Origin: Octopus bimaculoides
Taxonomy: Eukaryota
Assembly: GCF_001194135.2 (NCBI RefSeq)
Contig: NC_068982.1
Coordinates: forward strand, 45,052,145 to 45,116,144
Direction of reading: 5' to 3'
DNA: 64,000 nt
Shown piece after piece: positions 1 to 64,000 of the stretch (the stretch's first letter is position 1; every line of letters begins with the position of its first letter). The notes under the pieces are model-generated. The model searched no databases and was not told where the DNA came from. It was given only the letters and a program-made list of their open reading frames with translations. Position numbers and translations under genes: made by a program.

Positions 1-415
1 TATTGGAGAAGTGGAAAGGTAAAGAAACAAAACTGTTTTCTTCTTTTTCGTGTTTTCATAAAATTAAGTAAGCAAGAAGACATGAAAACAAACAGATTTT
101 CTTAAAGAGAGGAGAATATTTACAAGAGTTGAGAGAAAGGCCTAATCTAAGCTACATAAAGTCAGATAAAAAACAACTTAAATAGAAAATTTGAGATGAA
201 ATAGGAATAGCCATCAACAGGTACTACAAAGTTATAAACATTGTTGTTGTGTATTGATTGTTCATTTTCTTGTTGATAAAACCAAATGTAGTTAATATTC
301 CATTGTAGTTTCACAGTCACACAAACTTAAAGCTAACATTACAAAATGTTGTACTTTATATATTATAGATATTTTGAGAAAAATTGATTGAAAATAATGT
401 ATAAATAAGACATAC

Positions 416-512
416 TTTTGATTCTGAATCAAGGTTAGCTGGATCAGCAGGAATGGTAACTTCCACAGTACGAGTCTCTACACATACAACACCAATTGGA
501 ATTCCTCCCAAA
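416..512 (-). CDS. ACC: ACC exon 46 (gene continues beyond position 1)
   Basis: [32 protein letters not shown]; 97 nt; donor GTATGT. Confidence 0.96.
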
Positions 513-3500
513 CTGATCAATAAAATTGAGAGTAAAAACAAATTTAGTAATATTTAAATTTCCAAAAATTTGTCATAATAGAATAATGATGAGGATGATG
601 ATGATGATGATGAGACTATTCGAAACGGCAGTAAAACATTAAAAAAAAATTAGAAATAAATTTTCTTGCAGCTCTACTTGATCATTCTCATCCTCTCTTC
701 TGAATGTGAGTAGCCATGTAGCTCCTCCTCAAGAACCTGCTCTGTTTCCTTCTCTCAAACCTTAACCCCTCATCTTCTAGCATAAAGCTGACTACCAGCC
801 TTGAGGTTTGTAGTCTTGCAAGCTACATGCTGATCTCAATAGTGCTGGTTGCACAAAAAAAACAGTTGGTATATGCTGTAAAATGGTTGATGTTAGAAAG
901 GGCATCCAGTAGACACTGGAGCCTGATGCAGTCCATAGACCCATAAGATCCTGTCAAACCATCCAGGCCATGGTTGAGTAGAGTTGAGATTTCAGAAAAA
1001 AGTATGGTAAATTCAGATCTTACAATAATACTTTATAAAAATATCCAAATATGCACTTTAAGTAGATGACAACCTATCAAACCTACACCATCATGGAAAG
1101 TAGATTAAAATGATAATGATGATGATGATGATGATTAATCTTTCATGGCCAAGAATGATGAATACATAACATGCAACTCTTACAAAACTAGAGTCCAGAG
1201 CTAATGACAATGTAAGGTAAACTGCTAACTCTACTACAGGACTCTTGTATAATTCCGAAACAAAGTGATTTCATACAGGTAGATAAAAAAGTAAGGGGAA
1301 GTAGAATAAAGTGACCATCCCAGGAATAAAACACTAGCACTGGATTAGAACCCATGGTTCATAAGCATATTATTCATTACCTTATCCACTCTCCTGTCTC
1401 ATCTGTGAATTTATGCATATACATATATGTATATCACCAGCATCACCATTCTAAATCCAACTTTCCATGCTTGCATGTGTCACACAGAATTTGTTGAGGC
1501 AGATTTTCTATGGCTGGGCGCCTTTCCTGTCACCAACTCTCACCTGTTTCCAAGCAAGGTAAAGTTTCCCATAGCCAGACAGAAGATAGGAAACAAAAAA
1601 CACCGCTTGTATGACAGTGATGCTTGTTACAACTACAATGCAATGTCAGGACATATAAACATACACATACACATGTGTATATACAGTTATATACATACTC
1701 ACAATGGCCTTCTCTCAAATTCAATTAAAAGGCTTTAGTCAACCAGGGATATAGTGCAAGACTTGTCCAAAGTGCCACACAGTGAAACTGAACCCTAAAC
1801 CAGTTGATTGGGAAAGTAAACTTCTTTACTATGCAACCATGTTATCTCTCTCTCTCTCTGTTTGTTTCCTTTTATCTACTAATGTAGAATATAAGTCCAC
1901 TTTGTAATCTTATGAAAGAAATCACCCTTTGGATTGAACACCAAACTATTGCAGACAAATTGCTAGAAGGAATGATACATATTCCCAACAGATTGGTAAA
2001 TTAAGGTAGGCAAAAACCAATGTGACATATGAAAAAATACTCATGACCTAGTTATTTGATGTGATAAGATTTAAAAAGCTGCTAAGACAAAACCAAATTG
2101 TTACCGTGCACGTCCACAAATGACTGTTTGTGCCCAGGGACGCATTATCTCCATGAAGGAATCACGATCAAAGAAGCCACTGATCCAGTCACCATCTGCA
2201 AAAGAAATTAGGTCATTTGGTTTATTTAAAATTTATTCATTGCTTGTAATAACAATGTGACAGCAATAGCCATATACAACACTACAAATAATGAAATGAT
2301 AACATGTTAATGTGTGGAGGTGCATGGCTTTGTGTCTGGGGTGTTGAACTCGTGATTGTAAAATTATGGTTTCGATTCCTGGACCAGGCAATTCAAAATG
2401 TTCTTGAGCAAAACACTTCATTTCATGTTGTTCCAGTTCATTCAACTGGTGAAAACAAGAAATCCTGCAATAGACAAGCATCCCATCCAGGGAGGAATAT
2501 ATCATCATTGTCATCGTCATCATCATCATTTAATGTCTGCTATCCATGCTGGCATGGGTTAGACAGTTTGACAGGAGCTAGCTAAGCAGAAGATTGCACC
2601 ATGCTTTGCTGTTTATTTTGGCATGGTTTTCATGGCTGAATGCTCTTCCTAACATCAACCACCCAGCAAAGTGGACTGAGTGTTTTTTATATGGCACCAG
2701 CACAGGTGAGGTCGGTCTTGGCATAGTTTTTTTTTTTTTACAGCTGGGTGCCCTTCCAAATGACAACCACTTTACAGTGCAGACCAGATGCTTTTTACAT
2801 GACACCAGCACCATATATGTCATGGAAACCTGCCCCATGAGTCTATATGACTCAAAAAGGATCCTTGTCCTTTCTCTTTGTTTTTTCAAGCATGTTAATG
2901 TAACAGCATGAACACTGACTCTCTGAAAGGAACTATTTCAGTTATTAAAGAAAATAAATTATGACACTTACAAGCTACACATTAACTCAGTTGTTATTTA
3001 GATATGAAATTAGTTTTAGGAATACAACTATAACAATAAATAAATATATATTTCCCCCATACCTCCTGCTACTTATGCAATCATGCAAACACCCCATTTA
3101 CCCACTTCTACTTACCTCATACCTTGAAAGGCCACCTGGACCTCACCTCATACCTTGAAAGGCCACCTGGACCTCATCTCTACCTTCTTATCTATCTTTT
3201 TGCAACACCAACTCATCATAATCATTCTTTCCCTCCTCTACTAAATGTGAGCAGCTGTGTCACTTTTCTACAAGAACCTGCTCTGCTCCCAACCCTGTCT
3301 CTCATACTTTAACTCTCTCAGGTTTGAAGTCCTGCGAGCTGCAGGACAACCTCAATAGTACTGGTGGCATGTAAAAAGAAACTACCCAGTGCATACTGAA
3401 AAGTGGCTGGTGTTAGGAAGGGCATCCATCCATAGAAACCATGCCAAAGCAGACATCAGAGTATAGTGCACCCACTGAGTCTTATCAAATCATCTAACCA

Positions 3501-6500
3501 CCAGGGAATATGGACATTAAATGATGATGATGTAAATATATTCCATGTACTGTGTAAACACACCCATGCTGGCGGCACGTAAAAAGCACCCAGTACACTC
3601 TGCTAAGAGGTTGGTGTTAGGAAGGGCAACCAGCCGTAGAAACCATACCACTAAAGATAATCAGAGTCTGGACAGCTTTGCTAGCCAGCTCCATGTCAAA
3701 CTGTCCAACCCATGCCAGCATGGATAGTGGATGTAAACGATCATGATGATGATAATGATGAAGACATCTAATTTCTTTGAAGAATGATCCCAAATAACAG
3801 ATTTTATATTACTGAGACTATCTAACAGATTTTATATTACTGAGACTATCTGAGAATTGTAAATACATGAAAGAAGAAAAAATGAACTTACTTGAGTCTT
3901 TCCTGCCACAAAGCATCATACGAGGATTGTAACTGGTTTTACTTGGAGTAAATTCAATGGTACGATCAATTGGATCAAGAGGACGAACAATTGGCAGTGG
4001 TCCACCGTGAAACTAAATAAAATAGGAAATTAACAGAGATTTAATCAAAATCATGGTATTACATTTTGTAACAAATTTTTCCAACATTTTCAAGTCAAAA
4101 TGTTCTAAGGGACACAGTAACTGATACATCTTTCATTTGTTTCAGTCAAGGGACTGCAGCAATGCTGGAACACATCCTTGAAGGGGTTAGTGGAACAAAT
4201 CTACTCCAGTACTTTTTTTTTCTCATAAGTAGTACTTATTTTATTAGTCTCTGTTGTCAACTACTAAGTTACAGGGACAAATACACACACACATATATAT
4301 ATTTGAAATATAAAGAAAGAAAGGAGGTATAAGATGTTTTGTTTTGGTTTACAATGATTTGTAGCCTAATTCAGTAAAGGAGCTTTTTGTGAATAACACA
4401 TCCACATATTGTGCATTAAATTTACACACACACACACACATACATTAGTTTCCCTCTACCAAGACCATTCAAGGCATTGTTCAGCTTGTGGCTTTTCTAG
4501 AAGACACTTGCTCAAGGTACCATGCAGTGGGACTGAACCTGAAACCACATGGTTGCAAAGTGAGCTTCTTAACCACACAGCCATGCCTTCAGCAAAAACT
4601 AAATTTATTAAAACAGATCATGTAACAGTAAGGCCTAGATAACAAAGCTGAATGATTTAAACAAAATTAACATTTAATGTAAAAGCTACCAGATGCAATA
4701 GAATTAATATAACCAAATATATCCCTTTCTATTGATTTACCTTAGGCATGTAAGAGAGCCACTGTAATATTTTGTAAACTCCCTCAAAATCATCTGAGGC
4801 CACATCATGGGAAATACCATTATTGTGCATGATTTGGATACCACCCAACTGAGTGTTGCTTGTATACACTTCTCGGCCAAGCACCTATAAAAAGAAGATG
4901 GAAAATAAAATTTTGGAAAAAATGACATTTTAAGATGGAGATTCAAAAATACTAAAGTTTAAAAAAAAATTATTTTCTAAACTATCAGAAAGTTCAAGTA
5001 ATTCCTAACAATGAATCTGATAAATTTCTTCCAATAATCAAATATCCTTGTTGGTATTACATTTACCCCACAGTTTATAGTCATAACACTTGTGAACAAA
5101 TACGACTAGATGACTAGGGTTTTTTTATAACCAATATAACATAATCAATATGACAGTATCATTGCTCTTGTCCGTGTTTTCCAACTTATTTTATGATCTG
5201 TCACCCAAACGTTATTGAAACAGCTGTAAACCATGCAGTAAATATCTAATATTAACTATTCTATATGAGAGCAGTGTATCCTCCATAGATCAAATAAAAG
5301 ATTAGGTTCAAAATTTCAAAACAGTTCAGGTCAACACAAGACACCTGAAGAAGGCTGGAGCATACAACACCCAAAATGTAGTGAAAGCAGTCAAGATGTG
5401 GACACCAGTCTAATATAAACAGTATACATCATACTCTATTCTTCACTTGTTTTATATATATATGTATATAAGCATCATTCAAGCGTAGCCAATGCCAGTG
5501 CCGCCTGACTGGCACCCATGCTACTGGCATGTAAAAAGTACCCACTACACCCTCAGAGTGGTTGGCGTTAGGGATGGCATCCAGCTGTAGAAACCTTGCC
5601 AAATCAGATTCGAGCCTGGTGAAGCCTCCTGGCTTGCCAGTTCTCAGTCAAACCATCCAACTCATGCCAGCACTGAAAACAGATGCTAAACGACGACAAT
5701 GATATATATACACACACACACACATACTTTTAATGTGTGTGTGTGTGTGTACACACACATTTTATAGGGCATCTGAGTATCAATAGGGTCAAGATATTTC
5801 ATAGCAAAAATGAGACAAACACAACTGACTCTCTACAATTACTGATTGCTCTATTTTGTTAACTTGAGAATTTAACAGCTAAATCATTTTATATTGCTAC
5901 TTATTGTCTCTTGAAACAGCTATATCCATGTGATTTAAATGATTCAAATATATAACACTATGAGCTAATCAAGGAGCCTCTATGCAATCTCCTAGCTTGC
6001 TAGAAATAGAAACCAAATACACCTCAAATCACAACCTCCCATCATAAAACAAAAACTGGATATTATTAAAGAAGACAGTCATGGTTGGAATGACTTTGAC
6101 CATATGTTTGTCTGGTTAGGGCAGATCAAAGTTAATAAACAACAACATACAAGTTCAGCTGGAATAAAATTCAAAAACAGAGCATGGACTTACTTTATTC
6201 AGAGCTCCAGCACCAGTTAAAATGATATGCGAGTTCTCTACTTGAATAATTCTTTGGCCAAGTCTCACAAGATAAGCACCAATGCCAATAGCTCGACAAG
6301 TCACCTGAAAAGAAAATGAAAAAAGAAATACACTCCAGAATGACTGAGTTCTTCACTTACACCAGAAATATGAAATATACATTTTAGCTGTCATGTACAA
6401 CACAAGTATAGCTGTGTGGTTAAAAAGTTATCTTCCCAACCACATTGTATCAGGTTCAGCCTCACAGCATGGCACTTTCTGCTATAGTTCTAGGCCAACC

Positions 6501-9500
6501 AAAGCTTTATGAGTGAATACGATAGATGGAAATTGAAAGAAACCGGTCATGTGTGTATGTGTGCGTGTGCACACGTGCAAGTGTGAGTATGTTTGCATCA
6601 CCATGTTAATATTGTGGAATTGTTGTAAATGAGTGTCAGTCACTTCCAATATTCAGCAAAAACCTGTCTGGCCACAGAGAAATATTACCTTGCCTGGAGA
6701 CAAGAGTTGGTGGCAGGATGGACATCTGGCCATAGAAAATCTGCCTCATGCAGGCATGTAAAAGTGGATGTTAAATGTATGATGATGTATGTTATAAGGG
6801 CAAAACAATAATAATGGAGATGGTATAATAACAGAGAGGCACACAGAGGACATCTTACTGTTTAACTGTCACCAAGTTAATACTAAATGTAAAGCCATGG
6901 TGAAGGAAGTTTCACTGGAAATTCAGTTTATATGCAAGCAGTTTTCAGCCTCAAACATACAATATTTGGAGTAGTATGCTCTAAAGCAGCATAACTTTCC
7001 TTCAAATGTTGACATTCACGGTAGTAGTGCTGACCAAGAAATGCACTGAATATTAGGACTGATGTATCTTAAGTTTCAAACAAGATGGAGATTTGCCATA
7101 AGACACTTGCAAACACAAGTCAACACCAGCTACCAGCAGCTACTAGAACCCACACAGACACATACTGGGTTTTAGGTGAGCAATTCTGTTACAGCAATAA
7201 ACTCTTACTTTCACAAATGTATTATATATGTGTGGTTGCCATACAAGTCATGCTATAAATGTTGTTGTCATTCAAAGATTATGGAGTCTTGTTGTGTTTA
7301 ATTGTGAGTTATGTGAATAAAGTGAGTGCAAAAAGTTGTGTTGTAAATATATCTACTTGATATGTAAGTCATTGTATCTTGATGCTGTACAAATAACCTA
7401 CCATCTATTCAACCTGAACATATTACATTATAGCTTTTCCCTACCAAATTAGCTTTTGCCAATTCCAAAGAAATGAATATTACAAATGAAGATGATTATT
7501 TCACAGGAAAAAATGGTTCTTATTATAGTAACAGAACTTTTAAATACAATATGCAATAACACTTACCAAACTTATTGTAACAATTTCATCATAAGCTTGA
7601 GACGTCTCTCCTGCAATCATACCAGAACCCCTCAAGTTTTCAACACCAATTCCATCTTCTTTACCTGAATCAGAAAACAGTTTAACATTAATTTCTTAAT
7701 TTTAGACTTCCTTAATTCAATGTTCATCATTTGTCAGAAAACAACTGAAAAAAATATTAAGAAATATTTGATTGTCCACATTTCTGAAGTAAATTATATA
7801 ATGGAATAGTATTGATTTATTGAACTATGGACTCCAATCAATAGCTTGGATGACTCATCATGAAACAAATCAGTTTTTCTTCAGAGTCTATAATCCTCCT
7901 GAAGAGGTCCAGGAAAGGTGAGGCCAAAAAGCTTAGCACTACAGTCATCAAAGACATTGACATCAGAACACAAAGAAGCAGAACAGATATTGCAATAGTT
8001 CCACCAAGCCACAGCCCTGGAGTGGTACATTTTTTTCTCAAACCCAAAAGGATGAAAGGCAGAGTTGAACTCAGTGAGACTTGAACTCTGAGTGTAGCGA
8101 GTTGAAACAAATACCACAAAACATTATATTTTATACTCAAACAACTCTGCTAATTCGATGTCTATTTACGACGGTGAGCACTCTACTGAAGTGAGTACTA
8201 TAATGAAGCAATAACCAGCTAATGAGCTGAATGTGTATCTGGGTTCAATTCCTAGATAAAGCCCTTTCACTTCACTTACATCAACAATGATCTTGAGGAA
8301 AGTGTGAATCAAAGTTAGTTCCTCCCTCCTATAAATTTGAGACCTTTCATTCTACGTGTAAAGCTTTTCTTTTATTGGTCTTTGATTAAAGAAATCATTT
8401 GATATTAAATGCCATATGATCGTAATAGTTATTTATATGCAAACCATAAATAGAAATTAATCGCTTCTTTCATAATAGACATGACACTTGAATGACTCAT
8501 TACATGTTTGCTTAATCAACAATATACAATTATTTTCAATCCATCAAAATTATTAAATATAAAACTTTCTTCATTTTATTTTCATTCTTAATCTTTAAAA
8601 AACCTCTGAAGAAAAATTACATTATTAATATTAATTAGATAAAATGAAGTAGTTAACTACAGGATCAAGGGGTTGTATACTGAAAGACAATATAATTTCA
8701 GTGAAGTCCTAAACCACACCAAATTATCACTTGGTAAAGAAAACATGAACAGTTCATTACTTTACATAACCAAATGCCATCAATTTATTTATTCATGAGG
8801 TCAATATCATACTGAGTTATACTCAACATCATATTCAGTATCATTTAACATCTTTTCTTTCAAATTTGGTATTATGCTTCAAGCATTTCTTCTGCAACAC
8901 CATATATTTCTATGTATACTAATCCTGAATCATTTCACTGATGAGATCCAGCATTTTCATCAACTAATCTATCTACTTTATTGCAAACCTTAATAAGTCT
9001 ATCTCTACAGATTTGTCTCTCTTGAATATATACTGGAAATTCCTTCAATACCCAGTAATTTTTTCTCCACTCACTTGTACTCAACCTTTAAAAAAACTTT
9101 TACTGTTCACGTGTAACAGGCCATGCTCAAGTCACTCCTTACTATTTAGTATATCTAGTCAATCCACTGCATTTACTAACCTCTTTTAATGTGATATAAT
9201 ATCACACTTTTAGCTCTCACCTCATGAAGATTTTTTATACAGGTTCATTTAGATGAGGACAGTTGCATAAAGTGCCGAGCTCTAATTGAAGGGTACCTGC
9301 GGAAGGGGTAGACCAAGGAGGACATGGGTTGAAGTAGTGAGAAAGGATCTTCAGACGCTGAGCCTCACTGAGGAAATGACAAGGGACCAGGAGATGTGGC
9401 AATTTGCTGTACTTGATAAGACACATCAAGTTAAGTAAAATCGCTGTCTTCCACACATACAGGCTTGTCCTTTCAGGTGTCAGTGCCACTTAAAAGGCAC

Positions 9501-12500
9501 CTGTGCCAGTGCTGCATTAATATAAACATGCTAGTACTGTGTTGACACACCCGTGCCAGAGCTATGTAAATGCACTTGTGCCGGTGACACGTAAAAAGCA
9601 CCCAGCACACTGTGAAGTGGCTGGTGCTAGAAAGGGTATCCAGCCATAGAAACCATGCCTCAACAGATAGTTGGAGTCTGGACAGTTCCCTGCTAGCCAG
9701 TTCCATGTCAAACCATCCAACCCATGCCAGCAGGGAAAGCAGATGTTAAACGATGAAGCCATAGAAACTATGCCAAAACAAATACGGAGCCTGAACAGCC
9801 CTTCAAACTGGTCAGCTCCTGTTAAACCGTCCAACCCATGCCAGCATGGACAATGGATGTTGAAGAAGAAAAAAAAGAAAGAAGAGTAATAATTCTCTAA
9901 AATATCTGTCTAAAATTCAAATTACTGTATTCTATATGATCAGTAATTACATAAATTACAAACATTAATGAGTTATTTTTTTTTACCTATGATATCAGTA
10001 ATCTTATAACGTGCTTCTCCATCATCATCTATCAGTTCAGCTCGGACAGAATTGGCAGCACTAACTTTCTTGAAATCATCAGGTCGGAGATAAAGATATT
10101 TGAAACCCTAAAGACAGATGATAAATAAAATCAGACAGTAGATGAATCAACAGATAAATAGTTTATGATGAAAAATAAGGAGAGTAAAGACAAATCAGTT
10201 TACAGAATATAAAAACTGATGGGGAAAGCAACAACATGAGATAGGGAAGACACGAGGGGGTGCTGAAAAGTTCCTGGCTTTAAAGGCATTGCAAAAGGCC
10301 TGATTGGAAGCCCAACCTTCTCAATTCTTTTACAGAGCTTACAAAAACTGAAGGACCACTGCAATAAGTGTGCGAATCTGAGAGGGGAATATGGTGAATA
10401 AAATCATCATTAACTGATTCTCCAATATTTTCTTTTACCCAAAGTCAGGGACTTTTCAGCACCCCCTTGTGTATAACAAGGAAAAAAGTGTCTAATGAAA
10501 ACACAAAAACAAAAATGTACCGACAGGCTGAAATTAGATGCCATCAGCTGAAACAAAAATGTTGTAAAAGGCAATAAGGAGTATCAAAATGACATTACAT
10601 AGTACTAATGGGAAAGTATAAGTCTGTTTTTCTAGAAACCATTTTTCTTTTATAAGGCTACAGCAATACTTACTTTATTAGGATCGATTTGATCAACCCA
10701 GGCCACACGGAACAAATGCTTAATCTCTTCTGCTAGACCAATTCTAGCACCACTGTTTGCTGCCAGGTAAATACGGGGTATTTTTAATTTGCGAGCCAGT
10801 TCAGATGCACCCTAAAACAGACAAATTAAAGCAGTAGTATTTTGATGAAGACAGAAGCAAAAATAACATAAAACAACAATTGAGGAGCATCACTTTTTTT
10901 AGAATCTATTTTTAACATTCAAAATGGATGGATTTTTTAGGATGAAAAAAAAAACCCGTTAAAACTAGGAATGAATATGTGAGGTAAACATTACGTTTTC
11001 ATTATTTTTTCACTCGACTGAAACAGAAGTGACAGCAGATTCTATCTTGAGAGCACAAACTAATATCAATTAGATATTTTGTATACATGTTTTTTAAGAC
11101 AGCATACTAGCTCCTTGACCACCCAGTGGTTCTTTAAATATTTTTATTCCTATAAAAATAGATTTCAAATTCTGACAAGCCAAATAAAGTGACTTATATT
11201 ATTATTTTTTCTTTTTAAGCTATTCATTTATGGGTACTTATATATTAAATGCAAATACAAATAATCAACATCTGAATAAATAAAAAAAAATCATACTTTG
11301 AACAACAGATCTTCTTGAGGTCCGAAAGAACCTATTTTATGTGTGATATCATTTGCAATGACAATAATATCTCGGCCATTTTGAAATTCAGGTGTTTTCA
11401 AAGTCATTTTCCAAGCAACCATACCAACCTAAGTAAATAAAATAAAAAATGGTAGTGAGAAAGATACACACAAACTATTTTCTTCTCAATTTTACATATA
11501 TTTCTCTATACTAACAGGTGTGGAATAGCTTTGGAAATATGGATGTGCACAAAATATTGAAGCAATTGTTTTTTACAGTTAGTGTTCATCCTACAACTAA
11601 CAGTGAAACAGGAGAGTACATAGCAAACAAACTGTAACTTTCCCTGTTTACATGGATTAACATGAACACATACAAATACATATTTGGGTACCAATTTTTC
11701 CACACTAGTATACTTTGGGTTATTTAGAAATGAATACATTTGTTTCAGTTATAATATTGAATTTAAGCACAAAAAAAATGTGTTCAATAAATTTCAGTGA
11801 AATTTATTTTCATTTAATGAATCACAATACAAAAATTATTACAAAAATCAATCAATCAAATGTTATCTAGATAACTTACTTCATTTTGGCCGTGTAATCG
11901 GTTCTGCATACAGATTTGTCCATGGCTATCAAGTACAAGTTCAATGTAAATAAACATATCAGACATTAGAGTGAGATCTCCTTCACCAGCTTGCATAGAA
12001 TATTCTTGCCAGAGTTTCATGAGAGCCTGCAAATAAAAGTAATTTTTATAATGCAATAACAGGAATAATAGTCATGTAACAACAACAACCGCAGCAGCTA
12101 CCACTGTCATTTTTACACTACCACTACTATTTTTACATCAGCACCATGGGCAGGTCTCCTCTGCTAGTGCCCCAGACTGACCAAAACCTTGTGAGTGAAT
12201 TTAAAAGAAGCATGTTTTGTGTGTGTGCATGCACAGACGTGCATAAGTGTGTGTGCATGTGTTTGTGTCCCACTTGCCATGATATCAACCACTAATTGCA
12301 AATGAATGTCACACAAATAGTATAACTCATTGGCTATACTCCGTGAAAATATATACAGCCACTAAGGCAATTGTGTTCAAAGGGCTAGGATAAATATTAC
12401 CTTACATGAAAACTGCTAAGGGTTGGATATAGGAAGGGTCACTGTCCACAGAAAATCTACCTTATCTGACTCATGCAAACACGGGAAAATAGACATTAAA

Positions 12501-15500
12501 GTGGTGGTGGTAGCGGCAGTGGTAGTTGTTATTATTATGTATGTGTTTATGTGTTGAGTGCAATTATCTTACACTGAATTTAAACAGTTAAATTTACAGT
12601 TAATTCCATAAACAACAATTCAATTATCAAAACACAAAGATATATATCAATTGGGTTATTTATACCTGTCGGAACATCTCGGGGAAATCATAAACATATG
12701 TTGTCCCGCTAGACTGGGCTTGAAAGCGTTTCAGCTGTAAATGATCCTTTGTCATGTAAGGAGTGCTTGTCAAAAGGCCATGGTATGGTCCTTGTTTGGT
12801 GCCGTATCCTTGAAACATAACCTAAAATGAATACAATATATTTATGTTTATCAGTAAACATTATTCAAAACACTCATTCTTCTGTCTTTTTTAAATCTCA
12901 GTCCTTTTAATAACTTAATTTTTCTACATAAACACAGTTTTAAATAATTACCCAATTATCATGCTAGTGTGACACTTAAACCCTTGACTTCCCATTGAGC
13001 TCTAAGCTATCAAAGTTTCCCCAACGTTCTCAACCCTTAGTTGTCTTTTCTACTTCTCTCCAGTTAGATCCCTACTTCTCCAGCTATTTTTAGGGGCGCC
13101 TCTTTCCCTTCTCTCTTGTGAGTTCTAAGTCAAAGCCTGTTGTATAATGTAAGGTGTTGATTTTCTTAAGATGCGGCCCATCCATCCCCACTTATACATC
13201 AGGATCTGTTATTCCACCAGCACCTGCCCTACTTTCTGCTGCAGCTTTTCATTTCTATCTTTTCCAGTCAACTAATTTGAAGAATATGCCTCACACAGTT
13301 ACTGATGAAGGTCCATTATCTTCTGTGATGTCTTTTTAATCCTTCTCTATTTCTCTGATCCACAGAGACAGATAGACTTCACTATAGAGCTGAAGCTACA
13401 CTTTGTTTTATCTCCAGCTTTAACCCTTTCGTTACCAACCTGGCTGAAACTGGCTCTGGCTCTGAGTACAAATATCTTGTTTTCATAAGTTTTGAATCAA
13501 CATCTTCCACCAAACCTTAGTCACAATTTATGTTCCTAACATTAGCTGAATGATAACTAAGTTATTTTACTAAATCCTTTGTTATATTTAAAGTAATTGA
13601 AAGAAACTCAGAGCATCTCAAAATAAATACAGTAATGAAAGGGTTAATGCTAGTGTGATAAGTTTCCAAGTACTCATGGTTTTTCGATGTGTTCTCACAA
13701 ATTTGCATATCCTTAAAGCATTGAAGAGGCACAATCATTAAGGAGCCAGACCGAATACCTTGTGATATACAGTTACACCTTTTTTCAGAGTTCAAATTCT
13801 ACACTGGCTTCATCTTTACCCACTCCAGTTATGTCCTGGAGTGAATTCGATCGATTCATCAACTTTCTTATGAATTAATGGCTGCATACTGAATGAACAT
13901 TTATTATTCGTTCATTTGACTAAAATTTGATCTAAACCTCAAGATCTTGTGTTGTAATATCTCACATAGGGAAATATCTCTTATATACAGTTCATCATAC
14001 ATCTAGGATTCAGAAGATGAACACATTAAGGAGCCAGACTGAATCTCTTGTGATATGTAATTACATCTCTTTTCAGAGTTCATGGACATCAAAACTCCTA
14101 ATTTATATCATGTCAATGTAGAAAAATATCTCCATTGTTGGCAAACTGGCAGAATCATTAAAGTGTTGGAAAAATGCTTTGCAGTATTTATTCCAGCTCT
14201 TTACATTCTGTGTTCAAATCCCACTGAGGTTAGCTTTGCCTTTCATCTCTCAGGGTTAGTCAAGTACTGGAGTCAATGGTATCAACTAGCACTGTCCCAT
14301 TAAATTTTCAGATTTTATGCCTAAACCAGAAACTACTTCCAACTCACTACGCTCTGAGTCCAAATCCCACTGAGATCAACTTTATCTTTCATCTGTCAGC
14401 GTCAATAAAATAAAATACCAACTAAGTACTGGGATCAATGGTTTGGCTAACACCCTCCCCTCAAAATTAAAATGCATTATCATTAAAATTATTGTTATTA
14501 ATCAGCTGTTGATGGGTACAATTAAGAAAGCAGCAGACAAAACTGTATTATAAGTTGTTTATTGTGACAACCTAATGTATCAAACTACTTGCACATGGTT
14601 TCATGAGTCCAAATGTTGGTATTATATGATGTATCTCAAAAGAACAGTACTGAACTTATATATTATTCTGCTGTATATATTATGTTCAGCTTCTGACCAA
14701 AATCCATCAACCATTTTAGTCTGTTTTTAATACTGTCAGCAGACAATGGTTATCATTATGAATAGCATGCAATGCTCATTTATTCACATTGTTTTGAATC
14801 AATCATGCATTATCTTGAAACTCTGATATTGCAATGATGTGATTGTATATTTTTAGAATGACATTGTAAGAAGCCAGGTTCTGACATTTTGGACATAAAA
14901 GAGATAGAATATTTGAGCCGGGTATAGCCAGTTCGAATATTAAAAGATTAAACACATTACACAGCTTTCCATCACATTATTGTTATTATTTTGGCCGGGT
15001 TCCAACCTGAGCCATAGCAACAAAGTCTACCTGCTACACTTCTCAGTCCACCATCATTGATTTGATGTCCTGGATTCATTCCAGGCCAGTGTCTGCAATC
15101 AAGTTGTCGATGTAAGTGTGACAACGTTTTCATCTTCTTACGTCACTATGAAGTGGGTTCCACAAGACTAATTTGGATGCTTCCAGTAAAACTGGTTAGT
15201 TAAGAATAACTGTGCAGATGTTTTGCAACCTTAAGCAAAGAAACATTTCCCAAAGCCAGAAAACATACTAAGTGTACAGGCAAGTAATGCATTTCAGTAA
15301 CATATTTTGTTTAGCTAATACATAGTGAATTAACACAGATTAAAATTAGTAATACCTACCAAACCTGTTTTTGCATCTGTAACCTCTCGGTAAAGAGATA
15401 TATCTAAATAATATCCACTCTCATTGGTCACATTTAGTCGAATCGGGAAGCTTGAACCATTGGAATGTAGTCTGGAATTCAAAAGAGAATAATATTATAA

Positions 15501-18500
15501 CATTTCTTTGTTATGGTTTTCTAAAATTAAAGCTGTCATTTTTTTGGGGTTTTTTTTTTCTTCTTTTCTTGATGAGATAACAGTCTAAATCAGTGTTTCC
15601 CAACCCATGTTTCCCCCAGGCTCCACAATAACTTTCCATAAAAGTGTATGCCCCATGGTGGTTGGGAAAAAAACAACTTTATTTTTAATATTTTATCACA
15701 ACTATTTAATACAAAACAATCTACCGGTAACTCTTTTTTTAAGTACAGAGTATAAAAAGAAGTACATTACTGACTAAAAAAAAAAAATTTTCACAATTCC
15801 ATGCCCCACTAAAAAAAAGAGAAAAAAAAATTGGGGAGCCCATGCCCCATCACAATTTTCCCAGACCCCACCATGCAGTGTATGCCCCATATTGAGAATC
15901 ACTAGTCTAAATTTTAAGAGAGAAAAAGTATAAAACTACAAGTAACCTGTGAAGAGTAACTTTAAATGCATAAGTAGCTTGATTGTGTACTTTACTGCAA
16001 GTATTTCAATACCGAATATGTGTTATTGAGTAACTCTTATTCCTTGGTTTCCAGACTAAATCCTTTTATTAAGTTTTCTTTGACACAGATTTCTCATTAC
16101 TTCATGGACTTATTTAAAGAACTCTTTAATTAAGAACAGTTGCAGTGCAATGTTAATATTTTTTATTCACAATAAGGCGGCAAGCTGACAGAAACCATAG
16201 CATGCTGGGTGAAATGCTTAGTAATATTTCATCTGTCTTTACGTTCTGAGTTCAAATTCCACTGAGGTCGACTTTGCTTTACACCCTTTTGGTGGTCAAT
16301 AAATTAACGTTCATCATCATCATCATCATCATCGTTTAACGTCCACTTTTCATGCTAGCATGGGTTGGACGATTTGACTGAGGACTGGATAGCTGCACCA
16401 GGCTCCAATCTGATCTGGCAGAGTTTCTACAGCTGGATGCCCTCCCTAACGCCAACTACTCCAAGAGTGTAGTGGGTGCTTAAATTAACATTATTTACAT
16501 TATTTACATTTGACAGATATTTGTCCTCATCTTGTTTGTTAACACAGCGTTTCGGCTGATATATACCCACGGGCATATGGCGTAGTGGTTAAGAGTGCGG
16601 GCTACTAACCCCAAGATTCCAAGTTCGATTCCAGGCAGTGACCTGAATAATAATAATGATAATAATTATAATTACATCGAAACTATACCTTAGGAATGAG
16701 AACCCAGGTTTGAAATTTCCCCAAGCCACCTGATGAAGGCTAGAGGGTATATCAGCCAAAACGTGTTAACAACAAACAAGATGAGGACAAATATCCGTCA
16801 AATGTAAATAATGTACATAATCCTTCATCTCTTAAATATAGATCAATAAATTAAGTACCAGTTGCATACTGGGGTCAATCTAATCGACTGGCATCCTTCC
16901 CAAAAATGTTGTGCCTTGTGCCTAGAGTAGAAAAGAATATTTTTCATTCACTGATAAAAAAAATCTAAGGGAGATTTACTCACCGAATCATAAACTTCAG
17001 TTCTGAATGCATCACACGTAGTTTCCACAGTCTGCTACCATAACGCATTACGATATTCCGTACTGTATCTTCCAGCTACAATATATATATATATGTATCA
17101 TCATTATTATCATTTAATGTCCATGTTTCCTGTTGGCATGGGCTGGACTACCGACACACACATGCACAGATATACACATATCTGTGTACATGCACACACG
17201 TGTGCATGTATACACACACACGTCATCATCATCATCGTTTAACGTCCGCTTTCCATGCTAGCATGGGTTAGAAGATTTGACTGAGGACTGGCAAGCCAGA
17301 AGGCTGCACCAGGTTCCAATCTGATCTGGCAGAGTTTCTACAGCTGGATGCCCTTCCTAAAGCCAACCACTCCGAGAGTGTAGTGGGTGCTTTTACATGC
17401 CACCGGCACAAGGGCCAGTCACATGGTACTGGCAACAGCCACACTCAAAAAGGTGTTTTTTACATGCCACCTGCATGGGTGCCAGTCCAGCGGCACTGGC
17501 AACGACCTCGCTTGAATGATTTTCTAACGTGCTACCAGCACAAGTGCTAGAAGGCGATGTTGGTAACGATTACGCTCAAATGGTGCTATTTACGGGACAC
17601 TAGCACGGAAGCCAGACAGCTGATCTGGCAATGAACACGCTCGGACAGTGACACATATATATGTATATTTACACTCCTCCACAGTACACACATTTTGGTA
17701 AATGATTAGATGGTTAGAAAAGCTTTGAGTATTACCAATATGGCTTATAAACCTACAAGTAAAAATAGAGGCTGCTAGCTCCATGATAATTATTGTAGTG
17801 ACCAGACATGCACAATCATATACACTGTATCCATATCTAACTAAATATAACCAAAATAATCACTAAAATTCTACTTATTCGTACACTTTCGGACAGTATA
17901 TACTTAGAACAGTCCTAGATACAAAATGTTTAGTGAGGAGAAAACAAAAAAAAAACAGAAGGGATAGTCACAGTTGGAAAGCATTAGATCATAGATCTGA
18001 TTTAGGGGTAAATAACTACAAAAACAAGCAGACTTTTGCGCATACCCCGTTAATGATAGAATTCACATCTTTCAAAAGAGGAAACAAAAGTAAAAATCAA
18101 GGAGTCATTTAACAATTTCTCACCTTGCCAGGTTCAGACAGAGTCAGTGTTGGTACAAAGTTCAAAAAGATATGATTGCAGTCAGTTCTTTTAGACTGAA
18201 AGAGAAGTACAAGTTTGGACAATGAGAGAGGGAGAAATAGGAAGAAAGAAAGAGAGAGAGAAAGAGAGCTGTTATATGATTTCACAGTTAAGCATCAGTT
18301 AACTGAAGTCTAAAATGAAAATTTTTTAATAACTTTTTAAAATTACAAGCCTTTTCCAACAAGTATAATTAATGCCAAGTGTATGGGTAATTTCTAGAAT
18401 TAATTAAATATTGTCTTAGAGTGATATATTGCAAAATTAAATTAAATACCAAACAATTCTTACAAATGGATGTGAGAAAGCAACTTCAAGAGCATCCATG

Positions 18501-21500
18501 GCTTCAAGCAATGTCCGTTCCCCTTCATTTTGTAAATATTCAAAAGATGCTTCCTAGGAACAAAAATTTAAAACAAAAAAATCCAAAGTTTTATTTGATG
18601 TTAAAAAATATATAAAAACAATATTTAAAAAATATTAAAAAAATATAAAAGGACAAGAAAATATAGGGAAGAATTGAAGTGTTATTGATATGTTATTGGT
18701 CCTAACTGCACCAAGGCTATATGTTGTATAGATGACAGAATTGGTAGCATATCAGAACAAAACAGCTTGTGGTATTTGGATATTTCCCTTTACATTCTGA
18801 GTCCAAACCTCCAACAAAGTCCACTTTGTCTTCCATTATTTTCGAAGTTGATAAAAATAAGTACTGGCATCAATGTAATCAACTATTCTCTCGAAAGTGG
18901 CACTTCCAATCAAATGAGTGGAAACAATAAAAGAAATACTGAAGATATTGTAAAGGGCAAGCGAAAACAGTGTTGCATATAAACAAGCATTTAGATCAGT
19001 TCAAATATGTTTGAGACATATTTGACCTGTACAAAGGATGCATTCACAGTTAAATTAGCTGTGGAAAGCCTTTCTTGCTTTAGGCAATAGGTTGTTGAAA
19101 AACACCAACAATCATTTCAAGGTGCCTTCCTTCAGCAGAACAGTGATTGCATTTCTAGCTCCTAAGCAATGATCAACACCACGTAAACTACAAGAGAGAC
19201 AACCTTAAATTGGCTCTGGAAGCATTTGTTTCTTTATAGTATATCAGCATCAAAACATGAGCTGGTCACACACAACATTGGCACTGGCTAAACAAAATAT
19301 AACAGTGAGTGCGTGAAAACAGTGTTGTCAATGAACAAACATATTTGAAGTGATCTCAATGTTTGTTTAAACCAGTGGTTCTCAACTGGGTCCATATGAC
19401 CCTTGGGGGTCTACATAAGGTTTTGCTGTTAAAACTTATGTGCAATAAATTGCTTACATATCAACAATGCACAAAATATTCTAACATTTTTTATAAAATT
19501 CCTAAATATTTAATTATAAAAACATAATAGCATTTTTCTAAACATCAACTGACTACGAGGGTCCACCTAAGTAAAATAGGAATCAAAAGGGTCCATAGGT
19601 AAAAAATGGTTGAGAACCAGAAAAAGTAAAATAAGATATGCTTAGCAAAATACAGTTACAAATAGAAACAGATATAGAATTATATATAGAAATAGTCTAA
19701 AAGTTACATATAAAAAAAATTAGCCTTTCTAAAGCAACAACTACAGGCAGTTTATGGTAAAAAGGCTTAGCTAAAGACTTATCATATGAAGTACATGATA
19801 TGTTATTCATTATGAGCTGAATTCAAATTTAATTACAGCTTTTCTAAATGTTATTGTTGAAGACTTTACAATGTTATGAAGAATAAAAACAAATGATTTT
19901 TTTTTTTTTTGCATATCCAATATTTCAATTAATCATATCTTGTGAATGATTAAAAAATATATAAAACAAACCTTTGTGACCAAGTCTGAATGACGAATAA
20001 TAGAACGCACAAAGAATCTATAGTCAGTAACTTCTTGGCCTTTTGCAACCTGTAGAAAGTAATAAAAAGGGGATGTGACATTTAGCTATGCAAAGCTAAT
20101 AAAAGATAAAATGGAGGTTAAAAGTTAACTTGATAGAACAAAGGACTGCAACTAATAACAAAAAGAAAACTTTAAACATAACACTGTCATTTTAAGAGCA
20201 ACTTAACTAAACTATTGCCTAACTCTGCAAAATCATTTTTAATTCAATAGCAGATGATAATAATATTGGAGTACCAGTGAATGCAAATTCACCATACTGC
20301 ACAATCGTATTGTCTGGACCAATATAATAGACAGTTTGATTTGCAAAGTTATGATTTCACAAATATGAGAATTGCTATCCTAAAAAAAGGTTACACATTA
20401 CTTGCAATTTGGTAGTTCAGGAGTTCTTTAGTAGATTTAAAAGTTTTATGGTTCTGGTCAGTGAAGTAATGTAAAAAAATGAAGCTATGTTACTGTAAAA
20501 GTAAAACTGAGAACAATTTACATGTTGAAACAAGGTAAACTTGACCTACATAGGACAGCGACATCTGGGGTGGAAATGTGATGCAAAGGTATAATTTACT
20601 AAACTCACCTTAGCTTTTCCCAAGTAGAGATGCATCTTATGGTTGGCAGTGGGAATAGCTTCAAGATCAAAGTTTCTTAACCGATTGATCTCCAATTGGA
20701 ATGCCAGGGCAGGTTCAAGATGGCGGTAAATTTTATCCTCTTCAAACTAAAGCAAGACACAAAGCAACAAATGCATTACTATTAGGACAAAATTTATTAT
20801 TATAATCACTAATAACAAATATAAAGAAGTTCAAATCAAATTTAACAATATAAGCTAAAGTAATAAGGCTATTATTGTAATTATATATTTTGTATATTCT
20901 TATTTGAACGGTCAGTTTAAAAAACATGGACATTTAAAAATGTCAGTTGTCAAAAGACTAATAGTAAAAATTACATACATACAACTACATCACTTTTATC
21001 CTGTCTTTGAAGTACAAAATAAATGTTTGCATTTTTCAAACTGAAACTTAAGTAGAACATGTGAGAGCTAAAGTTTTTCTCTATTGAATAGAACTAATTC
21101 TTATAAAATAATAACAGGCATGTAACATAAGGTTTACAGATACTATGAATATGGCTATGTAGTTAAATATGGCCATATAGTTAAATAGTTTACTTTCCAG
21201 TCAGATGGTTTTATCATGTTGCATGATATCAGGTTGAGACAAGTTTTATGAATGAAACTGAGTAGACAGAAACTTTTCAAAAGTCCATCAGTTGGTCTTT
21301 AATCTGCTCTTGGGTGTAGACTTAATCTGTTGTCCTGTTTAACACCATCACCTGTCTTTTGAGTGCTTATGATAAAATATAGTTTGCTGCAAATATTCAG
21401 ACCCAGTTTTCAATCTGAAGATAAGTTGATGTCTGGATATGCTGTTTACTAATATAGCAACCTATGTATTGTGGTTGTTACCTCTCTTTCCCACCAACAG

Positions 21501-24500
21501 ATTATTTGGAGGTCCTGCAAAAAGGTCACAGGTGGTGCTACTACTCCTCTAAAATAATTTTCTTCATTTTTGCTTTTTAGACCAGTGGATCTTGAAGCAG
21601 ATAAAGCTATAAATAATCCTTTCTACTATAGGCACGAGGCCTGAAATTTTGGGGAAGGGAGCAAGTCAATTACATCAACCTCAGTGCATAACTGGTACTT
21701 ATTTCATCGCCCCCCCCCTCCAAGGATGAAAGGCAAAGTCGACCTCAGTGGAAGTTGAACTCAGAATGTAAGGACGAACAAAATGCCACTGAGCATTTTG
21801 CCCAGTGTGCTAACAATTCTGCCAACTCACCTCCTTCATAAAGCTATAAATAACAGCATCTATATATCAAGTTTAAAAACCCTTTGGACAGAAAAGTTGA
21901 AGGTTGTCAGTGAGACTTGAATCCACATTTCCTGTAAATATGACAGGCATTCTATCAACGGACCACAGCAATCCAAATTTCTGATGTCAACAAAATTTAC
22001 AATAATACTGTGTTGTATTCATAAACACAAATGATAATTTCATTATGTAAATATTAAAATAGAAAATAGAACAACTTACCCCAAAACGGGCACGGAAAGT
22101 GAAGAATTGAGGAAATTCCCGCTGAAATTGTAAAACATAAATAAACTCATTATAAATCTCAACTATTTCTTCCTGGGTTTCCTATTCAGTTTATTCAAAT
22201 ATTTATGAAGAATTAGATATGGTTGAAAGTTATGTTCCACATAATGTGTGTGCATGGCACCTCAAGCACATGACTTCTACTATAGCGCCTGATCCAAAGC
22301 CTTGTGAATGGATTTGACAGATGGAAACTAAAACAAGCCCATCATATGTGTGTGTGAATGTGTATGTGCATGCATGTGTGTTTGTGTCTGTGTTTGCCCC
22401 CACCACCACTGCTCAACAACTAATGTTGCTTTGTTTAAGTCCCTGTAACTTAGCAGTTCGGTAAAAAGAGATCAATACAGTAACTACCAGGCTTAAGGTA
22501 AAAATAAGTACTGGGGTCAATTCATTTGACAAAAAATTCTTCAAGGCAGTGCCCCAGCATGGCAGTAGTTTAAAACAGATAAAAGATGCTCCAGCATTTA
22601 TCTCTTTTACCAGACCCCCAACCCTACCCCACTTACAGTGTGTCAACACAAGCTCAAGCTACATACTCAACATAAAGACAACATTAATCTACTAGAGAAA
22701 AACCAAGCTGAATAGATACACTTCTAATAAAAACTAAACATTCTGACAACATTTAACAACAGGATATTTCATTTTATTTAATAAATTAAAGAGAGGAAAT
22801 GTAATTTGGTTTACCTTAAACAGAACCAAGAAAGTTATTCTGCGTATGCCCTTTTCACTTAATATTTTCTCCTGAAATAAGAAAAGAAATGTATAAAAAT
22901 AAATTTTAGTTCATTTAAAAAGATATATATAACTGCTAGTATATTAAACTAATTATTTACACAGCATTTTTTTTTATATACCCAGGCCTATTCCCCATTT
23001 TTTTAGGAGTGGGTAGCCACAACAAGACACACACCAGGCATTCCATTCATTTCCCAGTTCAAAGAGGCAAGCCCCATTCTATGCTTGGGTCAAAGCATAG
23101 AATGCAACCCCCAATATCAGCAGCTGAGCCTGATAGTATATGCTGTGTGTGTGTGTGTGTGTGTCTTTCTCTCTCTCTCTCTCTCTCTCTGCAATATGTT
23201 TGGGCATGTGGAAATACTACAACACTTGGAAACAGGTAGGAGCTGCCAGCAGGAAAGGCATCTAGCTGTAGAAGATCTACCTGAATAAAATTTTGTCCTA
23301 CTATGTAGGCATGGAAAAAGTGGACATTAAAATGATGATGATGATAAATACAAAGACCATTTGGTTTAATAAAATAATGTGCCCATAATATAATAGATAA
23401 TTATCATCATCATCATTATCATTTAATGTTCATGTTCCATGCTAGCATGGGTTGGACGGTGTGACAGGATCCAACGGGTACAAACACTGCACTGTGCTCC
23501 AGTGTCTGCTTTGGTATGGTTTCTATGGATTGGTGTCCTTCTTAATGCCAACCACTTTACAGTGTATCTTGGGTGCTTTTTTCCATGCCTCAGACACTAG
23601 TGAGGTTGCCATGCATATCATAAGTTTACAAAATCCAAGGAGAGACAGGAGGCACCCTTATGCTAGATGGGGTTAAGGTATGAGAGAAGGGATTGGGACA
23701 GAGTGGGATTTTGTTTCAGAGGCACATGACTACTCACATTTATGGGAGAGAGTGAGAATGAATTAGTAGTTTCTCCAAAGAGATAGATAGCAGTGAAGGT
23801 GTATACAGGTGGCACCTCAAGGTACAAGGCAAGTAGAAGTGATTAGGGACAGAGCAGTTGAGAAGTTGGGGAGAGGGCAAGAGATAGAGGAAATAGGAGA
23901 GGAGAGGTAGACAAAATCTGTGAAGATTGGGTGGGGTTAATTTTTTCCTATGATAAAAATATTGGTTTTGTATTTATTTGAAGAAATTCTTCGTTATTTG
24001 AAGAGTCAGGTACTTTAGTGCAAGATCAAAATTTTTGCGGACTAAATTATTGACATTTCAATTCCCAACTGAACCAGTTACTTACATTTCGAATGCTTTA
24101 AAAGACATAAAAACACAACACTACACTTTTTTTAAATTTATTTCTCCAGCTATAACTTAGATGTTTTATACCAAAGTTTTTGAAAAATCCTTCATATTAC
24201 AATAAGAACCACCAACCTTCTCTTTACAGAACTCTTGAAATGTTTGAGCCAAAGTTTCATCATCCAGTTTCTCAGAATATTTGATAGACACATTGATAAT
24301 ATTAATAGGCTCATCAATGTCAGATGTACTCTATATGGGATAAAAGAAAATTCATTTACTGTTCATTTAGAACACACAACAACCAAATAATCGAGCAAAC
24401 ATGATGAGTTAGAATAGAATTGCAAAACAAAATATTACTATTAAAAAAGGATTGCATAACTAAAATTACTACTAACTTGTATAGAAACAGCATCTTCCAT

Positions 24501-27500
24501 TCCTGATTGTAAAGTCTTCTGTATTAAAGGAATTTCAGATGCATCTTCATCAGAAAACCTCAGCATTAATTCATCAAAATATCTAAAACAAACAAATTAT
24601 AAAAAAATCAATGAGAATGGGAAACCAGAATTACATCCCAATAATTTGTTCCCTTAACAAGAACTGAGTGAATTCACTTTGCAAGAACAATTTTTATAGG
24701 ATTATAAATTATTTATTGTTACTATAAAATAATTTACTTCTACAATAAGAATAACATTAAATGGTTTCATATTGGTTTCAAATTTTGGCACCAGGCCAGT
24801 AACTCCAGTGCTCAACTGGTACTTATTTTATCGATCTCAGAAGAATAAAAGGCAAAGCTGACTGAGGCAGAATTTGAACTCAGAACGTAAAGACAGACAA
24901 CATGCCACTAAGCATTTTGTCTGGCATGCTAATGATTCTGCCAGCTCACTGCCTTAAATATTCCAATATTTAAAACAAAAAAAAATACTTTTTTTAACCC
25001 TTTTGATACCAACCTGCTTGAGATTGCCCCAATTCTATAATACAAATTTCCTGTTTTAAAGTGATTTAAATTAAAAACCTTCTCTCAGACATGTTAATTT
25101 ATGTTTCAAACACTATCTTAAAAACGACTAAGTCATTTTACTAAATTATTCATTATTTTGAAAATTAACTGAAACAAAAGCAGTGTGTTTCAACAGAAAT
25201 ATGGTAACAAAAGGGTTAAAGATTAATAACCGCAAAAAGTTGGCAATTGTAATCAGAAAAATAAAAAGCTACCAAGGGCGATGACAATAAGAACAGATCA
25301 ATTAGATATGTCGGGCAAACATTTCAGTGGCAATGTCTCATTCAATACATAGTCTACAAAGTTACATCTATTACAGAGACACAGCTATCCTTTACATTTT
25401 ATGAGTTTTCTATGAAACATAAAAGCCTTTACTAGAGACACTTGTAGCATATCATACATAATAGCAACTTTCTCCACTGTATTTATCCTAGCTGTTCCTA
25501 ATGTTTTTAATCTAAATCTACGACCCACTAGCCTAAAACAGAATGAGATATTACTGACAACTAATAAATTCTGAGTTTATAACCATTTGCTTATGCATTT
25601 TCTTGGACACAATAAAGCCAATCTAATTCAAAATCTTTTGATTGACTGCCCTATTTTCTGAAGTTTGTGCTGCAGATGTTAGAACAATTGGCATCAAATA
25701 AGTTCCATACATTTTTCCAGCGATAACCTTTCAGATATATATTATATTCATTCAAGTGGATTAACATAACCATTAAAATTACTTTTGATAATGAAATTCT
25801 GATCATCAACTTTATCAGTAGCACTTACTATATACTTGAAAACAAAAATGGCCCATTCATTCATATGTTAATCTTATTGGTAAGGTGTATATATAAAGAT
25901 TACAGTGGTTGTTACATTCTCAAACATAATTGTGTCACTGACATAAATTACAATAATCCTCTTAACAATAAACCCAAAACCACAGTTCCACAATTAATAC
26001 ATATCTTAAATATGCCATTCATCTGACTGTTTTGTAAGAGCCCACCAGCCTACAGAAGAAACCTGGTTAAAAGCTATTTTCCAGGTCAACAAATTCAAAG
26101 CAAAGTGATTTATTCTGTATTAAGAGTCTCCTGCAGCTCTCAACTGAAATATGGATTTTGTGGTTTCATGTTCTGATACAAACCTAAACTGTAACTCTAA
26201 CCTGTACAAACTTTTAACTCTCTCAACTACTTTCAAAGCTTTGTTTATCAGTTTGAGATCACAATTGCTTGTCTCCAATACATCACTTTTACCTTTGAAG
26301 TAGTCGATGATATAGTGTCAGTCCTTGGGGATTGCACCTTTTAATAATAAGTATCCAGAATATAAAAAAAAATAGCTTCCAATTCATCAAACTGTACACA
26401 AGATTGTTTTGTGCATGTGTGTTGTGTGTGCATGCACACTTGTACGTTTAGTCATACAAAAACATAAGTGCTTCATACACCCTTGTATTTGAAGTGTGTA
26501 AAGTGTAATGTATGTATATATAGCAAGTGATATTAACAAACCATTCCTGAAAAATCCCCTTCAGCCAGCCTTGTTAGGGCAACAGTACATTGTTACCAAC
26601 TTTGTTAGGGCAACAGAATATTGTTGCCCAAATAGTATACTAAGTTAATAAGATAAAAGGAATAAAATAGGTAACTCATTAGATATTTCTTTCAACCCAT
26701 TGATGTATGTATTATCACTCAGATGAAGCTAGTAGTAAACTTCATTTAGTTACTTACTCTCTGAGTTCTGCAAATGATGAGAAAGCAGCAACAATACCCA
26801 TCCTCTCAGTGAGCATGGAAGACTCATTATGATCCCATTGCTGTTTTATATCATCTTTTGTTATGCTGCCATCAAACCGCATTACCATCAATCTGGAAAA
26901 GAAAAATATATAAAGAAGAAAATCCATTAGAACACTCGTCAACACAAGAACACCAACTAGCATTCTCCAACAGGTTGATCCTTTATAGTGTTTCAATGAA
27001 AAAGCCATATTTTTAAAACAGATACTGTCAATGATGGTAATTAAGATATTGCTATATGTTACATACATTTGTAGAGCCTTCTAATAATATTTAACTCACA
27101 TTGGCTGATAGTTTGTGTTTTATTGCTTCAAATAAAAGAAGAGAAAAACAAAATATTTTGCCAACCTATCAATCAAGCACAGCACTACTTATTAAATTCA
27201 TCAGTGAAGTCAAAGACACTACATCATCTTCCTTGTTAAACTTCAGAACCAAATGTACTTCATCTTCTTTCTATCTGTATTACCAATAGCAACATAAGAC
27301 ACTGCTTCCCTAAACTTAATGCCTAAATACCATCTCTCACACCTCTTCCTGTCGTCCTGAATGAACTTCATACCTCTCAACTCTGTCCTAAGCACTTTGC
27401 CAAATTCTGAATCCCTATAACTGAAGCCATCTGAAACCCCTGCCTTATTTAAGTTTACTCTTACACATACATGCAAATAACCGACTTTCAAAAATTCATG

Positions 27501-28235
27501 AAGATTACCAAGCACTGTGCCTCTTTACCATCAACTTAGGAATATTCTGGAAACATCAAGAACATCACTCTTCCCCCACCTCAAACTAAATATAACTTCT
27601 AGGTCAGGAGATGACACGTCTAGTAATATCAGTTTCAAATTTTGGCACAAGGCCAGCAGTTTCAAGGTAAAGTTGACCCCAGTGGTATTTAAACTCAGAG
27701 TGTAAAGATGAACAAAATGCTGCCAAGCATTTTGCCAGTAGCACTAATGATTCTGCCAGCTCGCCACCTTGAAATGTCTTGTAATTTTCTTATAGGATTG
27801 TTATAAATGTCAACTTTCATATATTCAGTATGAATTAACAACAGTACAATACATTTTGTTTAGCAACGAGTTCCTCAAGAGCCATAGATGAAAGAAAATA
27901 TATTTAGCCAAACTAATGCTTATGGATTAAATGTTTCTTCACTTTCAGACTTATTTTTGGGTTCTTTATTTTAAGTGGCCAGACAGTTCATTTCAATTTG
28001 TCCACCTGCTGGAATATAAGTAATCACAAATGGCATTTTTATATCTAAGCCTCACCAAGGACCCACTAGTGAACTGAATCTAGGGTTATAATTTGGATTT
28101 AGTACTTGCATTATCAACAGTATCCAGCTAACACTTCAATGTTGTTTTATTTCACTTTGAGTTCTATGTGATCATACTTAACCATTTCTGGTATCATACA
28201 AGTTGTTATACCTTGAGAATCCTCATAATTAAATC

Positions 28236-28266
<31 letters not shown>

Positions 28267-28287
28267 CATATGTATGTATGTGTGTGG

Positions 28288-28333
<46 letters not shown>

Positions 28334-29151
28334 NNNNNNNNNNNNNNNNNNNNNNNNNNNNNNNNNNNNNNNNNNNNNNNNNNNNNNNNNNNNNNNNNNN
28401 NNNNNNNNNNNNNNNNNNNNNNNNNNNNNNNNNNNNNNNNNNNNNNNNNNNNNNNNNNNNNNNNNNNNNNNNNNNNNNNNNNNNNNNNNNNNNNNNNNNN
28501 NNNNNNNNTTATCATTATTTAACGCCTGTAAGGCGGCATGCTGGTAGAAACGTTAGCATATTGGGTGAAATGCTTAGCAGTATTTTGTCTGTTTTTATGT
28601 TCTGAGTTCAAATTGCGCCGAGGTCGACTTTTCCTTTCATCCTTTCGGGGTCAATAAATTAAGTACCAGTTGGGTACTGGGCCGATCTAATCGACTGGCC
28701 CCCTCCCACTAAATTTCAGGCCTTGTGCCTAGAGTAGAAAAGATTATTTAACATCTGTTTTCCATGCTGGCATGGTTTGGACAGTTTGACAGGAGCTGGC
28801 CAGGCCAATCATTGCACCAGGCTCCATTTTCTGTTTTGACATGGTTTCTATAGCTGGATGCTCTTCCTAACACCAATCACTCAACAGGGTGTCTTGGGGA
28901 CCATTTTATATGGCACCAGGATATATATATTTTTTTACTTGTTTCAGTCATCTGACTGCAGCCATGCTGGAGCACCGCCTTTAGTCAAGCAAATCGATCC
29001 CAGGACTTATTCTTTGTAAACCTAGTACTTATTCTATTGGTCTCTTCTGCCGAACCGCTAAGTTATGGAGACCTAAACACACCAGCATCGTTTGTCAAGC
29101 AATGTTGGGGGGACAAACACAGACACACAAATATATACACACACATGTATG

Positions 29152-29196
<45 letters not shown>

Positions 29197-29665
29197 TGTA
29201 CATTTAAACACATAAGAGATGGCCATAATCGGACATCTAAACCACTAAAGGGAGTAGCTAAAATACAAACCACAATTAGGGGTAATTTCGAAAGGGAATG
29301 AAAGGGATTTTAACTACTCCTTCTAGCGGTTTAGATGTCCAATTATGGCCATCTCTTATGTGTTTAAATGTACACTGTATATATAATGAATAATATATAG
29401 TCTATTGACTAGTTTTTCTACACGCTAGGCCACGGTGGTAAAAAATTTCTAAATAATATTTTACCACCCTGAAATTTATTAATATATATATGTATGTATA
29501 TATAAGACGGGCTTCTTCCAGTTTCCCTCTACCAAATCCACTCACAAGGCTTTGGTCAGCCCGAGGCTAAAGTAGAAGACATTTGCCCAAGGTGCCACAC
29601 AGTGGAACTGAACCCAGGACCATGTGGTTGGTAAGCATGTTACTTACCACACAGCCACACCTGTG

Positions 29666-29702
<37 letters not shown>

Positions 29703-32700
29703 GACATGCTTCTTTCAGTTTCCGTCAACCAAATCCACTCACAAGGCTTTGGTCAGCCCGAAGTTATAAGAGAAGACACTTACTCAAGGTGTCACACAGT
29801 AGGACTGATCCTGGAACTATGTGGTTGGGAAACAAGTTTCTTACCACACAGCCATGCCTGCACTGCACATGTGTGTGTGCGTCCACACACACTTGCACAT
29901 ACACATCAATGCCTTTGTGGCTGTGTTTGTCCCTCAGCAACTGATGTCAGTAGAAAGAGACCAATAGAATAATGACTGGACTTCAAAAAGAGAAACTGGG
30001 GTCAAATTCTCCAACTAAAACCCCTTCAAGATAGAGCCCAGCAAGGCTGCAGTCCAGTGACTGAAACAAGTATAAAGAATAGTCTTCCTTGTTCTTTGTA
30101 AGTCAATTCAGTTATAAACAACATGTGACAATATTATTGGGTTGGTTCATAATTATTGTGGCTCTTTTTTCAACAAAAACAATAACAACATGCAACAAAA
30201 ACATCTTTAAATGATTATTCTGGAGCATATTCACCATCTACTTCAATTACTGCTTCCCATTTGCTTAGCAGATGGTCAGACCGTCGTTCAAAGATGTTTT
30301 TGTTAAATATTGTTATTGTTTTTGTTGAATAAAATTTGTTGAAAAAAAAAAAAATCGCAATAATTATGCACCAACCCAATACTATGAAACTTATGAGATG
30401 AAACTAAATAAAAGATGGCTTGTGAATATGCAGGAGCTTGAACATGGCTACAAGAACCTGGTTAAAGTGAAAGAATGCTAAGAGATGAGTTCATCAGCAG
30501 AGTATCAATGTCCCATCACCTCCACCACCACCACCACCCGCTGACAGGTACAACAAAGATAACAGAACATGTAAGAAATAACATCTGAATGGAAGGTGCA
30601 TGCTGGGAAAGGAGGTGGTACAAGGTGGTAATATAGGCTACAAAATGGAGCAAAGTCAAAACAAAATAAGGATGCACAGGGGACAGATATCATCTAGGAA
30701 GGTGAGACAACAGTGAATCATGTTGAAAGGTGATAGGTTGTGAATAAACTATAAATATTTATTCAATAATAAATTGATACATGTATTTGTGTACAGATGA
30801 TAATATCAGGTATTAGATAGCTTTCCAAATCTAGATATTTGCAATAATTCTATGACTAAATACTAATTATTAAATTATGCACACGTTTTTGCAATAGGTA
30901 TCTTTTCTACTATAAGCACAAGGCCTAAAATGTTGAGGGGAAATGGGTTAGTCAATTACACCAATCCCAGTATTCAACTAGTACTTACTTAATGGACCCA
31001 AAAAGGATGAAAGTGAAAGTTGACCTCGGTAGTATTTGAACTCAGAATGTAAAGCCAGAAGGAATACTGCTAAGTATTTTGTCCAGCATGATTCCACCAA
31101 CTCAAGAATACGCAGTAAATATAGAGAACACTTAGTAATCCAAGCCATGTGGGAAAAGGAAGGGAATGGGAGAGGGAGCAATAGCAATAGAAAGACCAGA
31201 AACAATGGCTGAGAGGTGGGAGTGGGGCAAGAGTATAATTGAGGAGAAGTACTCAATAACCTTAGGGTGTGTACATTTGTGATAGTGAGTGAAGATGGGA
31301 AGAGAAGAGACAACAAGGACATCAGATAGACCAGAAAGGGTAGATAAAAGAACCAAGAGTATAATGCAAAGGCAGGGGTTATTGGAGGAGGAGTCAGATG
31401 GAGCAGGGTGATTGACAGTAGCAGAAGTGGACAAAGGTTAACAGGAGTGATGAGACAGATGTAAAGGTAAATGACAGGTGGTACCAGAAGTGGCCAAGCA
31501 GAGAGGGAGAGGAAGAGGGAGATGGTATATTGGGTAGGGAGTTGAGGGTGGTCTGATGCTGTGTCATATACACAGGCCTAGTGAAGGACAAAGGAGTTGG
31601 AGTGATGAGGATGATGTCAACACAAGTAGTGGAGAGATGGAGAGTTATGAGTGATAAAGAGACAAACAAGGAGAGAGGGTGAACAATATGGGGATAAATG
31701 ATGCAAAGTAAAGAGGGTAGCTAATATTAGGCTTTGCCAGGTACAAAATATTTCAGCCTCTAAATATGACAGTTCTATATTTAAAAGATGAGGAATTATG
31801 TACATTATTTACATTTAACAGATATTTGTCCTCATCTTGTTTGTTGTTAACATAAGGCTGATATACCCTCCAGGCTTCATCAGGTGTCTTGGGGAAATTT
31901 AGAACCAACCTGGGTTCTCATTCCTAAGGTATTTTTTGGTGTTATTATTATTATTCAGGTCACTGCCTGGAATTGAACTTGGAATCTTGGAGTTAGTCAC
32001 CCTTACTCTTAACCACTATGCCATATGCCGGGGCATATGGTGTAGTGGTTAAGAGCAGGGGCTACTAACCCCAAGATTCCGAGTTCGATTCCAGGGAGTG
32101 ACAACAACAACAACAACAACAGCAACAGCAACAGCAACAGTAACAGCAACAACAACAAAAAATACCTTAGGAATGAGAACCCAGGTTCGAAATTTCCCCA
32201 AGACACCTGATGAAGGCCGGAGGGTATATCAGCCGAAACGTGTTAACAACATACAAGATGAGGACAAATATCCGTCAAATGTAAATAATGTACTCTAAAT
32301 ATTACCCTCATACCAGGGTGTGTTTTGCTGTGGGTGGACAGATCATCACTAATCAGTATGGTCTTTTGTTGTCTGCTCTGCAAAATGCCGCATCTTCAGT
32401 CCAGTCTTTACCACTTCATCACAATTCTTCTTTCATCCCCCACCACCACCACCACCATCTACATCGGCTCTCCCTAGTCCAGCAGTCATCCCCTAAACAT
32501 CTCACATGCCCATATTAATGCGACCTTCTCTCTTGTATACTATACCTGATTCTTCTTCACTGAGATATATCTCTCAGATTATTTATACACTGTTCATATG
32601 CCCCCAACATTATCAGCAACATTTCAGATTTCAAAAAATACTATCATAAAATAATTGCCACACACATTTTATCCAGAAATCCAGAAAATTATACATACAA

Positions 32701-35700
32701 ACCATTTTTACCTGTTTTACCTGACCCCAAGCTCTACACCAACTACCTCTAATAATCCTAGAAAAACAGAGGCTGTCATACAATAAGCCCACTTTGCCAG
32801 TCTTTTCTGTGGCCACATAAGCTTTAGATCATCTTTGAATATTCTAAAGAGAAATACAAGGGCAACAGCCTATATGTTGACATGTAGGGAAGCTCTGCAT
32901 CCCCTCGTGCCAACCATTGACTAACAATGTATATAGTAATACTTGTGGAACAGCAGCATAGTCGAGATGGTATGTTTTCTTCTCTTACTCTTGTTTTTTG
33001 CAAACATCTTCAAAATAACTTTCTAAAATGAAATTCCATTATGCAGCTGAGGAGTACATTTTCATTGTACATTCTGTTGTGTTCTCACTACATGAATAAA
33101 TGGAGCTTGTATGAAACGTACATACTGCTATAACCTATTGAATTTTTGTTGCTTATCTTCAAATTTTATTCACCAAATCTCTTGATTTTGTTTTTGGTTT
33201 TTATCCTACCAAATTCTGGTGCCTCAAACATTTTAAGTACCACATTTAATCTTTTGATTAAATCTATATTATTATAGTAATACTTGAGTAGATTGAACCA
33301 GGGTATATTGTAAATACTAGATCAATAACATTTGATCAGGTACCACCAGAACATAAATCTTCTCAAGAAGGAAGTTATTCAACAGCTACAACAGTGGATG
33401 AAAAATGAATGAAAACAGGTGAGGGTTAGGACAATGTTTAAGACAGAGACGACAGTTAGTGAGAAATGGAAACAGAGTTTCATGCCAAAGATGTTAGAAG
33501 TTGAAGGACAGAAAGTGTGAGGTTAGCAGGGCTACATCAAGAAGAACAAGGTTCGTAGAAAGCAGGAATTAAATATAATGGTAAGAAAAACTGGTTTTTT
33601 GGGTTTTTTTTTTTTTAATTTTAATGCAAATATGATGCCTTAGGGAGAAAAGTTGGCTACACATATACCTGATACTCTGAGGGAGATGAAAAATTAAATA
33701 TGAAAGAATCATTTAGAAACAAAATGCAGTGACCTGCATTTAAATTAGAACAGGAGGAGAAAACAGTAGTTAAATGTAGAAATGAAATACTAAATACAAA
33801 CTTCAAACTATAGATATAGAAATAGTATCACTGTAAATGCATTAGATTACATTACTATATCAATACGTGCATGTATGTGTAAATATATTAATACATTATG
33901 AGACAAACAATTATAATGTAAATCACAACAATAACTATTCAGAAATGATATGATTATGCACACAGAGCAGGATGCCAAAATGCATTTTGAAATAATACCT
34001 AAGTTGCAATAAATCTATTTGAAAAACATGATGATAAGAATGAGCTTCTCCATTGCTATTGTTACAACGCCTCAAAGGCAAGGAACAGAGTTCTGAGTAG
34101 GTAGCAGTGACGGGGTGGATGGTGTCATCAAGGATTTGTGAGAGAAATGGATAGATCAGGAGTTCGCAACAACTTTTTATTTATGGACCCCTTTGATTAC
34201 TATTTTATTCTTGTGGACCCCTTGGCCATTCAATGTTTAAAAACTAGTTTTAATAGAAACATCTTTCAAAATTCCTATTTTGTTTTTCACAAATTAACTT
34301 GTGTAAGTAGAACTATGTAAAATGTCAGAGAAAGGAACCTAACTGATTCTTGCAACACATATCAATAAATACACCTAAAGCAAAATTTTTTCAGGGGCCT
34401 ATAAAATACTAATGTAGATCCCCAATTTACTATTTTGTTATGTGGACCCAAACCCCTCGTATATGAACCCTCAAGGGCCATATGGACCCTAGTTGAGAAC
34501 CACTGGGATAGATAAAGTGAATGAAGTAGTCAGAGTGTATGATAGGGTACTTAAGCTTAGACTAGTCTTGGAAAACATCACAGCATTTATTTCTGCATAC
34601 ACTCCACAGGCTGGCTTGGCATATGAACAGAAAGACCTTTTCTAACATACACACACACATGGATACGTTTTGTGGATTATGTAGGGATGATAAAATGATA
34701 GTATCAGAATGCGAAATGTAGCTGATGTTCTCAAATTAAATTACTTCATTTATACAATTGTTCAATTTCAGCAAAAATAGAACTTCCCCATTCGCTGACA
34801 CTTTAAATCTGAAATAAGATATCTCAGAAAGATGCATTTGTGTTTGCATATACATGTATTGTTGTCATCCTCATTCTACATCTATTTTTCTATGCTGACA
34901 TATGTAGTATGGTTGTCATAGCAACTGGCCATTGATAGCATAATGATATTTAGGCAAAAATATTTGCTAACACATCAAAATACAATTAGGCAACAATATA
35001 TCCAATTTGATGAATTGCCACAAGAACAAAAAATGAAAGAGGGACTTAGAAAGTGTATCGCACATTTTAATTATTCAAAGTGGGATCAACTTTTATTCAA
35101 TCTCTATTTTACTGTCTACAATGAGGTCATTTAATAAATGTGACAGATGTTTAAAGCTCTGATGTATTTGTAGTAACGTAAATGAAATACATAAAGATAA
35201 ATGTTAACGTAAGGTTATTATTTTAAAGCAAGGTTAAGAATAACAACAGAATGTTTACTGAAGGAACGATTCAATATGAAAAACAAAGTTAAACATTATA
35301 ATTTATTTTGATGGCAACTTTAGCTTTCACATGATGGTTTATTCAACTAGACTGGTTGAATAAGTCATTAAGTGAACATATAATTAGTATCTTCCTCATG
35401 TTTATCAGAACTCCTAAGTTTTATGTGAAGCTTCTTTTTGCATCTTAACAACACTAACCAAAAACCCAAACAGATAAGAAATACAAAACTCATCATTAAA
35501 CTAATTCAACAAATCAAACCAGAAAATATAATTCAACCACATCAGAGAATAAACCATTCAAGTTCATATTTGTCACCACTTTATTACTTAAAACGCAACT
35601 ATTCTTACAAAACATGGTGATGTGAATGCACAGAAGTGAAAGAAGAGACATCATGTGTGCTAGAAAAGAAAATATATTTTTAAGAAATTTTGTTGTAGAG

Positions 35701-38700
35701 AAATTACTGCGTGCTATTAAACAGTCTGAACTTGAAAGTGTTCAGAAGAAAAGATTTAACTTGGCTGATCTCTCTAGTATAAATCCAGTTAGAATGGAAA
35801 TAACTAACATTTCATAGGCATTTTATAGACATATAATTCTTTTTTAGTAACAGAGGGCTAAGTAATTTTTTTTTTTTTTCTTTTTAAACCTAATGTAGCA
35901 CTGAATAGAAAAGAAGACTGTAGCCAAGTGTGAAATCAAGAACCAGTTTGTTAAAGACCATACAGGATGCAGAGTTAGGTAAGAGAAATATATTTTGAAA
36001 ACCAAGCATGCGTAAGAGAATATGATGAAGAATTATCCCGTGCAAAAGTTAAAGGCTTATCCTTTCTGAGAAATAGAATAACAAAAATAGCATTTATTTC
36101 TCTCTCTCTCTCTCTCTTTCTCTTTTTCATTATCAGAATTATTCTTAAAGTAAAACTTTTCCACAAAATATCTCTACTGAAAGACATAAGACTTAAGAAC
36201 AAATTAACTTATACTTTTAATTCATTTTTAAAAATTTCATCTCTCAATGTTGCTTCTCAAATTGTCAACCAAAAATCTACAATAAAAACAGGTATAGTTA
36301 TTGAATTAATCTAAATATACCCCTGGTACTTAATTTATCAACTGCAGAGGAATGGAAAGTTAAGTTGATTTCAGCAGAATTTGAACTAAGAATGTAAGAG
36401 ACATAACAAAACACTGAGTCTGGAATTCTACAGTTTCTGTCACTGTTGTCCTATTAGATTTCTTAATTTGACTAACATTTTTCTAGGACTTCTACAACAG
36501 CAATTAACATATAAAAGTATTAAGTGAAAATAATTTTCTTATCCTTTTACCCTTATCTCCTTTAGATCTCTCTCCCTTTTGTATCAATATACAACTAGAC
36601 AACAAAGAAATTTATAATTTCATTAAGGACAGCCTTTCATGTGAGTAAATGCACTGGTCTGCTCTTTCAAATATATCAAAGCTAAAGCAATAGGATAGAT
36701 GAGGGAAGCAGAGGAAATCACTTACCCAGGATGAGTCAACCTGAAAGTCAATAGGATCAAACAAAAAAAAAAAAGAAAACAAATAAAATAAAATATATAT
36801 ACATAAATCACAATTAATGATGAAAATGTTAATATGGCTGAAAATATATTGGCTTCATATTTTAATTTTGAGTCATAAGTTTGGTACTGGGAACCGAAGA
36901 CATCTAAAACAGCAATGGGTTTTGTTTTATATTAGAAGTTTCATTAAATATTTCCATCATAATGACTTTTCTTTCTTTTTTTTTAACCAACCAAAACATG
37001 ATAATATTAAAACAAAATAATATGATAGGAGAATTAAATAATGATCCTAAATTAGTTAAAATTATAAGAAATATTGTGTCTATGTTATACAGATAATGGC
37101 TAGAGCACTTTCTGCACTACCTGGAATGTGGATCTCCTTTGTTCCACTATTATCAGCAGTACAGATTTAATATACGAGATACATGAGTTAGCAAAGAGGA
37201 CTAATAACAGCTTGTATCAAGTTTGTTAAAGAGAAATCAAAGATTTTACGAACAAAAATAAATAGTAGATCAACATGCAGGAACAATATTGAGATATTCA
37301 GTAGCCTTGCTTCAATAGAGGTAGAAGAAAATGAACTGATGAAGCTTATAGCTGGACCAGAAAGATGACAACAGTAACAACAGCATACAATGACCACATC
37401 CACAAAACAGTACTTAAAGACAGACTGACAGAGGATTACTCCATATAATAGACACTTGGCAGCTACAGGACTAGAAATGACATTAGAAAATGTGAAGAGA
37501 AGCTTAAATTAAATCAAATTAAATGCTGAGTTTATTTGACAATCATGTAGAAAATCAATATTTGTAACATCAAACAATTTCTAAATGCATGAAAAAAATA
37601 AAAATTATTTACATCTCTTTTTACAACTAAATGCTTCACATCTATTTGGGAAGAGAAATGGAAATGAGATGTTCAACATCATTAATTGATGATATAAATG
37701 AAGCATTTCTCATTGGGAACCAAAAATTTATTGAGATAACAGTAACCATCATAATAATGATAATAAAAATAATATTTCTATCTTCAAACCAAAACCACAA
37801 ATTTTTGTGGAAAAGTATAGCCAATTGTGAATGGCACTTATAGTAACTATCTGGAAATATGAAAAGAAAAATTCAACTCCAGTAAGATGTGAAGGAAAGT
37901 AACAAAATATTGGTCTCAAATTTTGGGACAAAGCCAACAAGTTCAGGGGAGAGGGCAAGTTGTTTACATTGACCCCAGTGCCCAACCAGTACTTATTTTA
38001 TTGACCCCCAAAAGGATGAAAAGCAAAGCTGACCATGGCAGAGTTTGAAACATTAAGACAGATGAAATACTGCTAAGCATTTTGCCCGGATACTGCAGAA
38101 TATTGCAAGGCATTTAGTCAGGCACTATAACATTCCTGCCACTCAGCTGCTACAGCAACATTAATATTATCATGAAGGTAATTAAGAAATTTATTGTGAA
38201 TTTGTGAAAAACATACCTGTTGGGGTGAGATGTTGGCAAAAGAAACTTGAATTCAACAACACAGAGACTATTCAAGAGTTGATCATGACGCAAACACACA
38301 AGTTCATAAGCAGTATAGGCTCTTCGGACATACACCTTAAATATTGGAAAGGTAAACAAAGAAAATAAAGGACAAATACATAAAATAGTGGTTTAATTTG
38401 GGATAAAAGAAAATACCATGATTAGATAAAGTGGTCATACTGCTCAATCAAACAGAAGTAAATAGTGAAGAGAAATGATTGTAAATGTAAATCAGCATGA
38501 GATTTAATGAGAGATAAGATCATTTACACCCTTCCACACATATATTTGCTTCCTTTAGACTGCAGTTATGCCAAGGCACCACTTCCTGGGACAGACGGGG
38601 GAGGGACCCTTTTTATATCAAAAAGTTGCATTAAATTAAATGCAATCCAAAAAGGCTGGATATAAATATGTGGACAAAATGCACATTAAATGATATCAAT

Positions 38701-39477
38701 GATAGGAATAATGAACTTGTTGTTGTTGGCACTCCATTGCTTACGACGTCGAGGGTTCCAGTTCAACGGAACAGCCTGCTCATGAAATTAACGTGCAAGT
38801 GGCTGAGCACTCTACAGACACGTGTACCCATAACGTAGTTCTCGGGGGATATTTAGCGTGACACAGTGTGACAAGGCTGAACCTTTGAATTACAGGCACA
38901 ACAGGAAGTAAGAGTAAGAGAAAGTTGTGGTGGAAGAGTATAGCATGGTTCGCCACCCTCCCCTGCCGGAGCCTCGTGGAGCTTTAGGTGTTTTTGCTCA
39001 ATAAACACTCACAACGCCCGGTCTGGGAATCAAAACCGCGAGTCCACTGCCCTAACCACTGGGCCATTGCGCTTCCACAGGAATAATGAACTATACTGCT
39101 AATATTTAGCTAATTTCATAATTACTGCAAAAATTCTCAAACTGAGTGGGAAAATACCCAAACTTGTGATAATTAAAAGCTTTATTTGCTGAAGAATGAT
39201 TCAAAGAGTCTAAATTTCAAATTTCATTTCTAAAACTATTACAAGATAAATGAATCCACAAATGCCTTTGTAAAGAAAATTTGTCTTCTGTAACAATATT
39301 ACTTAGAAGACTTACCTCTAAAGCTGCTGTTCTCACCAAAGAGTTTGAATGGAAAAAGAATTCTTGCAAAACATCATAAATAGCAGTCTCAGAATTAATA
39401 AGTTTCTAGGAAGAAGAAAAAGATGATGATAATAATAATAATAATAATGATAATTAATAATAATAATAATAATAATA

Positions 39478-39509
<32 letters not shown>

Positions 39510-42500
39510 TAATAATAATAATAATAATGATAATAATAATAATAATAAATAATAATAATAATTCTTTGGACATATATATAAAATGTGTATGATTAAACAC
39601 TGCCTGAAAGGAATTTAGCTTTAAGCAAATAGTTGAAGATGTAATATCTTAACTAGAGCTGCATAATCAATTTTCAGAAACTGATGATTTTACTCTAGAA
39701 AAGAAATCAAAAAAATCCTCAATGTTTAAATAGATGAAAGGTAAAAAAACTCAGTTACCTGAAGGTTCTCAGGGCAGAAATCGTGACCAGATATATTAAT
39801 AGCAGACAGAAAGATTGATTCCATTTGATTATGTCGCAGTTCAAAGGCAGGCTGATGTGCAGCAATCAGAATCTTAAAAAAGAAATGGCGAATATTGATT
39901 AACTGATAAATCAAAACAACCTGGAAGCTAAATGGTACAGTCACAGCTATTTTGTCATTATAGAATAGCTGCAACTCCTAATCCCAAAGTTCTGCATTTC
40001 AACAACTACAACATATAATTAGTTCATTTTCTCACTTAACTAACTGCAACAATCTTCCCTTTTGATTTCATGCAAGCACTTACTTTTTAAATGATCCAAA
40101 ACATTGTGACAAGAAATGGCTTAACCCTTTAGCATTTAAACCAGCCATATCCAGCTAAAATACTCTGTTTTATCTTCAGATCCACCAGATCTGACCTCTC
40201 ACACATACTCTACAATGTCATTTTAAAAATAAACAGTCACATCATTGAAATCTCAAAGCTATAAGACAGTGCATGATCACTTCAAAACAAAACAAATAAA
40301 TACTACATTTGAAAAAGTAATCTGAAAGCTAAAGGGTTAAACCAGCCATATCCAGCTAAAATACTCTACCACCTTCATGTTCAAACCAGCCAGATCTGAC
40401 CTATCACACCTACCCTACAATGTCATTCTAAAAATAAACAAATACATCATTGAAATCTCAAAACTACAAGATAGTGCATGATTAATTCAAAATAATGTGA
40501 ATAAACAAGCATTATATTTGACTGAGTAATATAAATGCTAAAGGGTCTAATGACCCAAGATCCTGCACCACTCACTTTTAATTCCACCAATAAAAAAAAA
40601 TAATAAAATCGATAACTTACCTGTCGTGCTCGGAGAGCTACTTTGGCATTTTCAGTTTTGTTCAGAGTGGTCAACTCACTGAGAATCTGTGCTAGGTCAT
40701 CAGTGAGACCAGATTCATTTCCACACAGGTATTCCTGCAAAAAATACTTTATCAGTTAATTTTCTATTTTTTTTTAAATTTCATTTAATACTTAATATAT
40801 ATTTCTTTTTACAGGTACATTGCATGTTATTCAGCAACTGCTGAAGATCACAGTAAGCCATAAGAATATTAATTTTAAAAAGCAGAACTTAATTCTAGAG
40901 TACTAGAGTATTAACATATAATGCATTAACACTCTCTTTAGTACAGTATTTCATAAAAAAAAAAAAATTAAGCTTTACAGAATCATTTACCACCAAAGCT
41001 TTGATAGTTTTAAAAAGTGTAGTGTTTAGTGACTTGTATCCACTTCACCAAACATTTGGTAACAATATATTTCAATTCTTTAAACCTTTTGACAGATCTC
41101 CTTACAAACTCATAACTCAAGCAGAATAAGCTATTTACTCTCTTTCAACTCACAGATTTCCAAGATATCTACTAATAAACAACTCTTGAGGATAAATATT
41201 CCCTAATATTTATCAAATATCAAAATTGTATATAATTTTTACCAATACAGAATAAGCACAGTAAAGAAAATTTTTGTCTGCATGGGCATCAAATCAATGA
41301 CACAACAAATCTGATTCTTGGTAGTCCTGTGGAACATTTCACAAAGATTTTCTAACAATATTACAGAATTGGTTTGCATTAAACTGGAGTTCAAATTATT
41401 TGCTACAGGAGTCAATGAACTGAGATTGCCACTTTGTAAGTTAACTTTCATATCCACTGACACACTGCATCGCCAAAGACAAGACATCGACTTCTCAACT
41501 ACCCATTAAGCTATCCTCACTCTTGGTTCAAATGACAGAATTCCAATCAGTTTTTGTGAACCAAATTCCATTCACAAAGCTTCATGCATCTCAAGGCACA
41601 GCATGGTAGGATTGAACCTGAAGCCATGTAGTTGTGAAAACTACTTAACCACAAAATTATGCCAACATCCGGGAACTTGGACATCATCATTCAATGTCCG
41701 CTTTCCATTCTGCACAACTACTAAATCCACTCACAAGACTTTGGTCAGTTTGGGGTTTTAATAGAATATACTTGCCCAAGCTGACACACAATGAGATTGG
41801 TCATATTATAATTTTTTAATAGAATATGAAATGTTTAGCAATATGTAATACAAAAAAAAAAGCAAAATAACTGGAAAATAAAATAAGAAAACACCACAAA
41901 CAAATAGCCAAAATCATATTGGCTTCCAGTGGTATGTAAATGCCTCACACATTTAAACTTCACAAATGAAATGAAAGAGTGTAAGCATGCCTATGTGTAA
42001 CACAACTTTACTTACTATGAGTAATATGACCAGTTCATTCTTTTCCGCAATTGCAGAATGAGAAAAAATTGTAGCTGTAACTGCACCCATGTCATCCTTG
42101 TGTCTTTCTCGAACTTGGGCAACACATTTATCATAGTGACCTACAAAGTGACCAAAGACATAATTAGGCAATTAGTTCATACTATTAATTACAGCATTGG
42201 AAATGAAAGACTGCACATTTTAGGGAATAATATATATATATATATACACACATGAACGGGTGCTAAAAAAGTTCTTGGCTTTAAGAGTATTACGAAAGGC
42301 CTGGTTGGAGGCCAACCTTCTGAGTTCTTTTACAGGGCTTAGAAAAACTGAAGGACCATTGCAATAACCGCATGAATCTGAAAGGGGAATATGTTCAATG
42401 AAATCACAATTAACTGATCCTCCTGTATTTTCTTTTACCCAAAGCCTGAAATTTTTCAGCATCCCCTTGTATNNNNNNNNNNNNNNNNNNNNNNNNNNNN

Positions 42501-43228
42501 NNNNNNNNNNNNNNNNNNNNNNNNNNNNNNNNNNNNNNNNNNNNNNNNNNNNNNNNNNNNNNNNNNNNNNNNNNNNNNNNNNNNNNNNNNNNNNNNNNNN
42601 NNNNNNNNNNNNNNNNNNNNNNNNNNNNNNNNNNNNNNNNNNNNNNNNNNNNNNNNNNNNNNNNNNNNNNNNNNNNNNNNNNNNNNNNNNNNNNNNNNNN
42701 NNNNNNNNNNNNNNNNNNNNNNNNNNNNNNNNNNNNNNNNNNNNNNNNNNNNNNNNNNNNNNNNNNNNNNNNNNNNNNNNNNNNNNNNNNNNNNNNNNNN
42801 NNNNNNNNNNNNNNNNNNNNNNNNNNNNNNNNNNNNNNNNNNNNNNNNNNNNNNNNNNNNNNNNNNNNNNNNNNNNNNNNNNNNNNNNNNNNNNNNNNNN
42901 NNNNNNNNNNNNNNNNNNNNNNNNNNNNNNNNNNNNNNNNNNNNNNNNNNNNNNNNNNNNNNNNNNNNNNNNNNNNNNNNNNNNNNNNNNNNNNNGCATC
43001 TCATGTGCCACCCGCACAAGAACCAGTCCAGGGGCACTGGCAACGATCTTACTTGGCTTGCCGGGTCTTCTCACGCACAGCACATTTCCAAAAGTCTCGG
43101 TCAGTAGTCATCGCCTCGGTGAGGCCCAATGTACGAAGGTCTTGCCTCACCACCTCAGCCTAGGTCTTCCTGGGCCTACCTCTTCCACGGGTTCCCTCAA
43201 CTGTTAGGGTGTGGCACTTTTTCACGCA

Positions 43229-43264
<36 letters not shown>

Positions 43265-46200
43265 GGAACAGCCATGGTTGTGTCAAGAAGTTTGCTTCTC
43301 ATCAACATGGTTTTAGGTTCAGTCCACCTGTGTGACATCTTAGGCAGGAGTCTAGCCCCAGGCTGACCAGAAATGAATGATACCACTTGTATAACAATGG
43401 CACTCACATACACATACAGCCATGCCTGTACATATATAAATTAAATATACTTTAACCCTTTAGCAATCACATTGTTCTGTTGAAAGTAATGCTTATTTCT
43501 TCACAATGTTTTGAATTAATCCTGCAATATCCTGTAACTTTGAGATTTTGATGAGGTAACTATTAATTTTTAAAATTATATTGCAGGGTTGTTGTGAGAG
43601 GCCAGATATGGCCAGTGTGAACATAAAACAAGTAGAATATTTTGGCTGGATATGGCTCATTTAAATGCGAAAAGGTTAAAAGTAGAAAAAATATTATTTA
43701 ATTTGAAATCAATGCCAAAACATAGCAATTACCATGCTGAAACTGAGCTTCAACTTGAACATAACATTTCAAAAGATCACGAACAACTGATTTCATGTGG
43801 CCTCGGATACCATTTCGATATCTGCAATGATTAAAATAAATATTAGCCTTCATGAAGGAAGAAGATATCACTCACATATAATTTATACATTTTATTTTTC
43901 GTATACATAAAAGACAGACATTAAACAATGAGGATGAATTTTTTTTTTCGCACAAAATATTAACATCTGTGTTGATATTTTTTTTAATACAAACCTCTGC
44001 ACAAGCTGCACAATTCCTTGGGTGGTCATAAAAAACACCTCTCTTTCAGCTCGTCGGTTTAGTGTGGCTGCATGACTGTCAATCACATGAGCAATCTGGT
44101 AATTGAAATTAATTAACATTACTAATTAAAAAATACATGACATTTGGAAAGTATATAACGATCATTATATTGGATAAAATATTCCACAAAATCACAGCAA
44201 AATTAGGGTTAAGGTTAGGGTCATAAGATAAAGGTGACATGAGACAAGTTAGCTTCAGTTGAACTTCAAGATTTTCTCATATATTCTGATGTTTCTTGAG
44301 CTAACTTTATATGGCAACTAATAAAGACAATGTTTATTTTATACAATATTTATTTTATTTCATTGTTAATCCTCCTAAAATGATTAGTTTTTAATGAGTC
44401 TCATCAAAGAAGGAGTGGATCCTGCTCTGCTTTACTTCATTTTGAAGAGGATTTATAGAGAACTTAATTCTGCTGATGTTTTCCATTTCCTAAAAACTCA
44501 AGTGGTTTCTAGTGTACCATATTTATTTGTGAAAATTACATACTCATGTATAATGCAGAAACCAAATTAAGGACATTTTTTTTCTAAAACTATGGTCTAT
44601 TATCCTCTGCTTTTGAAACGTATTATACAAACTGATAAAATAAAATATTATACATTGAATGATAAAAAATAAACCCAAGGAAAGTATACAAAATTTGAGA
44701 AAATGTTTCAACTGTATGTACTCACATCTTGACTTGGAAACTGGGAGAGAACTGATGTTATATTTTTAGCATATGATGTTATTAATTTACGAATTGACTT
44801 TTCTACATGTGGTGCCACTCTTCCAGCACTCATAGAAATGAGGTCCTACAAAAAGAAAAATATATATATCAATCTATAAACTTGCACTTGTTTTAGTAAT
44901 TCTTCAGAAAAATTAGACTGGGTTTTGTTTTGTTATAATATATAATGAAGAGAGCTGGTAATTGATCTCTATTTTGTAATTTTATAAACCTTGATTATTG
45001 TAAAATAGTAATAGTTGTCATTGATAAAAACTAGAGAAGATATATATTGCATTCTTAAGTGTTTGAAGAATAAAGAAGAAATGGAGGGCTGAATCAAACT
45101 TCATATTCAGTATTTCAGTTTTAACATATATTTATTTTATAATGAACATTAATGTCTATCAGGTTCTACAATCAAGTATCATTTAACATTTGTTTTCCAT
45201 GCTTGCATGGGTTAGACAGTTTTACTAGAGCTGGTGAGCCAGAGAGCTGCATCAGGTTCCAGTCTGTTTTGGCTTGGACCTTATGGCCAGATGCCCTTCC
45301 TAATGCCAATCATTCCACTAAGTGTATTGGGTGCTTTTTATGTGTCACTGGCACATTGCAATCCTGCTTATCTCTCCTCCTCTCATCACCCTCGTTGAGT
45401 CTCACCTCGAGGCCCTGCATTAATCAGTATACCCAGTCCTTCCTTCCCTAAATATCATCACCCCTTTTGTGCAAAACTCTCATGAAAGTGTTGATGTACA
45501 AAAGTTTAAGAGGAACATTATTGCATCAATCTCACTAGTCCAAGAGGGCAAGAAAGGCCATGAGCACCTTTTCACTAGTTCCAGCAAATAGAAAAAAAAA
45601 AAAGAATGCATTTGGGATATATGCTATGAGAAAAAGAAAATATTTTGAATGATTAAACAATAGGGTTCACTATGGAGCCATTTCACTCTATAGAGATCTT
45701 AGCTAAGACAATTACACCTTGAATTTATTTGCAAATCAATTGTTAATTCCGTCCACATTTTATAGTAAATATTAAAATATTTTCTTTACCTGAAGTTCAA
45801 GCAAAGGCAGATTAGGGTCTCGCAAACATTTCATTAGTGTTTGGACAGATTCCTTGAGGCGTTCACTAAAATATGGACTTGGTAAGACATAGCCTGCTAA
45901 AATGTTCTCCAGTTCAGCTTTGATACTTGTAAACACTTGATGCAGCTTGTTACCACTAGTTGATTGATTTCTGTTGTATGGTAAGCTACCATCATAAAGT
46001 TCCGCCTACAAAAACAAATCGTTTAAAATTACAATTAGGAAAATTTCAAACAAAAGAAAAAATATATATAATTAAAACTGAAGGTGTAAATAAAAAGAAA
46101 ATTTTACCTGTTGTGTTCTACTTGGGTCATCTAAATCTAAGGTAGCAATAGTTACACCAGGCTCAAGTAGAGCTCCAGGGCGTTTTTTATAATAAATGCT

Positions 46201-48253
46201 GGAAATAAACAACAAAATATCAATCATAATATGTAAAACCTCAACATCAGTCCAATGACTGAAACAAGTAAGAGATAAAAGATAATTAATTAGAAGGATA
46301 AATTGACTTACCAACCACTTTCTGGAACTTTAAGAGTAAGATTCATTTTCATAACTTCCATTTCAGCATACGGCTCCCCACTGAAAAGATGTCCTCCGTC
46401 TTCTACTTTATATGAAAGTAGTTTTCCAGCAGATGGGGATCTAAAAGAAATAAAATTATCATTGAAAATTAATAGTTAAAATACATACATATGTATGTAC
46501 AACAGTGAGGAGTGAAAAGGGGGAGGGAGAGAGAGAGGGGACAAAAAGAAAAAGGAATGAAGAAAGGAAGAAAGAAAGAAAGAAACAAACAAACAAATAA
46601 GAAAGACACAACTATATAATCAAATCACAACAAAGCTATCAGTAAAAAAATAAGTCACTAATATCTTTTATTTACTATAACTTAAGATTACAAGTGAATC
46701 AAACACTTATCATAGGTTTTCAAAATTTTCCTTTATCCAATATAACCTAATATCGGTTTCAAATTTTGACACAATGACCAGTGAGGTCAGGAGAGGGGTT
46801 AAGTCAATTACATCAACCCCATTGTTCAACTGGTACTTATTGTATAACCTCAGTGAAATTTGAATTCAGAACATAAACACAGATGAAATGTCGCTAAGCT
46901 AATGATTCTGCCAGAACTGGAACTAATAGAAGATGATAAAAGATAACAATGACTGCAAGAAGCAATGCTGGTATAGTAAAACAATGTAAAACAAAGACAA
47001 ACAAGAACAATGATGTGTATTTATTTTTGTATGGCCTGTCAGTAAAATAAGTAGCAGTTGAGCACTGGGAATTGATGTAATTGACTCACCCTGTCCCCAC
47101 AAAATTTCAGGCCTTGTGCTTATAGTAGAAAGGTTTATTGTAATAGACTTTGTAATCTTGATTTTAGTAGACACAAGGGACAGAGGTAACTGATGAAACT
47201 CTTTGAAACAACCCAATATCCTAGTACATGAGATATACAAATGTTTTAGTGTCATTTAGGACCAGACCGCAAATCTATCATACTATTTTTTGTTTGTTTG
47301 TTTTTTTAATCTGTTCAAAGAAAGAGGCTGAACCCAAAAGCTTTGCAGGTCCTCCAAAACTGATAATATCGATGTGGCTTATGGTTCCTCTCGAACAGTT
47401 GCAAATCAGTGTAATATGACAATTTAAAACGTGTTCTATTTTCTTGTCTTCTGGTACAATTTAATTCAATGAAGCAAAAGAAATGCAAGATATTACAATA
47501 ATTTTTCAACAACTTTATATCCATTACACAAATAATGAGACTTGCTCTTAAAGCCATAATATTTTAGGGTGCAGAACTACATATCTAAGGTTCTCAGAAA
47601 CCAGGTGGATAAAATAAGTTATATAAATGGTATACTTGTAGAGAATCAGTCATACAAAATAATGACTGATTTAAGCAAGTGTGTAATTCAACATCCCTGT
47701 ATCATCTTAACCCTTTAGCATTTAAACCAGCCATATCTGGCCAAATATTCTACCTGTTGTATGTTCAAACTGGCCAGATCCAGCCTCTCACACCTACCCT
47801 ACAATGTCATTCTAAAAATAAACAATCACATCATTGAAATTTTGAAGCTATGAGATAATGCATGATTAATTCAAAACAATGTGAATAAATAAGCTTTATA
47901 TTTGACACAATTATCTAAACACCAAAAAGTTAACCAGGGAGTTTTATGTCTATTGTATTGTAGTTAATCATAAAATAATACAATGTTCATGTTAAAATAT
48001 AATAGTTACCTGAGTACAGTGGGGTCATTTTCTTTCAGAAAGACACAAGTTTTATTGCCGATGGTAACTCTGTAGCTATCAACTTCTTCCTTCATGTAAG
48101 TGGTATAACTGGATCCACCTACTGATAGCAATAACCCACCATCGGTCAGACTGAAAATAAAATCAGGAAAATAATTGTATAATAGTTTTTATTCCTAACT
48201 AGCAAAGAAAGAAATGAAAGCAAAATTGAATTGGTTCCTATCAGAAATCACCC

Positions 48254-48296
<43 letters not shown>

Positions 48297-51200
48297 ACCG
48301 ATGAGCTTCAATATCCATGTAGGAGCCATTCATTAGAACAAAGTAACTTGCCAGTCCTGTCCTCACAACCTATCATACAAAAACAAAAAAATCACATATT
48401 TATTTTTTATTTGATTCAGTTACTAGAGTATAACCATGCCAGGGCATGAATTTTTAGTTGAATGAACCAACAGCACCACTTATTTCTTTTTTGGATTTAT
48501 TCTATCGTCTCTTTTGCCAAACCGCTACATTACGGAGACATATACACATCAACACTGGTTGTCAAGTGATGGTGGAAGAAAAACACAGATACAAAGGCAC
48601 ACACACATAGACATAAATGAGCTTCCTTCAGTTTCCAGCTACCAGATCCACACTCACAAGGCTTTAGTTGGCTCGAGGCTATAGAAGACACTTCCCCAAT
48701 ATTAAAAAGAAATTAAAGAATAAATAAAATTACTGCTAAAAACATTGTTTTTAAGTGCATAATTTAAATTGAATTTGAACAAATAGTATTGTTAATCAGA
48801 ACTAAAAATGGGGCTTCCTACAAAACTTATTGTTCAGCAATTCATTTAAGGACCATGTGGTTTCAGTAATATATTGCCCACTGTGCAACATATTGGGCAA
48901 GTGTTTTCTGCTTTAGTGGTATTTGGTTAAACAGAACCTGTTCAGAATCTTATTGTATGTCTACTGTTCATCTGTTTCATTTAATATCAGTTTCCTCCAT
49001 GGTAACATGATTTAGACGGTGTGAGAGAAGGGTGAATTATCAAGACAGGATTTTTAAGGCCATTTTTAAGGTACATGACATACATACAGACACACAAACA
49101 TATACACACAAAATGAATGAGATGTTAAACTGAAAGACTACTCATTGCCAGAACCTTAGAATGTTTGATTCTATAGATCAGTGTGTATACGAGTAAATGT
49201 ATTTTGCATACAACTAAACTTACAAAATAACAAATAATAAGTGAAAGGTAAAAACCATACCAAAAGAATTTGGCATTAGTTACTTGCTAGTGCTTTGCTT
49301 TAAACAAATTTCATGTCAATGCCACATTAAAAGCACCCAGTACACATCGAAAAGTGGCTGGCATTAGGAAGAGCATCCAGCCATAGATATCAAGCCAAAT
49401 CAGAGTGGAACCTGGTGCAGCTCACCTACTTGCAAACCTCTGGTCAAATTGTCCAACCCATGCCAGCATGGAAAAATGGATGTTAAAGGGGATGATGATA
49501 ATAATAATGATGATGATGATGATGAAATCCCACTTGCTTTGAAACATATGTCCATTAGGGTGACAAAATAATTCTTCTTATCTTCTATTATAATGAACAA
49601 GGTCTGAAATTTTTAGAGGAGGGTCTATTTGATTACATCGACCCCAGTGGTTGACTAGAACCTATTTCATTGACTCTAAAAGGATAAAAGATAAAACTGA
49701 CTTTGGCCACATTTGAACTCAGAATGGACAGAGCTGAAATAAATGCTGCTAAGCATTTTGTCCACTATGCTAACAACTCTGTCAGTTCACCACCCTTGGG
49801 TCAATGAAATAATATTGGTTTCAAATTCTGGCACAAGGCCGACAACTTCGGGGGAAGGAGTAAGTTGATTACATACATTGACCCCCAGCACTCAACTGGT
49901 ACTTATTGTATCAACCCCAAATGGATGAAAGGTAAAGTCAAACTCAGCAGTTGATAAAAATAATATTAACATAAACAAATCTAAAGCAGTTCCTTACTGT
50001 CGTAACATATTTCACACCATCGTAAATGAACTCGACATCCACTTTATTTTTCAGAGAATTTGCAGGAAATATCTGGCCTCTGAAAAAAAGAAAAGCAAGG
50101 AAAACTTTAGCTACTAACATCTGCAAAAAAAAAAAATCGTTAATTTTTTTAATTTTCAAAATTCTGAAAGAGATGAGAGACAGAGGAGAGAAGAGAGAGA
50201 AGAAAAGAGAAAGAGAGAGACAGTGTGTGTGTTTGTGTGTGTGTGTGTGTGCGTGCATGCATACATGCATGCGTGCATGTGTGAGAATGAGAGGAATAAA
50301 ATAGGTCATTATACTGTTTTACATTCATTTATTTAGTCTTGTATGGTTAGGATGATCATTTCATTGAAACAATTGCTTTTGCAGCTGAATGTCTTTTCTA
50401 TTGCAAACCATTGAACAGTAAAGTAGGAGTAAAACCTTCCTTTGTTCAGTTGAGCAAACTAGAAAAAGCGTTCAACACAATGACTTTTGAACTTAACGAA
50501 CTGTGTTCTATACTAACTTCATCATAAACTTTCAACCACTGACTATAGAGAAAGAAAAATTTCAGTCTCTAAATTTTCTCAATAACAACACATGTAAACA
50601 ACTGATGAATTAGTAGCACATATATTGGATACGTCAAAACTTTGTCATTAAAACCTGTATGATAATACAGTGGCAAAAAAATAATAACAAAGATGTTAAT
50701 GGCAATTTCACTAAACCAGAGGCAAATTGCCTCAGTATGCAAGTGGTCTGAAGTGTTTTCTTTGCACCCTAAACTTGCCAACAAATAAGAAAGAGATGTT
50801 GATAGGGTATATGCATCAATCTGATACAAATGTGATATTTGCAACATAAATATCAGTAATAAAATAATATAAAAGGCAGTACAAAGTAACTTAATATCAT
50901 GAAGAAATGAGCAAAAGCAGGCAAGAAGGAGATTAATTCTCCTGCAATAATCAATATTTCTAAAAGTGGGATTTATGAAAATAATTATATGTTGACTTTG
51001 ATTAAATATATGAATCGAATGATGTATACTAATGGCAACAGTTCAGGTTTTAACAACATAAACACTATTTTCAGGAACACAATTTGAAATTTGCAGATCA
51101 AAATTTACAATAAAAGAAAGGTAGGTAAGCTTATACATCAAGACAGCATTAGAGGACCAAAAATTCCATATGGAATGCAGCAGGATTTGAAAAGATAGTG

Positions 51201-54200
51201 ACGATGTTTGAATGGTTACACAACATATTTACAATATATTCTATGTCAACTTGTGCGCCAGAATAGATCGTAATAAGAAAACCAAGAAATATAAAACATT
51301 CTAAAATATACAGTTATGTACAATTATATTTAACATGTTTATGTAATTTTTTTCTCAAGACAATTTGTGCAACAAATTTTCTGAGTCCAATGTACAAGAA
51401 CAGGTTTAAATATAACTGTACATTACTATATTTCATTCAACACTATTTGGTGCACCTCTAATTAATTATAAAATGTGATATCTAATATTTGTTTTAAAGC
51501 ATATGAAATAAAATAATTAAGGTAATCAGACCTTTCTAAAGCATTTTGAAAGTTCTGGAAACAAGTGAATATTGTATGATCAGCAAGATGGAGAGATCCA
51601 CTGATGACACCAAGAATTATATCAGGTTTTTCAGCCTAGAAATGAATAAAATAAAATGTTATTTAATAAGTGTGCACAAGTACAGTAATATTGGTTTCAA
51701 TTTTTGACACAAGGCCAGGAAGTTCAGGGTGGTGGATAAGTCAATTAAATCAACCCCTGTCCTCAAATGGTACTTATTTTATCATCCTTGAAAGAATGAA
51801 AGGCAAAGTCAACCTCAGCAGCTTTTGAACTCAGAACATAAAGATAGACAAAATACTGCTAAGCATTTTGCCTGATGCGCTAATGATTCTGCCAGCTCAA
51901 CACCTAACACAAGGAAAGTAATATCAAATTGTAATAGATTACAGCATATGAAGCTAGAAGTTTTTAGAAAGCAACAAATCTAGCAATATTCAAAACATTT
52001 CACCATGCTTCTTTCTATACACTCTTGACAGTAAGACTTATGCAATAAAGCAGCTCCTATTTTGGAATGTAACAGTGTAAGTTAACCTTTAGACTTCCAC
52101 ATCTGTCTATTACATACAGAGTTGGCTAAAATCTATAAATATATTCTGTAGCACAGTATAGCAAAGACCATGCAGTTCGTCACATTTTAGCAAGTCTTTT
52201 ACAATAAAGCTAATTAATAAATCCATGCTTTAAGATTGTGAACAGATGTCATGTGTGACATAGATCTGTTATTATTAGTATTATCAGTATGTATTCTTCT
52301 ATATACTCTGTCATCAGGTGTGGTGATGTTTGTTTTAATAAAGTTCAGAAGATAATTTAGAATAATTGAATCATTATGAAAAGTGCTTGTTTTCCATTTT
52401 TTTAAGCGCTCATATGGTACCATGTAAAAGCACGCAGTACATTCTGTAAAGTGGTTGGCGTTAGGAAAGGCATCCAACAACAGAAACCATACCAAATCAG
52501 ACTGGAACCTGATGCAGCTCTCCAGCTTGCTAGCTCTGGTCAAACCATCCAACTCATGCCAGCATGGACAATGGATGTTAAATGACAACAATGAAGAGAA
52601 ATTTTAGCTATAAAAGCCTTTTCCTCTTTGGTTTTGACAAGATTTTAAACTTAATGCACAAGAATAAATTACAAAATTACTATATTTTATGGTATATAAG
52701 ACACTCATTTTTCAAAGAAATGTGTCAAAAAATCACCTTGGGTCTTGTATGCAAAGTTGGGCCTATATTACATATTTTAATGCACTAAAAACCGTTTTTC
52801 TTGAATATACACCACTTATATTGAAGTGTGTATTTTATGCTATCAAATACTGTAAGTATTGAAGTTAATATTTTCAAGTAGAAATAAATAAAATAAGACA
52901 TAAAAGAGTTACTATTCAAAAGCATACCTGAAACTTTGTAGCGATCAACTTATCAAGCCAACCAGTAGTTAAGACATTCATTTGAAAATCTTCAGTTTCC
53001 AAGAGGCGAGTAAGGTATTCTACAGTGGTACGGAAATCACCACGGATAGATAATTCATTCAACGCCACAACCATATTTCTTAAAGAAAATAAGAAATTAA
53101 TACACATGCAGTAACCATATGGTTTGATTTCTACAGCTGGATGCTCTTCCTAACACCAACCACTTTACAAAGTGTACTGGATTTTTTTTAAATAGCACCA
53201 TCAAAAATTAATAAAACATAATTTCAAAATGATAAAGTTAAAGGAAACATTTAAGATATATTAATATGTAGCAAGAAGGAAATTATATAAGGCCCTTCAA
53301 ACAAGTTCATTAAACAGGCATAGTTAAGAAGCTCACTTTGTAACTACATTGTTTCAGATTCAGTCCCACTGCATAGCACCTTGGGCAAGTGTCTTCTACT
53401 ATAGTCTCAGAAAGATCAATGTCTTGTGAGTGAATTTGACAAACAGAAACTGTGTGGAAGCCTGTTGTTTATATACATATGTGTATGTATGTGTCATTGT
53501 GCTTGATAAGTGACATTGGCTTGTTTGTGTCTCCATAGCCTAGTGGTTCAGAAAAAGGGATTGATAGAATAAGTAGCACGCTTTAAAAATGTACTAGGGT
53601 CGATTTGTTCAACTAAATCCTTCAAAGCAATGCTCCAGCATGACTTCAGCTCTATGACTGAAACATGGAAATGATAAAAAAAAAAATTACTGAAAAAAAA
53701 AACAAACAATTCCTCAAAACTTACTCTCGTGCATCCTCCCGGCATTCTCCCCATGAAAAACAATGACCAAATTGGGAATCAGCAAATTCATGGAGACCTC
53801 CAGATGCTACAACACTAAAGTAACCCCAGACATTCTTGCTGCTGCGGAAGTTCAACTCCTGAACAGTGCCTGAGCTGGGTTTAAAGCCCTGAAAGGGAAC
53901 AGACATTGTGAAAACAATGTGAGAGTAAATCTCATACATAACAGAAAAATGATTTCCAGAGAAAAAGTACAATAATTGTATTAATAATAACATAAGAAAA
54001 AGGGAATAATAAAGATTATTATTTATAGAAGGTTTTTTTTATATACTTCTTGAACATGAATGATCTAAAATGAGTAATTTCTGTTCTGTTAAATTTATTT
54101 TTAATAATTTTTAGTAAGTAAACTTCAACACATCAGTTATTCATATTTCAGTGCTTTCCAGTTTTAAGTTTGATTGTTGTGTAGATAGGGGAATATGTAC

Positions 54201-57200
54201 ACATAAGCATGTATGGATTTTAATCATATTTTAATCATATTTTCCAGCATACAAGTCTATTTAGTATATAGTGTAAACATTCAAACACTATCATTATCTT
54301 TCCAAATCCTGTCATGTTTCACATGGAATTTTCAGTCCTCCAAAGTTGTCTTGGTGTATAAGTTGACCGACTTTTTTTGGCTGTAAATTTTGATATGAGA
54401 AACTCACCTTGTACACTGGAAAATATGGTCTGCATATATTTATTCACTGTATAAGTGTAAACGTATAAACACATACATATGTAGGAGAGAATGCATATAT
54501 ATATATATATATGGTTTGCTTTACCTCTTCTGGATTTTCACTGGTGATTCTTGCAGCAATAACATGACCCCGTGGTTGTGGTTTAATTTTCAAATCATCA
54601 AATGGAATGATTTGGTCACCTGCAGGATCTTCTCCATACAACAGACGTATGTCTTTGATTCTGTACAACGGAATTCCCATTGCAATCTGAAAATTTCTCA
54701 AAGAATTAATGCTCTGACATAGGAAAAAGTAAATGGAAACATGAATCAATGCAGAGATACCTCAACATACATTGGTAATTAGTTCTAAGACATATCTTAA
54801 TAATTGGTTTGCACATATTCTCACATATATTCCATTTGATTTTTCTCAATTCAGTGTTGGTTTTTAGGTGGGGAGGGTTTGTCAAAATTCTTATGCCTTT
54901 AAATATGCTTGCTGTGACTGACATAAAACTGGATAAACTAAAGTTGAGGTTTATTTTTCTTTTCATTAATTTCTTAAAAATAAAAAATGATGTAAAGTCA
55001 AAAAAGATGACACATTGAAGTATGCCGGTACAATGTTTCTCTTAACTTATCATATCTAATTGTGTAGAGAAATCAACATAACTGAGATAAAAGAAACTAC
55101 TAGATTATATATTACCAACAAAAGCAGTATTAATACCAAGAGGTAATATTTATCTTCCCACTTACAAGTAGATGTTCTGTTAGAACAAACTATACTGCAG
55201 TTGATACCATAAGAGAGACTCACATGGCTTTTGGTGCAAATTGCACTCTTGTTTATATCACTAGCAGGGAGATAAATCCCTACCAACTCCAGCGCCGAGA
55301 CCACCAGATCATGTGATTTCAATCTTCCTTGGTCTTGTCAATGATGGACACTTGACTGCTAGAGATAGCAGCAACTCATTTCCCCACCAGCAACAGATAG
55401 AGTAACAGTGCCTGAACCAGCACTGGTGTCATGATTAGCCAGTGAGTTTGTCAGAACAATGTATCTATTAGTGACAGATGTGAATGGGTAGAGGTTAGAA
55501 GAGTGTATGGGAGAATGAGCAATGGTAAGAGATAACTGGCACTCTGTCAGTTACAATGATGAGGGTTCTAATCGATCCCATCAATAGAACAGCCTCTCAT
55601 GAAATTAATGTACAAGTGGCTGAGCATGTCACAGATACCACATACTCATAATGTAGTTTTGAAGGATATTTTTGCCATCTGAGTGCATTGGAGCAATGTG
55701 AAATAAAGTGTCTTGCTCAAGGACACAATACACAGCCAGGAATCAAACTCACAACCTTACAATCCTAAGCTGAATATCTTAACCACTAAGCTACGTGCCT
55801 AACCACAATGATTAGAGATAGGAAACAGGTGAGTGGCATGAATATAACGAATGAAGAACGAGAGTTAAAGGGTGGCCTATATACTTTCGTGTTTCAAACA
55901 AATGCAATCAATAAGAGATTTAGTTGTATTAAAAAATAAAAACTTGAGATTTATCGATAAATGTCTATATTGTGTTGTATAAGTATTCTATAAAATTTTA
56001 ATTTCAACAGTGACTAAAAACATCTGCAAATGAATGTTGTTGTTGTTGGCACTCCGTCACTTACGACGTCTAGGGTTCCAGTTGATCCGATCAACAGAAC
56101 AGCCTGCTCGTGAAATTAACGTGCAAGTGGCTGAGCACTCCACAGACACGTGTACCCTTAACGTAGTTCTCGGGGATATTCAGTGTGACACAGTGTGACA
56201 AGGCTAACCCTTTGAATTACAGGCACAACAGAAACAGGAAGTAAGAGTGAGAGAAAGTTGTGGTGGAAGAGTACAGCAGGGTTCACCACCATCCCCTGCC
56301 AGAGCCTCATGGAGTTTTAGGTGTTTTCGCTCAATAAACACTCACAACGCCCGGTCTGGGAATCAAAACCGCGATCCTATGACCACGAGTCCGCTGCCCT
56401 AACAACTGGGCCATTGCGCCTCCACTGCAAATGAATAGAATTAAGAATAATCAAGAGAAAGAAACAGGAACTGCAATATGTTTGAGATATTGTTTTACCT
56501 GCAATTGGGCGGCGGGAAGGTTAACATCTGCAATCATCTCTGTACATGGATGTTCCACTTGTAACCGTGGATTTAATTCAAGAAAGTAGAATGAGTCATC
56601 TTCACAATATAGGTATTCCACTGTTCCTGCACTCACATAACCAACCATTTTTGCTAATGTCACAGCAGCCTGGAAACAAATGTTAATTATAAGTAAATTT
56701 TATTGCATTGAAGATTTGATACTGCACAAAATAGGCATACATTTGCTACAGTTTGATATCGTTTACTTGAATAATATGGTTAAAGAATCACCTCAGATGT
56801 CTGTTTCACTGAAGAGGTTTCATAAGACTGAAACATATCCAAAGCTGCTTTCTGTACTTGCCAGAGTTGTTAAAATAATTATAGTTCATTGATTAAAATT
56901 GCCTTTTCTACATTGCACGAAAACTTCTAAATGGATTTTTAAAGCTCACTGTGTTAATATATTAACACTAACTTAACTATAGTTTTTCAAATAGATGGTT
57001 TCTCTGAGGAATCTATTTTACTGAAACATCACGATCACACACTTCAATACTGTTAGCTGACAGGAATTGTTACTAAACATTGTTATGACAAAGAGAAAAA
57101 AAAACAGCTTTACTGCAATACACTTCCTGAAAAACTCCTGTGTTTCCAGTTCAATATAAAGCAGTTCAAAGACAGCAAGCTGGCAGAATCATTAGTAGGC

Positions 57201-60200
57201 TGGGCAAAATAACTAGGAGCATTTTAAGTTCTGAGTTCGAATTCCACAGAGGTCAACTTGAACTTTCATCCGTTCAGGGTCAATAAAATGAGTAACAGTC
57301 GAGTACTGGGGTTGATGTATCAACTTAACCCCTCCCCAAAATTCCTGGCCTTGTGCCAAAATTTGAAACCAATATAATGCAGTTCAACGTTAATCAATAT
57401 GGAATAGAAATCATTCTCAAACAGAACTCTTTTGAAAAAGAAATATCATTTATACAAAAGTAAAATATATTTTGTGAAGGAAAAATTACACCTGCCTTTT
57501 CCATTTCTTCAAATGTTTCTGGCTTTGCAACAACAACAGGTGCTTCTTCAATGATTTTTTGATGACGCCTTTGAATTGAACAGTCTCTGCCAAACAGAGA
57601 GATTGCATTGCCATAGTTGTCAGCTAATATCTGAACCTCAAGATGACGAGCAGCCATTGCAAGTTTCATGACAAATATTGGTGAGCCAGGCACTTCACTT
57701 TGTACCTAAAAATAAAAATTTTTTTTTTATTCAATCTCGTTATATTTGTGATATATTTGGATAAAAATTACATTTAAAATGGCAGCTTATATCATTGTTG
57801 CAGTTTATTTTAATCCTACTTAAGAGTGAGAAAAAACTTTTTACAATACATGGAAAAATAATACATCTAATAAGAATGTTTTCTAGATTTACGTACTCAT
57901 TCAGTCCTATTTGGAATTAAACTCTTTTAATTAGGAATACTGTCTAACAGATTTTATAAAGGTGAATACATCTCATATGAAATATTTTCAACAAATCCAA
58001 AATTTTATGACCTTTTTTTTTAACTATTAATTAGATTATATAGTTATAATGTTGAGGAACTGTAAATGTTAACCCTTTCACTACAAAATTAAATTTCATA
58101 GTTATTCTAATGATAATATTAAATATCTACCAAAAAATGGAATTGGTATTTTCTAAAAGTCATGTTGCCTCAATAAATTTTTGACATATCTCAAGGAAAA
58201 AAATTTCAAACATGTCATTTCAATGCAAAAGATAAACAAGTATATAAAACTGCTTTTCACAGTTAAAGATAATGAAATTTTGAGTGGATATATCTGATTG
58301 TCATGGTAAGAGAGTTAAATAGTTAATATAGCCAATGTGTTAAGCCCTCATGAGGGGCCAGATTGCACTCCTATTTATGGTTGAATGGTTGGTTTATACT
58401 CGTGTGTAAATTGCTGTTGAAGAGCTAAATGACTGTACTCAAGTTGTGTCCCTTCAGGTGCTGCTACAGAGCATTCGTGATCACCACCACTACCACCATC
58501 ACCACCTCATGTTTGTTCCAATGTAAACATTCCTACCTATTTCTAACATGAAAATTTTGATGTAAAAATCATGCCACCAAAAGTTTTTTTCCCTTTTTTT
58601 TTAAACAAATAATTATACTAACCTGTCTGAATAAATTTAGAAAATCATCAGCATTATTTGCTTTTCTGATACCACGTCCACCCCCACCTTCTGATGCCTT
58701 GATCATGACAGGAAAACCAATCTTGTAAGCCACTTGTAAGGCCTCATCCACATTCTGAATGCATCCTTTATTATATAGGTCTTTAGGTACCATTTGTGTT
58801 TGGCCCTTATTTAGTTCTATATCACTCTTCTTTAGACTTAAACCTATAAAAAGAACAGTTTTTGGTTTTTAATTTTAAAATTTAATATACATACTTTCAC
58901 CATTATTTAGCAATCAATGCAGCAAAAAAAAAAAAAATTAACAAAAATTGTATATTCTAACAAATGTTTCTGAACATTGTGTTTATAACTAATTATAATT
59001 AAAAAAAAAAATAAATAAAATAAAACTTTTGTAAAAGATTTAACTCTTTAGCATTTAAACTGGTTATATCTGGCCCAAATATTCTACCTGTTTTATATTC
59101 AAACTACCTCTCATACCTACCCTACATTAACATACTAAAAACAAACAGTCACCTCATTGAAATCTCAAAGCTATGAGGTAATGCATGGTTAATTCAAAAC
59201 AATATAAATAAATGTGCATTACATTTGACAGAGTAATCTGAACACTCAAGTTATTTATAAAACATAAAGTGCCCAGTCTCCAATGCATTTTTCTGTTACA
59301 ATCTTTTCCAATGAAGGTAGAAACATTTCATGCTATAAAAAATTATACCAAAAATTAACCAGCTGTACACCTAATGACTCCAACTCTGTTTTTTTTTTAA
59401 GACTTATTCAATGTTCACTTCTTGTGCAAAAAAGACTTATTCAATGTCCACTTCCTGTGCATAAAAGTAACCAAAACTGCATGAATAGTACATAGTACTA
59501 ATCATGAAGTTTTGGTTACTTTTTCAGATGAATTGTACTGCACCTGAGCACTGTATACAATTAAGTTCTTTACTATTATTATATTTTCTGGCATAAAACT
59601 GACATAGTAAATACTGTAAACATGTAGTATAAACATTCAAACATCATCACTATCTTTCTAAATTCTGCTGCATTTCACATGAAATTTTTGGTCCTCCAAA
59701 GTTGTCTTGGCATGTAAGTCAACCTACTTTTTTTAGCAGTAAATTTGGATCAGGAAAATTTGACTAGTATGCTACAAAATTTGATATATATCTAACAAGT
59801 TAAATGCTTGCAAAGCTGAGATTCGCAGCAGTAGCCATATCAATCATTTTGGTTCATTTAATTCTATTAGAAGCCTCAAATTTATTTGTAACAGAAAACA
59901 TGGAAGTCTGACATTCATTCTCCCCAAAACAGTACATACAACTGAAAAATCAAAGCTACATCACAAAAACTATGCTTGCTAATACTTAGATTCACGTCAT
60001 CAATTACTGATATTCATGTTAATCTTATTTCATTAAGTTATATTAGCGTTTAGTTAGGAACTTCCTATAGGCCATATCCAGATAGTTTCTTAATCAGCAC
60101 TAACTTCATTATAGTCTTAAATAAGGAACTAGTATGAGAAAATATTGGTTTCGAATTTTGGCACAAGGTCAGAAATTTTGAGGGAGGAAACAAGTCAATT

Positions 60201-62805
60201 ACATTGACCACAGTGCTCAACTGGTACTTATTTTATCAACCCCAGAAGGATGAAATGTGAAGTCAACCTCAGCAAAATTTGTGCTTAGAAGATAAAGATG
60301 GATGAAATGCTGATAAGCATTTTGCCTGGCATGCTAACAATTCTGCCAGCTCGCTGTTCTAGTATGAGAAAATATTAAGTTTATTTTCTTCTTAAATCTA
60401 TAAAAATCTATTTCATTTGCAATGAAAAATTAAGAAATGCAATTAAATAAATTTACCTGTTCCACTCCAAGGGAGAGTGGGAACACCAGCAGTCTGTGCC
60501 ACAATGGTTGATGCTATCTTATCTCCAAGGGCCCACATGGCCCCTTCTGGTGGTCCTGTAATAAACAATTTATTGTTTAGCATCCAAAAGAATATAAAAT
60601 AACCATTTGAATATCTTGCGAAATTAATACGAAATAAAAATCACTGGTATACTTTAATTACTTTCTTCATGCATAAAATTAATTACAGTCACTAGCACAT
60701 TACCTAACTTTTGAGAAATAATCCAATCAAAAAATAACTTTCTTTATTAACACATAAGGCCTATTTTAAAAGATATTGAAGTCAATTCAGAATGACTTCA
60801 GTAACTTTTTCTTGTATTTTTTATTTCATCAAGATCATTAAGATTAAAACCACAACTGTGAAGTACCAAATATATGTCATTCACACCAAATTACCCATGC
60901 TGAAGAGAATCATTATAAATAATTTTGAGATTTAAAATAGAAGTATCAAACAGCAGTATATCATTTTATATAACAGGAGCAGACAAAGTTGTGTGGTTAG
61001 GAAATTTGCTTCCCAATCACATATTTTCAGGTACAGTTCCACTAAGGACAAGTGTCTTCTACTATAGCCTTAAGTGGACTGAGTGCTTTTTACATGGTAC
61101 CAGCATCGGTGAAGTCAGTTTCAGATTAGTTTTTACGGCTGGGTACCCTTCCTAATGCCAATCACTTTACAGTGTGGACTGGATGCTTTATACATAGTAT
61201 TAGCACTGGTGAGGTTACCAAGTAACTTGCAAGTAAAGATCCTTTGTAGTGGTGGTGGTACTGGAGAAGGTGGCCTTGTGCCAAGAGTGTGACAGAGGGA
61301 CAGAAACAAATGTCTCGCTGAAGAGGAGATATATGGTTACCAAGTCAGAGCAAAAGAGGGGGGAGAAAGAGAATGTCGAAGAGAGCAATAGAGAGTATGG
61401 AAGAGAGCAAAAGTGTGAGAGTGCAAGAGAGAGAAAGAGAATATCTTTCTCTATATAAATGAGGCAATATAGCTAACAGTGATTAAATTTCTTTAATGAT
61501 TCTATCGAAAATCTCAGAGATATTTACCAATGAATGTTATTCCGTGTTTATGAAGTAGCTCTGGAAGTCGAGGATTTTCTGAAGCATGGCCCCAACCAGC
61601 CCAAACTGCCTGAAAATTAACAATAAAGAGGTAAGAAATTACAATATAATAAAAAAAAATTACTCATTACAACAATAAGAAAAATTACAAGTATTTTTTT
61701 AAAAAAACTATCATTTCTCTCTAAAAAAATAACCACTCACTCACACATACACAATAATCATCATCATAATCAATGTCATTGTTTTAACACCCACTTTTCC
61801 ATACTTGTGCAGGTTGGACAGTTTATTGAAGAAAAAATTTTCTACAACCAGATGCTCTTCCTGTCACCAAGCCTCATCTGTTTCTAAGCACTATAATATT
61901 TCCCCATTTCCAGATATCCTTTACTAATGACTGCAGCCATACTGGGGCACCACCTTGAAAAATATTTAGCCAAATGAATCAACCCCAGTACTTGTTATTT
62001 ATTTTAAAGCCTGGTACATATTCTATTGGTCTCTTTTTTGCCGAACTGCTAAGTTACTGAAACGTAAGCACACCAGCATTGGTTGTCAGGCAGTGGTAGA
62101 AGACAAACAGACACAAAGGCACACACAGAGATACATATATACACATATACAATGGGATTCTTCTAGTTTCCATCTACCAAATCCATTCACAAGGCTTTGG
62201 TCAGCTCAAAGCTATAGAAGATATTTGCCCAAGGTGCTACACACAGGGACTGAACCCAGAACCATGTGGTCAGGAAGCAAACTTCCCACCAAATCAATTA
62301 CACTTTACACTACTTGTATGATATTGACACTCATCTACAACATCTCTCACACACACACACACACACAAACAAACAAACAAACAAAGGACTTCTTTCAGTT
62401 TCCATCTACTAAATCTACTCACAAGGCTTTGGTCAACCCATAAATACACATATCCACTTTGAGCAGGAGAGATCCACTGCAAGCCTTATTTCTCTCCGGT
62501 TCAGGAGAGAACTAAAAACTGCAGTGGTTCTCTCCTACTCACTGTACCACACTGCCCATATAACAGAGGATGGTATTGGACATACTGATATTCAATCCCC
62601 CAGCACCATAAAACACTCTCAAAATGCATTAGCCAAACCAATACACCTGATCAAAGATCCAAACCAAACACATATCCAAATAATTTACTACTTACTTGCA
62701 CCTGTGTCCGTTTAGCAATGTCCAAAATAAGTTCTACATTGGCATAATTATTATGATTTGATCCTCCTTGAACTGGAACGTACTGGTCACCCATACGTAT
62801 GTATT
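416..62805 (-). CDS. ACC: Acetyl-CoA carboxylase gene, partial (46 exons in window; 5' and 3' exons outside)
   Basis: 46 exons with AG/GT (one GC) boundaries join phase-compatibly into 5468 nt with no stop. Motifs: [63 protein letters not shown]. Confidence 0.98.
2105..2195 (-). CDS. ACC: ACC exon 45
   Basis: [29 protein letters not shown](R); 91 nt. Confidence 0.96.
2515..2830 (-). mobile_element. Family B (RTE-type 3' tail) repeat
   Basis: (CAT)n then TTTAATGTC..CCATGCTGGCATGGGTT motif. Confidence 0.8.
3355..3760 (+). mobile_element. Two family B copies (3355-3535, 3565-3760)
   Basis: GTAAAAAGCACCCAG...GGAAGGGCATCC...CCATGCCAGCATGG...(GAT)n. Confidence 0.8.
3892..4012 (-). CDS. ACC: ACC exon 44
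   Basis: [40 protein letters not shown]; 121 nt. Confidence 0.95.
4135..4585 (-). mobile_element. SINE family D
   Basis: Head at about 4585 (CTTAACCACACAGCCATGC on plus strand), body toward 4135. Confidence 0.75.
4741..4884 (-). CDS. ACC: ACC exon 43
   Basis: [26 protein letters not shown]...[18 protein letters not shown]; 144 nt. Confidence 0.97.
5336..5410 (+). mobile_element. Old degenerate 3' fragment of a family C-like element with hammerhead-like core
   Basis: GACAC-CUGAAGA-A-GGCUG...CACCC-AAAA-UG-UA-GUG, followed by a CAAGATGTGGAC match to the family C tail. Confidence 0.6.
5470..5703 (+). mobile_element. Family B repeat
   Basis: Same motifs as the other family B copies. Confidence 0.85.
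6194..6304 (-). CDS. ACC: ACC exon 42
   Basis: [37 protein letters not shown]; 111 nt. Confidence 0.97.
6405..6790 (+). mobile_element. tRNA-headed SINE family D with internal (TG)n and a family B-like tail
   Basis: GCTGTGTGGTTAA head, GGTTCAG B-box-like motif, tail ending GGATGTTAAATG(TATGATGATG). Confidence 0.75.
7567..7664 (-). CDS. ACC: ACC exon 41
   Basis: [32 protein letters not shown]; 98 nt. Confidence 0.97.
9240..9870 (+). mobile_element. RTE LINE 3' end: ORF terminus plus 3' UTR (family B sequence, partly duplicated)
   Basis: [48 protein letters not shown], stop 9436-9438, continuing into family B sequence. Confidence 0.85.
9987..10107 (-). CDS. ACC: ACC exon 40
   Basis: [40 protein letters not shown](G); 121 nt. 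Confidence 0.96.
10253..10469. mobile_element. Tc1/mariner-type MITE
   Basis: CGAGGGGGTGCTGAAAAGT / ACTTTTCAGCACCCCCTTG TIRs; second copy at 42253-42469. Confidence 0.8.
10674..10811 (-). CDS. ACC: ACC exon 39
   Basis: [46 protein letters not shown]; 138 nt. Confidence 0.97.
11297..11428 (-). CDS. ACC: ACC exon 38
   Basis: [44 protein letters not shown]; 132 nt. Confidence 0.97.
11880..12026 (-). CDS. ACC: ACC exon 37
   Basis: ALMKLWQEY...[22 protein letters not shown]; 147 nt. Confidence 0.95.
12666..12821 (-). CDS. ACC: ACC exon 36 (start of carboxyltransferase)
   Basis: [15 protein letters not shown]...[33 protein letters not shown]; 156 nt. Confidence 0.96.
13420..13647. mobile_element. 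piggyBac-type MITE
   Basis: TTAA at both ends; TIR TTAACCCTTTCGTTAC / GTAATGAAAGGGTTAA. Confidence 0.85.
14990..15240 (-). mobile_element. Decayed LINE 3' end (RTE-like)
   Basis: Translates with stops to [11 protein letters not shown]...[13 protein letters not shown], typical of RTE C-termini. Confidence 0.6.
15360..15471 (-). CDS. ACC: ACC exon 35
   Basis: [37 protein letters not shown]; 112 nt. Confidence 0.95.
15591..15904. mobile_element. hAT (Charlie-like) MITE
   Basis: CAGTGTTTCCCAAC / TTGAGAATCACTA termini; 8-bp TSD GTCTAAAT at 15583-15590 and 15905-15912. Confidence 0.85.
16175..16935 (+). mobile_element. SINE family A interrupted by nested B and C insertions (A = 16175-16307 plus 16843-16935)
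   Basis: The two halves join into a continuous family A sequence across the duplicated TCAATAAATTAA. Confidence 0.85.
16489..16842 (+). mobile_element. Family C element with a short inverted 3' arm upstream of the tRNA head
   Basis: Inverted arm about 16489-16568; head starts 16571; CTGATGA 16730-16736; bounded by TAAATTAA repeats at 16481-16488 and 16847-16854. Confidence 0.85.
16984..17075 (-). CDS. ACC: ACC exon 34
   Basis: [30 protein letters not shown](R); 92 nt. Confidence 0.96.
17224..17640 (-). mobile_element. Long young family B copy with tandem subrepeats
   Basis: (CAT)nCGTTTAACGTCCGCTTTCCATGCTAGCATGGG..., repeated TTTTACATGCCACC units. Confidence 0.88.
18124..18195 (-). CDS. ACC: ACC exon 33
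   Basis: [24 protein letters not shown]; 72 nt. Confidence 0.95.
18464..18553 (-). CDS. ACC: ACC exon 32
   Basis: [30 protein letters not shown]; 90 nt. Confidence 0.96.
19373..19620. mobile_element. hAT MITE related to 34157-34505, right end damaged
   Basis: CAGTGGTTCTCAAC ... GTTGAGAACCAG. Confidence 0.75.
19972..20049 (-). CDS. ACC: ACC exon 31
   Basis: [26 protein letters not shown]; 78 nt. Confidence 0.96.
20609..20746 (-). CDS. ACC: ACC exon 30
   Basis: [46 protein letters not shown]; 138 nt. Confidence 0.97.
21617..21835 (-). mobile_element. SINE family A
   Basis: Reverse complement of 28528-28745. Confidence 0.85.
22080..22121 (-). CDS. ACC: ACC exon 29
   Basis: [14 protein letters not shown]; 42 nt. 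Confidence 0.94.
22235..22585 (+). mobile_element. SINE family D
   Basis: Diverged head, (TG)n, body ending CCCCAGCATGGC. Confidence 0.7.
22815..22871 (-). CDS. ACC: ACC exon 28
   Basis: [19 protein letters not shown]; 57 nt. Confidence 0.93.
23405..23600 (-). mobile_element. Family B repeat
   Basis: Family B motifs. Confidence 0.8.
24217..24330 (-). CDS. ACC: ACC exon 27
   Basis: [38 protein letters not shown]; 114 nt. Confidence 0.92.
24477..24582 (-). CDS. ACC: ACC exon 26
   Basis: [35 protein letters not shown]; 106 nt. Confidence 0.88.
24775..24955 (-). mobile_element. SINE family A
   Basis: Reverse-complement match to family A. Confidence 0.85.
24994..25219. mobile_element. piggyBac-type MITE
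   Basis: TTAACCCTTTTGATACC ... GGTAACAAAAGGGTTAA. Confidence 0.8.
26000..26330 (-). mobile_element. Decayed LINE reverse transcriptase fragment
   Basis: Frameshifted VDLEKAFNQV motif near 26055-26090 on the minus strand. Confidence 0.5.
26758..26892 (-). CDS. ACC: ACC exon 25 (central-domain regulatory loop region)
   Basis: [44 protein letters not shown](E); 135 nt; C-terminal half matches the QRMGxMVxF region of ACC. Confidence 0.9.
27630..27772 (-). mobile_element. SINE family A (internally deleted)
   Basis: Head and tail present, centre missing. Confidence 0.75.
28235..28333. repeat. (TA)n/(TG)n compound microsatellite abutting a gap
   Basis: Direct reading. Confidence 0.95.
28334..28508. 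other. Assembly gap (175 N)
   Basis: N run. Confidence 1.
28528..28745 (+). mobile_element. tRNA-derived SINE family A, near full length
   Basis: Head GGCGGCATGCTGGTAGAAACGTTAG...GAGTTCAAATT; central CCTTTCATCCTTTCGGGGTCAATAAATTAAGTACCAG; end GGCCTTGTGCC. Confidence 0.88.
29194..29377. mobile_element. Foldback Tc1/mariner-type MITE with 71-bp TIRs
   Basis: TA-CAGTGTAC...GTACACTG-TA; arms 29194-29264 and 29307-29377. Confidence 0.88.
29505..29860 (-). mobile_element. Two tandem SINE family D heads separated by (TA)n
   Basis: CCAAATCCACTCACAAGGCTTTGGTCAGCCCG...CTTACCACACAGCC present twice. Confidence 0.85.
30900..31100 (-). mobile_element. SINE family A
   Basis: Reverse-complement match to family A. 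Confidence 0.8.
31768..32292. mobile_element. Head-to-head inverted dimer of a tRNA-headed, hammerhead-motif-bearing short element (family C)
   Basis: Left arm 31768-32029 is the reverse complement of right arm 32031-32292. A-box 32038-32048, B-box 32081-32092. CTGATGA 32207-32213, GAAA 32235-32238. Flanking direct repeat CTCTAAATAT at 31758-31767 and 32293-32302. Confidence 0.85.
32202..32244 (+). ncRNA. Minimal type I hammerhead ribozyme-like motif (this copy lacks the cleavage triplet)
   Basis: GACAC-CUGAUGA-A-GGCCG(loop)CAGCC-GAAA-C-GUGUU; stem I GACAC/GUGUU; stem II 4 of 5 bp. Confidence 0.6.
34157..34505. mobile_element. hAT (Charlie-like) MITE
   Basis: CAGGAGTTCGCAAC / GTTGAGAACCACTG; 8-bp TSD GGATAGAT at 34149-34156 and 34506-34513. 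Confidence 0.88.
36726..36740 (-). CDS. ACC: Candidate 15-nt cassette microexon of ACC (adds LTHPG)
   Basis: Long poly-U tract then gactttcAG|GTTGACTCATCCTGG|GTAAGT; symmetric phase 2-2, in frame between exons 24 and 25; no transcript evidence available. Confidence 0.65.
37910..38150 (-). mobile_element. SINE family A
   Basis: Reverse-complement match to family A. Confidence 0.8.
38217..38335 (-). CDS. ACC: ACC exon 24
   Basis: [39 protein letters not shown](R); 119 nt, ends phase 2. Confidence 0.96.
38718..39078 (-). mobile_element. Young full-length tRNA-derived SINE (family E)
   Basis: tRNA-like head at right end, (CAA)n tail; 14-bp TSD AGGAATAATGAACT at 38704-38717 and 39079-39092. Confidence 0.92.
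39316..39405 (-). CDS. ACC: ACC exon 23
   Basis: [30 protein letters not shown]; 90 nt. Confidence 0.95.
39423..39560. repeat. (AAT)n microsatellite
   Basis: About 135 bp of interrupted AAT repeats. Confidence 0.95.
39759..39872 (-). CDS. ACC: ACC exon 22
   Basis: [38 protein letters not shown]; 114 nt. Confidence 0.95.
40121..40550 (+). mobile_element. Tandem pair of piggyBac-type MITEs (second family)
   Basis: TTAACCCTTTAGCATTT...GCTAAAGGGTTAA (40121-40340), immediately followed by a second copy lacking its left end. Confidence 0.82.
40621..40734 (-). CDS. ACC: ACC exon 21
   Basis: [38 protein letters not shown]; 114 nt. Confidence 0.95.
42016..42140 (-). CDS. ACC: ACC exon 20
   Basis: [41 protein letters not shown]; 125 nt. 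Confidence 0.95.
42253..42469. mobile_element. Tc1/mariner-type MITE (same family as 10253)
   Basis: Colinear with 10253-10469; right end followed by TA. Confidence 0.78.
42473..42995. other. Assembly gap (523 N)
   Basis: N run; flanking exons 19 and 20 join in frame (FQH|GHYDK), so no coding exon appears to be missing. Confidence 1.
42996..43232 (-). mobile_element. RTE LINE 3' end, cut by assembly gap
   Basis: [58 protein letters not shown]. Confidence 0.85.
43452..43679 (-). mobile_element. piggyBac-type MITE, inverted relative to 40121 and 47707
   Basis: TTAACCCTTTAGC ... GCGAAAAGGTTAA; interior is the reverse complement of the 40121 copy. Confidence 0.8.
43733..43821 (-). CDS. ACC: ACC exon 19
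   Basis: [29 protein letters not shown](G); 89 nt. Confidence 0.95.
43995..44095 (-). CDS. ACC: ACC exon 18
   Basis: [33 protein letters not shown](R); 101 nt. Confidence 0.95.
44726..44845 (-). CDS. ACC: ACC exon 17
   Basis: [40 protein letters not shown]; 120 nt. Confidence 0.95.
45175..45350 (-). mobile_element. Family B repeat
   Basis: Family B motifs. Confidence 0.8.
45790..46005 (-). CDS. ACC: ACC exon 16 (central domain)
   Basis: AELYDGSLP...KLHQVF...[16 protein letters not shown]; 216 nt. Confidence 0.95.
46108..46198 (-). CDS. ACC: ACC exon 15
   Basis: [30 protein letters not shown]; 91 nt. Confidence 0.95.
46312..46440 (-). CDS. ACC: ACC exon 14 (biotin carboxyl carrier; biotinylated Lys codon 46347-46349)
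   Basis: [42 protein letters not shown]; 129 nt. Confidence 0.97.
46745..47135. mobile_element. Two opposed partial SINE family A copies (46745-46920 minus; 47040-47135 plus)
   Basis: Family A motifs in opposite orientations. Confidence 0.7.
47707..47933 (+). mobile_element. piggyBac-type MITE
   Basis: TTAACCCTTTAGCATTTAAACCAGCC...AAGTTAA. Confidence 0.82.
48010..48150 (-). CDS. ACC: ACC exon 13
   Basis: [46 protein letters not shown](R); 141 nt. Confidence 0.96.
48299..48369 (-). CDS. ACC: ACC exon 12
   Basis: [23 protein letters not shown](R); 71 nt. Confidence 0.94.
49330..49520 (+). mobile_element. Family B repeat
   Basis: Family B motifs with (GAT)n tail. Confidence 0.8.
49590..49950 (-). 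mobile_element. Two adjacent SINE family A copies
   Basis: Matches at 49590-49795 and 49812-49950. Confidence 0.75.
49998..50079 (-). CDS. ACC: ACC exon 11 (BT domain)
   Basis: [27 protein letters not shown]; 82 nt. Confidence 0.94.
51532..51635 (-). CDS. ACC: ACC exon 10
   Basis: [34 protein letters not shown](R); 104 nt; weak donor GTCTGA. Confidence 0.92.
51690..51905 (-). mobile_element. SINE family A
   Basis: Reverse-complement match to family A. Confidence 0.85.
52420..52590 (+). mobile_element. Family B repeat
   Basis: Family B motifs. Confidence 0.8.
52928..53078 (-). CDS. ACC: ACC exon 9
   Basis: [22 protein letters not shown]...[13 protein letters not shown]; 151 nt. Confidence 0.96.
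53320..53670 (+). mobile_element. SINE family D
   Basis: CAGTCCCACTGCATAGCACCTTGGGCAAGTGTCTTCTACTATAG motif and body. Confidence 0.8.
53725..53888 (-). CDS. ACC: ACC exon 8
   Basis: [26 protein letters not shown]...[18 protein letters not shown](E); 164 nt. Confidence 0.96.
54525..54686 (-). CDS. ACC: ACC exon 7
   Basis: [18 protein letters not shown]...[15 protein letters not shown]; 162 nt. Confidence 0.96.
55525..55805 (-). mobile_element. Older SINE sharing the family E 3' body
   Basis: Diverged match to the GAACAGCCTGCTCGTGAAATTAACGTGCAAGTGGCTGAGC region; different tRNA-like head. Confidence 0.7.
56036..56424 (-). mobile_element. Young full-length tRNA-derived SINE (family E)
   Basis: Close match to 38718-39078; 12-bp TSD CTGCAAATGAAT at 56024-56035 and 56425-56436. 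Confidence 0.92.
56499..56669 (-). CDS. ACC: ACC exon 6
   Basis: [21 protein letters not shown]...[28 protein letters not shown]; 171 nt. Confidence 0.96.
57172..57375 (+). mobile_element. SINE family A
   Basis: Head, central domain and GGCCTTGTGCC end. Confidence 0.85.
57496..57705 (-). CDS. ACC: ACC exon 5 (ends at GC donor)
   Basis: [15 protein letters not shown]...[30 protein letters not shown]; 210 nt; frame requires AAG|GCAGGT donor. Confidence 0.92.
58623..58843 (-). CDS. ACC: ACC exon 4 (ATP-grasp Gly-rich loop)
   Basis: [23 protein letters not shown]...[32 protein letters not shown]; 221 nt. Confidence 0.96.
60143..60355 (-). mobile_element. SINE family A
   Basis: Reverse-complement match to family A. 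Confidence 0.85.
60457..60555 (-). CDS. ACC: ACC exon 3
   Basis: [32 protein letters not shown]; 99 nt. Confidence 0.96.
61528..61609 (-). CDS. ACC: ACC exon 2
   Basis: [27 protein letters not shown](G); 82 nt. Confidence 0.96.
61925..62290 (-). mobile_element. SINE family D
   Basis: Head at right end, body at left. Confidence 0.8.
62696..62805 (-). CDS. ACC: ACC exon 1 in window (biotin carboxylase)
   Basis: (E)[36 protein letters not shown]; tttAG/GTAAG; 110 nt. Confidence 0.95.
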
Positions 62806-63424
62806 CTAAAATATATAACAAACTAAATTTGTTAACAGTATCATGAGCATCACAACTTTTTATTTCTCCTCAGCTTAAAAATTTTCAAGTGACAAGTCTA
62901 AATATATAAATATATAGCAAATTCAAATAAACAAACAATTCAAGTAAATGAATAAAAAACAACAAAAGCGAATGTGAGGACATGCACAAGAAATGTATTA
63001 GCTTGACGTTCAATGAAAGGAGAGAGTTTGATGTTTCGAACATAGCTTATCATCGGAAAGGAGAAAGGGAAAAGTCCAAAGATGGAAATTGCCAACGACA
63101 TACATGTAGTTACATTGCTCACATACACATACATATTTAATCATATATATATATAAAATATTGCTGTTCTGTCTTCAGGTAATATTACAGTGACAGACAT
63201 TACACTCATAATGCAACACAGGTTACAACACAGTGCACAAGTTATTCCTAATGACTTTCTGTCATCATTTTTTTTTCCCAATTTTCTATGCTTGCATGGG
63301 TCAGACAAATTTGATGAGGTAGATTATTTTCTACAGTCAGGTGCATGTGCACATACACAGAGACGTGCATATGCACACATACAGAGATGTGCATACACAC
63401 ACACAAACATGCACATACATGTAT

Positions 63425-63590
63425 GACAGGATTCTTTCAGTTTCCATCTACCAAATCCACTCACAAGGCTTTGGTAAGCTTAGGAATATAGCAAAAGTCA
63501 TTTGCCCAAGGTACCACACAGTGGGACTGAACTCATAACCATGTGGTTGGGGATTAAACTTCTTAACCACACAGCCACACCTGCACCTTT
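63425..63590 (-). mobile_element. SINE family D head
   Basis: Match to 29505-29665. Confidence 0.85.
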
Positions 63591-63593
63591 GTG

Positions 63594-63636
<43 letters not shown>

Positions 63637-64000
63637 ATCATAGTCCTCCAGGCGATCACAGAGTAGTTCAAGACAGGTTGCCCCTGGGAGCTCCTCTATG
63701 CTGATGACCTTGCACTAATTGCAGAGTCACTATCAGAACTAGAGGAGAAGTTTCAGGTGTGGAAGCAGGGACTAGAATCGAAAGGCCTTAGAGTCAACCT
63801 AACTAAAACCAAAATCCTAATAAGTAAGAAGGTAGATAAAACACAAACCCCTTCAGGCAGATGGCCCTGCTCAGTATGTAGAAAAGGAGTAGGTAGTAAC
63901 TCTATAAGATGTACCCGGTGCAAGCTATGGACACATAAGAGGTGCAGCAATATCAAAGGCAGGTTAACTAGGAAGTTAGTTTTTGTATGTGGCAGATGTT
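63637..64000 (+). mobile_element. RTE-clade LINE reverse transcriptase fragment (5'-truncated at a (TG)n tract, runs off window)
   Basis: IIVLQAITE*FKTGCPWELLYADDLALIAES...GLRVNLTKTKIL...WPCSVCRKGVGSNSIRCTRCKLWTHKRC; YADD at 63697-63708; one stop at 63664-63666. Confidence 0.92.

What the first reader, a model, noticed from the sequence alone, without database searches (positions are those of the whole stretch)
36726..36740. In-frame 15-nt microexon at the position of the mammalian ACACA 24-nt cassette
Seen: a long U tract, acceptor gactttcAG, exon GTTGACTCATCCTGG and consensus donor GG|GTAAGT. It is phase 2-2 and converts HPN-R-LMVMR to HPN-R-LTHPG-LMVMR. Recalled: mammalian ACACA inserts 8 aa at the same junction, affecting phosphorylation at Ser1200. 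Inference: conserved or convergent regulated splicing in the ACC regulatory loop, likely to be missed by automated annotation.
Basis: partly seen in the sequence, partly recalled or inferred. Interest (0 to 1): 0.7.

Follow-up and report, generated by a model that had tools for sequence, protein, structure and literature searches.

The report
Unverified 15-nt pseudo-exon in octopus-like ACC
A 15-base stretch that looks like a tiny in-frame exon really does sit in the intron of an acetyl-CoA carboxylase gene where mammals have a regulated 24-base exon, but its splice signals are only slightly better than chance, and no transcript or related genome could be obtained to show that it is ever used.

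Summary
The sequence is exactly as described. On the minus strand it reads U-rich tract, ...gactttcAG|GTTGACTCATCCTGG|GTAAGT (window 36740..36726). It lies in an 11,324-nt phase-2 intron of an animal acetyl-CoA carboxylase (ACC) gene, between exons ending ...LPTSHPN(R) and starting (R)LMVMRFDGS. Inclusion would give HPNR-LTHPG-LMVMR with no stop.

The positional claim holds. This intron opens the regulatory loop of the central domain, and the mammalian 8-aa cassette (Acaca exon 28) maps to the same junction.

The splicing claim could not be tested. No transcript and no orthologous intron was reachable with these tools.

The intrinsic signals are mixed:
- The donor is good, at the 60th percentile of this gene's 40 real donors.
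- The core acceptor is weak, at the 10th percentile. It rises to the 30th when the 95-nt AG-free zone and the upstream U tract are counted.
- There is no UGC motif.

An equal-or-better in-frame candidate is expected 0.06-0.15 times in this intron by chance, and about 0.3 times across the window's ACC introns. Ten other in-frame candidates pass minimal thresholds in the same intron.

LTHPG shares neither length nor sequence with the mammalian GNIPTLNR. My best reading is a chance pseudo-exon (about 0.65). A real alternative microexon remains possible (about 0.2).

The parts
36726..36740 (-). Candidate 15-nt cassette GTTGACTCATCCTGG. If included it adds LTHPG between HPNR and LMVMR.
   Evidence: sequence and frame verified; unique in the window; not part of a repeat copy.
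36741..36800 (-). Putative 3' splice region. It holds AG at 36742..36741, branch-point-like TTGAT (A at -17) and TTGAC (A at -8), and a U12 run at 36774..36763. There is no other AG for 95 nt upstream and no UGC motif.
   Evidence: anatomy; the -20..+3 PWM scores 3.49 bits, the 10th percentile of real acceptors; with the AG-free zone and upstream pyrimidines it reaches the 30th percentile, and about 1% of intronic AGs score as high.
36720..36725 (-). Putative 5' splice site TGG|GTAAGT.
   Evidence: 9.24 bits, the 60th percentile of this gene's real donors; 4 donors this strong occur in the host intron.
26893..38216 (-). Host intron, 11,324 nt, phase 2, containing a 175-N assembly gap at 28334-28508. 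The candidate lies 1,476 nt below the upstream exon and 9,833 nt above the downstream exon.
   Evidence: Its own sites are strong: donor CAG|GTATGT at 10.9 bits and an acceptor at 15.6 bits, the best in the gene.
38217..38335 (-). Constitutive ACC exon encoding [39 protein letters not shown](R).
   Evidence: Exon-fragment ORFs from other animals also end at HPNR, so the intron position is old.
26758..26892 (-). Constitutive ACC exon encoding (R)[44 protein letters not shown], the regulatory-loop exon.
   Evidence: It is 95.6% identical, with no gaps, to a related species' contig (L001), against 84-89% for the flanking intron.

Best explanation
The 15 nt are most likely a chance pseudo-exon. 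An AG that happens to follow a U-rich, AG-poor, low-complexity stretch lies 15 nt upstream of one of the few GTAAGT hexamers that an 11.3-kb AT-rich intron contains by chance. The normal mRNA joins exon 38335..38217 directly to exon 26892..26758 (HPNR|LMVMR), using the strongest acceptor in the gene. The 15 nt are then removed with the intron, or included only at noise level.

Shown: the sequence, the frame, the gene model, the splice-score ranks and the chance rates. Inferred: that it is not used.
For: The core acceptor is weak, at 3.49 bits and the 10th percentile of 40 real acceptors. The U tract lies upstream of the only branch-point-like motifs that are close to the AG, rather than between them and the AG, and no UGC motif is present.

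Pairs that are equally good or better occur on the antisense strand as often as on the sense strand, 3 vs 3 in 52.8 kb. The expected number of in-frame stop-free candidates of equal quality is 0.057 from shuffles, about 0.14 from real-intron PWM rates, and about 0.07 from the combined model, for this intron. It is about 0.3 for the window's ACC introns.

Eleven in-frame stop-free candidate cassettes in the same intron pass the weakest-real-site thresholds. This one ranks second of the eleven, and the set includes a 51-nt and a 24-nt candidate.

The skipping form already has a loop whose N-terminal part is as long as in yeast ACC (yeast alignment). LTHPG has no resemblance to the mammalian cassette. 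No alternative loop-like coding segment is present in the intron.
Against: The donor is a full consensus GTAAGT. The AG is the first AG after 95 nt, whereas real acceptors here have a median AG-free zone of 48 nt and intronic AGs a median of 9 nt. Only about 1% of 5,000 background AGs reach its extended acceptor score.

The chance expectation for this particular intron is below 0.15. The intron is the very one that carries a regulated cassette in mammals. Under the phmmer alignment, human ACC1 has exactly 5 extra residues (gnipt) at the insertion point. The region is unique sequence, not a repeat.
Confidence: 0.65

Rival explanations
1. It is a genuine, alternatively included 15-nt microexon. 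A distant branch point upstream of the U tract, perhaps with a pyrimidine-tract-binding regulator, would define the first downstream AG, and the strong GTAAGT donor would complete exon definition. Inclusion lengthens the N-terminal arm of the ACC regulatory loop by LTHPG. [quoted passage not shown] It would be an independent (convergent) counterpart of mammalian Acaca exon 28.
For: The junction matches the mammalian cassette. The donor is consensus. The AG-free zone is 95 nt and the extended acceptor score is reached by about 1% of background AGs. The candidate is in frame, has no stop and would sit in a flexible loop. The chance expectation is 0.06-0.15. The 5 added residues match the 5-residue gap relative to human ACC1.
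Against: No transcript and no conservation evidence was obtainable. The core acceptor is weak and there is no UGC motif. The insertion point is 8 residues upstream of the nearest Ser (RFDGS), so it lies outside a -5..+4 kinase recognition window. The mammalian cassette, by contrast, ends 2 residues before Ser1200. Length and sequence differ from GNIPTLNR. The prior for any given intron to hold an unannotated microexon is low, a few percent (my estimate).
Confidence: 0.2
2. It is a cryptic exon used at a low level with no function. This would be splicing noise, or a decoy site that assists processing of the long intron, for example stepwise removal of the intron in two pieces.
For: The host intron is long at 11.3 kb, with the candidate 1.5 kb from its 5' end. 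The donor is strong and the AG-free zone is long.
Against: It is not a recursive splice site. The sequence after the AG is GTTGAC, a poor donor, so a junction CAG|GTTGAC would not be re-spliced efficiently. There are no data on transcripts.
Confidence: 0.1

Closest known systems
Mammalian ACACA (ACC1) exon 28, the 24-nt / 8-aa cassette upstream of Ser1200 (Kong et al. 1990; Barber et al. 2001; PMC11494077)
   Same: It lies in the same intron, immediately after the exon ending ...LPTSHPN(R), phase 2, at the N-terminal end of the central-domain regulatory loop. It is also frame-preserving and very short.
   Different: It is 15 nt / 5 aa (LTHPG) rather than 24 nt / 8 aa (GNIPTLNR by my reading) and shows no sequence similarity. 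The mammalian cassette ends 2 residues before the regulated Ser, whereas here the nearest Ser is 8 residues away. Mammalian inclusion is documented experimentally. Here there is no expression evidence at all.
Bilaterian neural microexons dependent on SRRM3/4 (eMIC domain)
   Same: The length is under 30 nt and a multiple of 3. It would insert into a surface loop next to a regulatory site. It has a strong 5' splice site, a long pyrimidine tract and a long AG-free zone.
   Different: The UGC motif between the pyrimidine tract and the AG is absent. ACC is not a typical neuronal target. Inclusion has not been shown.
Intronic pseudo-exons (decoy splice-site pairs) that are common in long animal introns
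   Same: An AG..GT pair with plausible scores, found at a rate similar to that on the antisense strand and in shuffled sequence.
   Different: It scores better than most such pairs, ranking second of 11 in-frame candidates in this intron, and it sits at a junction with a known cassette in another phylum.

Membership tests
Alternative cassette microexon (<=30 nt, frame-preserving) | Flanked by AG and GT with splice signals in the range of real sites | tested here: inconclusive
   The donor scores 9.24 bits (60th percentile). The acceptor PWM scores 3.49 bits (10th percentile), or the 30th percentile with the AG-free zone and upstream pyrimidines.
Alternative cassette microexon (<=30 nt, frame-preserving) | Length a multiple of 3, with no stop in the host frame | tested here: met
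   15 nt; AG|G TTG ACT CAT CCT GG|A = R L T H P G.
Alternative cassette microexon (<=30 nt, frame-preserving) | Present in mature mRNA in at least some tissue | not testable with these tools
   No transcript-derived protein spans the junction in the protein collection; only genomic exon fragments were found. No RNA-seq access.
Alternative cassette microexon (<=30 nt, frame-preserving) | Exon and flanking intron conserved in related species | not testable with these tools
   One related species is present only as ~1.25-kb contigs (L001/L002) over the downstream exon. Nothing covers the candidate.
SRRM3/4 (eMIC)-dependent neural microexon | UGC motif shortly upstream of the 3' splice-site AG | tested here: not met
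   There is no TGC in the 120 nt upstream.
Orthologue of mammalian ACACA exon 28 | Same intron position and phase | tested here: met
   Phase-2 intron after HPN(R). Human ACC1 reads HPNR-GNIPTLNR-MSF. Mouse exon 28 encodes 8 aa directly N-terminal of the central phospho-cluster, and the morpholino target tttaattacag|AGGG fits. The exact mammalian boundaries are partly my inference.
Orthologue of mammalian ACACA exon 28 | Same length and related peptide | tested here: not met
   15 vs 24 nt; LTHPG vs GNIPTLNR, with no similarity.
Orthologue of mammalian ACACA exon 28 | Cassette abuts the regulated serine (Ser1200 motif) | tested here: not met
   After the insertion point the protein reads LMVMRFDGS, and the first Ser is 8 residues downstream. 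phmmer against yeast aligns GSITKDD with AVS(1157)VSD, the site that aligns with human Ser1216, not Ser1201.
Recursive splice site / RS exon | 3' splice site directly followed by a good 5' splice site (AG|GTRAGT) | tested here: not met
   The sequence is AG|GTTGAC.

The most novel reading that the evidence does not exclude
The 15 nt are a real, tissue-regulated microexon that cephalopods evolved independently in the same intron where mammals evolved ACACA exon 28. That would make the N-terminal arm of the ACC regulatory loop a recurrent target for tuning fatty-acid synthesis by splicing.
Probability: 0.18. Interest if true: 0.5.

Novelty: not a real feature. Interest (0 to 1): 0.22.

Why it matters
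If the microexon were real, it would be a neat case of convergent splicing control. Two distant phyla would each insert a few residues at the same point of the phospho-regulated hinge loop of acetyl-CoA carboxylase, the committed enzyme of fatty-acid synthesis. It would also show that annotation pipelines miss such exons.

As it stands, it is a plausible-looking splice-site pair of the kind that long AT-rich introns produce by chance about once per few tens of kilobases. It should not be added to an annotation without read support.

Tried and rejected
(1) Transcript evidence. A protein search with the inclusion-form peptide spanning both junctions returned only genomic exon fragments from various animals, and none spanned the junction with or without LTHPG.

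(2) Orthologous intron.
- The one close relative in the collections (Logan runs SRR11869394/84, 83.6% nt identity) covers only window 27730..26607.
- Two word-index searches with every stop-free segment around the candidate found nothing, the second even at E<=10.
- A full HMMER scan with the ORF at 36787-37017(+) found nothing.
- An exact 22-mer scan of JGI metagenomes gave 0 hits.

(3) A distant animal's ACC locus (L003, compact gene) was fetched, but it is too divergent to say anything about this intron.

(4) Transposon exonisation. The A-run on the + strand could have been a retroposon tail, but the 36600-36760 region has no other copy in the window. The nearest SINE-like copy is at 36324-36416. 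Rejected.

(5) A mutually exclusive or alternative loop exon in the intron. tblastn with the human, yeast and octopus loop peptides gave nothing below E = 0.1. Rejected.

(6) Structured RNA or tRNA in the window: none.

(7) The original papers on the rat and sheep cassette (PubMed 1974251 and 11719287) are not held. A search for the peptide strings found no paper. A paper that mentions both ACACA and microexons concerns alternative first exons only.

Full report
THE WINDOW. Six-frame translation and tblastn place an animal acetyl-CoA carboxylase (ACC) gene on the minus strand of the whole window, from the biotin carboxylase domain (about 62,800) to the carboxyltransferase domain (about 400). 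The tblastn guide was a human ACC1 sequence that I recalled from memory and used only as a guide. I refined 44 exon junctions by spliced alignment. The assembled 1,260-aa product has no stops. Its central part matches human ACC1 chains in the PDB at E = 1e-98, which validates the model independently of the recalled guide. A related species, seen in Logan runs SRR11869394 and SRR11869384, is 83.6% identical at the DNA level over one exon and its flanks. Base composition (30-39% GC in 2-kb windows), intron sizes and repeats fit a cephalopod, but the species is not established.

THE OBSERVATION. The described sequence is present exactly. On the minus strand it reads ...gttttcttttttttttttgtttgatcctattgactttcAG|GTTGACTCATCCTGG|GTAAGTgatt, with the 15 nt at 36740..36726. 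The host intron runs 38216..26893 (11,324 nt, including 175 N at 28334-28508). The upstream exon (38335..38217) ends CCC AAC AG|gtatgt. The downstream exon (26892..26758) begins A TTG ATG GTA ATG CGG. Skipping gives HPN-R-LMVMR. Inclusion gives HPN-R-LTHPG-LMVMR, in frame and without a stop.

SPLICE-SIGNAL QUALITY. Position weight matrices (PWMs) were built from 40 confident junctions of this same gene and scored leave-one-out.
- The donor TGG|GTAAGT scores 9.24 bits, the 60th percentile of real donors.
- The acceptor (-20..+3) scores 3.49 bits, the 10th percentile.
- The only branch-point-like motifs near the AG (TTGAT with A at -17, TTGAC with A at -8) lie downstream of the U tract, which is not the usual order.
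- No other AG occurs for 95 nt upstream, and no UGC motif is present.
- Real acceptors in this gene have a median AG-free zone of 48 nt, against 9 nt for intronic AGs in general.
- A logistic model of PWM score, AG-free zone and upstream pyrimidine content puts the candidate at the 30th percentile of real acceptors. About 1% of 5,000 background AGs reach that score.

CHANCE EXPECTATION.
- Using the two PWM thresholds, the host intron holds 45 acceptors and 4 donors at least as good as the candidate's.
- AG..GT pairs spaced 3-30 nt number 3 on the sense strand (including the candidate) and 3 on the antisense strand of 52.8 kb of introns.
- 300 dinucleotide shuffles of the host intron give 0.33 pairs and 0.057 in-frame stop-free pairs.
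- With the combined acceptor-plus-donor score, 2 other pairs in 85 kb (both strands) equal or beat the candidate. That corresponds to about 0.07 in-frame stop-free candidates expected in this intron and about 0.3 in all the window's ACC introns.
- In the host intron, 11 in-frame stop-free candidate cassettes of 3-150 nt pass the scores of the weakest real sites, and this one ranks second.

The configuration is therefore better than the average decoy, but not beyond what an 11-kb AT-rich intron yields by chance roughly one time in ten.

POSITION IN THE PROTEIN. phmmer against PDB chains aligns the octopus ...[22 protein letters not shown] with human ACC1 ...[27 protein letters not shown]. Hunkeler et al. 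2016 (PMC4833862) describe a regulatory loop in the CDC1 part of the central domain. It carries yeast Ser1157, which aligns with human Ser1216, and also human Ser1201. They note that Ser1201 is only moderately conserved. In the yeast alignment, octopus GSITKDD pairs with yeast AVS(1157)VSD, and the stretch from (H/F)P to that site has the same length in both. This suggests that the vertebrate segment holding Ser1201 and the cassette is a vertebrate expansion. That conclusion is my inference from the alignments.

THE MAMMALIAN CASSETTE. [quoted passage not shown] It cites Kong et al. 1990 and Barber et al. 2001. The reverse complement of its morpholino sequence is tttaattacAG|AGGG. Read as the 3' splice site of exon 28, this gives (AG)A GGG = R-G, which fits HPN-R-G-NIPTLNR of the human sequence. 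Together with my recollection that ACC2 reads HPNR-M..., this places the cassette (GNIPTLNR) in the same phase-2 intron.

The two inserts do not look homologous.
- They differ in length, 15 vs 24 nt.
- LTHPG and GNIPTLNR show no similarity.
- The mammalian cassette ends 2 residues before the regulated Ser, whereas the octopus insertion point is 8 residues from the nearest Ser (RFDGS).

One curiosity remains: under the human alignment, the 5 added residues would exactly fill the 5-residue gap.

DIRECT EVIDENCE COULD NOT BE OBTAINED. The protein collections hold only exon-level ORFs from genomic contigs of animals. Nothing spans the junction in either form. The one close relative is present as contigs of about 1.25 kb that cover the downstream exon only. 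Three searches designed to catch any called ORF on an orthologous contig around the candidate found nothing, and an exact scan of JGI metagenomes found nothing. The candidate is not part of a repeat. No structured RNA or tRNA is nearby. The intron hides no alternative loop-like exon.

JUDGEMENT. I combined a prior of a few percent that a given long intron holds an unannotated microexon (my estimate, raised somewhat for this loop) with a chance rate of 0.06-0.15 for a decoy of this quality. I also assumed that a real microexon would usually look at least this good. On that basis the odds favour a chance pseudo-exon. My estimates are:
- unused or noise-level pseudo-exon, about 0.65;
- real regulated microexon, about 0.2;
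- low-level cryptic use without function, about 0.1.

The test is cheap: junction-spanning reads in existing RNA-seq, and alignment of the orthologous intron in other cephalopod genomes. In the relative seen here, intron is 84-89% identical with many gaps and the coding exon is 95.6% identical with none, so intact retention of the 23 critical bases would be informative.

Noticed in passing
window 28334-28508 and 42473-42995: Two assembly gaps (runs of 175 and 523 N). The first lies inside the host intron of the candidate, so a small part of that intron is unread.
   Followed up: partly
window 51694-51866, 60148-60320, 28570-28740, 37913-38080, 21620-21796, 30917-31077, 57223-57369, 49818-49950, 24801-24915, 36324-36416 and others: A SINE-like interspersed repeat of about 175 nt, with 15 or more copies at 70-84% identity in both orientations within the ACC introns. 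The related species' contig L001 (bases 1-173) carries one too.
   Followed up: partly
window 57495 (minus strand), intron between exons ending ...FEEMEK and starting AAVTLAK: The alignment to human ACC1 is gap-free only with a GC donor (GAAAAG|GCAGGT). A GT donor 6 nt downstream (GCAGGT|GTAATT) would add two residues (AG). This is a possible GC-AG intron or a pair of alternative donors.
   Followed up: no
window 48369-48298 (minus strand): A short ACC exon encoding (V)[22 protein letters not shown] (human [24 protein letters not shown]) was missed by tblastn and found only by eye. The preceding exon ends VKYVTT|gtaagg near 49985.
   Followed up: partly
window 26892-26758 (minus strand): The octopus-like regulatory loop is about 11 residues shorter than the human one and lacks the VAS-VSD motif around human Ser1216. 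phmmer pairs GSITKDD with yeast AVS(1157)VSD. It is unclear which residue, if any, is the regulatory phospho-acceptor here.
   Followed up: partly
window 35659-35609 and 34398-34375 (minus strand): Two other in-frame, stop-free candidate cassettes lie in the same intron. One is 51 nt (acceptor 11.0 bits, donor 3.6 bits). The other is 24 nt (acceptor 6.3, donor 4.9), the same length as the mammalian cassette but unrelated in peptide (PLKKFCF).
   Followed up: no
L003 (ENA ERZ25069191 contig ctg557694_10x_l), 2600-13500: A whole ACC gene of an unidentified small-intron animal spans about 11 kb. Its exon also ends at ...LPTSHPNR, which shows that the intron position is shared widely.
   Followed up: partly
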